NCBI RefSeq assembly: GCF_001194135.2
Contig: NC_068994.1
Coordinates: 22,869,812 to 22,933,811, forward strand
Direction of reading: 5' to 3'
DNA: 64,000 nucleotides
Source: Octopus bimaculoides
Lineage: Eukaryota
In this document: positions 1 through 64,000 of the stretch, piece by piece
How the letters are laid out: each line of letters begins with the position of its first letter
Numbering within the stretch: the stretch's first letter is position 1
Notes under the pieces: generated by a model
Seen by the model: the letters and a program-made list of their open reading frames with translations, nothing else
Databases searched by the model: none
What the model was told of the DNA's origin: nothing
Position numbers and translations under genes: made by a program

Positions 1-39
<39 letters not shown>
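1..39. repeat. (TA)n microsatellite
   Basis: Direct reading. Confidence 0.98.
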
Positions 40-43
<4 letters not shown>

Positions 44-48
44 ACATA

Positions 49-908
49 CAGGGTGTTTGGGCTAAATTTGACAATTTTTCAGGTTTCCTTTTTCTAGGAA
101 CAGCTTGATGTATTAGTGAACAATTAACAGTGTTGGAGAGCATAAAGATTAAAGTTGTAGTTGAGAAAAAAATTAGCTGACATGGAGGACTTGAAGTCAT
201 CTGAATATTGGAAAAAAGTTACCTGTATCATGTTCATTTGTACTGGGTAATCAAAATACTGATATTACTGTTGTTCAATTCTCTGTGAGCATTATAAAAG
301 CTGTGAAATGTGACATGGACAGCTGTAACTGAGGCTGTGAAGTTGTGACCAGCAGGAAGGGACACAGGGTATTCTGGGAATTCATCAAACAGCTGCAGGA
401 TAGGGCCTTAGGCTCTGTTCAAACAGCTATGTGAAGCTGCTGGAGACTGTGATCAATCCCTGACTGGAGAAAGTTGCTGCTGGAAAGCCATATGTGTAGC
501 AACAGGATTCAGGTCCTTGCTGTACCTCTGGTATGAGCCAGAAGTTGTTGTTTCTACAACTTCAACAACCCCAATTTTTGACCTTCTTATTCCTCCAATT
601 GTGATTCTATGAATAGCTATGTGTGGAGCATGGTTGAGAAAGACACCAACTGCTCTGCCTGCAATACCAAGCCTGAGCTAATGGCCAAAGTCAAGGAGAT
701 GCTTGACCTCACTAGGGACTCAGTGAGGAACACATGCACCAGGTTCCAGAGCTGTCTTGAAGTCATGGTGGAAGCTGAGGGTGGCTACTTTGAGTCAACT
801 ATTATCTAGTTGATATTTTTTTATTAAAAAAAAAAGACTTTAATTTTGGGTGGCATATTGTTTTCTTTTCCTTTTATGCAAATTGTCAAATTTAGCCCAA
901 ACAACTTG
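49..908 (+). mobile_element. Internally deleted Tc1/mariner relic, maT/DD37D-like
   Basis: 29-bp TIRs (cagggtgtttgggctaaatttgacaattt at 49-77; inverse at 880-908, 2 mismatches) flanked by TA. Decayed C-terminal transposase: QQDSGPC...MNSYVWS...RFQSCLEVMVEAEGGYFE. Confidence 0.9.
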
Positions 909-919
909 TATATATGATC

Positions 920-1735
920 TGACACCTAGTAAAAAAGCCAACAGAAATGTTCAAGTGTTATGGGATGCTATAAAAGAGAGGGTATTTGTGAAATCATTTA
1001 AGAAAATGTGGCATTAGTAATAATCCTAATAGTAATGAGGATGATTTAGTGTTTGAGAAAGATATTGATAACACAGTTCTATTTGCAGAGAATTCTGGTG
1101 ATGAAGAGAGTAATGCGGATGCCAACAGTGAGAATGCGTTTGCATGTTTCGCAGATGCTGATTTACCTCCTCAGATGATGATTTTCTACATTTTGTTATC
1201 ATTAATTAAGCCTTTTGTTAGAATACATTTAGTTTTTTGTTTCTTTTTTCTGATGCTTGCAGTTTTTACTGATATTTAAGGGAATTTTGCTTTCAGCATT
1301 CATCAACATCAATTTATTTCTCTATTGCTATGGCAAATTTAATTTTGGTTGAAGTGGCTAGAACAAAAAATTTCCATGTGCAGAGCTTTAGAAGACAGAA
1401 ATTAAATTGTAGAAGAAATGAATTTGGTGGAATAAAAAATGATATGAGCAAAACATTTGGAGGGATTAGGTATAGAATTAATAACTTTGGAAAAGAAGAA
1501 ACTAATATAACATGACTTCACACTAACCTTTAAATCTTTTAAAGATTAGTGTAAACTCATGTTATATGATTTCGTATGTTATTCCACTATACTGCTGCAA
1601 TATTGTATTTTCATGCGCAGAATTCTACTTTTTCATTACTAAACCGCTTTAAAATATCTTTTTTCTATAAAGTCTTGTAAATTAGGGAAGCTTCTTATGC
1701 AAGAGTGTGTCTTATGTGCCACCAAGTTTGGTGTA
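920..1735 (+). mobile_element. pogo/Tigger-like DNA transposon 3' remnant
   Basis: Frameshifted WDAIKERVFVKSFK(K)CGISNNPNSNEDDLVFE followed by an acidic tail (ORF 1049-1279), typical of pogo C-termini. The end resembles a pogo TIR (gtcttatgtgccaccaagtttggtgta). Confidence 0.6.
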
Positions 1736-1753
1736 TATATATGTGTGTGTCTG

Positions 1754-2092
1754 AAGCCACATAGCTCAGTGGTTAGAGCATAGGGCTCACAGTCATGAGG
1801 TAGTGAGTTTGATTTCTGGACTGTGCTGTGTGTTGTATTCTTGAGTAAGACACTTTATTTCATGTAACTCCAGTTCACTCAACTGTAGAAATGAGTTGCG
1901 ATATCAGTGGTGCCAAGCTGTATCAGCCTTTGTCTTTCCCTTGGATAACATTGGTGGCATAGAGAGGGGAGGCCGGTATGCATGGCTGACTGTTGGTCTT
2001 CCATAAACAATCTTGCCCAGATTTGTGCCTTGGAGGGTAACTTTCTAGGTACAATCCCATGGTCATTCAAGACTGAAGGGGGTCCTTTACCC
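1754..2092 (+). mobile_element. tRNA-derived SINE with CORE-like segment
   Basis: A-box TAGCTCAGTGG, degenerate B-box, then ttgtattcttgagtaagacacttt. The head is homologous to 19235-19475. Confidence 0.85.
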
Positions 2093-3267
2093 ATTATCCT
2101 GTGTGTGTGTAAATTACATTGTGTAACACACATTTTGTCCTTGGGTAATAACTTATTTCCATTTGCTTACCCCTAGAAAGTATGAAAAATGGCTAATATT
2201 TCCTTCAAACTTTGCTTTTGCTATGATATTTATTTAAGCCCCAAAGAATCCCTCTCAACATGAGGCTCTGATGCTCCCCCACTACTCCTGCTCATGACCA
2301 GAGATGCACATATTGTCAGCCACTAAGGGACATACTCAACTTGTTAAGCTCAAGTAACTGACAAGCATATCTGTAGTATTGAGCAGAAGATTTGTTGTAA
2401 TGATATTTCTGCTTCAGCAACACAGCACTGAGTCTGTCTGAAATGTAATGGAAAATAGTTCAGTTACAAAACATTGATGTGCAGGTCACAAAAGCAAAGT
2501 TAGAAGGGAATAGTAGTCATTTCCTTTGATTTCTAGATAGAAGCAAATAGAAAATAACACTGAATGACCAAACATAAAAAAAAAAAAAAATTGTGAGTGT
2601 TAGCCCACACAAAAGAATTTGCCTTCTCTAAAGTCACTACAGTGATTTATTGTTTTCCGAAGCTACTGATTCTATACCTAATCTCGCCAAATGCATCACN
2701 NNNNNNNNNNNNNNNNNNNNNNNNNNNNNNNNNNNNNNNNNNNNNNNNNNNNNNNNNNNNNNNNNNNNNNNNNNNNNNNNNNNNNNNNNNNNNNNNNNNN
2801 NNNNNNNNNNNNNNNNNNNNNNNNNNNNNNNNNNNNNNNNNNNNNNNNNNNNNNNNNNNNNNNNNNNNNNNNNNNNNNNNNNNNNNNNNNNNNNNNNNNN
2901 NNNNNNNNNNNNNNNNNNNNNNNNNNNNNNNNNNNNNNNNNNNNNNNNNNNNNNNNNNNNNNNNNNNNNNNNNNNNNNNNNNNNNNNNNNNNNNNNNNNN
3001 NNNNNNNNNNNNNNNNNNNNNNNNNNNNNNNNNNNNNNNNNNNNNNNNNNNNNNNNNNNNNNNNNNNNNNNNNNNAAAAAAAAAAAAAAAAAAAAAAACC
3101 AACTTTCTCTCTCTCACACACACACACAGACACACTGTATACTTAAATTTCACACCTCTATATATATGAAAAAACAAACCCCTTAAATGTAGGTGCAGCA
3201 TTTAAATCAGTACTATTAATTGAGAGGCTGCACTGTAATTATTTCTGTATTTAATTTTGAGCTTACT

Positions 3268-4833
3268 ATGTATTCAGTTCAGAATGTGTATCAAGTTGGA
3301 AATCAGTTCTTCGAAAATTACTCTCTTTGTCACAACAACAATGAAAACCCAATAAATAACAAAATAACAGCTAGCACTTCTGTAACTGCTCCATCCTTTG
3401 TTGACCACACTGCTTCTCTTGCAAAAAATGATATTCATGGTGGTAATCGATTTCACACAAGTTTGCCAGTAGAAAACAAGAGACCTTTTAAATGTAACAT
3501 ATGCCGTAAAGGGTTTTCACGGAAAGCTAATTTAAGCAATCATGAAAAGGCTCCAAGTGATGAAACTCATTTTACATGTGATTTTTGCATGAAAGCTTTC
3601 TCACAGCGTGCTGAGCTACGAAGTCATGAACTTATACATAAAGGGATAAAATCTTTAGAGTGTCCCTACTGTGGAAGACGTTTTACTCACCAAGCCACTT
3701 TGATTAATCACACTCGAACTCATACAGGAGAACGACCGTACAAATGTGTTGTGTGTGAGCGTTGTTTTACGCATCAAAGTACGCTGCGTAATCATATGCG
3801 CACACACACTGGTGAGAGACCATTTGTTTGTGTTATTTGTTTACGAGCATTTTCACATCGAAGCACACTTATTAACCACGAAAAAGTACATACAGGAGAG
3901 AAAGCTTACCAGTGTTCTATTTGTTCTAAGTTGTTTGCACACAAAACAACTCTTAAGAATCACGAACAAATACATACGGGTATAAAGCGACACAAATGTA
4001 ATATATGTCATAAATTGTTTACCCATAAGAGTACTCTACGCAATCACCTGCACACACATTCTGGGGAAAAACTCTTCAAATGCTTGATTTGTTTGAAACC
4101 ATTTGCTCATAAAAGTACCCTTCGGAATCACCAGCAAACACATTTGGCTGCCGGCATGCGTCGCACATTTGCAAAAAAAGTAAAACCTTTTAACTGTGGC
4201 TTCTGTAACAAAGGGTTTTTATTAGAAAGTTCTTTACGAAATCACGAACAAAGTCATCTTCACAATCCTGCTCCTGAACCTCCAGTTGTTAATCAAGCAC
4301 CAACAATGATGAGCACACCTGTGAACCAGCATAATCATCCAAATCCTGAAAGAGAAGCTAATTCGGATCAGATGTCACAACAAGTACCACACCAGGTACC
4401 AGCACAGTCTACAGTGTCACTAGATCCCAAAGCAACTAAGGCGTTTGCCTGTGGTATATGTGGCAAGCTGTTTTCTCAACAGAGACAAATGCTCAATCAT
4501 GAGCAAACTCATGCACATGTACAAACGGATGGGACAAAACTGATGCGTAATAGTGACAAACTATTTCAATGTGGGGTTTGTATGCGAGTATTTGCACATC
4601 AAAGCACATTACGTAATCACAGCCGTATACACACAGGTGAGAAACCATATCAGTGCCGCTATTGCATTCGGGCATTTGCGCATCAGAGTACGCTACGTAA
4701 CCATGAACGCATACACACTGGGGAACGCCCTTACACTTGCGATATTTGTCATCGCTGTTTCTCTCATCAGACAACACTTAATAACCATAAACGAACTCAT
4801 AAAAATGAATCTATTTCTCTTTGCCAATTGTAG
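3268..4833 (+). CDS. C2H2 zinc-finger protein (12 complete fingers + 1 degenerate), single coding exon
   Basis: Uninterrupted ORF (open from 3220) with Cx2Cx12Hx3H repeats and TGE(K/R)P linkers. First in-frame ATG is at 3268. CAG acceptors at 3277 and 3282 are possible, so the true start may be in an upstream exon. Confidence 0.95.
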   Translation: MYSVQNVYQVGNQFFENYSLCHNNNENPINNKITASTSVTAPSFVDHTASLAKNDIHGGNRFHTSLPVENKRPFKCNICRKGFSRKANLSNHEKAPSDETHFTCDFCMKAFSQRAELRSHELIHKGIKSLECPYCGRRFTHQATLINHTRTHTGERPYKCVVCERCFTHQSTLRNHMRTHTGERPFVCVICLRAFSHRSTLINHEKVHTGEKAYQCSICSKLFAHKTTLKNHEQIHTGIKRHKCNICHKLFTHKSTLRNHLHTHSGEKLFKCLICLKPFAHKSTLRNHQQTHLAAGMRRTFAKKVKPFNCGFCNKGFLLESSLRNHEQSHLHNPAPEPPVVNQAPTMMSTPVNQHNHPNPEREANSDQMSQQVPHQVPAQSTVSLDPKATKAFACGICGKLFSQQRQMLNHEQTHAHVQTDGTKLMRNSDKLFQCGVCMRVFAHQSTLRNHSRIHTGEKPYQCRYCIRAFAHQSTLRNHERIHTGERPYTCDICHRCFSHQTTLNNHKRTHKNESISLCQL

Positions 4834-7800
4834 ACTTCTGGTGCAGGGAATGGATGTTAATGTTGTGAAGTAATGAGTGTTTGTCACATAAACAGATTTG
4901 GGTTGATACAATTTGATAGTGCAATCTCAAATCTCAGTTAGTCTTTCAGTTGTATTGATTACTTTGTTTCCTCAATTTCCATTCCACCTCTCTTACTCTC
5001 CACCCCACTCTCTCTCTCATGAGTAATGTTATGATTGTTCTCTTCTCTTTTCAAGTATTCCTCTAATTCTTTGCTGGAACAAGAATAAAACCTTTAAAAA
5101 GTTTTTGGTTTAAAACTTTTTCAAATGTTGACCAGCTTTAAATTTATTTATTGCAGAAATATATGTGTGTGTGTATGAATTATGCATGTACGTGTGTGTG
5201 TTAGATATGTATCAAATGGGATTTATGTTTATATTTATTTTCACTTTTTATACACTTTGCATTTTTATTTCTAAAACGGAAGGAAATTTGTTTTTGCTTG
5301 TTTTTGATTTTACTATAAATCTAGGTTTGCTACAAATCTGATTTCTATAAAAATATTTCTATATTTTCTTTGAAATTCTATTGAAAAGTTTGATATTTTT
5401 ATCTGATTATCTTGTATACAAATTCATTGTTTCATTCATTTTTAAAATTTGATAATTCTTTATCAATTTATCTTGCTAGATCTTTTGTAACCATTTGTGG
5501 TATTTAAAAAACTAACTCCTTGAGAATCCAATCCATTGTATTGTACTTTCCAATACTATAGTAATCTGGAGTACTGTCTTCCATATTTTAGCCAAAAAAA
5601 AAAAAATTTCCAGTGAGCAAAAATATATTTGCATATTCTTGTTCAAGGTTAATAAATGCTTTTATATAGAATGATTTTGAGGCATGCATTAGGTCATTAT
5701 TCTAGGTTAAAGGAATTCTTGAACAAATTTCAAACTCAACAGGTATTGGTAAATATTGTTGAAACTTCTGAGATGAATTATAATTTAAATTTTGCAGATT
5801 CCTGCTTCAATCAATTCTGTCTCAATCATCAAAATGCACCACCCCTGACTGGATATGAACGCGGAACCTTTAGTTCTAAGCAAAGAGCATTAATATCCTA
5901 ATCTAGTGGTTATCAAACTGACAAATACCAGGCTTTCCCCTTCCCCAAATATTTTTGGTATCCCTTGTCCTCTTCATTAATGAAATGACAAACTAGTGTA
6001 TGACCTGCATATAATTCTTTATCAAGATATTTGACAAGTTTAAAATGTTGGAAATCATCTTGCTATTTGTCTGTCTCCTTTTCAATCCTTACAGGTTCCC
6101 CCCCCCCCACTCAAGAAATGCTGACCTAAACCACCAGTGCATATACTACTATTAATGTATTATCTTATTTAAGCTATTTTATTTTCGTTATGTCAGCTCT
6201 ATTAACTTAAAATCAGCACAAAGATTACTGATTGCATTTCAGAAAGTGATTTATAGTTTCTTCAAATTTTCTAAGTTTCCACTGTGATATGTAATTTCTC
6301 TTCACACATTAAATGTGTTTAGCCTTTTCTAGTTTCTATATTTCTTGTGTCATCAAATATTTTCAGTATTTTTCTATTTTGACTCTTAGTAAATCAATTT
6401 CTCTGTGAGTGCTTGAGATATTACAGGTGTAGTTCTTTAACATTACCATTTGTGGATAGAATTTATTTTAGTGAGGCATCTGTTAAGTGTAATATCACTC
6501 TTGAATACTGTTTATGTTTCTGGAATTCTTTTTCTTTTTGCCAAACCTTTGGAATAAAGTGGAGTCACAATTGATTTTAGTTTTTGTTTCTCAGGAATAT
6601 ATTCTTTTGGCAGCAGATTTCTTCTTTATACATGTATTCATAAATAGTTCTGTTTTACTGGATGTTATAGATATTTCATAGTTCCTTTCTTGACTCTATA
6701 AGCTAATGAGACTCAAAGCTTATTTTTGTTACACTGACACACGTGTATTGAAGTATGTACTGAGTACATAGGCCATGATGGCAATAATAGCTAATTCATT
6801 AATTTTGCTTGGTATATGTCTTTTCTATGTAGAACTTTGCTGTTCAGTACAGTGTCAACATTTTCATGCTGTCTTCTGTTGATGTGTTTGACTTTTCATT
6901 AGAGACTCTGATCTGCTTTGATTTTAGCTCTCATAACTGATAAAACTTGTTAGTTGGGGGCATTGTAAATGGTTGACAACTTGTGAGAACATAATAAATA
7001 TATCTAAGATTAATTCTGTTTATAATTTTTACCTGAAAAGGAAAATATAAAAGATGAAATAAAGCAAATGTTATTAATTTTTTTTCAGCATTTTCTTGAA
7101 TGAATTGTTTGACTAAAAGTTTTAACACATTAATGTAATAGCTATCATTCTGACTTCTGTTTTCTCATAACAATAGAAATTATAAATATTTTAAAGATAT
7201 CACTTGCTTGTTGGTAATTCAGTTTTTATATTGTCATGGTTTATTTGTTTCATCTATACAGAAGTTTCAGAATCCAGTCCTCTACTGTTTTCTGGGTTTT
7301 TAGTCACAGTAGATGATGACCAGTTCAATTTTTCAATCCAAAACCCTGTCTCTACTGTAACTGCACTTACTTGTCTCATGCAAAGTTTGCACAGTCATTT
7401 TTGCCAACTGAATTTTAGCTGTTTCAAAATTTGTTCACAAATTTTTACTTTCAAATCATAAGAGCTTTGCAAAAAAAAAAAAATGGTTGTTTATTGTAGT
7501 GGCCTAAATTTTGTATTCAGTGTCTGCAGTCAGAAGATTGGAAAAAAATGACTTTTTATTAAGTTTAATTTAACTTAAGGAAAACTAATGGAGCTATATT
7601 TAACAGCTTTTCAATCTTACAATTTTAACTAACTCTAAACCTTAATTTTATTACTTTTAGTAATAAAATTCTGATTCAAGCTGGATCAAGATGTATTCCC
7701 TAATCTTGAAATTCAGTATTTTGTCACTGTCATATGCAAGTTACAAAGTATAACAGCTTATTTCTGTATGAAAATATTAGATGAACTAGTAACTGAAAAT

Positions 7801-9341
7801 ACCCTTGACAGATATCTAATGTTATAACAGCATTTCAAAATTTGAATCCTTACAGAGAGCGCCATTCACTAAGATATTGGTGCTTGAATTTCTCATAAGC
7901 TTTTGTTATATCTTCTGATTTAAAGTCACTTCTAAGTGATTAGGTTGGTAAAGAAGTTATAAGTAAGATGTCAGTGTATCATTTTAATTTTAAACATTTG
8001 AAAAGGTGCAATTCTCTTCAGGTTTGAACCTAATTGTTTGCTTTTCTATCTTTACTTAATTTTTATCAGCATTGCCTAGAGGATTAGAGTAATATAAATA
8101 GTATATTACTGTTTTGAAATATGAAATATACTTCAAATCTTGGTTCCTATCTTTTGGTCGCTGCTATACTTTTCCAAGTTTGTCAAAGTTTTGAGATGTC
8201 TTGAATGAACTACTATATTTCAGTAGTAGCTTTGCAGGAATATTGCTAATGTTCTTGTTATCTAATGATTAATCATGTATGTGAATTGAATTAATAGGTA
8301 TTGACTTTCGGCTTGACTACTATCTATCTAGCTTTTGGTTATGAGGTGGATACAATGCTTGCAATAACTGTAGCTCTAAATGGTTGTGTTCTCAGAAACC
8401 TTGTTAGTCATTTAATGGTTATCTTGTTGCAACATTTCTCAATGTTGTAGATTTAAAATTCAACTCTTTTGCTTTGCTCTTTAATAATGCAAAGTCAGAA
8501 CAAAAGTTACACTTTGCTCTACAAAAGCCTCACCAGAATAAAATCTAACCAAAATATAAATAAAATGAAAATTGCATATATAATATATGCATATATATCA
8601 GGTAACAGTGGTTAAGTAATCTCTAGGTGAGACAACGAAAAAAGACAACGAAATCAAGAAAAATAAAACTTACAGAGTGAAAAAGAAATTGTATATCATT
8701 TTTGGGTCAAATATCTATTATAGATAATTGCACTAGCATTAAAATTAAGAAAAATCAAGTAGTGGGTGGACTCCCATTTTAAACTATATATCTGTATCTA
8801 CTTCATGCAACTGTTTTAAATAACCTAAAATCATTGGGGCCATGCTTCAGAGGATAGTAGTAATTATTCTTTGAGCTATAATCCTAATGACTTTGTATTT
8901 ATGTTTAACATGGTGTCTGGTTATGGGTTGAAATCTGTAAAAAGAAAATTGAATGTCAAATATGTAGAAATATAATCGATAATCTTTATTTGAATAACTT
9001 TGAGGACACTCTTTATGTGAAAAATATTTCTTGATCGGATTTTGCATAGTGTATCAAAATGATATAGTTTTTGTTATGGCAATTTCAAACAGGATCTTAA
9101 AATTTTGTTTTGGTATAAGTAAAATTTAACTTGAAATTTTGGAGTAGATTTTGTTGAGCAGTTTAGGTTTTCTCAGTAAGGCTTAAATTCTGAAATGTTT
9201 AATGAAGGAATATTGATGATTGTGGTGTTTTCAAGAATATGAATAATATAACAGTCAGTCCAAATAAGAATTAAACCAAGTCATAGATTCATCCATTTGA
9301 GATTTTGTATATCAGCTGCAGACTATTGATACAAAGTTGTA

Positions 9342-10175
9342 CAAGTTGATATCAAAAAGTTCCTGGATTAGTTTGGTAAAAGAATAACTTATTTACCTAA
9401 GTTTTAACATCTTTGAAATAGTCATCTTGCACAGCAATAAATAGCTCCCAGTGTTCCAGCCACTTTTAGAATCCAGTCTGGAAGTCATTTTCCATAAGTG
9501 ATCTCAACAACGGTGTTAAAACAGTGACCTTTGAGCTGCATTTTCATCTTGGGGAAGAGATAGAAGTCCACAGGTGCTAAATCTGGCAAATAGGGTGGGT
9601 GGGGAAGTGATAGGATGTTTTTGGCTAGAAACTCATGAGTGAGGAGTACATTGTCATTGTGAAGAATTCAGTTCTTCATGCTCCACAGATCCGGTTGCTT
9701 TCGTCAAATGTCTTCCCTCAAACACTTCAAAACAGCACAGTAGAACTTGATTTACAGTCTGGCCCTGGGGGATAAATTCTTGATGCACAATATTGTAGAT
9801 GTTGAAAAACACGAGCATGTTCTTGGTTGAATTACGGTTTTGTTGTGCCTGTGCCACCCAAAACATTGTGTACGACCCATTGCCTTGTTGCTGTAAGCTT
9901 GCCGAGGCATACTCAATGTCTCTGCAGCAAACTTCCCAAGTTTAATGCAAAATTTCACATTGGCTTTTTGTTCCAACTTCCTGTCCATGACAAAAATTGC
10001 AGACTACAGCAAACACGTGATCACAACACATTTCACAACCTGCAAAGTAAACAGTGATGTCACTCAGCACAGTGCCTCATGAAGGTCACTGCTAGCTCTC
10101 ACTGTGCATGCAACCATGTGCTGCCATCTGTTGGCACACTAAAGAAATAGTCCTGGAACCTTTTGATACCACTTG
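9342..10175 (-). mobile_element. Internally deleted mariner element
   Basis: Imperfect TIRs flanked by TA (9340-41, 10176-77). N-terminal HTH EQKANVKFCIKLGK (9752-9988) is fused to FIPQGQTVNQ, followed by PPYLPDLAPVDFYLFPKMK. Confidence 0.92.
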
Positions 10176-11176
10176 TAATTCTTTAAGGTTAAAATTTTTC
10201 ACCGCAACTTTAAAAATGATGAAATATTTTTTCTGGAAAATTAAATTTTTATTAATTTATTTTAGACATTTTCAATTATTACTTCACAGTTCCTTGTATG
10301 ACCATACCTACTTTAAGAAAGATTAGAAGAAACATTGTGCATGTCTGTGTAAATAACTAAAGAGTACATTGTAGTTAGGCTAAATGTAAAAGAAAATGCT
10401 TGGACTTAACTGTCCTGCTTGATGCTGCATTAAAGAATGAAATAGAAACCACTATTTTAGTTTGTACATGAGAAAGGTAGAACATAAATGGAAAAGTGAA
10501 GCTGTAAAGTAATGAATTAGTGTGACAGGCAATATAAAAAAATGGCTGTATAGTTATAGCGATATGTGTAATGGTACCATCATGTGCTAATGACAGGTTG
10601 AAGAAAGACATTTAATTTTAAATTTTGAAAGAAACTTGCCATAACCGACGTATGACAATGTTCATTTTTAGTTTCACTTGCTGTTTTATATACAATGAAA
10701 TCCTGTAATAGTTTATGTTCTAACAACAACTTGAAACCATATTAATCACATTGCAATTAGATCCTTAAAATATGAAGAGAACTTAAGTCTTACTCAAGTA
10801 GTTGCCAACTATCATTCCTTCAACATAGTTTTCAGGATCTAGTCAGTCTTCAAATAATTTCCTTAGTATATTTTGTTCATCTCTGAAGTGAAGAAAATAT
10901 CTTTTGATTTATGTTGGTAAATCTTGTAATACTTCTTAATAATTGTGTGTTCAAATCATTCTTTAAACTTATTGAACAAATTTCTAGAAAAGTACTAGAG
11001 AATTTGATAGTGCTCAGCATTCACTAGTAAAATCTATCTTAAAAGTTGTCAAAATGTCACTTAGAATTTCACACATAGGAAAGTATACCATAGGGTTTAA
11101 TTTTCAGATTTAATTCTTTCATGTGTAACAGCACAAAGCAATAGTGTCATATTTTTCAATCATTAAGATAAAATGT

Positions 11177-11180
<4 letters not shown>

Positions 11181-11220
<40 letters not shown>
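11181..11220. repeat. (TA)n microsatellite
   Basis: Direct reading. Confidence 0.98.
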
Positions 11221-11224
<4 letters not shown>

Positions 11225-11691
11225 AGTTTTGTGGATTTGTCTTCCTCCTATCCATTATAGGATAAGTAATGGATAAATAACACATACACACACCTTGATG
11301 TATATCTGTACATGCAATAATACTTCTGGAAAATTCTATTATGAACCTTTTTCCCCTCTTTCTATGCTGGCAATATTATTGTATACTTATATATAAATAT
11401 GTGTGTGAGTGTATATGTGTTCTGTCTGCTTTTATTTTAACATTATTTACATGCTTTGTAAAGATGGTAACACAGTGTCTTTACTTACCTCTGCTACAAA
11501 AACCTATCCAGCCATTGAGCTGTTCTTCGAAGGACTAATAAAAATAGTACCTTACTTAGAAATATATGAAGGCTAGCAACAGAAAGAAAATCCTGCTACA
11601 ATGATTTTGTATGACTTGTGCTAGTATGGGAAAGGAGGCATTAAAATAATGATGGTGATAAGTGTAAGGCTTCAGGAAATATAACCATTTA

Positions 11692-12034
11692 TCTTTTATT
11701 TGTTCCAGTCATTTGACTGCAGCCATGCTGGGACACTACCCTGAAGAGCTTAGTCGAACAATTTGACTTAGTACTTATTTTTTTTAAGCTTGGCATTTTA
11801 TCGAATTTACAGGGATGTAAATAAACCAACACCAGTTGTCAAGCAGTGGTGAGCGACACACGCACACACACAACAGGCTTCTTCCAGTTTCTGTCTATCA
11901 AATCCACTCACAAGACTTTGGTCGACCCAGGGCTACAATAGAAGACACTTGTTCTAGGTGCCATGCAGTGGAACTGAACCTGGAATCATGTGGCTGGGAA
12001 GCAAGCTTCTTACCACACAGCCATATCTGCACCT
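11692..12034 (-). mobile_element. Abundant CORE-type SINE (family A)
   Basis: Head aggtgcag...gctgtgtggtaag, CORE-like ggcacc...aagtgtctt, tail cagtcaaatgactg. More than 10 homologous copies occur in the window. Confidence 0.9.
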
Positions 12035-13710
12035 GTAATGTTTATGTTTCCCCCCACCCCTCAGATGATATGGTTAATTCTAAAGTTTCAGCACTATCTG
12101 TATCAATGTAGCAGATATAGTCATCAAACATACTACTTATTTATATTTTTATTAATAAAATATTTGATTACTGTTTACAATTCTGTCTTATCCTTGTAGT
12201 GTTAATTTTTCTATTCTAAATAACTTGTCGTTCTAACTTAGTACAGTCACATTTTGTATCCTTTTAATGGCATGTACATAATGAAATTTTTGAAGTGTGA
12301 TAATGCAATTTTTCTATTTATTATTTATATTAATCTTGAAATCCATAAATATCAGAATGCTACAAATTCAAAGATTGCTTTCACCATATTGTGGAGAAAT
12401 ATCTACATTATCAGATCAGCAATTCAGTCTTAAATATTTTTGGTAACATATATTATGTAACACAATGGGCTAGCTTCTTGAGTTAACTGTACATATGGAT
12501 TTTTTTTTAGTAAGCAGATAACTTTTATGAATAGCCAAAACCCAATAGAAATTGAAGACCAGTTACTCAATATATATAGTGCTTCTCTTGTCACAGCAAA
12601 CTGGGTCTCATTAGAGTTTAGTATTTATGCTGTGCACCTATTTTTAGTGAGTTTTCTTTTAGCACTTCTTTGAATTTGTTGGTGTGTAACTCTATAAATT
12701 GGCTGCAGAGATCAAGGATTTAAACTTCTCTTGATCCTTAGTGAAGATATTACTTTTTTTTCTTTGTAATTACAGCACAACTTCATAATACGATATCAGC
12801 AATGAAAATATTAAAAAATAACCAACACTGTGAAACTGGAATCATAAACTTGTCTAGTACTCTTGATAAAGCAAAACAGATTGTTATGGTCAACTTTCAT
12901 TCCTCCTAAAGTACCATTCAAATCCTGAGGTTGATGGTGTCCACTCCCTTTCCTCAAAATTGCTGGGAGTAAACCAAAAGATAAATAACAGCTAAGAAGC
13001 TGCTGGTTGAATTGTTTGTACAAATGTTCAATGAGATATTGGAGTAAGTTTTAACCCTTTTAAGACCAAACTGCCTGAGTCCACCCTTCGTTTTATGGCA
13101 CAAACTTCCTGTTTTAAAGTTATCTAAGAACTTCCTATAAAAATTTCATGTTAATTTATGTTCCAATCATCAGTTTAATAATTACAAATTTACTTTGATA
13201 TATTCTTCATTTGCAAACTTAATTGAAAGAAAAACACTATTTCAACAGAAATATGGCAACAAAAGGGATAATGACATAGGGAAGTTCACATTCCGAGCCA
13301 AATCGAGTGAGTTAAACGCAAGGGTTTGAATGACTTTTTAAGTCTATCATTTATTGGCATACGAAGAGTACTTACTAGTAAAGAGTATTGCATAGAAGTT
13401 CAAATTTGTTTCCTAAAGGAGTCAAATGGTGAAATGTGTAATGATGAAATTTATTATTTTTATGTAAATTACATTTGACTTTTAAATATTCCAGTCTTAT
13501 TACAATTACATTTTTGTGATAATTTTTTAGTTGTAAAATCTGTGAGTGTTTTGGTTACTATGATGAAATGTAGACTCCCATATATTTTTTCTAAAACCTT
13601 AATTTTTCTAACCCTTAATAAATATTTTAAGCGATTCCAAAATTTGTGATATCTTTCTTTCACTTTTTGTGATATGATCAGTTGGATAGGTTGTAACAAG
13701 TATTATTATT

Positions 13711-13935
13711 AAAGCAGTGAACTAGCAGAATTGTTAGCATGCTGGGCAAAATGCTTAATGGCAATTTGTCTGTTTTTATGTTCTGAGTTCAAATTCTGTC
13801 AAGGTTGACTTTGCTTTTCATCGTTCCAGAGTTGATAAAGTACCAGATGAACACGGGTTGATGTAATCGACTTATCCCCTTGCCTGAAGTTGTTAGCTTT
13901 ATGCTAAAGTTTTAAACTATTGTTATTATTATTAG
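13711..13935 (+). mobile_element. SINE family B (gagctggcagaatcgttagc head, (TAT)n tail)
   Basis: Homologous to the copies at 14258, 15649, 22112, 31218, 40465 and 52885. Confidence 0.85.
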
Positions 13936-13945
13936 TAGTAGTAGT

Positions 13946-14250
13946 GGAGGGCACATGGTCTATTGGTTAGGGAGGGTGCTGCACTCACAATCTAGCAATC
14001 GTGATTTCATTTCCTAGACCTGGTGGTGCGTTGTGTTCTTGAGTAAAACACTTCATCTTGCATTGCTCTGCAATCACTTGGATACCTGATGCATGGTACA
14101 CTGTGCACCTGTTCAGACAACATCAATTTGATGGAGAGAGTGAGCTAATGTGCAATACGAACACTTGATCATTATAAACAAATCATTTGTGCAGGTTATC
14201 CGGCAAAAGCTGAATGCTCATACGTTGTCTTTAATAGGAGAGTCCATCAG
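13946..14250 (+). mobile_element. tRNA/CORE SINE, different tail
   Basis: gagggcacatggtctattggttagg head and ttgtgttcttgagtaaaacact segment shared with 1754 and 19235. Confidence 0.7.
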
Positions 14251-14257
14251 TAGCAGT

Positions 14258-14460
14258 TGTGGCAAGCTGGCAGATTCATTAACATACTGGACAAAACACT
14301 TAGCATTTTATTCATCTTTACATTCTGAGTTCAAATACCTCTGAGGTTGATTTTGCCTTTCATCTTTTTGAGGTTGATGAATAAGTACCAGATGAACACT
14401 GTAGTTGATTTAATCAACTAGCTCCTTCCACACAAAATTTCAGGATTATTATTATTAATC
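14258..14460 (+). mobile_element. SINE family B
   Basis: gcaagctggcagattcattaac...ttctgagttcaaat...aagtaccag...ttattatt. Confidence 0.8.
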
Positions 14461-15138
14461 ATTGGATGGTAGTGTAGTAGTAAAATTATTAGAGCTCTGG
14501 GACAAAATTTCTGACACTATTTTTGTTTATATTTCAGTTGAAATCCTTTTGAACCAAGTGTTGGGCATGAACTGTATTTGATTCAATGATGTGTTCTTGT
14601 CCTCTTGAAAGAGATTGGTAATATACATGTAATTATAAGATTACATGTATTTAAATTTGAAAAAAGATCAACTCTTTGAAGTTTTCTTTGGTTACTTATT
14701 AACCCTTTTTGTTATTTGATATTATATACAAAAGTTAGCAACAATAATTTAACTCTAAAAAAATGGTTTCAAACAGCCAGACTTCTTGTTCTGTTAGTAC
14801 TGCTTGTATGTATTTTTTTTTAAAGTTGGTAGCTATTAAGTTATTCAGTTGGTAATTACATGATTGCATTGTAAGGTGAAAATGTTTATGAATAGCTTCA
14901 GTTGATTTTCAATGAGTTGATTCATATTGTATATGTTAATAGTATGATCTTTGTTGTATATGCTAATGAAATGTGCTTCAGTGTGGTTTCTTTGTGCAAA
15001 GTGAGAACACAAGTTAACCTGAAACAGCCCAAGCATTGTTGGCTTAAGTCACTTCACTTCGGCTATGATATAACTATCTTTGTTTAACCCTGATTGGAAA
15101 TACCTATGGTCAAAGACGTTTCAGTTGTAACCATTCTG

Positions 15139-15181
<43 letters not shown>

Positions 15182-15648
15182 TTTCAGACATAATGGGACT
15201 TAAGATTTTGCTATCTAATGTGTTGTTTCTCACCTAAAATAGTAGGGTATGTTTCAAAGGAAATTTAGTTGCTCTTTCTAACAAGTCTGGAAAATGAGAC
15301 TGGTAGACTAGTTTAACACTAACTTGCCATCATGGGTGCTTTTAGTGGTGTCCATCCTGTTGCAAGTATTCAAGTCAGGTCTCTGCTTTGAGGATACTGT
15401 CCTCTCCCTTTCACTCCAGTTTTGGAAGCCCTGTAATGGCTTATGGATACTGCTTTTCTTCTTGATTAAAAGATAAAATTTTTTTCTTTTTTTAAATCGT
15501 GTAGAAGTAACTTCCGGCCTCTAAATCTTACATTTGTGTGAAATCAATACAAAATTGTCATATACCAGTATTGGCATATACTGGAATTATAAATTTATGC
15601 TTATTGAGTCTTTAAAAAAAAAATTTAGTGAATAATTTCCTTATTATT

Positions 15649-16285
15649 AAGGTGGCAAGCTGGCAGAATCGTTAGTGTGCTGGACGAAATTCTTAGCAGT
15701 ATTTTGCCCATCGCTATGTTCTGAGTTTGAATTCCGCTGAGGTTGACTTTTGGGGTTGATAAAATAAGTACCAGTTGAACTTTGGGGTTCATGTAATTAG
15801 CTCATCCCCTCCCCCAAAATTGCTGCCCTTGTGGCAAAATTTGAAACCATTATTATTATAAAGGTAGTGAGCTGGCAGAATCGTTACTGCTCCAGGCAAA
15901 ATACTTGGCAGCATTTCGCCTGTCTTTAATGTTCTAAGTTCAAATTCCACCGATGTTGATTTTTTGCCTTTCATCTATTTATGGTCAATAAAATAAGTAC
16001 CAGTTAAGCACTAGAGTCAATGTAATCAACTTACCCCATCCCCTGAAATTGCTGGCCTTGTGCTAAAATTTGAAATCATCATCATCATCATTATTATTAT
16101 TAGTAGTAGTAGGGAAAAATACTTTGTGGGAATTCTCCTGGCTGTTATGAGTTCAAACACTATCAAAGTCAAGTTTGCCTTTTCAGGTTGATAAAATATA
16201 GTACTAGTCAAGTATTGGGATCAGTGGTATCAACTGATCCCAGCCATCTCATAATTACTAGCCTTGTACCATTATTATTATTATT
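15649..16285 (+). mobile_element. Three head-to-tail SINE family B copies
   Basis: Units start at about 15649, 15860 and 16105, each ending in an (ATT)/(ATC) tail. Confidence 0.85.
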
Positions 16286-16421
16286 TACTTTGACAGGTAT
16301 CATATAAAATTAAGTTAAAGTACTATTAAGTTGAATTATGTTGTGGGGTATGTTCACTAAGACACTGGAACAAGTTTTAATGAGATAAAACTTTGCTTAG
16401 CCAGATCAACTGAGTTTAAAC

Positions 16422-16763
16422 CAGTGAGTGTCAACCAGGGTCCATATGACCCCTGTGGGTCCATATAAGGTTTTGGGCATCCACACTAGCAAAATAGTCA
16501 ATTGGAGATTGACTGTAATATCTTAAGTTCCCACGTAAAGTTTTGATTTGAATGTATCTATTGCAAGAAACAGCTAGATTTCTTTCTCTAACACTTTACA
16601 TAGTTCAACTTATGAAAATTATTGTGTGAATAACAAAGTAGGAATTTTGAAGGCAGTATCTATATAACTAATTTTTACACATCAAATGGCAATGGGAGCC
16701 CACCAGAATAAAATAGTTATCAAAGGGGTCCATAGATAAAAAAAAAATGGTTGAGAACCACTG
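16422..16763. mobile_element. hAT (Charlie-like) MITE
   Basis: TIRs cagtgagtgtcaacc / ggttgagaaccactg. Homologous over its length to 58170-58510. Confidence 0.85.
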
Positions 16764-17773
16764 GTAAGAATAAAAAAAAAAGATTCAGATTTCTCTGTAT
16801 GTAAATTCATCTTATATTGACATATTAAGAACACTTGTTATGGAAATAAGAGAAGTGCTTTATAGAAAAGGTTCGAATTTATTTCCTAAAAGAGTTGTAT
16901 GACAAAACTTGTAATGATGAAATTATTTTTCTTTGCAAACTGGATCTGAGCTTTGAAAATTCTGGTCTTTGGTTACTGCTTTGCACATCTTATTTCTGGC
17001 TGGTATCCAAGACCTTTAGAAGGAGGATATTTTTAGATTGATATACTCATACCTTACATGAAACTGAGACTTTCAGTGATGATCCATAAGCACCAAAAGA
17101 TGAAGAAACTTATGATTTAATATTGGTTTCTGCCTGAAAGAAAGACTGAATTTAGTACTTTAAGCTAACAAAACGTCACTATTTGAATGCAGTGAGTATT
17201 ACATAATTCAGTTGGACCAAGCTATTGAAAGTTTAGAAATTTTTCTGAGTCTTAGTAGAACAGCAGCCATCAACCTTCCAGCTTGTAAGCCACCATCTTA
17301 CAAATTTGGTAGCTGCAGGTCTCAAGATAACCAATATTTCTTTAAGAAAATGTAATTTTTTGTGTAGGGTCTGCATGAAGAAGACTTATAGAATATGTTA
17401 CCTTGAATCTGAAAATTAGTTAACATAGCTTGAAATCTGGTGTCTGAACAGCAGATATAGAAGGATTATTGTGAACTTTCACATTTATACAAATAAGAAG
17501 AATTCCTGCAATCCCATTGTATCAAAGGTTATGTGATAATTTTTAATGAAATGGTTGAAGAGACTAAGAGTAAACAACTATACTAAATAGGCTTGAGCAT
17601 ATTATAAAGAAATTCATACAAGGGAGTGGAATAGCTCTCAAAATTTGAGCTTAGTTTTAATGCATGTCTGTCGAGTGTTCAGCCACTTGCACATTAATTT
17701 CATGAGCATGCTGTTCCATTGCTTGAATCAACTGGAACACTCATCATCATAACCAACAGAGTGCCAGATATAC

Positions 17774-17775
<2 letters not shown>

Positions 17776-17821
<46 letters not shown>
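17776..17821. repeat. (TA)n microsatellite
   Basis: Direct reading. Confidence 0.98.
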
Positions 17822-17828
<7 letters not shown>

Positions 17829-17953
17829 ACATATATATATAATCATACATATACACACACATATATATAACATTGATAACAAAGAGGAGAGTGGAGAGTT
17901 TATTCACATCCAAAAATGTCTTTATTCAAAAGTTTTCTACAGCATATTCATCT

Positions 17954-18029
17954 GACCTACATATGTTTCGACTGCACATTGCTTTATATGCAATTATGCA
18001 TTCTAGTCATTGCAATTTCATCAAGGGTC
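17954..18029 (-). ncRNA. Degenerate type-I hammerhead motif in PLE pLTR
   Basis: GACC-c-UUGAUGA...GACU/AGUC...GAAAC-AUAU-GUA|GGUC. Stem III is palindromic and stem I is 4 bp. There is an extra nucleotide before the core and a 9-nt insertion before stem II. Confidence 0.6.
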
Positions 18030-19234
18030 CTTCACTTAGAACAGTTTCAAAGTGAACTGATTCAAATAAGTGTCCTGTGTTGCTATTTATATTTGATGGA
18101 TTGCTGGTCTTATAATCACCTCTGCTAGTATTACAGTTTAAGTGTGGTTTTAAAAATGTTTATTCAGTTTTCAATTAATTCTGGCAGTTTTGTTTACATG
18201 TTGCTGCATGGAGTCCATTATTTATTCAGAGGTATTTTACTTATTTTCGGTTTATACCCTCAATGTTGTTATTATTAGTATTATTAGTATAAATATCATT
18301 TATTATTACATCATTACTGTAACTAGCATAATTACTATACATCGGGAGCTATGTTTATTTAAATTGCTTAAATGTTTATCTTCTCAAGTGTGGACATCTT
18401 AGAGCCTGTTTCTGTCGTGTTTTATAAGAGTAAATTTAGAAGTGAACATTTGGTACATTTCTTCCAGACAAATTCACATCTTCCGCACAAAGGTCACATC
18501 TATTATCATCTATTCTATAAGGTTTTGCCTTACTAATTATTTCCCAGCCAATTGCATATACTTTGCTACTAACTTTTAGTGTCTAAATTAGTTTAAGGCT
18601 AGTAGTATTCATTTTGCCCCTATAATATAACATGAGCTGTACTCCCTATTTTCTCAGGTAACCTTACATCTGTATACAATATTTTTATGCCTACAGTTAG
18701 AGTTAAGCAGGCAAACCCTCTTCCTTGCACAGTTGCATTTGATAGTTCTACTACTTCCATTAACAGTTCCTGCTTCAGCTTCTCTAGAGGCGATTTCTAA
18801 ATTCTCCTGCCTTTCATCTAAGCTATTATTCTTTCCCACATAGATAACATTCTGAGTACTGTACTTTCTAAGATTCATACCTTCCACTTCCAAGCTAATG
18901 TGGGAGTTTGTTCGGGTAGCTTTTGTTTGATTGGTTGTCAAACCATAGTTTGTATCCTGATACCTAGTTGGGTTACCTATGGTTTGGTTGCTTATGTTGA
19001 CATTGTTGCTATTTATTGACCTATACTTATTATTCTGGTTACTGTTGTTGTTATTGTATATATGGAAACTGGTTAATCCACTTGCGTTGTGTGCTGCTAT
19101 AATTTGTGCTAGATTTCTGCTATTAAAAAATGTTAGTCTAATTCTATGTTTATTAAATACTCTATAGTATTTACTGTCTTTTGGAAAATGTTTAGCCAAT
19201 CCTGAATAGAACAATTTAGATTTAATTTTTTACC

Positions 19235-19475
19235 TTTTTGAACCATGCCAGACTCATAAGGGCCGGTTTCCCAGTTTCAGTGGTGTATATATTCTCCACC
19301 TGGATGGGACACCGATCTGTTGTAGAATTACTCATTTTTACCAGCTGAATGGACTGGGACAATGTGAAATAAAGTGTTTTGCTCAAGAACACAATGCATC
19401 ACCTGGTCCAGGAATCAAAACCACAATCTTATGATCATGAATCCAACACCCTAACCACTAAGCCATGCACCTCCA
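19235..19475 (-). mobile_element. tRNA/CORE SINE inserted in the PLE
   Basis: Reverse complement reads ggcttagtggttaggg...ttgtgttcttgagcaaaacactttatttcac. Confidence 0.85.
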
Positions 19476-19867
19476 CAATTTAGGTATATTGGAAATTATT
19501 TGTTTTCCAAAAGGAATTATATACCACTCCATTTGCTAGAGGTATCTATTGCATACAAAGCAATGTACAGTTGCTGCATATGTAGGTCAGATGAATATGC
19601 TGTGGAAAACTTAAAGAAATTTTTGGATGTAAATAAAATCTCCACTTTCCTCTTTGTTATCAATGTTATTAAATACTCTATGGATTATTTTAAATTCTGA
19701 ATAGGAACACGGAATTACCCAATGAGTGAAGTTACCAGTACCTAGTATCTCTTTCTAAGCTTGAGTACTATTTGAAGACCATTGTGAATAGCTGACATTT
19801 AAACCAATTTGAGAGATAGTATGGTGTCCGCCAGGAAAGCTTTTCCACTTTATGCTCTCCCTCTCTC

Positions 19868-19900
<33 letters not shown>

Positions 19901-20670
19901 NNNNNNNNNNNNNNNNNNNNNNNNNNNNNNNNNNNNNNNNNNNNNNNNNNNNNNNNNNNNNNNNNNNNNNNNNNNNNNNNNNNNNNNNNNNNNNNNNNNN
20001 NNNNNNNNNNNNNNNNNNNNNNNNNNNNNNNNNNNNNNNNNNNNNNNNNNNNNNNNNNNNNNNNNNNNNNNGACATATAAGGTGTCAAGATTCAGTAATC
20101 TTTTGGCTATCAAATAAACTCTATTTTCATTTACATATTTTCTACGTTATCTCAACAACCAGCTTTAGTTATTTGAAAGATACTACTCTAAAACGACCAG
20201 GTTTCATTAAAAAGTGAAAATAGTTTCACACTTTCAATTTGAACCAAAATTACAAGAGTGATGATGTGTGAATAATGAAAGTAATGTTTCTCCAAATTAG
20301 TGACATCTGTGCTATAATAAAGAAAGCTGCTTATTAAAGGCTACCAAATAAACTATGATTTTGGCACAAGTCTTTTTTACTCCTAAAATAACCTTGGAAA
20401 CGAGGTCAGGTTGCACAATTTTGAGGTCATTTTTGGGCAATATTTCGATTTGCTTCTAATATTTCACTTTTGTCAGCTGTTTCATGCATGCATAAAATTC
20501 TACTCAGACAAACATTTATGAAAATGTACACTTAAATATTGTATTAAAATAAGCGACAACCAAAACAATTTCATTAAAAGACATCCATTTCTTCATGTTA
20601 TGAGGAAATACAGTCACTCTCTCTCTCTCACTTGCTCATGCACACATACATGCAAAAAAGATGTGCATAC

Positions 20671-22690
20671 ATATCATTCACACATGGTAGTGTATGAATA
20701 GTGTTCTTAAGGTCACCATTTACTCACTTGCGACCACTTCTAGGCTTTGTCACTAATTCAGTTTGTAACCAAATTAGATAATGTTTGCATTTTTAGATTG
20801 GTTACATCCTAAGTTACATTTTACAACTACAAAATTTGGAAATTGCTTTGGTAGAAAAAAAGTTTCAGTAAAATATGTGAGGTCAAAAACGGGAGAGTAA
20901 CGCTTGAAATCGACTTTGGGTCCAAATAATTTTTTTTTTAAAGAAATCTATAGTTTATTTTAGCTTTTATGATAGATCTCAGTGAGAGGAATCTATCCAT
21001 GTTAGTTATATGCAAAAATATTCATTAGAAAAAAGTACTGAGGTAAAAACTGGTGCAAAAAAAAAAACAAAGGAAATGCCTAAAATTGAGTCTGGCTCCA
21101 AATATTATTATTCTTTCAAAAGAAATCTATATTTAAATGCAACTTTTCTGATAGATCTCCATTAGATGAATCCAATGATGCCAATTTTGTCCAAAAAAAA
21201 AAATTTTTAATAAAATAAATACTATTGGGGTAAAATGTGCTGAAAACAGAGGCAACGCCTAGGATCAAATTCAGAACCTAAAAAGTTTTTTTTCTTACCT
21301 CATATGATAGAATTCATCAAGACAAGTGTCACGGTGCTAATCTTTTCAAAAAATATTCACATATGGTAGTGTGTGAATAACATTCTTAAGGTTAACATTT
21401 ACCCATGACTACTAGGTTTTTGTTACTAACTCAGTTTTTAACCAAATTAGATGATATTTACATTTTTAGATTGATCACATCATAAGCTATATTTCGAGCT
21501 AACAAAATCTGAAAATGGGTTCAGTAGAAAAAAAAGTTTGAGTCAAATATGTGAGGTGAAAAATGAGAGAATAATGCCTGAAATCGACTTTGAGTCCAAA
21601 TATTTTGTTTTTTTTTAACTAAATCTATATTTTATTTTAACTTATATGATAAATCTCTATAACAGGAATCTATCCATGTTAGTTATATGCAAAAATATTC
21701 AGTAGAAAAAGTACTGAGGTAAAAGTTGGCGATAAGAAAGGAGATTAATGCCTGAAATCAACTTTGACTCCATATATTATTCTTCTTTCAAAAGAAAACT
21801 ATATTTAAATTTAACTTTTCTGATAGGTCTTGACTACAAAAATCCCATGATGCTAATTATATACATAAAAAATTTAAATAAAAAAACTACTGGGGCCAAA
21901 TGTACCAAAAACAGTGATAACACCTAAAAGCAAATTCAAAACCTAAACATTTTGTTTTTGTTTAGCTCATATGATAGAACTCATCAAGACAAGTGGCGTG
22001 GTGCTAATCTTTTCAAAAAATATTCAAAATGAAAAAAGTTATTATATAAGCTAAATGTGCCAAAAGTACGTAAAACAATTTTCAAGTAATATCGTTACTT
22101 AATACAGTACTAAGACGACGAGCTGGCAGAGTCGTTAACATGCAGGTTGAAAGCTTTGTGGCATTTCGTCTGTTTCTATGTTCTGAGTTCAAATTCCGCC
22201 AAGGTCGTCTTTGCTTTTTATCTTTTCGGTACTCGATAAAATGAGTATCATCTGAGCACTGAGGTCGATGTAATCAACTTCCCTCCCCTCTGGATTTAAT
22301 GGCCTTCTGACAAAATTGGAAACCAACATTGCAAAATGTTTGATTCAATTCAGTATTTAGGTATCTTGCAAAGATCTACCTCATATTCATAGAATACACT
22401 ATACTGTAGTACATATATATTGTAATAAATATCATTCACACATGGCAGAGTGTGAATAATATTCCTAAGGTCAACATTTACTCACTCACGACCACATCTA
22501 ATCTTTGTCACTAATTCAGTGTTTTACCAAATTTGATGATGTTTATACATGGTTAGAGTGGTCACCTCCTAAGCTACATTTTGAGCTACAAAATTTGAAA
22601 TTTCAGTAGTAAAAGTTCAGTAGAAAAAAAGATGAGATTTCAAATATCTGGAGGTCAAAAAGGGGAGAATGACACCTGAAATTGACTTCA
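20671..22690. repeat. Two tandem units of about 670-680 bp plus a partial third, each with internal sub-repeats
   Basis: atatcattcacacatggtag at 20671, re-aligning at 21355 and 22429. Each full unit contains three related blocks (gaggt.aaaa...aaatctata...atgataga). Confidence 0.9.
22112..22330 (+). mobile_element. SINE family B
   Basis: gacgagctggcagagtcgttaac...ttctgagttcaaattccgcc. Confidence 0.85.
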
Positions 22691-24034
22691 GGGATATACA
22701 CATGACGCTGCATACATACTTTTGTAAATACACACATACACATAAGTAACTTTTAAAATACTTATGAAGGGAAACAAAGGTGACAGTGACGAATACGTAG
22801 CTTTAAAGAGAGATGGGGTAAGTTGACAACAATTGATGACAAGTGGACTCTTTTCTGCTGTCCATCATAAATAAACACACACACACACACATCTTTATTG
22901 CAGAAAAATGTTACTGAGGTTTAAAGTTTAATCATTTTCACCTAATCAGAAAACAGGATTTAGAAGCTAGCATTTTCTGCGTTATAGTTGTCTATCACAA
23001 AACGAAACCAAAATCATTATACAAGGAGGAATTTTTATTAAACAAATGAACGCAAAGCGTTATGACGACCTAAGTTGTAAGAACTTCTGAAGTTTTAACA
23101 AGTCTTTTGCTTGCTTTTTAAACTTTAATTCAATATTAAGAGTATCAGAATTTAGATGATTATTTCTTAGGATAATTTGACAAGGTCTTTGCTTTCAGAT
23201 AGTATGATTGGATTTTCAGACTAACAAAATTTAGATTTTTTATTTTCAGGCAAGTTGACAAGGACAGTAGCTGAATTGCAGGCTTTATTTTTTTTATTTT
23301 ACATGAATTTCGACTAACAAACTAACATTTCCCCCAACAAGAGCAAGTGGCTCCTCCTACCTCACTGTGGATGCATTGGCTATTTTTGCATTTTTAAAAA
23401 TCTTATATTAGCCATGGCTTTACTATTCCTATGATCATATTATCTTCTTACTATAATAGTTGATATATTCTCATACCTCTTCTTGCTAACTCTTCTTATT
23501 ATATATAGATATAACTCATTTATTTCTTGATTTTATAATAAAATTAGTATTCACTATTATATAGAAAATTATCAAAATAATTTTTTAAAGTAAATTTTAA
23601 AATTTTTTGTATTTTTTAATAGATGAGCTTGAAATCAGTTTATGGAAAGTGGATTATATTTTATTTATAGAAATTGGAGTTTTAAATTGGTTTATGAGAA
23701 TTAGATNNNNNNNNNNNNNNNNNNNNNNNNNNNNNNNNNNNNNNNNNNNNNNNNNNNNNNNNNNNNNNNNNNNNNNNNNNNNNNNNNNNNNNNNNNNNNN
23801 NNNNNNNNNNNNNNNNNNNNNNNNNNNNNNNNNNNNNNNNTTTTATATTAGCCAATGCAGTGAAACCCTGTCCAGATAATTTTTTTTTATTTTTAGAATT
23901 TAAGAAAAAATATGTGAAAATTAAAAAAACAAAATAAACTTATTTTAATTCAATCAACAATGAAAAATAATTCAAATATTTTTTAACAAAAGAATATTTA
24001 TTAGTTTTATTATATTGCCTGGAAACAAAAGTGG

Positions 24035-25125
24035 ATTACAATGAAAAATGCGGGCGCATGCATGTTAATATTCTTAAGTTATTACACCTGGGAAAGTACA
24101 GAGCAAAATTTCTCCAGTAGAATTTGTTTAATTCGTCACCTCTGAAGGAAACTAAAAAGTACTTAAAATTAAAATTCTACTGTACTTAAAATATTGCAGC
24201 CAAGAATAACATTTTTAAAATTAAAATGATTTATATTATATTGAGATAATTTATTTTATTTATTATGAGAATCTAAAAGACAAGTAAATTTCTAAGAACA
24301 GGGTACAAAAATAATCAAAAATAAACTTTAAAAATTTTTTAAATCATAGCTTTTGAAATACACAATTAAGATAGTCATTTTATTTAGTTATATCAAGTAC
24401 AAACAATAAAATATGAAGTTGTTAAAAATATTGCACAAGATTTCTTTTTCACTTGAATTGAAATCCCATTACATAAAAACATTGATTGCAGTAGAATGGT
24501 CATTAAATTGTTTCAGATCAACCATGTGCTCTGTCAATTCTTCCACATTAAAAACAAACAAAAAATTAAGATGACAAATAAATCATAAGTAAAATTTATT
24601 AATTAGCAATAATACAGAATTAGCCTAATTCATTTTTGGCTAATTTGTTACTTCACCTAAATTTGTACTTCACCTAAATTGTCACTTACAATTTTCTTCT
24701 AGGGTGACTAATTAGGTGAATTATACAGTATTTTTAAAAAATTAATTTTATTATATTTCATTTTTAAAATACTGCTTTTACTAAAAATACAGACTTAAAT
24801 ATTTTTTTTCTGAAAATAATAAAAATTACTGGGGCTGTACATGAAAAGAGTTTCTGAATATAAGCCCCATAGGCTTAAAATCAGATAGGGTTATTTTTGG
24901 AAAAACCCAGCAATGTTTTTATAATTTTTGTTTTAATAAAATATAGTAAATTTTAGAAATGTTATTCTTGGTTGCAATATTTTAAGTACAGTAGAATTAA
25001 AATTTTAAGTACTTTTTATATTCCTTTAGTGGTGATGAATTAGGCAAATTCTACTGTTCTGTAATTTTCCAGGTGTATTAACTTAGGAATATTAACATGC
25101 ATGTGCCTGCATTTTTCATTGTAAT
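24035..25125. mobile_element. Non-autonomous foldback/MITE with TIRs of about 185 bp
   Basis: 24035-24222 is inversely homologous to 24949-25125 (attacaatgaaaaatgc...ccaagaataacattt). The interior is AT-rich and no TSD was found. Confidence 0.85.
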
Positions 25126-26611
25126 GTACATGAAAGATAAGGTGTGTGTGTGTGTTTGTGAGTGAGTGAGTACCACTTGTACATTCATGCAAAAAAATAC
25201 CTACATGAGAACACACACCTTTACTCTCTCTCTCTCTCTTGCACATGCACACATGCCCATTTCATAAACACATACATACATCTTTCACTCTCTGCTTTCA
25301 CTTCAAAGCAAATGTTGCCTTTTCCCTTTCTCCTCTCTTTCAATTTCTGCTCTCTTCAAAGCATAAAGAAATAAAAAAAATTTATGTAAATTAAGAAACA
25401 ATCATGATCCCATATGATTGAGTTGACAACTTTGCTGCTTCAAACGAAAGTATGCCATTAAATAACTTCTTTTGGCACACACACGCTCTAGGTAAAACTT
25501 CTGTATGAATTAAGATATTTCTTGCTGTGTGCACACGCAAAATTACAGCTCAAATCCAATTGAAATAACCTTTTTTTATTCTGTAATTTGTGTTTGTGAT
25601 AAACTGATCTTTGATATAAACTTAAAAGGAAGTTCTCCCAGAAATCTTGTCCTTTACTTGTTGTTTTAGAATGTCCAGGGTGACATTTGCACCCCTACCT
25701 TATTTTTTTCCTAAAATTTCTTCTGATTCCTGTTTTCGATACAGGAGATTATGATTTCGCCCAAAAAACATGTTCTCAATATTTTGATTTTCTCCCTTGC
25801 CATCCCAATTTNNNNNNNNNNNNNNNNNNNNNNNNNNNNNNNNNNNNNNNNNNNNNNNNNNNNNNNNNNNNNNNNNNNNNNNNNNNNNNNNNNNNNNNNN
25901 NNNNNNNNNNNNNNNNNNNNNNNNNNNNNNNNNNNNNNNNNNNNNNNNNNNNNNNNNNNNNNNNNNNNNNNNNNNNNNNNNNNNNNNNNNNNNNNNNNNN
26001 NNNNNNNNNNNNNNNNNNNNNNNNNNNNNNNNNNNNNNNNNNNNNNNNNNNNNNNNNNNNNNNNNNNNNNNNNNNNNNNNNNNNNNNNNNNNNNNNNNNN
26101 NNNNNNNNNNNNNNNNNNNNNNNNNNNNNNNNNNNNNNNNNNNNNNNNGTGAAACACTGGGAGATTTTAGCTTTTTGAAAGCTGGTAGGTGATGGGTGGG
26201 TGAGGTGGAGGAAGGGGCATTGAGTGTTTCTTCAAGAAAAATTAAACTTACAAAAAATATATATTTCCCAGATTCATAATCTCTTTATTTTTCTATGTGG
26301 ATTAAAAAAAAAATTCCAAAAAAGTTACAAATTAAAAAATTGCAGTGTAGATGGAGGGAAATTAACATTTTGAAAATGTGATTTCTGGGCAAAATTTCTT
26401 TAACCTCCTTTTATACATTGAAACAATATATAGTTTGTGATCCTTCTTAAGAGCAGAAAGCACTTTCATGCAAATCGTACCCTCTACCCCTTCACATCTA
26501 AACAAACAATAACTTCTATTATGCCAGTAATCCAGCTCACTATATATCAGCAGTGTCAATTCTGCCCGTAAGAAATGGACAAATAATACAATGTGGCTGT
26601 AGGTCATAACA

Positions 26612-26640
26612 CCCGGGCAATGCTGGGATGCATTGCTAGT
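26612..26640 (+). mobile_element. Helitron-like 3' terminus
   Basis: GC-rich hairpin cccgg-gcaatg-ctggg, then 8 nt, then CTAG|T (26636-26640). The 5' end was not located. Confidence 0.65.
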
Positions 26641-26641
26641 A

Positions 26642-27079
26642 TATAAATAATAAGAGTGGCTTGTTCGCAATTTTATAATCAAAAGGTAGAAATATATACG
26701 TCACTAAAGTGATTGAGATCACTAGTCAGCATGAGTATTGCTAAAAATAAGAGATAAAACACGTCCTAGTCACAAGAAGCACCTAATCTTAATGATTGAC
26801 AAGGGAGGCAAGCTCCTTCAGCACCTAGGCTTAGCCATATTACAATGATTTCGTGCTTATATTAATGCTCATCAGTGACTCTCATCTAGCACCTTTGGTT
26901 AAACTCAACTCGCCTTGTCAGTTTAAAAGATTATTGGAGAAATCACATGCTGGTTTCCTAAATGGCAAAAGTGAAAATTATAAATAATAAGGGTGGCTTG
27001 TTTGCAATTTTACAACTGAAAGGTAGAAAAATAAAGTGATAGAGAACACTTGCGAACATGATATTGCTATAAATAAGAG
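26642..27079 (-). mobile_element. 337-bp unit with terminal direct repeat of about 105 bp, carrying a hammerhead motif (retrozyme/pLTR-like)
   Basis: 26642-26753 is repeated at 26979-27079 with substitutions and one indel. Hammerhead core at 26833-26880. Confidence 0.6.
26833..26880 (-). ncRNA. Degenerate type-I hammerhead motif
   Basis: AGUCA-CUGAUGA-GCAUUAAUAUAAGCAC-GAAAU-CAUUGUA-AUA|UGGCU. Stem I is 5 bp (1 GU), stem III is 2 bp, and stem II is disrupted. Confidence 0.55.
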
Positions 27080-27084
27080 TGGGA

Positions 27085-27440
27085 TTTAAGGACTGTGTAA
27101 AGTCCTCATTAAAGGTCTGTAATATGCAGGAGACTGACTGGGAGAGCAATGCCTGTCATTGTCACAGACGGAGGAAGCAGGTAAGGAGGGGGTTGACACC
27201 TTTGAAAAAGTATGTATTCTTCATGAAGAATTTAAGTGTGCTGCTCAAAAGCACACTGCTAGCATAATTAATGGGGAAAGCTCATTTTGCAATGTTTGCT
27301 GTCGTGTATGCTTGTCAAGAGCAAGGCTCTTTAGCCACCAATGGAGCTGCAAATGCAAAATATAACTTAGTCCTAGAGTGCACAATGTTCCTAAAGGTCA
27401 GCAGTGGTCATCCTCGGTCACAAGTGGATGGCCATCATAT
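27085..27440 (+). mobile_element. RTE (BovB-like) LINE 3' end
   Basis: KDCVKSSLK...DWESNAC...CNVCCRVCLSRARLFSHQWSC (C-terminal zinc-finger-like motif), followed by a ggtcatcctcgg...ccatcat tail. Confidence 0.75.
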
Positions 27441-27441
27441 A

Positions 27442-27484
<43 letters not shown>

Positions 27485-27698
27485 NNNNNNNNNNNNNNNN
27501 NNNNNNNNNNNNNNNNNNNNNNNNNNNNNNNNNNNNNNNNNNNNNNNNNNNNNNNNNNNNNNNNNNNNNNNNNNNNNNNNNNNNNNNNNNNNNNNNNNNN
27601 NNNNNNNNNNNNNNNNNNNNNNNNNNNNNNNNNNNNNNNNNNNNNNNNNNNNNNNNNNNNNNNNNNNNNNNNNNNNNNNNNNNNNNNNNNNNNNNNNN

Positions 27699-27945
27699 CT
27701 GGAAGAAGCCTGTTGTATATATATATAAAAATATATATATGTATTTCTGTCTGTGTTTGTCCCCCCCCCCATTGCTTGACAACTGATGTTCGTTTGTTTA
27801 CAGCCCCATAGTATAGCAGTTCAGCAAAAGAGACCAGTAGAATAAGTCCTAGGCTTACAAAGAGTAAGTTCTGGGGTTGATTTGTTTGATTAAAGATGGT
27901 GCTCCAGCATGGCCTCAGTCAAATGACTGAAACGAATAAAAGAAT
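27699..27945 (+). mobile_element. SINE family A, 3' half
   Basis: gtttgtcccc...gcttgacaac...cagtcaaatgactgaaac. The 5' part is probably in the gap. Confidence 0.85.
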
Positions 27946-28030
27946 ATTAATATATATATATATATATTAGACAAAATGAGATAACAAAGTAGTTTTCAGG
28001 ACATTTATAAGGAAAAAGATATAGATATAG

Positions 28031-28076
28031 TCTTACAGCTGTTTCTGGGATATTATGGCTGTCCCTTCATCAGAGA
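28031..28076 (-). ncRNA. Minimal type-I hammerhead motif
   Basis: UCU-CUGAUGA-A-GGGA(11-nt loop)UCCC-A-GAAAC-AGCU-GUA|AGA. Core is intact, stem III is the palindrome ACAGCUGU, and stem I is 3 bp. Confidence 0.75.
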
Positions 28077-28204
28077 TGATGTGAAATGGTTAAATAAAGA
28101 TAAATATTTGAGTATCTTATTAAGGGTATCTCAATCCGTATCTCTGACCTCTCTTCCAAATCTGCATGCACATACGTACATACATACATACATACATACA
28201 TACA

Positions 28205-28490
28205 AGCTGTCACAGTATCTTTTCCTGTATACTGATGACATTGTCAGGATTTTCGATACTATGCAGTGGGATCCCATTCTGCTATTGGTGTAACTTTCAA
28301 TACGCAAGTTTGGTACAAGTTCTTCCAAAATTTTCCAGATGTATATCACTGCATATCTTTTCTGCCTTCATTCTAGGGAATAGAGTCTTAACTTTTTCAG
28401 TCTCTCCCAGTAGCTGATATGTTGCATTCAGATGATTTTCCTTGTGTAACTTCACTAGATTGCTTCAGGTTTCCTTAGCTATCAGCCACC
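28205..28490 (-). mobile_element. CR1-clade LINE fragment
   Basis: SYWERLKKLRLYSLE*RQKRYAVIYIWKILEELVPN. Confidence 0.8.
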
Positions 28491-28499
28491 TTGTACTAA

Positions 28500-29225
28500 C
28501 ACACCGCAACAAAAATACTTTGGACCAAAATGTGTGGCAATCCTGTCAAACACAATGCAGTAACTGGGGACTGATATGAACAAGGGTGCATTGTTTCCTG
28601 TTCATATCACCAAAATGGTGGCAATGTGCAGGTGAATGGCAGGATGGATTCTGAAAACTTTCAGAACAAGGGACCAGGAAAATATGTTGGTCCTATGGAG
28701 GGCATTTGTTCTCAGCTTTCTAAACTATTGCTCTCACTTATGGTCACCTCCATAATTAATAGCAGAATTCAAGACTGTTCAGGTGTGCTACACCAAGAAG
28801 ATCTCATCAATGAAACATTTGAGGAGTTGGAAGAGACTGAAAGAATTACTACTCTACTCCTTGGAGCAAAGGCAGAAGAGATATGCAGTAATATACATAT
28901 AAAAGATCCTAGAGGGGTTGGCACCAAACCTTGGCATCAAGAGTTATATCAGCTGCAAACAGGATGCCATTGTACTGTTCTTAAGGTCCCAACCATCCCA
29001 TCTTGTGAAGGACCTTATACTACAATAACTTTGGATTCAAAGGCCCATAGCTTTTTAACATCTTGGCAAGAAACCCTAAGAGATCTACATGGAGTGGGGA
29101 TAGATGTTTTCAAGAAGTACCTTGACCGTCTACTGTCTAAGATCCCAGATGAGCCTATATCATGGCAAGTAACTCAAATGAGAGCAGCAATATCAAATTC
29201 CCTTGCAATAGCCATTGAAATGGCG
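28500..29225 (+). mobile_element. CR1-clade LINE 3' fragment
   Basis: Frameshifted NYCSHLWSP...LYSLEQRQKRY...LRDLHGVGIDVFKKYLDRLLSKIPDEP...RAAISNSL. Confidence 0.85.
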
Positions 29226-29305
29226 AAGATACACGTGGTGCCCCATTATAGCTACAGGTTCTAGGCTGAAACATGTAAAAGAATGAAAGAATATACACAT
29301 ACAAA

Positions 29306-29345
<40 letters not shown>

Positions 29346-29483
29346 NNNNNNNNNNNNNNNNNNNNNNNNNNNNNNNNNNNNNNNNNNNNNNNNNNNNNNN
29401 NNNNNNNNNNNNNNNNNNNNNNNNNNNNNNNNNNNNNNNNNNNNNNNNNNNNNNNNNNNNNNNNNNNNNNNNNNNNNNNNNNN

Positions 29484-29538
<55 letters not shown>

Positions 29539-29630
29539 AAGCTTCGGTTGGCCCAAGGCTTTAGCAGAAGACACTTGCCCAAAGTGCCATGTAGCTGGGA
29601 AGCAAGCTTCCTAAACACACAGCCATAGGC
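29484..29630 (-). mobile_element. SINE family A, 5' part
   Basis: gaagacacttgcccaaagtgccatg...acacagcc following a (CA)n tract. Confidence 0.75.
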
Positions 29631-29639
29631 CCCTAATTT

Positions 29640-30400
29640 CCTCTGATAAGATGAAGAACTTATATAGGTTAGACACCATAGAATACAATAGGCTACTAGA
29701 AAATAACATTACACAGACTTACAGATGCACCCCACCCTCTACATATAGGGACATCAACAGTGAAGCTAAAAAATTAGCTAACGAGTTAGAGATAGGTGAC
29801 AGGGCAGAAATCCTAGCTAAAAGAAATGCTTTCATCACTATAAAAGACCACAAACCGGTCCAGTGAGCAAGCATATTTTGTGAGATATCAACAACACCAT
29901 AAGAAGGGTCACCAATCTATCCTTGTGGTACAGCACCATCGAAGTGGCCACATGGTTTAATGCCAACAGGAGTAGATGCAGAGCAAGGTTCACCCAATTT
30001 GATATAGTCGATTTTTATCTGTCTATATCAAAAGGATTACTGACCAATGCACTTTCTTTCACTAGGGGCTTCACTGATGTTAGCAACAGGGACATAGAAA
30101 TCATTATGCATGCCAGGAAGACAGTACTGTTCAACAAAGGTTCAGCATAGATCAAGCAATCCGACCCCATGGGCTCCTTTGATGTAGCAATGGCAGCCTA
30201 CAACAGTGCTGATGTGTGCAACCTTATAGGATTGTATATCCTGGATACCCTTAAGAAAAAGTTCCCCTCTGTTCTCTTTGACCTCTACAGGGATGATGCT
30301 CTGGCCATCTCTAGGGGAGCAAATGGCCACACACTACATAGGCTTAGGAAGGACTTACTCAACACACTTGGCTCTATGGGACTGAAGATCACCTATTCCA
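29640..30400 (+). mobile_element. Penelope-like reverse transcriptase fragment
   Basis: AFITIKDHKP, QFDIVDFYLSIS, MHARKTVLFNK, FDVAMAAYNSADVC and LYRDDALA across three ORFs. Confidence 0.92.
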
Positions 30401-30442
30401 CCAAGAACATCTCTCTCTATATATATTTATATGCTGGGGCAC

Positions 30443-30588
30443 CACTTTGAAGAATTTTACTCAGACAAATCAACCTCAGTACTTATTTATTTTAAGCCTG
30501 GGCTCTTTTGCTGAACTGCTAAGTCATGGAGATGTAAACATGCCAACACCAATCATCAAGCGGTGGTGAGGGAACAAACAGACAGAAA

Positions 30589-30632
<44 letters not shown>
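30443..30632 (-). mobile_element. SINE family A, 3' part
   Basis: Homology to the family A tail. Confidence 0.75.
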
Positions 30633-30633
<1 letters not shown>

Positions 30634-30699
30634 CACACGCATATGTTGTACAGGAAGGCATCATACCCAATGTTTGGTGTAGCAGCATCATTGTCCACT

Positions 30700-31780
30700 A
30701 TTACAAGGGTGAAGGAGATGCCTTTGAAAGAAGTAGTTACATAGATATCAAGTTACTGGACCAGTTTATGAAAATCACTGAAAGTGTCAAAAGTTCATTT
30801 AATTAGAGAGTGACTTAACCTAGATGAAATACAATCTGGTTTCATACCAGGGAGAAGTAGTACTGATGCTCTTTTTATAGTTCAGCAACTACAGAAGTAG
30901 TTAGCAAAAAGTAAACCACTGTATTTGACATTTGTTGACCTGGAGAGAGCCTTTGACAGGGTGCCTTGATCCCTCATCTAGCAGTAGCTAGGAATAGAAG
31001 AATGGCTAGTGAGAGCTGTTCAAGCCATGTACAGGGATGCTGTTAGCAAAGTGAAGGTTAAAAATGAGTAGAGCTGTGAATTTAGTGCGCAGGTAGGAGT
31101 TCATCAGTGTTGGTTATCAGTCCATTCTTATTTATGATAGTCCATAATCAAAGAATTTAAGACCAGTTGCCCATGGAAACTTCTCTATGCTGACGACCTT
31201 GTTATTATAGTTGAAAGTTAAGGTGGTGAGCTGGCAGAATTGTTAGCTGCCTTTACATTCTGAGTTCAAATTCTGCTGGGGTCAACTTTTCCTTTCACCT
31301 TCTCAGAGTTGAGAAAATAAGCACCAGTTGAACACTGAGTTGGATGTAATCGACTTACCCCCTCCCCCAAACCTGCTGACCTTCTGCCAAAATTTGAAAT
31401 CATTATAACTGAAAGTGTAATAGAATTAGAATTAAAATTCCCAGTATGGAAACAAAACCTGGGATCATAGGGTCTTAAGGTTAACTTAGCAAAGATTAAA
31501 ATTCTAATTAGCAGGGAAACAGACAGAACACTAAACTGTTTAGGTAAATGATCCAGTTCCATATGTAGACAAAGTGTTCATAGAAATTCCATATGGTGTG
31601 CTCAGTGCAAACTATGGACAAATAAGAGGTGCAGTGGAATCAAAGGAAGGTTAACAGAGAAAGTAGAATTTGTTTGTGGCAGATGTGAAGAAGCAATAAA
31701 TGATAAGAACACATGGGAAATAAATGTTCTGAAATCCCCAGGAGGCTTCCTAGATGTAGTAGATAGTTTCTGTTATCTAG
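30700..31780 (+). mobile_element. RTE LINE, RT fragment interrupted by a SINE
   Basis: Decayed GFIPGRSSTDALFIV...FVDLERAFDRVP...LLYADDLV. It resumes after the SINE with an apparent 15-bp TSD (attatagttgaaagt / attataactgaaagt). Confidence 0.9.
31218..31406 (+). mobile_element. SINE family B
   Basis: ggtggtgagctggcagaattgttagc..., nested in the RTE. Confidence 0.85.
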
Positions 31781-32471
31781 ACCTCATATCTTTTTCTTTC
31801 TCTCACTTTCCAGGTGAGCAAGCCATGGAATAACCTCTTTAACAAGACACCTGCTCCTCTCCGCCTATTATAGTTTCTTTCTTCAGAAATGTCAAATAAA
31901 TTTCCAGTCTTTTGTTTTCTCTTCTCTGCACTCAAAGATTACTGAGGATGAGTTGACCTCAGAGACATTCTCCAGTCATGGAGGGGTTAGAAAAATAGTT
32001 CTGGAAAAATCTTTTGTTTCAGGTTGACCTATTTTAATTACCAGTGAAATGTTAAGCCTATCTCTTTGGTACCAGAGACTGATTTCTAGTCAAGAGTGAT
32101 GTACAAGAATAAACTTCTCACTCTATTTTTAAAAGCACTTTCACTCTGTCTCTCTCTCTCTCTTGCAGCACAAGGATAAAGCCAGCTCCCACTCAGAATG
32201 AACAATGGACTCACAGAAAATATTTTACAGCATTTACAAATAATGTGTACACACAATGACACAACGGCATCGTTTATCTTATATTGTAACAGTTAATATC
32301 ATAATTCATATTATATAAATGGCCATCTTCATAATTAATTAATTGTTCTCCATTTATTCATTTCTGTGATACATCATTATTCACACTAAACTTAACTGTT
32401 TTTATATATATATATCCTCTGACCTCTGATAGAGGTCATCTAGATAAGAATGCAAATGTCCAATTCTATCT

Positions 32472-32519
32472 CATTATTATTATTATTATTATTGTTGTTG
32501 TTGTTGTTGTTGTTGTTAT
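32472..32519. repeat. Compound (ATT)n(GTT)n microsatellite
   Basis: Direct reading. Confidence 0.95.
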
Positions 32520-34628
32520 TCTTTCACACCAGCAGCCAGAGTGTTTGCTGTTTTGCGGTGCGCCTGTCCATCCCACCCCCACTACCTATACTGGAAGTCC
32601 TTATCCTTTGACCTCTGTTGGATGTCTTTCCCCTGGACACCTCCAATGGCTTAAATGCTCCCCCATCTCTACTTAGTGTTTATCTCTTATGGAATGTAGT
32701 GATTATGTAGCACATAAAATGATGGTGTAGTGTATGCAGGTTGAAGGCTATTGTATGTTTATGAGTTCTGCCAAATGCGAGCTTTCTTTTCAGGTACAGG
32801 ATGCTGCTGTCCCCCATTCCAGGGTCTTGGGGGCCTACACCCTCAGAGTTGGCTCACTTAATATTTGGTACATTGAAAGGTAGGTCTGGTGAGATTGTTG
32901 AGATGCTTGTACGGAAATGTGTAGATTTGTACTGCATCCAAGAAGTTAGGTGGAGAGAAAGTTCTGCTAGGTTTCTTACAGGCAAAGAACATAGATATAA
33001 CACTTTTGGGGTAGGGAACACTGATGGGGTTGGGGGTGTGGGTATACTTCTTGTGGATAAATAGGTTGATAAGGTAATTGAGGTAGTCAGAGTCTGTGAT
33101 AGAATACTTAAGATTAGATTAGTGCTGCAACATGAGTTAGCAACCATTATCTCGGCCTATGCCCCTCAGCCAGGGCTACCTGATGAATAGAAAGACCAAT
33201 TTTATGAGACCCTCTTACAGACTACCTCGTCAATGAATGACAGGGACCTTCTCTTTGTGGCTGGCGACTTTAATGGGTGTGTTAGGCAACATGCAGGAGG
33301 CTTCCATGGTGTAGATGGTGGCTATGCATTTGGTTCCTGCAATAAGGAACCAGGCTGCTGGAGTTCTGTGATGCAAATGATCTTATGGTCTGTAATACTA
33401 ACTTCAGGAAACCTGCCAATCATCTGTTCACCTACAGGTCTGGTGGACACACTAGTTAGATTGACTACATCCTCACCAGGAAACAGGAAAAATGGCTACT
33501 TATAAATGCCAAAACCTTCCCAAGTGAAGAATGTACACCACAACATAGATTAGTAGTTAGTGACTTCAGGATCAGGGCTAAATTGCTGCCCAGAAGACGA
33601 CCAACATAGAGAAGAAGGGTCTGGAAGCTTAAGGATCCTGTGAATGGACAAAGATTTAGAGAAATATTACTTGAAGCCTTTGACGAAAAAGAGGAAGATA
33701 TAGCATCACATAGTGTGGAAGACAACTGGAGGTTCCTATAGGACAACTTGTTGAGGGTTACTGACCAAATCTGTGGATGGTGCAAAGTCCCCTCTCAACC
33801 TAAGGTAACGTGGTGGAGGTTGACAAGGCCATTAAGGAAAAGAAACAGGCATGGAAAGACTGGAAGAACAGTGGTAGCAGGGAACAGTATCAGATCACCA
33901 GAAGGGAAACTAGGAGACAGGTTTATTTAGCTAGAGGGGAAGCAGATAAGAAAAAAATTTGCCAATGTTCTGCGTCACGAGGATCAAAGACTTGAAGTGT
34001 TTCGTGTTGCAAGACAGTGTGTGAAAGAGAATCGTGATGTCATAGGAGAGAAATGTGTCCACATGGATGATGGTTCATTTGCATTTAATGAGGTTGCAAA
34101 GAGAGAGATGTGGAGATGCCACTATGAAAGGTTGCTAGATGAAGAGAATGAATGGGAGAAAGAGAGTCTGCCGAATGTCGATCCAACAGAGGGACCAGCC
34201 ATCCAAATTGACAGTACTTTGGTAGATAAAGCAATTAGGGGTATGAAGACAGGGAAAGCCCCTGGCTCATCAGGAATCACTGCAGAGATGATTAAAATAT
34301 CTGGCGGTGTCGGCTATAGTCTAGTCACCTATGTAGTCAATTGAGTGATACATGAAGTATCACTGATGTAGCAGCACCATAGTCAAGTGCTACAAAGGTA
34401 AAGGTGACCCATTACATATGAATAATTACAGAGGTATCAAGTTATTGGATCAAGTGATGAAAGTCATGGAGAGGGTCATAGCCCAACTAATTAGGGAAAG
34501 AGTTAGTTTAAATGAGATGTAGTTTTGGTTTGTGCCAGGGAGAAGCACTACTGGTGCTATATTTCTGGTAAGGCAACTTCAGGAGAAATACATAAATATA
34601 AACCTCTGTACTTGGCTTTTGTTGACTT
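32520..34628 (+). mobile_element. RTE LINE 5' portion (APE endonuclease to start of RT), decayed
   Basis: CIQEVRW...GVGILL, VAGDFNG, GKAPGSSGITAEM, FGFVPGRSTT, LAFVDL. Multiple stops and frameshifts. Confidence 0.92.
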
Positions 34629-34737
34629 GTCTACCGTTCGCTCTGAGGGAGAGACCCTTTATTGGGTTTTTAAGGTGTGATCTAAAATAAAGATATGATT
34701 TTCTTCATACATATTATTGATTATTATTATTATTATT

Positions 34738-35119
34738 ATTCTTTTATTTGTTTCAGTCATATGACTGTAGCCATGCTGGAGCACCACCTTTAGTTGAACA
34801 AACCGACCCCAGGACTTATTCTTTGTAAGCCTAATACTTATTCTGTCTGTCACTTTTGCTGAACCACAAGGTTACGGGGACGTAAACATACCAATATCAG
34901 TTGTCAAGTGATGGTGGGGGGACAAACACAGACACACACATATATATATATATATGACAGGCTCCTTTCAGTTTCCGTCTACTAAATCTACTCACAAGGC
35001 TTTGGTCAGCCCGAAGCTATAGTAGAAGACACTTGTCCAAGGTGCCACGCTGTGGGACTGAACCTGGGACCATGTGGTTGGTAAGCAAGCTACATACCAC
35101 ACAGCCACTCCTGTGCCTA
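34738..35119 (-). mobile_element. SINE family A, full length
   Basis: Complete head, CORE, microsatellite and tail structure. Confidence 0.92.
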
Positions 35120-35121
35120 TG

Positions 35122-37415
35122 CAGCCCTACTAGAAAGTTTAGCAACACCTAGAGAATTTAATGTTTTTTTACATTTTTAAGTAAATTTACTATTTTTAAT
35201 AACTTGGTTTTTCTAAAATTTATATTCATTGCTTAGAAAAGGCAAAAATCATACCAAATATAAGCATTTCTCTTGACAGTCAAGTTAGCTTTCCCTTCAA
35301 ACCTTCAAATGCCAAAAAAAAAAAAAAAAAGTGGGGAAGAAGCATGAAATTCCATCAGAGAAGCGAACTCAGATTGAAATTTTGATAAAAATGGGTACGG
35401 TTTGTCTGTGCATCCATTAGCTATTTCAAGAACTCTGAAAAGAATGAAAGAAACAGGAAATTATTCAAGCCATGATTGGCCAGGTAGGCCAAGATTAACA
35501 ATACCTCAAACTGATCATTCTATTCACTGCTATGGAAGAGCAAATCCTTTTTCCTCTGCAAGTGAGATACAAGCACAGTTACCAACAAATGATAACAATA
35601 ATAAACACCAAGTTTATCAACAATTAAAGATTGTTTGGTAAAAGATTTTAAGCTAAAAGCATACACCAGCAAAAGAAACCTCAATTGAGCAAGAAAAATA
35701 TTCAAGATGAAATAAAATTTTGCAAGAGATATAAGCACTGGACACCAATTGAATGGAGCAAAATTATGCATACTGATGAAACATTAATTTCTTGATATTG
35801 TAGTTATCAGCCTTACGTAAGAAGACCAAAAGGTGAGCACATGAATGAAAGTTATACACCAAGAACTGCTTCTTTTGCAGTGACAGTTATGATGTGTAGG
35901 GCTCTTTCAGCCCGGGGTAGATGTGGATTACATTTTGTGCTCAGAGGATCAATATTAAAAGCAAAAGATTATCTAGATTTATGGTAGCTAGAAAATGCTC
36001 AATCAAGTTCATAAGCTGACTATGAAGGAGTGATGTTAGAGGTGTGAAGTTTTGCATGCTTTTATTTCATCTCTTCTTATTAAAAACTGCATTGTTTCTT
36101 TCCAGCTAAACTGACACCTGACTGTTCAAAAACTTCAAAAGTAAGAAGTAACAATTTCTCTTCAAAATGGACAAAATTTGGTATCATGGTGTTATCTAGC
36201 ATCTGCAGAATAAGGCTTTAGGCCCCAAGGACATTCATGCTGACATGGTTGCTACATTGGAGGATGATGCTCTGGTTTTATCAACAGTGCAAAAGTGGGC
36301 AGCTGAATTTAGGAGGGAAGATGACCCATGGTCTGCACATCCTGCAACTGCCACCACCAAGGTAAACATTGATCATGTTCACGAATGAAAGGTGACTGAC
36401 TATAAATCAAATAACCAATGCTATAAGCATACTCCATGAAAGAGTTGAGAATATTATACACAATGCACTTGGCATGAAGGTTTCTGTTCAGTGGCTGCCA
36501 TCAAAAGCACACCAGGATGACCTGATCATTGGAAAATTTGACATTGTTTGAGGCAGATCCAGCTGGTTTCCTAACCCAGGATGGGTTCATTACTTTGAGC
36601 TAGAGACAAAGAGACAATCCATGTGGTGGAAACACCTCTCTTCATCTGCTCTGAAGAAGGCCAAGGTCATTTCATCTGCAGGTAAGGTAATGGCCCATTT
36701 TTGGGGGATGCAAAAGGCATTGTGCTTATTGACTATCTTCAAAAGGGTCCCACCATCAATGGAGAGTACTACACCAACTTGCTGAGGCAGTTATGAAAGG
36801 CTATCAAGACCAAATGCCCAGGAAAACTGATGAAAGGGTCTTGTTTCATCAGGACAATGCTCCAGCACACAAGTCCTAGCTTTTAATGGCTGCTGTACAT
36901 GACTGTGGTTTTGAACTGGCTGATCACACTCCCTATTCTCCTGATATGGCCCCATCTGACTATCAGCTGTTCCTCAACATGAAAAAACACTTAGCTCAGA
37001 ACCAGTATTGCATTGATGAGAACATCATATCTGCTGTTGATATCTTTCTTTACCAACAGGATGAAAACTTCTTCATCCATGGGATCCAAGCACTGCAACA
37101 CCGATGGAAGAAGTGTATGGACCGTAAGGAGGACTTGAAAAATAAACTTCGTTTGGTCACATTTCATGAGAGTACCTTGGTCAGCCAGTCAACTTTTCAG
37201 TTGACCCTCATAACAGCAGAATATTGCCAGAAGTTTGTGGAATCTATGCAATAAGAACAAAAGCATGTCTAAAAGCAAATGGTTCATATACTAAGTATTA
37301 AATGTCCATTTATTTATAATTTATTACTTAAAATATTCATTTTAAACAATAAAGCATTTTTTTTCATTGATTAAAGAAAATTTTCCTACTATTGCTAAAC
37401 TTCCTGGCAGGACTG
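35122..37415 (+). mobile_element. Decayed Tc1-like element with nested mariner
   Basis: TIRs cagccctactagaaagtttagcaaca / inverse cagtcctgccaggaagtttagcaata (21/26). GRPRLT HTH linker, WSKIMHTDET, and C-terminus AEYCQKFVESM...KANGSYTKY after 37212. Confidence 0.8.
35990..37210 (+). mobile_element. Mariner element (pseudogenised transposase)
   Basis: STVQKWAAEFRR, DAKGIVLIDYLQKG, FHQDNAPAH and PYSPDMAPSDY. Right TIR ends ccctca-TA. The left boundary is approximate. Confidence 0.9.
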
Positions 37416-37427
37416 TATAAATGTGTG

Positions 37428-37465
<38 letters not shown>

Positions 37466-38525
37466 CACATACATATACATATGTGTTTATATAAGTAGGG
37501 CAAATTGCATCAGTGGTTCTCGTGAGTCACTGCTGTAATGATGTTTGTCTTACTTTCTGATATATAATGTTTTTTAACACAACAAAACTATGAAGAAATA
37601 TTCTCTCAGATAAAATCTACAGTGTCATGTCTTTTAATGTTGTATATATATATTTAGTATGATACATACATAACGATTTTAATTCAATGCCTCTTCAATT
37701 GCACTCACTTATTTTATTACAGCTCTTAAAGCTTACTGTACTACCAGTGAATGCATTATTCACTTTTTCCAATATATCTAAACAAGAATTTGATCTAAGC
37801 AAGTAACAAATGTGTTGCACAGCATTCACAAGTCCCAAGTTTGGTGAAACACACCTGCTATTCTTGTGGGCATTGCTGCTCTAATGTTTGCCTTGCTCCA
37901 ATATTTATTGCTTTTAATACATGTCTATAAAGAGATTTTCTCTCACACAAAAAAAATTACAGTATCATGCTCTATATATACACACACACACACACATATA
38001 GATGTGTGTGTGTGTGTGTGCATATATGAGAGCGTATACAGAGGTTGAACAAAATGGAAATGCCACTTATTTAAAATTCAACAAAAAACATGTTCAACAA
38101 CAACAAAATACACATTCCATGAATTTTTTCCAGACTGTAAAATACCTCATTTCATTGAAGGTTTAATTAAGTCACAAGTTAGTCATGCTGGTGATTTCTA
38201 AACAGAATGAAATAGCATTATACATGGTTATGAATGACTAGAAATTTTAAGTACTTTGTATGACAAAAAAAGAAAAAGAATTATTGTGACTTCTATGCAT
38301 CTTTTTCTTGAAATTCCCTCAATTTCAAATTTCTAATCTAGTTTTGAATTATGATGAAAAGATTACCTCCCTTGTAATAGCTGTGACTGCTATGAGAACC
38401 ACATGAGAAAATGAATATTTATATGTATCTATATGTGCATATGTATACATACATATTTGTGTCTGTATATATAAATGTATGTGCACATATATGTGTGTGT
38501 ATATATATATATATATATAAATATA

Positions 38526-39647
38526 CAAGGTTTGATGGGTAAATTGTTGCCATTTTATATTTTTAATTTTGCACATGTGCATTGCTTGTTTTTAGTTTTG
38601 TTGACTACACAGTATAGGTCAGTTGGGCATCATCTGTGAGAAAAACAGCACTATGATGCAATTCACTCTGCCAGAAATTTGGAAACGACATTCTGTAGTG
38701 CTTGGCATTTGCACCGGAAACTCCACTATGAACATTTCAGAGTGTTTGGGTGTCAATCTGAGGAGAGTGCAGAGGATTCAGAAAGAGTTGGATAAGTTTA
38801 ATGGTGATTACAAAGGCACGGCAGCCATGATTGACAACGATCCCTCCAAGTCAATCAGGTCCATTACCAGAGACATGGGAGTGTCTATCAGGCAGGTAGT
38901 GCATGAAGGCATTCGATATTCCTCATACAAGACAAGAAAGGACCAATTTTTATCCCAAACCATTAAGGACAAGAGTAAATATTGTGCAACAAAGCTTTCG
39001 AACAAACTCAAGCATCCCCTCCAATCAAACATGCTTTGTTTTTTCTCAGACAAGAAAAATTTCTACCAGGATCAGATAGTGAACACACAGAACAACCGCT
39101 GGCTAGTTAGGTCCCTAAAACATGTACCAAGAGTGATAAAAATCAAAAATCCCATCAACATCATGGTGTTTGGAGTGATCACTAGTGATAGCAATGTTAT
39201 GCCTTCATTCATCTTCCCACATGGCTTCAGACTCAACACAGAGGCCTACATCAAATGTCTGGAGGAAGTAGTGCTGCCATGGGTGGGTCAAGAGGGTAGT
39301 TGCTGGAAGACCCTATGCCTGTTAGTAGGACTCTGCACCATGCCACACAAGCAGGAGGATCCAGTCATGACTGTCAGACAATTTCTGCGACCACATCGCC
39401 CCTCTCCCCAGGCTGCAACCCCTTGATTATTATGTGTGAGGCGCAATTGACCAACAAAACTGCTTTTAACACCAAAAATGAACTGAAACCAAGGATTATG
39501 ACAGCACTCACCAACTTAAACAAGGAGACCATCCAGAAGAGTTGCAGGAGATTCCAAAGTCATTTAAAGGCCGTGGTTGAAGCCAATGGTGATTTTATTG
39601 AATAAATTTCCTCTTTTGTATTTCAAGATATTTTTATATAAACCCTG
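38526..39647 (+). mobile_element. maT/DD37D-like Tc1/mariner element, frameshifted transposase
   Basis: FFSDKKNF, NTQNNRW, MVFGVITSD, QQDSAPCH, RFQSHLKAVVEANGDFIE. TA-flanked ends caaggttt / aaaccctg. Confidence 0.88.
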
Positions 39648-40464
39648 TATATATGTATACTTTCTTTTTGATTTTCACAGTTTGCTTCAATTTCTGGTGA
39701 AATCTATGCTTGTGTATTTACCAGGTTTCTTAAGTCTCACATTGTATGGTCAGTTCCATCACAGAACACCAGAAACCTGAAATCTTAATTTTTTTTGTAA
39801 CATGGCCATCACAGAAGCTATTGTGGTGTTGACCAACATAGCTATTAAATTTGCCAGCTATGATAATGAAATCACTGCTGATCATTGTTTGCAGAAAAGC
39901 CTCACTTCTGGTTATCTGTCAATCTAACTTGTAGAAAATGTTGCTATAACTATTCAGTTATCTTTTTGCACACCATGAATTTCTCACTTATTTTATGTAC
40001 TTATTTCTCAGTTAACAATATGCCTACACTAACCCCCACCCTCACTTTTAATCAATATTCCTACTGCTGTTTCTTGCCTGTGAAGAGTTTAGCTAAGGAA
40101 CCTTTCCATCTTACTTCTTGTACACAGTGCATATCCACTCCTCTCTGCTCCAGCATCTTTACAATCTCACCAGACCTACCTGTCATTGTGACTACACTGA
40201 TGATGACAGCCCTTAGGTTTTGGAACTGTGGGTGGGAGGTTTACTGATAATTTTGTTGATTGTTCTTAGATTTCTGAACCTGTTGGGAATAAAAAACTTG
40301 CGCTGTGACATGCTGATAATTGGAAGGTTCACACAGTTATGGTTGTCCTGTCATTTAATTTGCTATCATTCACCCATTCCCCATAATTTTGCAATGTATA
40401 AGTGTTGTATACTTTGTTATCAATTAATATCATTGGTATAATAATACTATTATTATTATTATTG

Positions 40465-40685
40465 TTAAGCTGGTAGAACTGTTAGCAAATTGGAAAAAAA
40501 TGCTTTGTGGTATTTCTGACAGCTCTTTACATTCTGAGTTCAAATCCTACTGAGGCCAACCATGCCTTCCATCCATTTGAGGTCAATAAAATAAAGTTCT
40601 AATCAAGTACTGGGATTAATGTAATTGACATGCTCCTCTCCTAGAAATTGCTGGCCTTGTACCAAAACTAGAAAGAATTATTATT
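40465..40685 (+). mobile_element. SINE family B
   Basis: aagctggtagaactgttagc...ttctgagttcaaatcc...gaaagaattattatt. Confidence 0.82.
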
Positions 40686-43600
40686 GTTTGGTGTATAGCC
40701 TCAGTTATTTGATAAAGGAGGGAGAAGGATAGTGATACCGAGTACAAGATGTACATGTAATATGGGTGAGACAAAGGCAGTGTGAGAGGAAGGTTAAAGT
40801 TTAGTTTACTAAATGGGAATAAATCAGGATAGCTTTCTGCCATTTGGTGTGTGTGTGGGGTGGATAATATATCATGAAAAATTCAAATGACCATGGAGAG
40901 AGAGAGATATATATAAATAAACAGTTCAGAGAAATGATTGGATGTGGCAAAGGAAGAATTTCTTACTTTCTTTCAACAGAGCACAAGGCTTTTGTCTGAG
41001 CAGCATTGAGAGTTGAAGTGGCTGGGGCCACACTGTCCAAAAATATAAGTGGAGAGGAAGATCAATTGACCAATTTTACTATAAATATTGCAGATATAAA
41101 GAATTAAATTCTAATCATACTATGTTATGTTTATATCACATAAAATAGCATAACATTTTTTCAAATAAAATTTATATTGAAGTCAAGGGGCATTCAAATC
41201 TTTGGAAAAGATCTTTAACGTTATTTATTATATTACTGCACTATCATATCAATGAAGACAGATTCTTTGAATTTGTTTATACCACATTATGGACATTCAA
41301 CTTCCATTAGGCCTCCACAGCATACAAGTAGAAATTAAAAAATTCTGGTCTATGAATAAATCTACAAGTGAGGTTAACCATACCACCTAAATCTTTTGGG
41401 ATTGCTATTATATATTTTGTCTGAAAAAATTAACAAGATACTGCAGAGTCTATCTTTTCTGTAACTTTTTGTGATAAAGTAATGAAAAGACAATCTATTT
41501 TAGAAGTATTTTTTTATTACAAAAAATGAAAGCTACAGAATGAAGTGATGGACTGCAAAGAAATTTAACAATTATTCTGAAATGAAAACTAAAGTTTTCT
41601 TTATACAGAAATGATGGGGAAAACTTTTAATGGTTTTTACCAAATATTCTGGAGAACATAAAAGAAATAAAATGTGGATTAAATTGTTGCCAAATGAAGA
41701 GCAGATATACCAAATTAAAAACTGAAGTGTAACCTTGAGGAGAACTGCAATACTTAAACATTTCCATAGACTTAATAGTTAATTTAATTCATTAACTTAA
41801 TTTTTTTTTATTCCATTTATCAAGTTTCTATTTTTTCTTTCTTTTTTTCTTACCTAAATATTTCACTAATGCTGATGAAAAAATAAACAGAAGTACAGCA
41901 TTATTTAAGGGTAATTTTGATTGAGAATGTCTTGAAATTTAAATTATTTTCTTTTGTTATTTTATCATTGTTTTCTATATTGATATAATCTGACAAGCAA
42001 AATCAAATGGATAAGTTACAGAAATCTTATATCTATCTTGCTCTTCAGTGTATGAAGGCCACTTTGAGCTTGAAAATTAGAAAACAACTTTAAATCATTA
42101 ATTTATTTGTATGAAAAGATATCACTGGCCACAACAACTCATAAATTGTCTATTTCAAGCTAGTTTACAGTTCTTATCAAACTGTCTCCCAGGTCTTACT
42201 TACACAGATTCCAGTAAATGAAATAGAAGTTTAGTACTTTTCTCAAGACACAGAATAGCACACAGTAATGGAAATGAACTAGAATCTTCAGAAAGGTTAA
42301 TAATCTACCCACCCAATTCTCCAAACTTTTCAACTATGAATTAAAAATTGCAAATGTTTTTAGTGTTTTGACCTACAATAAATAAATGATGAAAATGAAA
42401 GTAATCCAAAAGAAAATTGATATTAGAGCCTTTTTTTGTATACTATTCAGCAAAATCTGAATATTAGAGGTAGGTATCTGCATATTAGAGTCAATAACAT
42501 TAGCAATGACGAAATATTTTAAAAGATCTAGTTTTTAATTTAACTAAATTACTTCAATTCTGAATACAGTTTTGCTGAGACTATTTTTTAAACTGTGCAA
42601 ATGAACAATGTCATTGTTACTTTGATTTTGAGTATGAGAATCCTATGTTGATATGGATGTGATAACTTATTTTCTAAATCTTATCAAGGTTACACTTTAA
42701 GTTTAAAAGCAAGAAGGAACAAGGGACATAGAAAAATACCTTTCATCAATCATGGCATATTTTTGAATGTTTACATATGCATCTGCCATGCACATGCAAA
42801 TATGAATAAATGCAAATATTCCCATATATTTATAAACTGATGTGTACATAAAATGTAAACAATATACAAGTATTGATGAGTTAAAGTTGAATTCAAAACT
42901 GCAATCAACAACACCAAAAAGTTAGCCATTTAATGGTTTTTGTGACTTATTGCATGTAAAACTGTATATGTCTTTAAGATTTCACTAGTGAAATCATTAA
43001 AATGTATGTAGTCAAGATATTTCACACTTCCAATTGGTTACAATAGTTTTGTCACCAACCAAGAGAGATGTTTACAAAGTCAATGCTTCATCAAATATGT
43101 TGCAAGTTTGTTAATAAATATCCACTTGGTTTCCATGCTTACCACCAAAAAGCTGTGTTTAGTACTAAAGACATGTATATAGACTGAAGTTCAATCACTC
43201 TCAAGTCTCTCCTTCATCTCATTTTAGTAAGTGAATTCTCTCCCTTGATCTTATGGTTGCCCTTAAATTGTAATATTTACTAACACCCACACCCATGTGC
43301 ACACAGTGTGTGTGTGTAAAATTCCAAAATGCTCATATGTAAAGTTCCTATAGTATCTATATTTTAGTATTGCTATTTCAAAAATTGAAGGGAAATACAA
43401 GATCGAAAAAGGATTTGTGGAAAAGAAACTGGAAAAACACAAAAGAAGACTTGCCTATATATATATATATATCGTTTTACTTGTACACACATATTAAGGA
43501 ACCATATTTTGTTGTGGTTGTGTGTCTAATGGTCTGGCAAAAAGGAGATTCATAAGAAAGTGAGGTAAAAAGTGAAAAGTGCAATTCACAATAGCTTATA

Positions 43601-43824
43601 TGAAGTTGTTAGACTTATCTATTTGCACACATCTGTGTGTGCATGTGTGTGTGTGTGTGTTTTTCAAATGTATTGAAAGCATTCAAAGACAACTCTGGTC
43701 TAATTCCAATGGTGTTGTGGATGACATGATGATAATGATGATAACCAGCAGTAGAGATTTAAAATAAGTTTTAAATAATGGGAGCATTTTGTTTCCTTTC
43801 TAGTACTGATAATATGCAGGTAAT

Positions 43825-45441
43825 CTAAATACAGAGAAAAGTTGCTCCTTGAATTGTTGGGAAAACTGGTGCACCTGAATATAATTGTATGCTTGTAGGG
43901 TACATCTGAATAGTGGCAGGGTACATCTGAGTGTTATTAGCGGCAGAAATGAGGTCTGTTGTAGTAGGATGGGATGATGCAATATCTAGTTGTGGAGAAG
44001 TTTGCACTAATGTACCAGATGAAGTGTCAGAATGATGAGAATGAGCCAACACAGAATTTGCAGCCACTAGAGCAGTCGTAGGCGGTGCACTGTTGTCATT
44101 CATATGTTGTTGTTGCTGGTGATGATGATGAGAATGTAGCTGGATTAAATCACTATGTGAGTCGTTACTGGCATTATTGCTATCAGGTGAATTTCTACAA
44201 TCATCATTCATTTTGTTATTACATTTGTTGGCTCGAAGATGCCGTTCTAAATGATCTTTCCTTGCAAATGCAAACTGACAGGTACCACACTTGAATGGTC
44301 GCTCTCCAGTGTGAATTCGATGGTGGACTTTTAAGTGTGATCTTTCTAAGAATGTTTTATTGCAAAGACTGCAAGAGTAGAGCTTTTTGCCAAGATGAGA
44401 CCTCTGATGCCGTTTCCATTCGCCCCGGTCAGTAAACACCTGGGAACATATATTACATTTGAATGGTAATACAGCAGAATGAATCCGTTTATGTAAATCA
44501 TGATGGTTTCTTTGTGAATAGGCTTTCCAGCAGACATCACAACTGAGGGGATTATCGTTATTCTTCTCATTTGAGCTTTGTAAATGAGTTGAAGATGAAT
44601 TATTCAAAGGCTTGTCTGAATTGTTTAATGTCTTTCCATTGGAATGAATCCGTTGTCGGTGAACTGTCAGGTGCGTCCTTTGAGAGAAGCATTTTCCACA
44701 AGATTCACATTGAAAAGGATTTAAAGCCTTATGTATCCTTTTATGAACATCTTGGCTTAACTTAGCTCTTTGCGTAAACGTTTCCCAACAAACATCACAG
44801 TTAAATGGGTTTTGAATATGATGTAACTGATTTGTCGACACTGATGACGCTGATGATGATGATGAAGTTGACACTTTGCAGTTAGCTGTATGAGACAATG
44901 ATGGTAAAGAAGTTCCATGTGTTCTTAGATGTCTTGTAAGATCACCGTTGCGAGAAAATGAACAAGGACATATTTGGCATTTAAAAGGTTTATCATTTGC
45001 TGTTATAACTTTAGATGTTTTAGGTTTTGAGTAAGTTGATGCTTGATATGATGTACTATGTTCATGTGACATACTTGAATGACAAATAGATGATTTAGGA
45101 CTACCATTTGAAATAGTTTTCCCATGAATACCCATGTGCCTTGTTAAGTTACCATTTCGAGAAAAAGCATCTCCACACACTTGACATTTGAAAGGCTTTT
45201 CTCCACTGTGTGTAACTAAATGTTGTTTTAAATGAGCTTTTTGGGCAAAACATTTGTTACACAAATCACATGCATAAGGCTTATTAGGTACACTAAGATG
45301 ACTGTTGTCTCGGTAAGAAAGATCTAATGTTTGTTCTTGCTCATCTTGTGGTGAAAGTGCTCTTTCTTCATCATTTGGGCTATGAGAGCCATATTTGGAG
45401 AAGGATTTCCCACTAATGTTAACTACATAAGTTTTCTCCAT
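43825..45441 (-). CDS. C2H2 zinc-finger protein (about 9 fingers in dispersed groups), single coding exon
   Basis: Intact 538-aa ORF. Fingers include YACDLC...HLVTH, FKCQVC...HMGIH and YSCSLC...HHRIHTGERP, with a terminal C2HC-type finger, Ser-rich spacers and a His/Gln tract. Confidence 0.95.
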   Translation of the reverse strand: MEKTYVVNISGKSFSKYGSHSPNDEERALSPQDEQEQTLDLSYRDNSHLSVPNKPYACDLCNKCFAQKAHLKQHLVTHSGEKPFKCQVCGDAFSRNGNLTRHMGIHGKTISNGSPKSSICHSSMSHEHSTSYQASTYSKPKTSKVITANDKPFKCQICPCSFSRNGDLTRHLRTHGTSLPSLSHTANCKVSTSSSSSASSVSTNQLHHIQNPFNCDVCWETFTQRAKLSQDVHKRIHKALNPFQCESCGKCFSQRTHLTVHRQRIHSNGKTLNNSDKPLNNSSSTHLQSSNEKNNDNPLSCDVCWKAYSQRNHHDLHKRIHSAVLPFKCNICSQVFTDRGEWKRHQRSHLGKKLYSCSLCNKTFLERSHLKVHHRIHTGERPFKCGTCQFAFARKDHLERHLRANKCNNKMNDDCRNSPDSNNASNDSHSDLIQLHSHHHHQQQQHMNDNSAPPTTALVAANSVLAHSHHSDTSSGTLVQTSPQLDIASSHPTTTDLISAANNTQMYPATIQMYPTSIQLYSGAPVFPTIQGATFLCI

Positions 45442-46250
45442 TGACTTTCAAATCAATTAAATTTCTATCAATAGGTAAAAGTTTTAACTGATTTCTCAAC
45501 AACTAAGTTTAAATAATAAAAATAAGTTGTTGATCTAATAAACTAAAAAATAGTTATGAAGGGATTCTAACCTCTTTATTATTCTGTCTTTCATTTCATT
45601 TGGTTCATTAGTAATACTGAGACTTTGACTTGATTGCTTTTTGTGCCCCCAGAAATTCAAAATATAAACTGAATTTCAACAAATAAGGCATTAGATAAAT
45701 TTTTTTATAAACTTTGAAAAGTAATTGAACTGTTATACAACAAATTTTAAAATATTTTCCCAAATAGTCTAATAATTTGGACTAGAGCAAATGAGTTTGA
45801 AAAGTGATACATTTCAGTGGCAGTCATATTTTTCCTCCAAAACAATGTTAAATTATGCTGAAGAGTTTATAACTTTTATTTGTCTCATTTTCAAGCTTCT
45901 TTTATAAGTTTCTCCAACATGAATATCTGAAGAATGAAGAGGAAAATAAATGCTGAGATATTTAAATAAACTTTGTATTATTTTAACAAAAGAAAAATGC
46001 AATAATGCATGCTGGAAATGAAAATAATTTTTATTACAATATGAATTAGCAACTTTTCAACACTTAAAACCAGAGGAATTATCACCTATCAAAATAGAAG
46101 ATAATGTGATAGTTAAGTGATTTATTCAAGGACGATGGAAAACAATTACCATATTTGCTGGGTTTCTTACATTTGTTAAACTGGAAGTCTAAAAATTTCA
46201 TAAGCTAAAGAGGCAAAGAAAAAGAATTAGTTACATTACGCAGCATCATA

Positions 46251-46672
46251 AGTGCAGGCATAGCTGTGTGGTTGGAAAAGTTTGCTTCCCAACCAGGTGA
46301 TTTTAAGTTCATTCCCACTCTTCTGTTATAGCCCCAAGCTAGTCAGAACCTTGTGAGGGGATTTGGTGAAGGGAAACTGAAGGAGGCCTCTGTGTGTGTG
46401 TGTGTGTGTGTGTGTATAGGTATATGTATGTGCATGTACCCTTGTCTGGCATCATGTAATGATTGTAAGCAAGCATCACCATTAAACAAACAATGCTGTT
46501 TGTTTCCCGTCTTCTGTAAAAAAACATATCTGGCCATGGAGAAATATTACCTTGTTCAGAAACAGGTGAGGGTTGGTGATAGGAAGAGCATCCAGACAAA
46601 AAAAAATCTGCCTTTATGAATTCCATTTGACCCATTCAATCATGGAAAAGTGGGTGTATGATGATGATGATA
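46251..46672 (+). mobile_element. SINE with family-A head and RTE-like (GAT)n tail
   Basis: gtgcaggcatagctgtgtggtt head, (TG)n, then gggttggtgataggaagagcatccag...gatgatgat. Confidence 0.75.
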
Positions 46673-47084
46673 ATGTGACAATATGTTCTAGATTTACGCT
46701 ACAGACATTTTTTCAAATTGTGTTTATGTGGGGTGCAATGCAATTACCCAAATAAGTTACATCTAATTTATTGCCAAACTTGTTTTAATATACTGAAAGG
46801 TATTTGCATTTTTTGCAAAGTAGAACAGAGTTTTATGCAAGAGAGGTAATTGAATTTGTATATAATTTGTGTTTCTGAAAGATTAGAAATGAAGGGCCAA
46901 GTTTTAGGAATAGTGTCTTATAACTGAAACAACTGTGTGAGCTAGAAGAGATTGCAACTTTTTTGTGTAGTACTCACGTATCTAGCTAGCATTTAAGGGA
47001 CACATCAGTTTTGCAGTGTGCATATTGTAGGAGTTGTGTGTGCAGCTTTTTAGCAGCAAAAGAACATAGTATATTCTTTTACTA

Positions 47085-47420
47085 TGGTTGCACCTCACAT
47101 AGTTTAAGTCACTGGACTGCAGCCATGCTAGAATACCACCTTCAAGAGTTTAATCTATCATACTGATAGGGTTTTAATAAATTACTTAAAGATAGGGTTT
47201 TAATTATATCGATATCTATTTGTTGAATGATCAAGTTACAGGACATAACATAAACACAGCCACACACACACACACATATACACAATAGGTACAGTGTCTG
47301 TCAACCAAATTTCACTCACAAGTTATCGGTCAGCTTAAGGATACAGGAGACACTTAATGAAAGTGTTGTACAAAGGGATCATACCCAGAGCTGTGTGGTT
47401 GTGATATGGGGAACTTCTTA
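47085..47420 (-). mobile_element. SINE family A, decayed
   Basis: Homology to family A. Confidence 0.7.
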
Positions 47421-47857
47421 ACCATACAACATTTTGGGACCTCCCTGTATGATAATTTGTGTAATTTGTGCTAAAGAGTTTACTTTTGCAAATAAGTTAA
47501 TTTAGTTCCATGAAACATTATGAAATCATGTGGACATGTAAGACTTTTTCTATGCTCTCTGTTTCTATTATAGGACAGAAATCTTTACAAAATCCAAAAT
47601 GGAGGGGAATTTTTTGCTGTAGAACTGAAGAATGGTAGCTGGTTGAAGTTATTAAATTGGCAGATTTTGCCTCAACTCCTAACATTTCTAAGTAAATGTT
47701 ACCAACAATAAATATAATATGCTCTGTATCTATATATACTTTATTTTCTGTAACACTTCAGCATTTGAAGCTGTTGAATTTGTTCCAATTTATAAGGTTT
47801 ATACTTTCTATAAATCATTTGACACGAGCTGGAGTTCCGTTTATTTTATATATATAT

Positions 47858-48008
47858 AGGTGCAGGAGTGGTTGTGTGGTAAGTAGCTTGCTTACCAACC
47901 ACATGGATCCAGGTTCAGTTAGACTGCGTGGCACTTTGGGCAAGTGTCTTCTACTATAGCCTCGGGCTGACCAAAGCCTTGTGAGTGGATTTGGTAGACG
48001 GAAACTGA

Positions 48009-48056
<48 letters not shown>

Positions 48057-48075
48057 CTGTGCTTGTCCCCACCAC
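47858..48075 (+). mobile_element. SINE family A running into a gap
   Basis: aggtgcaggagtggttgtgtggtaag...gtggcactttgggcaagtgtctt. Confidence 0.92.
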
Positions 48076-49140
48076 NNNNNNNNNNNNNNNNNNNNNNNNN
48101 NNNNNNNNNNNNNNNNNNNNNNNNNNNNNNNNNNNNNNNNNNNNNNNNNNNNNNNNNNNNNNNNNNNNNNNNNNNNNNNNNNNNNNNNNNNNNNNNNNNN
48201 NNNNNNNNNNNNNNNNNNNNNNNNNNNNNNNNNNNNNNNNNNNNNNNNNNNNNNNNNNNNNNNNNNNNNNNNNNNNNNNNNNNNNNNNNNNNNNNNNNNN
48301 NNNNNNNNNNNNNNNNNNNNNNNNNNNNNNNNNNNNNNNNNNNNNNNNNNNNNNNNNNNNNNNNNNNNNNNNNNNNNNNNNNNNNNNNNNNNNNNNNNNN
48401 NNNNNNNNNNNNNNNNNNNNNNNNNNNNNNNNNNNNNNNNNNNNNNNNNNNNNNNNNNNNNNNNNNNNNNNNNNNNATTTTCTTCCTCTGTCTTCCTTTC
48501 CATTGGACTTTCCTCTGTTTTTGAAGAAGAGCATTGCTCGAAATGTTAAACCATCTTTCTTTCCTTCCCTGCTAATACTTTACATGTACCACGTCCTCAT
48601 GTTGTTGTTCTTTTTTGGTATTTTTCATATATATATATCAAAATAAGCAACAAGGATATTCAAGGTTAATGCAGTACGATTGTTTCATGTGACTCCATTT
48701 ATTTAAGCAATGTGAGCATTACATTAAATGTAAAATGCAGAGCAATCTTCAGCTGCACAAAGATACAGAAAATTTACTGAAATTTCATTTCAGTAGAAGG
48801 ACATATTATTGTAACTACATTTAAACAATCCAAGTGGGAAGAAAGAATACAAAAAACCATTTTGAATTAGCCAGACCATACAGGCTAGTAATTAATTCTA
48901 AGCAGAATTTTAACTGTCACTGATTTTATTTGTTTTTTTTTTTGTTTCATCTTATCAGATCTAGTGATTTAAAGCTTAAGAGGGCACCAGCCTTTTACAG
49001 ATAAGGAAAGGGAAGGGGTAAACAATATACATGGATATGGTTATAAAGATTCTTTTGGTTTTAGTGATACCACTATTTATTATAGGTTGGGGGTTTTTTC
49101 CTACTAGCAGACCAGTTTATAATGTAGCAGGGTAACAGTG

Positions 49141-49189
<49 letters not shown>

Positions 49190-49224
49190 TATGTATATAA
49201 ATATGCATATATACACACACGTGT

Positions 49225-49640
49225 GTGTGTAGCTGTATGGTAAGAAGTTTCTTTCCCTACAACATGGTTGTGGATTCAGTCGCACTGTATAACACCTTAT
49301 GTAAATATCATCTATCATAGACCTTGTGGCAACCAAAGCTTTGTGAGTGGATTTGATACATGGAAAGTGAAAGATGTATGTATGAATGTGTGTGTGTGTG
49401 TGTGTGTGTGTGCATGCATGCATATGTGTATGTGTGTGTGTGTGTGCATGTATTTCTGTCTGTTAGTTTTTGACAACCAATGTTGATTTGTTTATGCTCC
49501 TGTAACTACGAGTTTCAGCAAAAAGAAACTGCTGGAATAAGTACCAGGTTGAAAAAATAAGTACTGGGTCTGATTCATTCAACTAAAAACTTGAAGGCTG
49601 TGCTCCAACATAGTCACATAGACTGCAAAAGTAAAATATA
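49225..49640 (+). mobile_element. SINE family A
   Basis: Head to tail homology. A further partial copy follows at about 49660-49760. Confidence 0.85.
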
Positions 49641-49834
49641 ACACACACATACATGCACGGATGGGGACTTTGAGCAAGTGTCTTCTATTATAACCCAGGG
49701 CCAACCAAAACCCTGTGAGTAGATTTGGTAGACAGAAACTGAAAGAACCCCATCATATATGTATGTATGCATGTATGTAGGTACGTAGCAACGTACATTT
49801 ATATATACTGATGCATATGTATGTATATATATAT

Positions 49835-50115
49835 CGTCATCATTTAACTTAACATCTGTTGTCCAAGCTCGCATGGGCTGGATGGTTTGACCAGGGATGG
49901 TAAGCTGAGGAGCTACATCAGACACCAATCTGATCTGACATGGTTTTTACAGCTGGATGCACTTCCTAATGCCAACCACTCCAAGAGTGTAATGGGTGCT
50001 TTTACATGCCACCGGCATGGGCGCCAGTTGCATGACATGAGTATCTGCTATGACTACGATTTCACTAGGCTTGATGGGTCTTCTTCCGAAGCATGGCATA
50101 ATGCCAAAGGTCTTG
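49835..50115 (-). mobile_element. RTE LINE 3' end
   Basis: Reverse reads MTKDLWHYAMLRKKTH...ttggcattaggaagtgcatccagc...gatgatgac. Confidence 0.7.
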
Positions 50116-50135
50116 GTCATATATATAAATATATA

Positions 50136-50345
50136 CAGGGCTGTTCCAAAAGTCACTGACGGGTTTCAATTTTTAATAACTTCCTTAACTGTACAAATAA
50201 ATGCATGAAATTTTGATACAATATAAAGGACATAATAAAAATTAATATGTACAAGACAAATTTTGCAACATCATTCCATCACATATGAAAAATGACATCG
50301 TTTAGATGGCACCCAACACTTACCTCTTTCCAAGTAAGGTGATGT
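50136..50345 (-). mobile_element. Tc1/mariner terminal fragment
   Basis: TA-cagggctgttccaaaagt TIR-like end. The reverse strand ends in a HLNDVIF-like transposase terminus. Confidence 0.5.
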
Positions 50346-50756
50346 TTCACCATGCCTAAACATGATTATGTAGAAGATTAAAAACAACACATCTTCTGTG
50401 ACAGTAACACTCACAACTATTGCCTGATGTCAAGGCAATTAGACAGAAAAATGTACACACACACATATATACATATTTATGCATATATATGAAATCTGTC
50501 TGATCCATGTGAGGATGCAAAAGTGGATGTTTCACATACGCACACACGGTTCAAATGTACAATAAACAAAAGATGGAGACAGATGAAGGAACAACAAGCA
50601 GATGTATTAGTTTGATGCTAAGGAAAAATGGAAAAATCTTTGACATTTGCAGCCTATTCTCTTCAACAGAAAGGGAGGAGAAGAAAAAATGAAGAGAGAG
50701 GAAAAAATAGAAAGAGAGAGAAAAATGTGTTGGGATTAATGGCTCCACATGTTGAA

Positions 50757-50799
<43 letters not shown>

Positions 50800-51288
50800 A
50801 TGTGGATGATAATATTTTCAACCAAGACATTACAACTGTATCTGTTCAAGGACTTCAATTCTGTATATGTATATATTTTTACTTGATTACTGACATTTAT
50901 CAATGGTTTCTCCCATTGATCTGATGCACCATTTTCTATCATTAATAGAACTGTTGGTATGTTTGACGGGTATGCTAATAATTATACAACTCTCAAAGTT
51001 TAAAAAATTACATATCTTTTTGCTAAGAAGTGTCATACACATATGTAATAGTAGAGAGTGTATGATGAAAGAAAGACAAATTGTGGTATTTGCTATATAT
51101 GTACCATTATTTAGTCAATACTTTTGTCTTTTATTTGCCTAACAAGAAGGAAGAGGGAAACAAAATTGTGAATTAGTATGCTGCTTCTCTGGAATTTTGC
51201 TTGTGTGCTCTCAGAGTTATCAGGCAAGTTATTAATCTCTATGGTATTGAGTACTCTTTGTTCTGACAGTCAACAGTAAGCATGTATC

Positions 51289-51291
<3 letters not shown>

Positions 51292-51384
<93 letters not shown>
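51292..51384. repeat. (TG)n microsatellite, about 46 units
   Basis: Direct reading. Confidence 0.98.
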
Positions 51385-51387
<3 letters not shown>

Positions 51388-51489
51388 CAGACAGAGCGAG
51401 ATTAAGTCATCATTTTTTGAACTGGATTGACATGTGCAGTTATTGTAGAAGTGATATCATAATCAGTGAGTGTAGGATTGATCAGCAGA

Positions 51490-52200
51490 CAACATGGTGC
51501 TACTTGGCTCATTAGAAGGTGATTTCCAGCATGCACTGAATGGGTTTGCTGCCAAGTGCTGCAAGGCAGGGATAAGACATTTGTCCTCTCAAGAGAGTTT
51601 TCTCATTACGTTCTACATATTAGTGGAACATCATTTAGGTAAGGGGAAAAGTTTAAGAGTAGCAAGCCCGTATTCATGAGTGACAAGAAGCAGAGGCTGA
51701 ACTGGATGTTAGAATTGCAGGTGCTGGTACAATAATGCACCAGCTCCAGCATTTGCTCCTCAGAAGGCAAAAAAGATTGATAAAAAAACCAAACTTGCTC
51801 TCTTCAATTTGGTTTCTGTGCTTATCCTCACTCTATGATCATGAATGTTAGGTAATGACCAAGAGTGTAATTGTGGATACAAGCAGTCAAAATGGGGGTC
51901 CTTTGAAGGGTCTCTGGAGGAACATTATTTGTCAATAGGGTGAGGTGCTCAGAGATCAAGAAGTTTCTCCAGATAAAACTGCTCCTCTCCTAAATTGAGA
52001 GATCACAGCTCTAGTACTAAGGGCATGTGATTAGAATGTCAAAGGAAAGGATTGCAAGATGGATTCGTCAAGCCAAGCCAACAGGCAGAAGACCTAGGGA
52101 TAGATTGCCTCAGTTGGTCACACTCAGAATCCAGCTGGAAAGTGTAAAATTGGTTTTCTAATAGGACTTTATGGAGATGTTTAAGGACTCTACTCCCATC
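51490..52200 (+). mobile_element. RTE LINE 3' RT fragment
   Basis: DNMVLLGSLEGDFQHALNGFAAKC...LLS*IERSQL, and a PKGR..W region. Confidence 0.75.
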
Positions 52201-52884
52201 ACACAGGAATAGTGGGCAGAGAAAATAGAATGATATATGTGTAAACCTACATAGTAGACATACAATGACCAAAAAAATGAGCTACCTTAATTGATTTTCG
52301 ACTCTTAATGGTGTTCCATCAAGTGTCTACACCACTTGACCAATCTCACAGAAGCAAGTAGCTAATCTGTTTATATACATACCAAGTCTAGTCACTTCAG
52401 AGAACTACACATTTGCAAACACACACATATATATCTATATACGTACACATCTCTATATAATATATATTTGTGTGTATGTAATTTTTTGGACTAATAGGCA
52501 TTTGTCAATTGACAATAAAGACAAATACCAAATCCATCTTCTGTGTCATTAATTGATTATAATGTTTGTTTTTATGTTCAGTTTTAATAAATTAGGACTC
52601 AGATGTTCAGTAAACTGAATTAATTGCTCTTAAGCAACCAAGAAGCTGAGCATTACACAAATACCTGTACCCTTAAATACAATTCTCTAACAGATAGTGA
52701 CATAGTGTCTGACAAAACTATACCTTTGAATTATAGGTACAATCCATATGATGGGCTCCTATGCTGTTTGTCTACCTACCTGATTTCAACATGAAGTGTA
52801 GGTCAAACTAAAGGTCTAGAAAATGGCATTTGCTTATGATACCCTGCAGTGAAATTGAAGCTGTGAACACTTACACCATTTGGC

Positions 52885-53070
52885 ATGTATATTGATTTCA
52901 AATTTTGGCACAAGGCCTGCAATTTCAGGAGACAGTGTAAGTCAATCACATCAACCCCAGTTCTCACTTTTTATCAATCCCCAAAAAATGAAAGGCGAAG
53001 TTGACCATGACAGAATTTGAACTTAGAATGTGAAGATGTACAAAATACTGTTAAGCTTGTTGCCTTCTCA
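52885..53070 (-). mobile_element. SINE family B
   Basis: Reverse complement of ttctaagttcaaattctgtc...ggggttgatg...tgcaggccttgtgcc. Confidence 0.78.
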
Positions 53071-53152
53071 GCAAATATATTAACAATACACCCATATATT
53101 TATATGTTAATAAATAATGACAAAAAGACATGAGTTATGTAATCATTTTCAT

Positions 53153-53220
53153 TAGCTTACAGCTGCTTCTGCTATAAGTAACTGTTTTAGTGTGATAAAC
53201 ATTTAGCTTCTTCAGAGCCA
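53153..53220 (-). ncRNA. Minimal type-I hammerhead motif with core substitution
   Basis: UGGCU-CUGAAGA-A-GCUA(long loop)UAGC-A-GAAGC-AGCU-GUA|AGCUA. Stem I is 5 bp (1 GU), and A15.1 is replaced by G. Confidence 0.65.
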
Positions 53221-53499
53221 TTTATGACCATGAACAACCACAAGGCCTAATTAATGATACTCCTTCTAATAATCAATCTCTAAACATCCAGGCAATGGTT
53301 TCTTAAGCAAACACCTCTGCAGGTGATAAGTATTGGAGATGTTAAGAATAGTAATGAGCCTAAAACATACAATTTCAAAAATATCAATGATTGCCTGTAA
53401 AATGGCTATTGTCTTGCTCGAAACATAGTATATAGATGTAGAGCATGTATATAATATGAATGCTCTAGGGAACACATTGGATCTACAGTAAACATTTAT

Positions 53500-53830
53500 C
53501 TTTTTATCTTTTACTTGTTTCAGTCACTAGACAGTGACCATGTTTGGACATTGTCTTGAAAGGTTTTAGTCAAACAAATCAACCCCAGGACTTGCCAAAC
53601 TGATAGGTCATAGGGATGTAAACACACCAATACTAGCTGTCAAGCAGCAGCAGGGTCAAACACAGACACACACAATGGGTTACTTTCAGTTTCTGTTTAT
53701 CAAATCCACTCACAAGGCTTTGGTCAGCTCAAAGCTATTCTAGAAGACACTAGTCCAAGGTGCCATGCAGTGGAACTGAACCCAGAACCATGTGGTTGGG
53801 AAGCAAACTTCTTACCACACAGCCTGCACC
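53500..53830 (-). mobile_element. SINE family A
   Basis: Homology to family A. Confidence 0.88.
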
Positions 53831-54513
53831 AATACATAAAAGTTTTTTCAAGCAACTGTGCAATCTTTTAAAAATCCAAAGTTGGTGTACTCAACTTTAC
53901 TAGTTGAATACATGTTGCAACTGAAAAATTCAAACATTGAGTATGGCTTGTAGTGGAACACTAAAATTTGCAATTCTGTACATAGCAGAACAGAGGCCAT
54001 GCTGATTATCCACAAGCAATAGAAATTTTACTCTCCAATACATAACTTCTAACTAAATGAAACAAGGTGATCATCAAGTACAACCACAATATTCTTTATA
54101 CTTTTAAATTCAATTTAAAAAGAAAATATGAGAACTAACTTAATCACATCTCATAATAGACAATTCAGATACAAGGCTTGATTCCATCCCTGTTTCAACA
54201 AGTTTAGTGCCGTCGTGTTCTTAAAAAGCTTCCATTTTTGTTACATCATTCAAATTTTTTTACTTTACTTTATTTCATTTTAGTGTATAATTTATATAAA
54301 TATGCATTACTTCTAACATTTGATAGGTCTGTTTAAATATCCTTATAACTTATAATATGTTGTTTCAGTTAGCTATCATCTGATCTATGTCTATATATAT
54401 ACAGAGAGAGAGAGAGATGTATATATAATTTAAAATATATGCACTTCCTTGCTCTTATCTATACAATTTGTATGTTAAATATGAGTCTGTCTACATACAC
54501 AAGGTGCATATAA

Positions 54514-54514
<1 letters not shown>

Positions 54515-54569
<55 letters not shown>
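54515..54569. repeat. (TA)n microsatellite
   Basis: Direct reading. Confidence 0.98.
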
Positions 54570-54571
<2 letters not shown>

Positions 54572-54582
54572 ATATACATAAA

Positions 54583-55361
54583 TGTCCATGTTCTTTTGCC
54601 ACATCATGTACCCAGTTATGTATCTATATGTACATGTAGATGAAGGTATGTACATACATGTACATATATATGCATATACTCATATATTGTTTGTATCACA
54701 ACAGAACGCACGTGTTAACCTTTATACAGTAAGTTTTAACTATTTTTCTAACGCGACTCTCTCTATCTCTATATCTATCTCTTGTTACTCGTCCTTCGCC
54801 TCTCACCGTTACAACTACTATCTCTCTCTCTCTCTTCCTCTCGTTGCTCACATTTATTCTACTTCCTCTCCTTCTTTTCCCTCTGCTACTCTTACTCTCT
54901 CTCTTTACACAGCCTTGGTCACGTGTGTCCGGCTGCTATTTCTTTTCGTTCTTGGACTCCCCAAGCTCGCACGTACTTCTTTGCCCCTCCTGTTCGTGCT
55001 TCACAGCATTCAATACATACACATTTCATGTCTGGCTGTACAGCCTTTTTGCTTGTTTGTTCATTCACCGTTTCGTTTTCCGTCTGCCACTACCCTCCAC
55101 GAAAATAATTTAATTTGTGTTCGTGGGAAGAACCATTTCAACGATGCGTACTGCCTTAATTCTTCGAAACGCCGGTGTTTTAATGGTGGCAGCTGATGAA
55201 GGAGATGTTTCTATGTGGCTTGCTTGTTTGTTGTACCTTGTTTAATCATTTTGTCCATGTTCTTTTGTCACGTCATGTACCCAGTTATGTATCTATATGT
55301 ACATGTAGATGAAGGTATGTATATACATGTACATATATATGCATATACTCATATATTGTTT
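54583..55361 (+). mobile_element. Non-coding 669-bp unit with 110-bp terminal direct repeat (retrozyme/solo-pLTR-like)
   Basis: 54583-54692 equals 55252-55361 at 107/110 positions. It has (TA)-rich sequence on both sides, retains CpGs, and contains the hammerhead at 55132-55205. Confidence 0.8.
55132..55205 (+). ncRNA. Candidate non-circularly permuted hammerhead ribozyme
   Basis: GCGU-A|CUGCC (55146-55155), UCUUC-GAA-ACGC (55161-55172) and GGCAG-CUGAUGA-A-GGAGA (55188-55205). All three stems pair in register with the core. Predicted cleavage is after 55150. Confidence 0.72.
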
Positions 55362-55384
55362 ATATATATATATATATATATATG

Positions 55385-55554
55385 TTCTTTTATATTTTTA
55401 TTTGTTTCAGTCATTTGACTGGGGCCATGCAGGTGCACCGCCTTTAGTAGAAAAAATCGACCCCAGGACTAATTCTTTGTAAGCCTAGTACTTATTCTAT
55501 CGGTCTCTCTTGCCGAATCGCTAAGTGACACACATGTTGGAGGGACAAACACAA

Positions 55555-55560
<6 letters not shown>
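55385..55560 (-). mobile_element. SINE family A, 3' part (young)
   Basis: tttgtttcagtcatttgactg...gcctagtacttattctatcggtctc, with CpGs retained. Confidence 0.9.
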
Positions 55561-55594
<34 letters not shown>

Positions 55595-56231
55595 CCCATA
55601 TGTTCTGTCCGATCTTACCTTTTTAAAAATTGAATGAAATTTAATGTTAAATGTCGTAAAAAATGCTTTGGTAAAAGGGAAAAAGCTCAACCACTACCAA
55701 GAAGGGAACTTCATGGGAAAAAAGTTCTTCTCTCAATTTGGTGGTATTGCAAAGGAGTAATTGACTTTGAATTCTTACCACCTAATTGAGAGAAGAAAAA
55801 AAGCTTTGAAGAAAAAAAGACCCGCTTTAGTGAATCAAAAAGGAGTAATATTTCATCAGGACAATGTGCAACCCCACACAGCAAAGATCACATCACAGAA
55901 AATCGAAGAGCTTGGTTGGGAAAAAATTCCTCATCCACCTTATTCTCCCGACTTTGCTCCTTCAGACTACCATTTGTTTCATAGTTTACAGAATCATTTG
56001 GGGGACATAACTTTCGCAAGCCAGGAGGAGGTTGAAACTGACATTTCAGAGTTCTTCGCTTTGAAACCAAAAGAGTTTTACATTGATGGGATTAAAAAAC
56101 TCGTAAATAGATGGAAGGAAGTCATAGATAATCAAGGAAAGTACATTGATGATTAAATTTCAATTAAATATAACATTTGATCACTTGTTTTCTTAATTCA
56201 AAATTCGGACAGAACTTATGGGTTGACCTGA
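55595..56231 (+). mobile_element. Internally deleted mariner with intact C-terminal frame
   Basis: FHQDNVQPH, PYSPDFAPSDYHLF, GIKKLVNRW. TIR cccata.gttctgtccga is present at both ends. Confidence 0.92.
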
Positions 56232-56559
56232 TATATTAATATNNNNNNNNNNNNNNNNNNNNNNNNNNNNNNNNNNNNNNNNNNNNNNNNNNNNNNNNNN
56301 NNNNNNNNNNNNNNNNNNNNNNNNNNNNNNNNNNNNNNNNNNNNNNNNNNNNNNNNNNNNNNNNNNNNNNNNNNNNNNNNNNNNNNNNNNNNNNNNNNAT
56401 ATATATTTATAACCCATGCTAGCATGGAAAGCGGACGTTAAACGATGATGATGATATAATATTAGGGAATGTAAAATTCCAAACATACAGGAATATTCAA
56501 TTTAGTAATACCAAATTGTATTTTATAATAAATAATATATGTATATAAATATAACTAAG

Positions 56560-57085
56560 AGAAGAACCATCTTACACCATCCACTGCAGTCATGTCTCTT
56601 CGCATCTCTATCTGTCACTGTCCTTCACTCTCAAAAACCTGTCCACACAGCCCTCTTCAACACTCCTGTTATCTTTTTATCCACTTTTTTGTCCCTTGGT
56701 GGTATGCCCTGACACTTTCATTGCCATTATCCTTTCTCCATTTCCCCCTGGGATAGCCATGTATTTTCTCTACAGCAAGATACCAGCTCCTACCACTCTA
56801 TTATAGTTTACTCTCTCTACACTTGACACAAAGCCACTTCCCACAATACTGCAACCTCCTCCATTTGATCAAGGGGGTCTTGTTTTCTGTCTCACAAGTG
56901 CTGGTACCATGAAAAATGTACCTGGTACACCCTGTGGTTGGCATTAGGAAAGACATTCACCAGTGAAAAACATGTCAAAGCAGACACTGGAGCTCAACGC
57001 AGTCTTCTGGCTCATCCTCTTCTGTTGAACTGTTTAACCCATGCCAGCATGAGTTAGACAGATGTTAAATAAGGATGATGGTGAT
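56560..57085 (+). mobile_element. RTE-type 3' UTR fragment
   Basis: Inverse homology to 59130-59720. Ends aacccatgccagcatg...gatgatggtgat. Confidence 0.7.
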
Positions 57086-57959
57086 TATACACACACACAT
57101 CCCCCACCACTGCTGGATAACTGGTGCTAATTTGTTAATGTCCAATAACTTAGTGGTTTGTCAAGAGTGACTGATAGAATAAGTATCAAACTTTAAAGAA
57201 ATAAATACTAGGCTGATTAGTTTGACTAAATCTTTCAAAAAGGTGCCTCAGCAGACCTACAGTCCAATGAAAACAAGTAAAAGATGATAATTATCATGAA
57301 CTCTCTCATTGTCAGACAATGTGAGTTCTGCAATTTCTTGCTGAACAACCACATAGTTGATTTGTTGACAGTGATCAAATGTTTGTAAGCACATAAGCTC
57401 CACTCCTTCCATCAAATCAACATTATCTATACAGGTGCATGATATGCCACACGTTAGATGATGAAATAATTGCAGAGCAACATGAAATAGTGTGTTTTGC
57501 TCAAGAACACAATGTGTGTGTGTGTGTGTATCTATCTATATATGACATCAAACGATGATGATGATATGCACACACATCATTTTAAACATCCATTTTTCAA
57601 TGCTTGTATGGGTCAACTGGAATTCATTGAAACAGACTTTCTACAGCTGGATGTCTTTCCTGTCACAAACTGTCGCTCTTTCCTAAATACAGTAATATTC
57701 CCACATGTATTGTGACATTCATTTACAACTATTGCAGAATGTCAAGACAAAGAGGCACACACACACATATATATACAATTTACACACACATATTTATATA
57801 TCATATATATTAATGTTTGTTTTTATGTTCAGTTATGATAAAAACAATTTTACATTAATCTGACGAATTACTCTATACTTTGGTGGAGTACAAATTTATT
57901 ATTTTTCGTATGTGTATTTCGTGTGCAAGATTCTTGATGTGGATACGTGTGTTGAAAGA

Positions 57960-58130
57960 AATACAATTAAACCTTGGGAGAGGCATTATGCCGGTAATAA
58001 ACACACGCACTGGTTCAGTCCTTTATTAATTTATATTAATTTAACAAAAAACTATATAAATTAATAAAGGACTGAACCAGTGCGTGTGTTTATTACCGGC
58101 ATAATGCCTCTCCCAAGGTTTAATTGTATT
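57960..58130. repeat. Perfect 77-bp inverted repeat with 17-bp spacer
   Basis: 57960-58036 is the exact reverse complement of 58054-58130. Confidence 0.97.
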
Positions 58131-58169
58131 AAATTTATTATTCTTATACAAGAATATTGTTGGCAATGA

Positions 58170-58510
58170 CTTGTGGTTTTCAACCAGGGTCCATATGGCC
58201 CCCGAGAGTCCATATACGATTTTTGGGGGTCCACATAGCAAAATAGTAAATTAAGGATTCACAATAGTATTTTAAGGGCCCCTGAAAAAAATTTTGCTTT
58301 TGATGTATTTATTGGAAGAAGCTGCTAGGCTTCTTTCTCTAACATTTTGCATTGTTCAACCTATTACAAGTTAATGTGTGTTAAACAAAATAGGAATTTT
58401 GAAAGAAATTTCTATAAAACTAGGTTTTAAACATCAAATGGTTATGGGGTCCCACAAGAATAAAATAGTAATGAAAAGGGTCCATAGAAAAAAATGATTG
58501 AGAACCCCTG
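58170..58510. mobile_element. hAT (Charlie-like) MITE
   Basis: gtggttttcaacc / gattgagaacccctg ends. Same family as 16422-16763. Confidence 0.85.
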
Positions 58511-58901
58511 CTGTAAACAAATGGGAGTAAATACACTGAGTTAGCTCACAGTGCCACTTAACCAGACTGTGGGACGCATGCATTTCAGAGTGTTTATCTC
58601 CGCTTCCGCCATAGAGACTGGAAAGGGAGATTCTGCAAGATGACACGAGAGATAGATCCCTCTTATGATATTCCTGTCATTGTTCAATGACTGGTTGCAC
58701 TATTCAATGGCTTGTCACACCATATTTAATTTATGGCGAGCTGCTGTATAATGCAACCAGTCATTGACTGATGATGGGAATATCATAAGATGGACCTGTC
58801 TCCTGTATCAGTTTGCAGTGCCTACCTTTCCAGTCTCTGTGGCTGAAGAGGAGATGGTGCTGTGAGCTGACTCGGTGTATTTACCACCCATTTGTCTAGA
58901 G
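58511..58901. mobile_element. Foldback element, almost entirely palindromic
   Basis: 58511-58699 pairs with 58752-58901. Perfect 14- and 15-bp cores, mostly transition mismatches, and one insertion of about 38 nt in the left arm. Confidence 0.88.
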
Positions 58902-59059
58902 AGAGAAATTTTCTCCATGACAAAATACAGTGAATGACTTTCTTATGGGATCGAATATGCCTCAAGCATATTTGAACTGGCAACATGTCTGTAATTATAC
59001 ACATCACTGCTTAGCACTGTCGCCTATGTGTGTGTGTGTATATAAAATCATCATCAGGA

Positions 59060-60190
59060 TCATTTACAGTCTGTTTTCCATACTGATGTGGATTGGGCAG
59101 TTAGATAGGATCTGGCAACTTTCAGGACTGCATTGAGCTCCAATGTCTGTTTTGGCATGGTTCCTAGAGCCAGATGCCCTTCTTAATACTAACTGCTTTA
59201 CAATCTGTACTGAGTGCTTTTTTTCATGTCACCAGCACAAGTAGGAGTCACAAAGTAACTTGCACAATAGCAAAAGAAAAAGAAAAAGCACTCTGGACTA
59301 AGTGGCAAGGGTGCATTTGAGAGGAGGAGGTGGAATTTTGCCAGGTGTCGAGAGGCAAAAGTACGAAAAAGGGATAAGCACAAGTGACTTGCTACAGAGG
59401 AAAAACATGGCTACCCTGCATTATATAAGGGTGGATGAGAGTAGCAGGGAAGAAGATAAAGATGGTAATGATGTGGTACCAGAGCGAACTCTTGAGGTAC
59501 AAGAAGTTGAACATGAGAGAGGACATAGACAGTGAATCAAAATCAGGGAAAGAGAGCAGGTAGAAGTGAATGTAGTAAGTGATAAACAAGGATGGAGCTG
59601 CAGTATGGATAGGAGGTAAGGTGAGAGAGAGATAACTCAGGAAGATAGATAAATCAGAAAGTATGGGGAAGATGTGCAAGGTGTAAGAATGGTGGGGAGG
59701 GAGATGTAAAGGTACATAAGGCTGGCCATAGGGAGTGGGGTTTGATGGTGGAAATAAGAGGGCGTTGGGAATGATAGCAGATATGAGAAGGTTAAGGATG
59801 AGGAGAGGAAGAGATAATTGTAGGCAAAGAAAAGTGGTCTGTGAAAATAGTATGGGAAGGGATGGACAGAAGAAGGTAACTGGTTATGTAAAAAATCATG
59901 GGGAGGGATGCAATATATGCTCTCAAGTGATTACAGCAACCGAGTAGTACCATAGATAGAACTGTGGTAGAGAGATAAGGTATGGGTAATGCTTGATAGG
60001 TCAGAATGGGTGTAGGGGTAGGGCCTAGCTCGTACAAGCAAACAAAATACTTTCAGGACCTCGTTTTTGCTGCAATGGAGGGGTCTTCTTGAGCACTGAA
60101 AATCGCCAATCACCTTTGTCATTTCCTCTGTGAGGTTCAGCATCTTCAGATCAGCCTTCACTACTTCATCACGTCTTTCTGGATTTCTCT
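59060..60190 (-). mobile_element. RTE LINE 3' end with long pyrimidine-rich 3' UTR
   Basis: DEVVKADLKMLNLTEEMTK at about 60110-60180. The UTR is homologous to 56560-57085. Confidence 0.7.
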
Positions 60191-60840
60191 CTCTCCCTAT
60201 ATAAATATATATATAAACACACACACACACACATTACACACACGCATACATACACACATATAATACATATATGTAAATACATACACTAAATACGTATATA
60301 TATTCATGTGTGTGTGTGTGTGATTGTATGTACATACAAATATAAATCTATACATGCATATTTATATATGCATACATGAATACACACACATCACATATGT
60401 GTATTCACGCACGTGTAAGTGTTGGTAAAGGGTAAAAATGTCCTATATATATGTACCTTAATATTATGTTGAATCAGTGTAAAACATTTGAGAATGATGA
60501 AATTCCCAAATAAAATGACAAAGTTGGAACATAACTAAATTATGATCATAGGATGCTGGAATAGTGTAATGCAACTAGCTAGTGTGGTAACGATATGAGG
60601 GTGGAGGCGGTTATTTCGGCCAGACCATTTTCCCATTTTCCATTTTGTAAAACAGGATGACCACTACATTGCTACATCAATGTAGAATTATATATGTACA
60701 TACGTACGTATGTATGTATATGAGTGAGAAGAGAGCACGTAAATAATAAAGTGTCATAAAGGGTTGGAATGTCCAGGTACATATAAAAATAACTTGGATG
60801 AAGGTAGTATTACCTTCGAGTTTAAACAATAGACATGTGG

Positions 60841-62400
60841 AAGAAAAGCGCGAGAAGCAAGAACAATGTCCACATAGATGGTTCTGGTCTCCTCTAGCTC
60901 TGCAGGAGGCCTAGACTGGTAAATGAAGCAAGTCAGGCTGGCAGCGACAAGAAAGAATGAAGAGTAAACGAATGGCGAGTGGAGGACAGATTGATGGGAG
61001 AAAGTAATGGACAGAAAGATGACGTGAGTCTCCTTAGGTAGATAAGTTTCTTATAGTAGATTGTCGCTAAAATGACTTGCTGGGGTGGAAGCTGGTTGAC
61101 GTACATATAAAAGAAAGGAAAATGTGGGAATAATAAGGAGAAATAAGGAATCACAATAAAAATTTAAATAATTAAAATATTCTATTTTAGAATATTTAAT
61201 GTATCGAAATAATAAACAAAAAGAAACGGAGAAAGTATGGAGGAAAAAAAAAAAGATTGATTTTCCACAATACAAAAGGAAACTGAAGCTTTATAGCTAG
61301 TATAGAAGATACGATGTCGAGGAAACAAGGGATACCCCATTTCACAATCTGAAACATTTTGCTTACCTTTCGCAGTCCCCTTTTTTTTAATCGTCCTTGC
61401 AACATTCTATAATTTACATTATAGCGATGTAATTCTCAGGCAGTAGATAGATAATATACAAAAACTTTTGCATAGATTATGAATGAAGTAAAAATGTGAG
61501 GAGTGATCGTGGTTAGAATAGGGAGCACAGGCTGAAGATAAACAGTGTCCGAAGCTGGTAATCAGTTGAGTGTTGGTATAAACACAGGGGCAGATAATAC
61601 AACAAATACAGCGCCTTGAGCGATTTAATTAACGATTCTTACTTCTGAACTTTAACGGAATATAATTTAGGAAATTTTTTAGAGTTGTAAATTTTAATGA
61701 AGTTATTTAGTTTTGATTTAGCTAAAATTGGGAAACTTTGAGGTGATTCTGACTATAACAACATGCTATATGGTTTTCTTGCAGACAACTTATATTTGCT
61801 ATCGGCCTCTACTACTGTAAACTTTGTCACTATATATAGACGGACTGAGCATACCATTTCCGACGGTGAAGACGTATATTGCATTCCCTTCTATCAATAA
61901 TATGTCGATTGAAGTAAATGATTGCAAAGATACTTGGAAAGAAATTTATAAACCGAATAAATTTATCAATAAGATATTTTAATATTCTGAAGTGGTCATG
62001 AAACGAAACCTTCAATTTTAGGGGTGGAGAAAAGAAACTCGAGACGTTCACACTTTCCTCCTGAAGGTATTTGCGATTAAACGAATTGAAGGGATTTCTG
62101 CTGAGAATTGAAACAGGGTTGTCATCTGGATTTGTCTAGAGGATGCATATTGCTACAAATTAGTTGTTTCTTCTACAAACAAAACAATTAGACACTTATA
62201 ACTACCATAAATATAGCGCCTACACAGATGGATATATTCGATGTAGCATTGGATCAACTGTCAGAAGAAAAGATTGGCAGGTCATGTCTGGAACATCTTT
62301 CAACCTAATTCTATTGGGTCAAGGCTGGCTTAGGGTTGCGTGACAATCTATATAACGCCTGAAATGTGTCGTAAATTTCATTGTCTAAAGAACTAAGGAA
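60841..62400. promoter_or_regulatory. CpG-retaining, TE-poor region; candidate unmethylated promoter/first-exon region
   Basis: About 38 CpG counted by eye in 1560 bp versus about 2 in 41001-42560. Strong donors are AAG|GTAAGC (minus, 61367/61366) and GAC|GTGAGT (plus, 61023/61024). Confidence 0.45.
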
Positions 62401-62789
62401 CTGGGATGGCTAACATTGGAAAACAAAACATTTAAAAGGGAAATTTATAGGAGAAAGGGTTAGAGTACTATATTTTTGCCTTTCTAAAGGACATTAGAAA
62501 TGTAAGAAAAATGAAATAAATGTATCACTTTGATGTTACTGAACATTTCAATTATATAATTTTTGACAAAGAAGTTATTTACCAATAACTTTTCTTTAAC
62601 TTCTATTAATGAGCAAATTTAATCATTTGTCTCTCATAATCTACTGTCTTACTTTGCCTCAGTAATTATCACTCCTGTCCTTAGAATGATCTAGTACCAC
62701 TCTACTAATCCCAATGTAATTGCAGCCATCTGATGCTATGGTTTCTAACGTGTAAATGTTGAGATGATTATGTCAATATAATCATCCCT

Positions 62790-62990
62790 ATCAGCATCAA
62801 ATCTTGTTCAGGCTTCACGGCCATGTCTTTATCAAATACATCTGGGAGCTTAAGGATACAAATGTTAATTACAGATTAAATAGGAAAACAACTACCAAGG
62901 CAAAATCCTATTCAGGTACCCATGATTTCTGCAGTTTATGCATCACTGAGACTTATACTATCTTTCCTACTGGGAACTCCCTTTTGATTT
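62790..62990 (+). mobile_element. Penelope-like C-terminal fragment
   Basis: KYIWELKDTNVNY...KAKSYSGTHDFCSLCITETYTI. Confidence 0.75.
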
Positions 62991-63121
62991 CTATTATTAA
63001 CTATTGTATTTCACCATATTTCAGTTCTTCTACCATTATCTCTCTTTAATTCTATCTCCCAGCATTTGTATTTATTGCTCAATCAAGCACAACTTGCTCA
63101 GTATATATGTATATGTGTGTG

Positions 63122-63159
<38 letters not shown>

Positions 63160-63164
63160 CATCA

Positions 63165-63527
63165 TTTTTCTTTTATTCATTTTAGTCATTGGACAGTGGC
63201 CATGAAGGAGCATTGCTTAGTAGGATTTTTAGTTGAACGAATTGGCACCAGTACTTTTTCTTTTTAAGCCTGGTACTTTTTTTATTGGTCTCTTTTACTG
63301 AACTGCTAAGTTATGTGGACATAAGCACACCAACACGAGTTGTCAAGTGGTGGTGGGGGACAAACATAGACATAAACACACACACCCATATATGATGAGC
63401 TTCTTTCACTTTCCATCTACCAGATTCACTCAAAGGACTTTGGTTGGCCCAAGGCTAAAGTTGAAGTCACTTACCCAAAGTGCCAGTTGTGGAACTGAAC
63501 CCGGAACCGTGTGGTTGAGAAGCAACT
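63165..63527 (-). mobile_element. SINE family A
   Basis: Homology to family A. Confidence 0.88.
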
Positions 63528-63544
63528 CTCAGATGATAGAAAAG

Positions 63545-63810
63545 TGATGGGTGTTAGGGGATGAAATGTCAGGGGAAACATTGACAGGGCAGAGGGAATG
63601 GTATTGAGGCTGGGATAGACCCCCTCATGGACAAGCCTTACCAAGGTGGCTTTAGGATATCATTTCTGTTGTGGCAGATGGGTCTTCTTGAGTACAGTAA
63701 GGTGTCAGATATCTTGGTCTTTTGTTATCTTCATAAGGCTCAGCATTTTGAGATCAGCCTTCAATACTTCATTCCATGTCTTTCAGGGTTTCCCTCTTCA
63801 ACAGGCAGCT
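63545..63810 (-). mobile_element. RTE LINE 3' end fragment
   Basis: WNEVLKADLKMLSL...LKKTH. Same family as 60070-60190. Confidence 0.72.
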
Positions 63811-63910
63811 TTACACGCTAGAAGAAGCAGTCAAAGCGACCAAAACCACATTTAAGAGCAATTTCGAAGGGAATGCAAAATAAAAACTTTTACCTTGTTA
63901 TTTTTTTACG

Positions 63911-63966
63911 GTCATACCTAGGTTTCCAAATAAAATAATTTGCTAGGCGAAATTCTCATCAGTGAC
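63911..63966 (-). ncRNA. Minimal type-I hammerhead motif
   Basis: GUCA-CUGAUGA-(29 nt)-GAAAC-CUAG-GUA|UGAC. Core is intact, stem III is the palindrome ACCUAGGU, stem I is 4 bp, and stem II is weak. Confidence 0.72.
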
Positions 63967-64000
63967 TGCGCCATAACACTAACATATAATTAAGAGACAA

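Follow-up and report, generated by a model that had tools for sequence, protein, structure and literature searches.

The hammerhead-like motif described here from an intergenic interval of Octopus bimaculoides is very probably a chance juxtaposition of three hammerhead blocks, in the order S>G>C, without selected ribozyme function. Such a match would have arisen in fast-evolving, repeat-rich intergenic DNA of O. bimaculoides and would presumably not be used in vivo; if the + strand is transcribed, the active pseudoknotted fold would be expected to form a minor species, since stem II is marginal, a stronger shifted register is at hand and a segment further upstream pairs better with the stem I strand. 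What counts against chance is the low rate of such matches per window, the window being the whole stretch of 64,000 nucleotides that was analysed, together with a detailed likeness to validated type-SGC RNAs. A real ribozyme of some kind, repeat-borne or single-copy, is unlikely, and what remains of our expectation goes to more exotic readings.

As it stands, the case is an example of a familiar trap: with a core as small as that of the hammerhead, tens of complete and well-paired matches are to be expected in a large genome, whatever the block order. As a result, comparative support is needed before such a match is called a ribozyme. It is very improbable that the motif is an expressed, self-cleaving type-SGC hammerhead, born de novo in a young O. 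bimaculoides insertion or carried by an undescribed cephalopod repeat family; if it were, no earlier case of a non-circularly permuted ribozyme encoded by a cellular (animal) genome would precede it. A real ribozyme at this place would carry such RNAs from uncultured RNA replicons over to an animal genome and would show that the knotted hammerhead can arise independently.

Elements and block order of the motif

Read directly from the + strand, the motif occupies 55146-55205 and runs GCGUA-CUGCC, a 5-nt linker, UCUUC-GAAA-CGC, 15 nt, and GGCAG-CUGAUGA-A-GGAGA, with its predicted scissile bond between A55150 and C55151. Its parts, and the two upstream segments that pair with them, are the following.

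55084..55090 (+): competitor CUGCCAC, forming 7 bp with GUGGCAG 55186-92
55132..55142 (+): upstream arm ACCAUU..AAC, pairing with 55177-87 and turning stem III into a 13-bp interrupted hairpin
55146..55150 (+): 5' part of block S, made of GCGU (55146-55149; the stem III 3' strand including U16.1, which pairs with ACGC 55169-72) and A17, i.e., A55150
55151..55155 (+): 3' part of block S, CUGCC, which follows the cleavage site on its 3' side and forms one strand of stem I
55156..55160 (+): linker UUAAU, 5 nt, bridging the distal ends of stems I and II
55161..55172 (+): block G, made of UCUUC 55161-65 (stem II strand), GAAA 55166-69 (G12, A13, A14, A15.1) and CGC 55170-72 (stem III strand)
55173..55187 (+): connector CGGUGUUUUAAUGGU, 15 nt between blocks G and C, pairing with upstream 55132-42 and so lengthening stem III
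55188..55205 (+): block C, made of GGCAG 55188-92 (stem I strand), CUGAUGA 55193-99 (C3-A9), the inserted A55200 and GGAGA 55201-05 (stem II strand, G10.1 first)

Every hammerhead element lies where the first-pass annotation had placed it, with base-for-base agreement when 54900-55500 is read, and all the pairings that it listed were verified. Stem I (CUGCC/GGCAG) has five Watson-Crick base pairs worth -6.8 kcal/mol, stem II (UCUUC/GGAGA) has 5 bp including one GU and is worth only -2.7 kcal/mol, and stem III (GCGU/ACGC) has 4 bp worth -3.4 kcal/mol, beyond which AAC 55140-42 pairs with GUU 55177-79 and ACCAUU 55132-37 with AAUGGU 55182-87. In hammerhead numbering, the motif provides C3-A9, G12-A14, the A15.1-U16.1 pair, H17 as an A, and the C1.1-G2.1 and G10.1-C11.1 pairs. 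Stems I, II and III cross pairwise and give a doubly pseudoknotted fold. The annotation was accordingly right that the order [UH]>[GAAA]>[CUGAUGA], here S>G>C, lies beyond any circular permutation and needs a pseudoknot, and right as well that the linker, UUAAU at 55156-60, connects stem I to stem II at their tips.

Eckert, Friedrich, Weinberg & Weinberg (NAR 2023; PMC10085705) divide hammerheads into three blocks, called S for the cleavage site, G for GAAA and C for CUGAnGA, in which notation types I, II and III read CGS, GSC and SCG. The natural non-circularly permuted hammerheads to which the annotation referred do exist: these authors reported them in 2023, mainly as 'type SGC' (PMC10085705). 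Type SGC is defined by S, G and C blocks that are uninterrupted save for insertions of 1-2 nt at most, and the set counts 583 sequences, all metatranscriptomic, with covariation in all stems (PMC10085705). Its members are cut where predicted, lose activity when G5 is mutated and show the effects of disruptive and compensatory mutations; the linker from stem I to stem II is typically of 3 nt, and the known ribozymes sit in putative circular RNAs, where they are associated with hairpin ribozymes (PMC10085705). The search of RefSeq release 85 by the same authors, in which false positives were expected and covariation was required for acceptance, placed no such RNA in the genome of any known organism, bar the doubtful GCS-1 of Caballeronia peredens (PMC10085705). 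Our literature search found the term 'type-SGC' in no paper other than this one.

Set beside this definition, the octopus motif has the conserved core (CUGAUGA, GAAA, the A55169-U55149 pair and A55150) and the blocks in the order S (55146-55), G (55161-72) and C (55188-205), the last of which contains a single extra nucleotide, A55200. All three stems can form, though stem II is marginal and has a stronger shifted register, and the short stretch linking stem I to stem II is of the same kind, 5 nt here against a typical 3 nt. For comparison, SGC-1, SGC-2 and SGC-3 were rebuilt from the oligonucleotide table of PMC10085705 and set against the octopus motif feature by feature rather than through a family covariance model. 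In each of the three rebuilt RNAs, stems I and II measure 5 bp, the linker is 3 nt long, the clamp comprises ~7-8 bp and one inserted U follows CUGAUGA; because they too carry one nucleotide at this place, the A55200 insertion is no disqualifier. The S>G>C topology of the octopus motif is the published type SGC and is not new, and an unusual strand order of this sort calls for comparison with the SGC/CSG/GCS nomenclature of 2023 before any novelty is claimed for it.

Genomic setting and the search for copies

The window is AT-rich (33.5% G+C) and holds microsatellites and assembly gaps. At 3220-4833 (+) and 43825-45441 (-) it carries two intact C2H2 zinc-finger ORFs, each a single exon, which encode 537 and 538 aa; the latter is encoded exactly on CM046614.1 of GCA_001194135.2, where the motif site falls at about 22,924,943-22,925,016. 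Besides this zinc-finger gene no gene is called in 33825-55441, and the motif is therefore intergenic, some 10 kb away from it. The segments that matter for the locus, and the repeats and gaps seen elsewhere in the window, are listed below.

54697-55251: T/C-rich 555-bp block that holds the motif, 67% T+C on the + strand, unique within the window
54583-54696 and 55252-55365: direct repeats of ~115 bp, 96.5% identical, flanking the 555-bp block (whole context 54583..55365)
52277..56598: 4.3-kb segment without counterpart in O. vulgaris and O. sinensis, holding the motif block
45442-47847 and 51328-52276: aligned flank, first side
56599-57344, 57347-57781 and 58151-59526: aligned flank, other side
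11694-12022, 27814-27967 (-), 34736-35106, ~53507-53838, 55366-55523 and 63171-63525: SINE-like copies
13745-13916, 15748-15853, 15932-16078, 22181-22338 and 31251-31407: copies of a second dispersed repeat
2700-3075, 19901-20071, 23707-23840, 25812-26148, 27485-27698, 29346-29483, 48076-48476 and 56243-56398: N runs

The eight N runs are assembly gaps, and several of the long listed ORFs merely span them. The SINE-like element measures ~370 bp; its several copies have diverged to 64-86% identity, and many of them contain a TA microsatellite. The second dispersed repeat, at 52877-53064, shows ~70% identity between copies, which are all on the opposite strand. A mariner/Tc1-type transposase remnant at 55634-56156 (+) gives a weak DDE_3 Pfam match and runs into the gap at 56243-56398, and its peptide, ...KKVLLSIWWYCKGVIDFEFLPPN, is one that we take by eye to be mariner-like.

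The zinc-finger protein of 43825-45441 is matched by an orthologue of 97% identity in O. vulgaris and by a member of the same cluster in O. sinensis, and these led to the orthologous loci: in O. vulgaris (L002) and O. sinensis (L003), 10 kb to either side of the gene were aligned to the window. On both sides of 52277-56598 the flanks are collinear at 86-92% identity. The segment itself, with its SINE-like copies, dispersed repeat, TA microsatellites, mariner-type transposase remnant, assembly gap and motif block, has no counterpart at the orthologous site of either species, where ~1 kb of unrelated sequence is found instead (4749-3767 in L002 and 4735-3737 in L003). The motif strings are absent from both loci, and a sensitive BLAST of the 555-bp block against them returned CT/GA dinucleotide runs only. 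From the alignments, 52277-56598 is a product of lineage-specific turnover, by insertion or deletion, in a repeat-rich interval and is not itself a conserved element, a reading that follows from the lack of a counterpart in two species despite collinear flanks.

The search for relatives of the motif was equally barren within its range. Rfam gave no match at gathering score over the whole window; at E<=10, on both strands of 54600-55700, it gave no ribozyme family and only sub-threshold miRNA-like matches on TA-rich palindromes, so the Rfam comparison to which the first-pass annotation had looked brought it no support. Covariation across genomic copies, which it had also named as a check, found nothing to work on, there being no homologue in the window or at the two orthologous loci. 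No second copy of 54697-55251 exists in the window, self-BLAST yielding nothing past ~20-mers, and the searches with the encoded ORFs, in libraries of 5.8 billion or 1.84 billion proteins, were no more productive: no homologues were returned for the 204-aa ORF 54582-55196, itself absent from the records, or for the 43-aa and 42-aa frames that span the motif. Homologues with covariation, as type SGC has, were thus found neither in the window and the two orthologous loci nor by the ORF-based protein searches. A decayed coding sequence over the motif was considered and rejected, since the six-frame translations look non-coding and the ORFs are without homologues. The copy search covered 64 kb and two orthologous loci; a low- or mid-copy family may exist elsewhere in the genome, and the motif may be transcribed.

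In metazoans, hammerheads are reportedly repeat-borne as a rule, according to de la Pena and co-workers on retrozymes and PLEs, and the 555-bp block with its repeats could be read as one copy of a low- or mid-copy, mobile or duplicated O. bimaculoides element whose RNA is processed by a type-SGC hammerhead, just as retrozymes and Penelope-like elements employ type I/III hammerheads. In favour of this, the interval around the block is lineage-specific and rich in insertions, and the direct repeats on either side of the block are 96.5% identical and start with TG. We nevertheless find this quite improbable. No other copy is present in 64 kb and two 21-kb orthologous loci, the motif is internal only and offers no two cleavage sites for excision of a unit, and the repeats are TA-rich microsatellite-like sequence. 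The survey of known genomes in RefSeq release 85, which may or may not include octopus, found none (PMC10085705). The ~115-bp repeats, which are TA-rich and palindromic, recur with a period of 669 bp and give sub-threshold mir-297-like Rfam matches, are most likely a partial tandem duplication. Their reading as LTRs or as a retrozyme was tried and set aside: by eye there is no primer-binding-site/polypurine-tract signature, the ends run into microsatellite, and the motif lies outside the repeats.

Chance expectation and competing folds

How often chance alone would supply such a motif was estimated with a descriptor that asks for stem I of 5 bp, stem II of 5 bp, stem III of 3 bp plus A15.1-U16.1, CUGAnGA, GAAA and UH, and that tolerates 0-1 inserted nucleotide behind A9, a single GU in each stem at most and gaps no longer than 60 nt; it was run for all six block orders on both strands. 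On the 64-kb window the site at 55146-55205 is its sole match. With 719 permuted cores of the same composition as decoys on the real window, 2 matches were obtained, i.e., 0.0028 per window, and a first-order Markov null with the dinucleotide content of the window gave 89 matches in 2,426 Mb, or 0.0023 per window in any order (CGS 19, SCG 18, SGC 17, GCS 16, CSG 10, GSC 9). The Markov rate for the SGC order is 0.0004 per window, and about 4 of the 17 SGC matches are as compact as the octopus motif. For one 64-kb window, then, the motif is improbable, with p of ~0.002 in any order and ~0.0004 in the SGC order. In random sequence of the size of the octopus genome, ~90 descriptor matches, 17 of them SGC, are expected, and a survey in which numerous windows are read for motifs of numerous kinds is bound to come across some of them.

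The published RNAs possess one more helix. Placed around block C, this fourth helix holds stems I and II together at their other ends as a clamp, and in SGC-3 its disruption abolishes cleavage, which compensation restores (PMC10085705). No such clamp is found in the octopus motif: the best duplex between the connector (55173-87) and 55206-40 is worth -3.9 kcal/mol, a value that 65% of shuffles equal, against -9.2 kcal/mol for the clamp of SGC-1 and -8.1 kcal/mol for that of SGC-3. The connector position, which in published type-SGC RNAs holds a clamp strand, is in octopus an extension of stem III.

The remaining helices have strong competitors. A shifted register of stem II, UUCUUCG 55160-66/UGAAGGA 55197-203, is worth -5.1 against -2.7 kcal/mol; the MFE structure contains it, and G12, G8 and A9 are occupied by it. 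In the MFE structure of the 201-nt RNA 55080-55280, the competitor at 55084-90 captures the stem I strand, and the pair probability of stem I falls to 0.005. The 111-nt motif RNA is less stable than 191 of its 200 dinucleotide shuffles (z = +1.55; z = +0.3 for the opposite strand), and the extended stem III hairpin reaches -10.0 kcal/mol. When nested ensembles were computed for constructs of three lengths, the pair probability of no hammerhead stem exceeded 6%, figures that show strong competition and not impossibility, as nested-fold calculations cannot score the pseudoknotted fold.

A single-copy, lineage-specific type-SGC hammerhead, transcribed and self-cleaving in vivo, would draw on the full core, the three stems and a geometry close to that of validated SGC RNAs, as well as on the chance rate of ~0.0004-0.002 per window. 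It is highly improbable all the same: the motif is unconserved, it has no clamp helix, its stem II is weak, its folds compete, no annotated transcript covers it, and tens of chance matches are expected per genome. Taken as a whole, the first-pass annotation stands as a structural reading. Its step from structure to a ribozyme at this locus has no independent support: no homologue, and hence no covariation, was found, the segment is absent from the orthologous site of two related species, there is no fourth helix, stem II is weak and out-competed, and chance matches are expected by the tens across the genome.

The 669-bp period also invites a comparison with replicating RNAs. An endogenised viroid-like circular RNA of more than unit length, with a 669-nt unit at 54583-55251 and its first 115 nt repeated, would account for the 1.17-unit arrangement and would be in keeping with the putative circular RNAs in which known type-SGC ribozymes sit; the 669-nt unit, moreover, folds better than its shuffles (z = -3.7). 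We hold it extremely improbable, as Rfam finds no second ribozyme on either strand and there is accordingly no partner ribozyme as in a rolling-circle replicon, the unit is T/C-rich low-complexity sequence, and the stems are unrelated to those of HRIMA-1 (AUGUU/AACAU there, CUGCC/GGCAG in octopus). A viroid-like rod was rejected outright, for the 669-nt fold is not rod-like and much of its z comes from TA palindromes in the repeat.

Finally, the annotation had noted that a fully extended stem III leaves no linker to reach stem I, which is correct (the hairpin abuts the stem I strand with zero spacer), and had offered as ways out that the extended stem III and the hammerhead alternate or that CUGAUGA comes from a second molecule or a neighbouring repeat. 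The -10 kcal/mol hairpin does make the two folds partly mutually exclusive, but such a switch or trans arrangement is barely credible: the partial second copy at 55252-55365 does not carry the motif, so that no neighbouring copy with block C is there to lend the strand, competing structures are typical of random sequence, the region is less structured than its shuffles, and no sign of a ligand- or protein-controlled switch is seen. A chance juxtaposition is the reading that we retain.

Likeness to known hammerheads

Canonical hammerheads form an unknotted three-way junction whose blocks follow one another cyclically as C>G>S; they are found at conserved loci or in numerous copies, and the Rfam models detect them. 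With them (Rfam RF00163, RF02276 and RF00008) the octopus motif shares the catalytic core and the logic of three helices, and with the repeat-borne hammerheads of metazoans it shares an animal genome and repeat-rich surroundings. It differs from canonical hammerheads in its non-cyclic S>G>C order, its single copy and its lack of an Rfam match, and on the grounds of block order and Rfam it belongs to none of types I, II and III.

GCS-1 of Caballeronia peredens, the lone type-GCS candidate, offers a parallel in circumstance, for it is likewise a single genomic pattern of non-circularly permuted order, without covariation and with no evident biological rationale. Unlike the octopus motif, which we have as sequence only, GCS-1 was assayed and cleaved slowly in vitro, at 0.014 per min; its biological significance is unclear according to its own authors (PMC10085705). 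By analogy with GCS-1, a lone candidate without covariation that did cleave in vitro, a trimmed construct of the octopus motif could conceivably show some Mg2+-dependent cleavage after A55150 at high Mg2+, an outcome that we regard as doubtful but not far-fetched, and such cleavage would not by itself establish biological relevance.

In the HRIMA-1 consensus, stem I is invariably AUGUU/AACAU, and the segments GGACC-GAAA-CAGU and CUGAUGAUGGUCC are conserved (PMC10085705). The octopus motif falls outside it, with stems CUGCC/GGCAG, UCUUC/GGAGA and GCGU/ACGC, no hairpin or other ribozyme match nearby and a location in a DNA genome. An exact HRIMA-1 pattern found no match in metagenome contigs, and viral contigs yielded nothing. 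A shorter pattern met 50 loci in the metagenome contigs, none with the GGACCGAAAC partner within 35 nt upstream, and we judge, without a computed expectation, that a pattern of 17 bases would meet them by chance in so large a collection. The absence of HRIMA-1 from DNA metagenome and viral collections agrees with the finding that its associated hairpin ribozymes were never seen as DNA (PMC10085705).

It is to type SGC that the octopus motif comes closest. The published RNAs have a 7-8-bp clamp helix where the octopus motif has none, they number 583 metatranscriptome sequences against one DNA copy without homologue in an animal genome, and they differ from it by a linker of 3 nt instead of 5 and by unrelated stem sequences. 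As in type SGC/HRIMA-1, the octopus motif nonetheless combines the S>G>C block order and the conserved core with 5-bp stems I and II, a short linker between them, the G10.1-C11.1 pair and a single insertion after A9.
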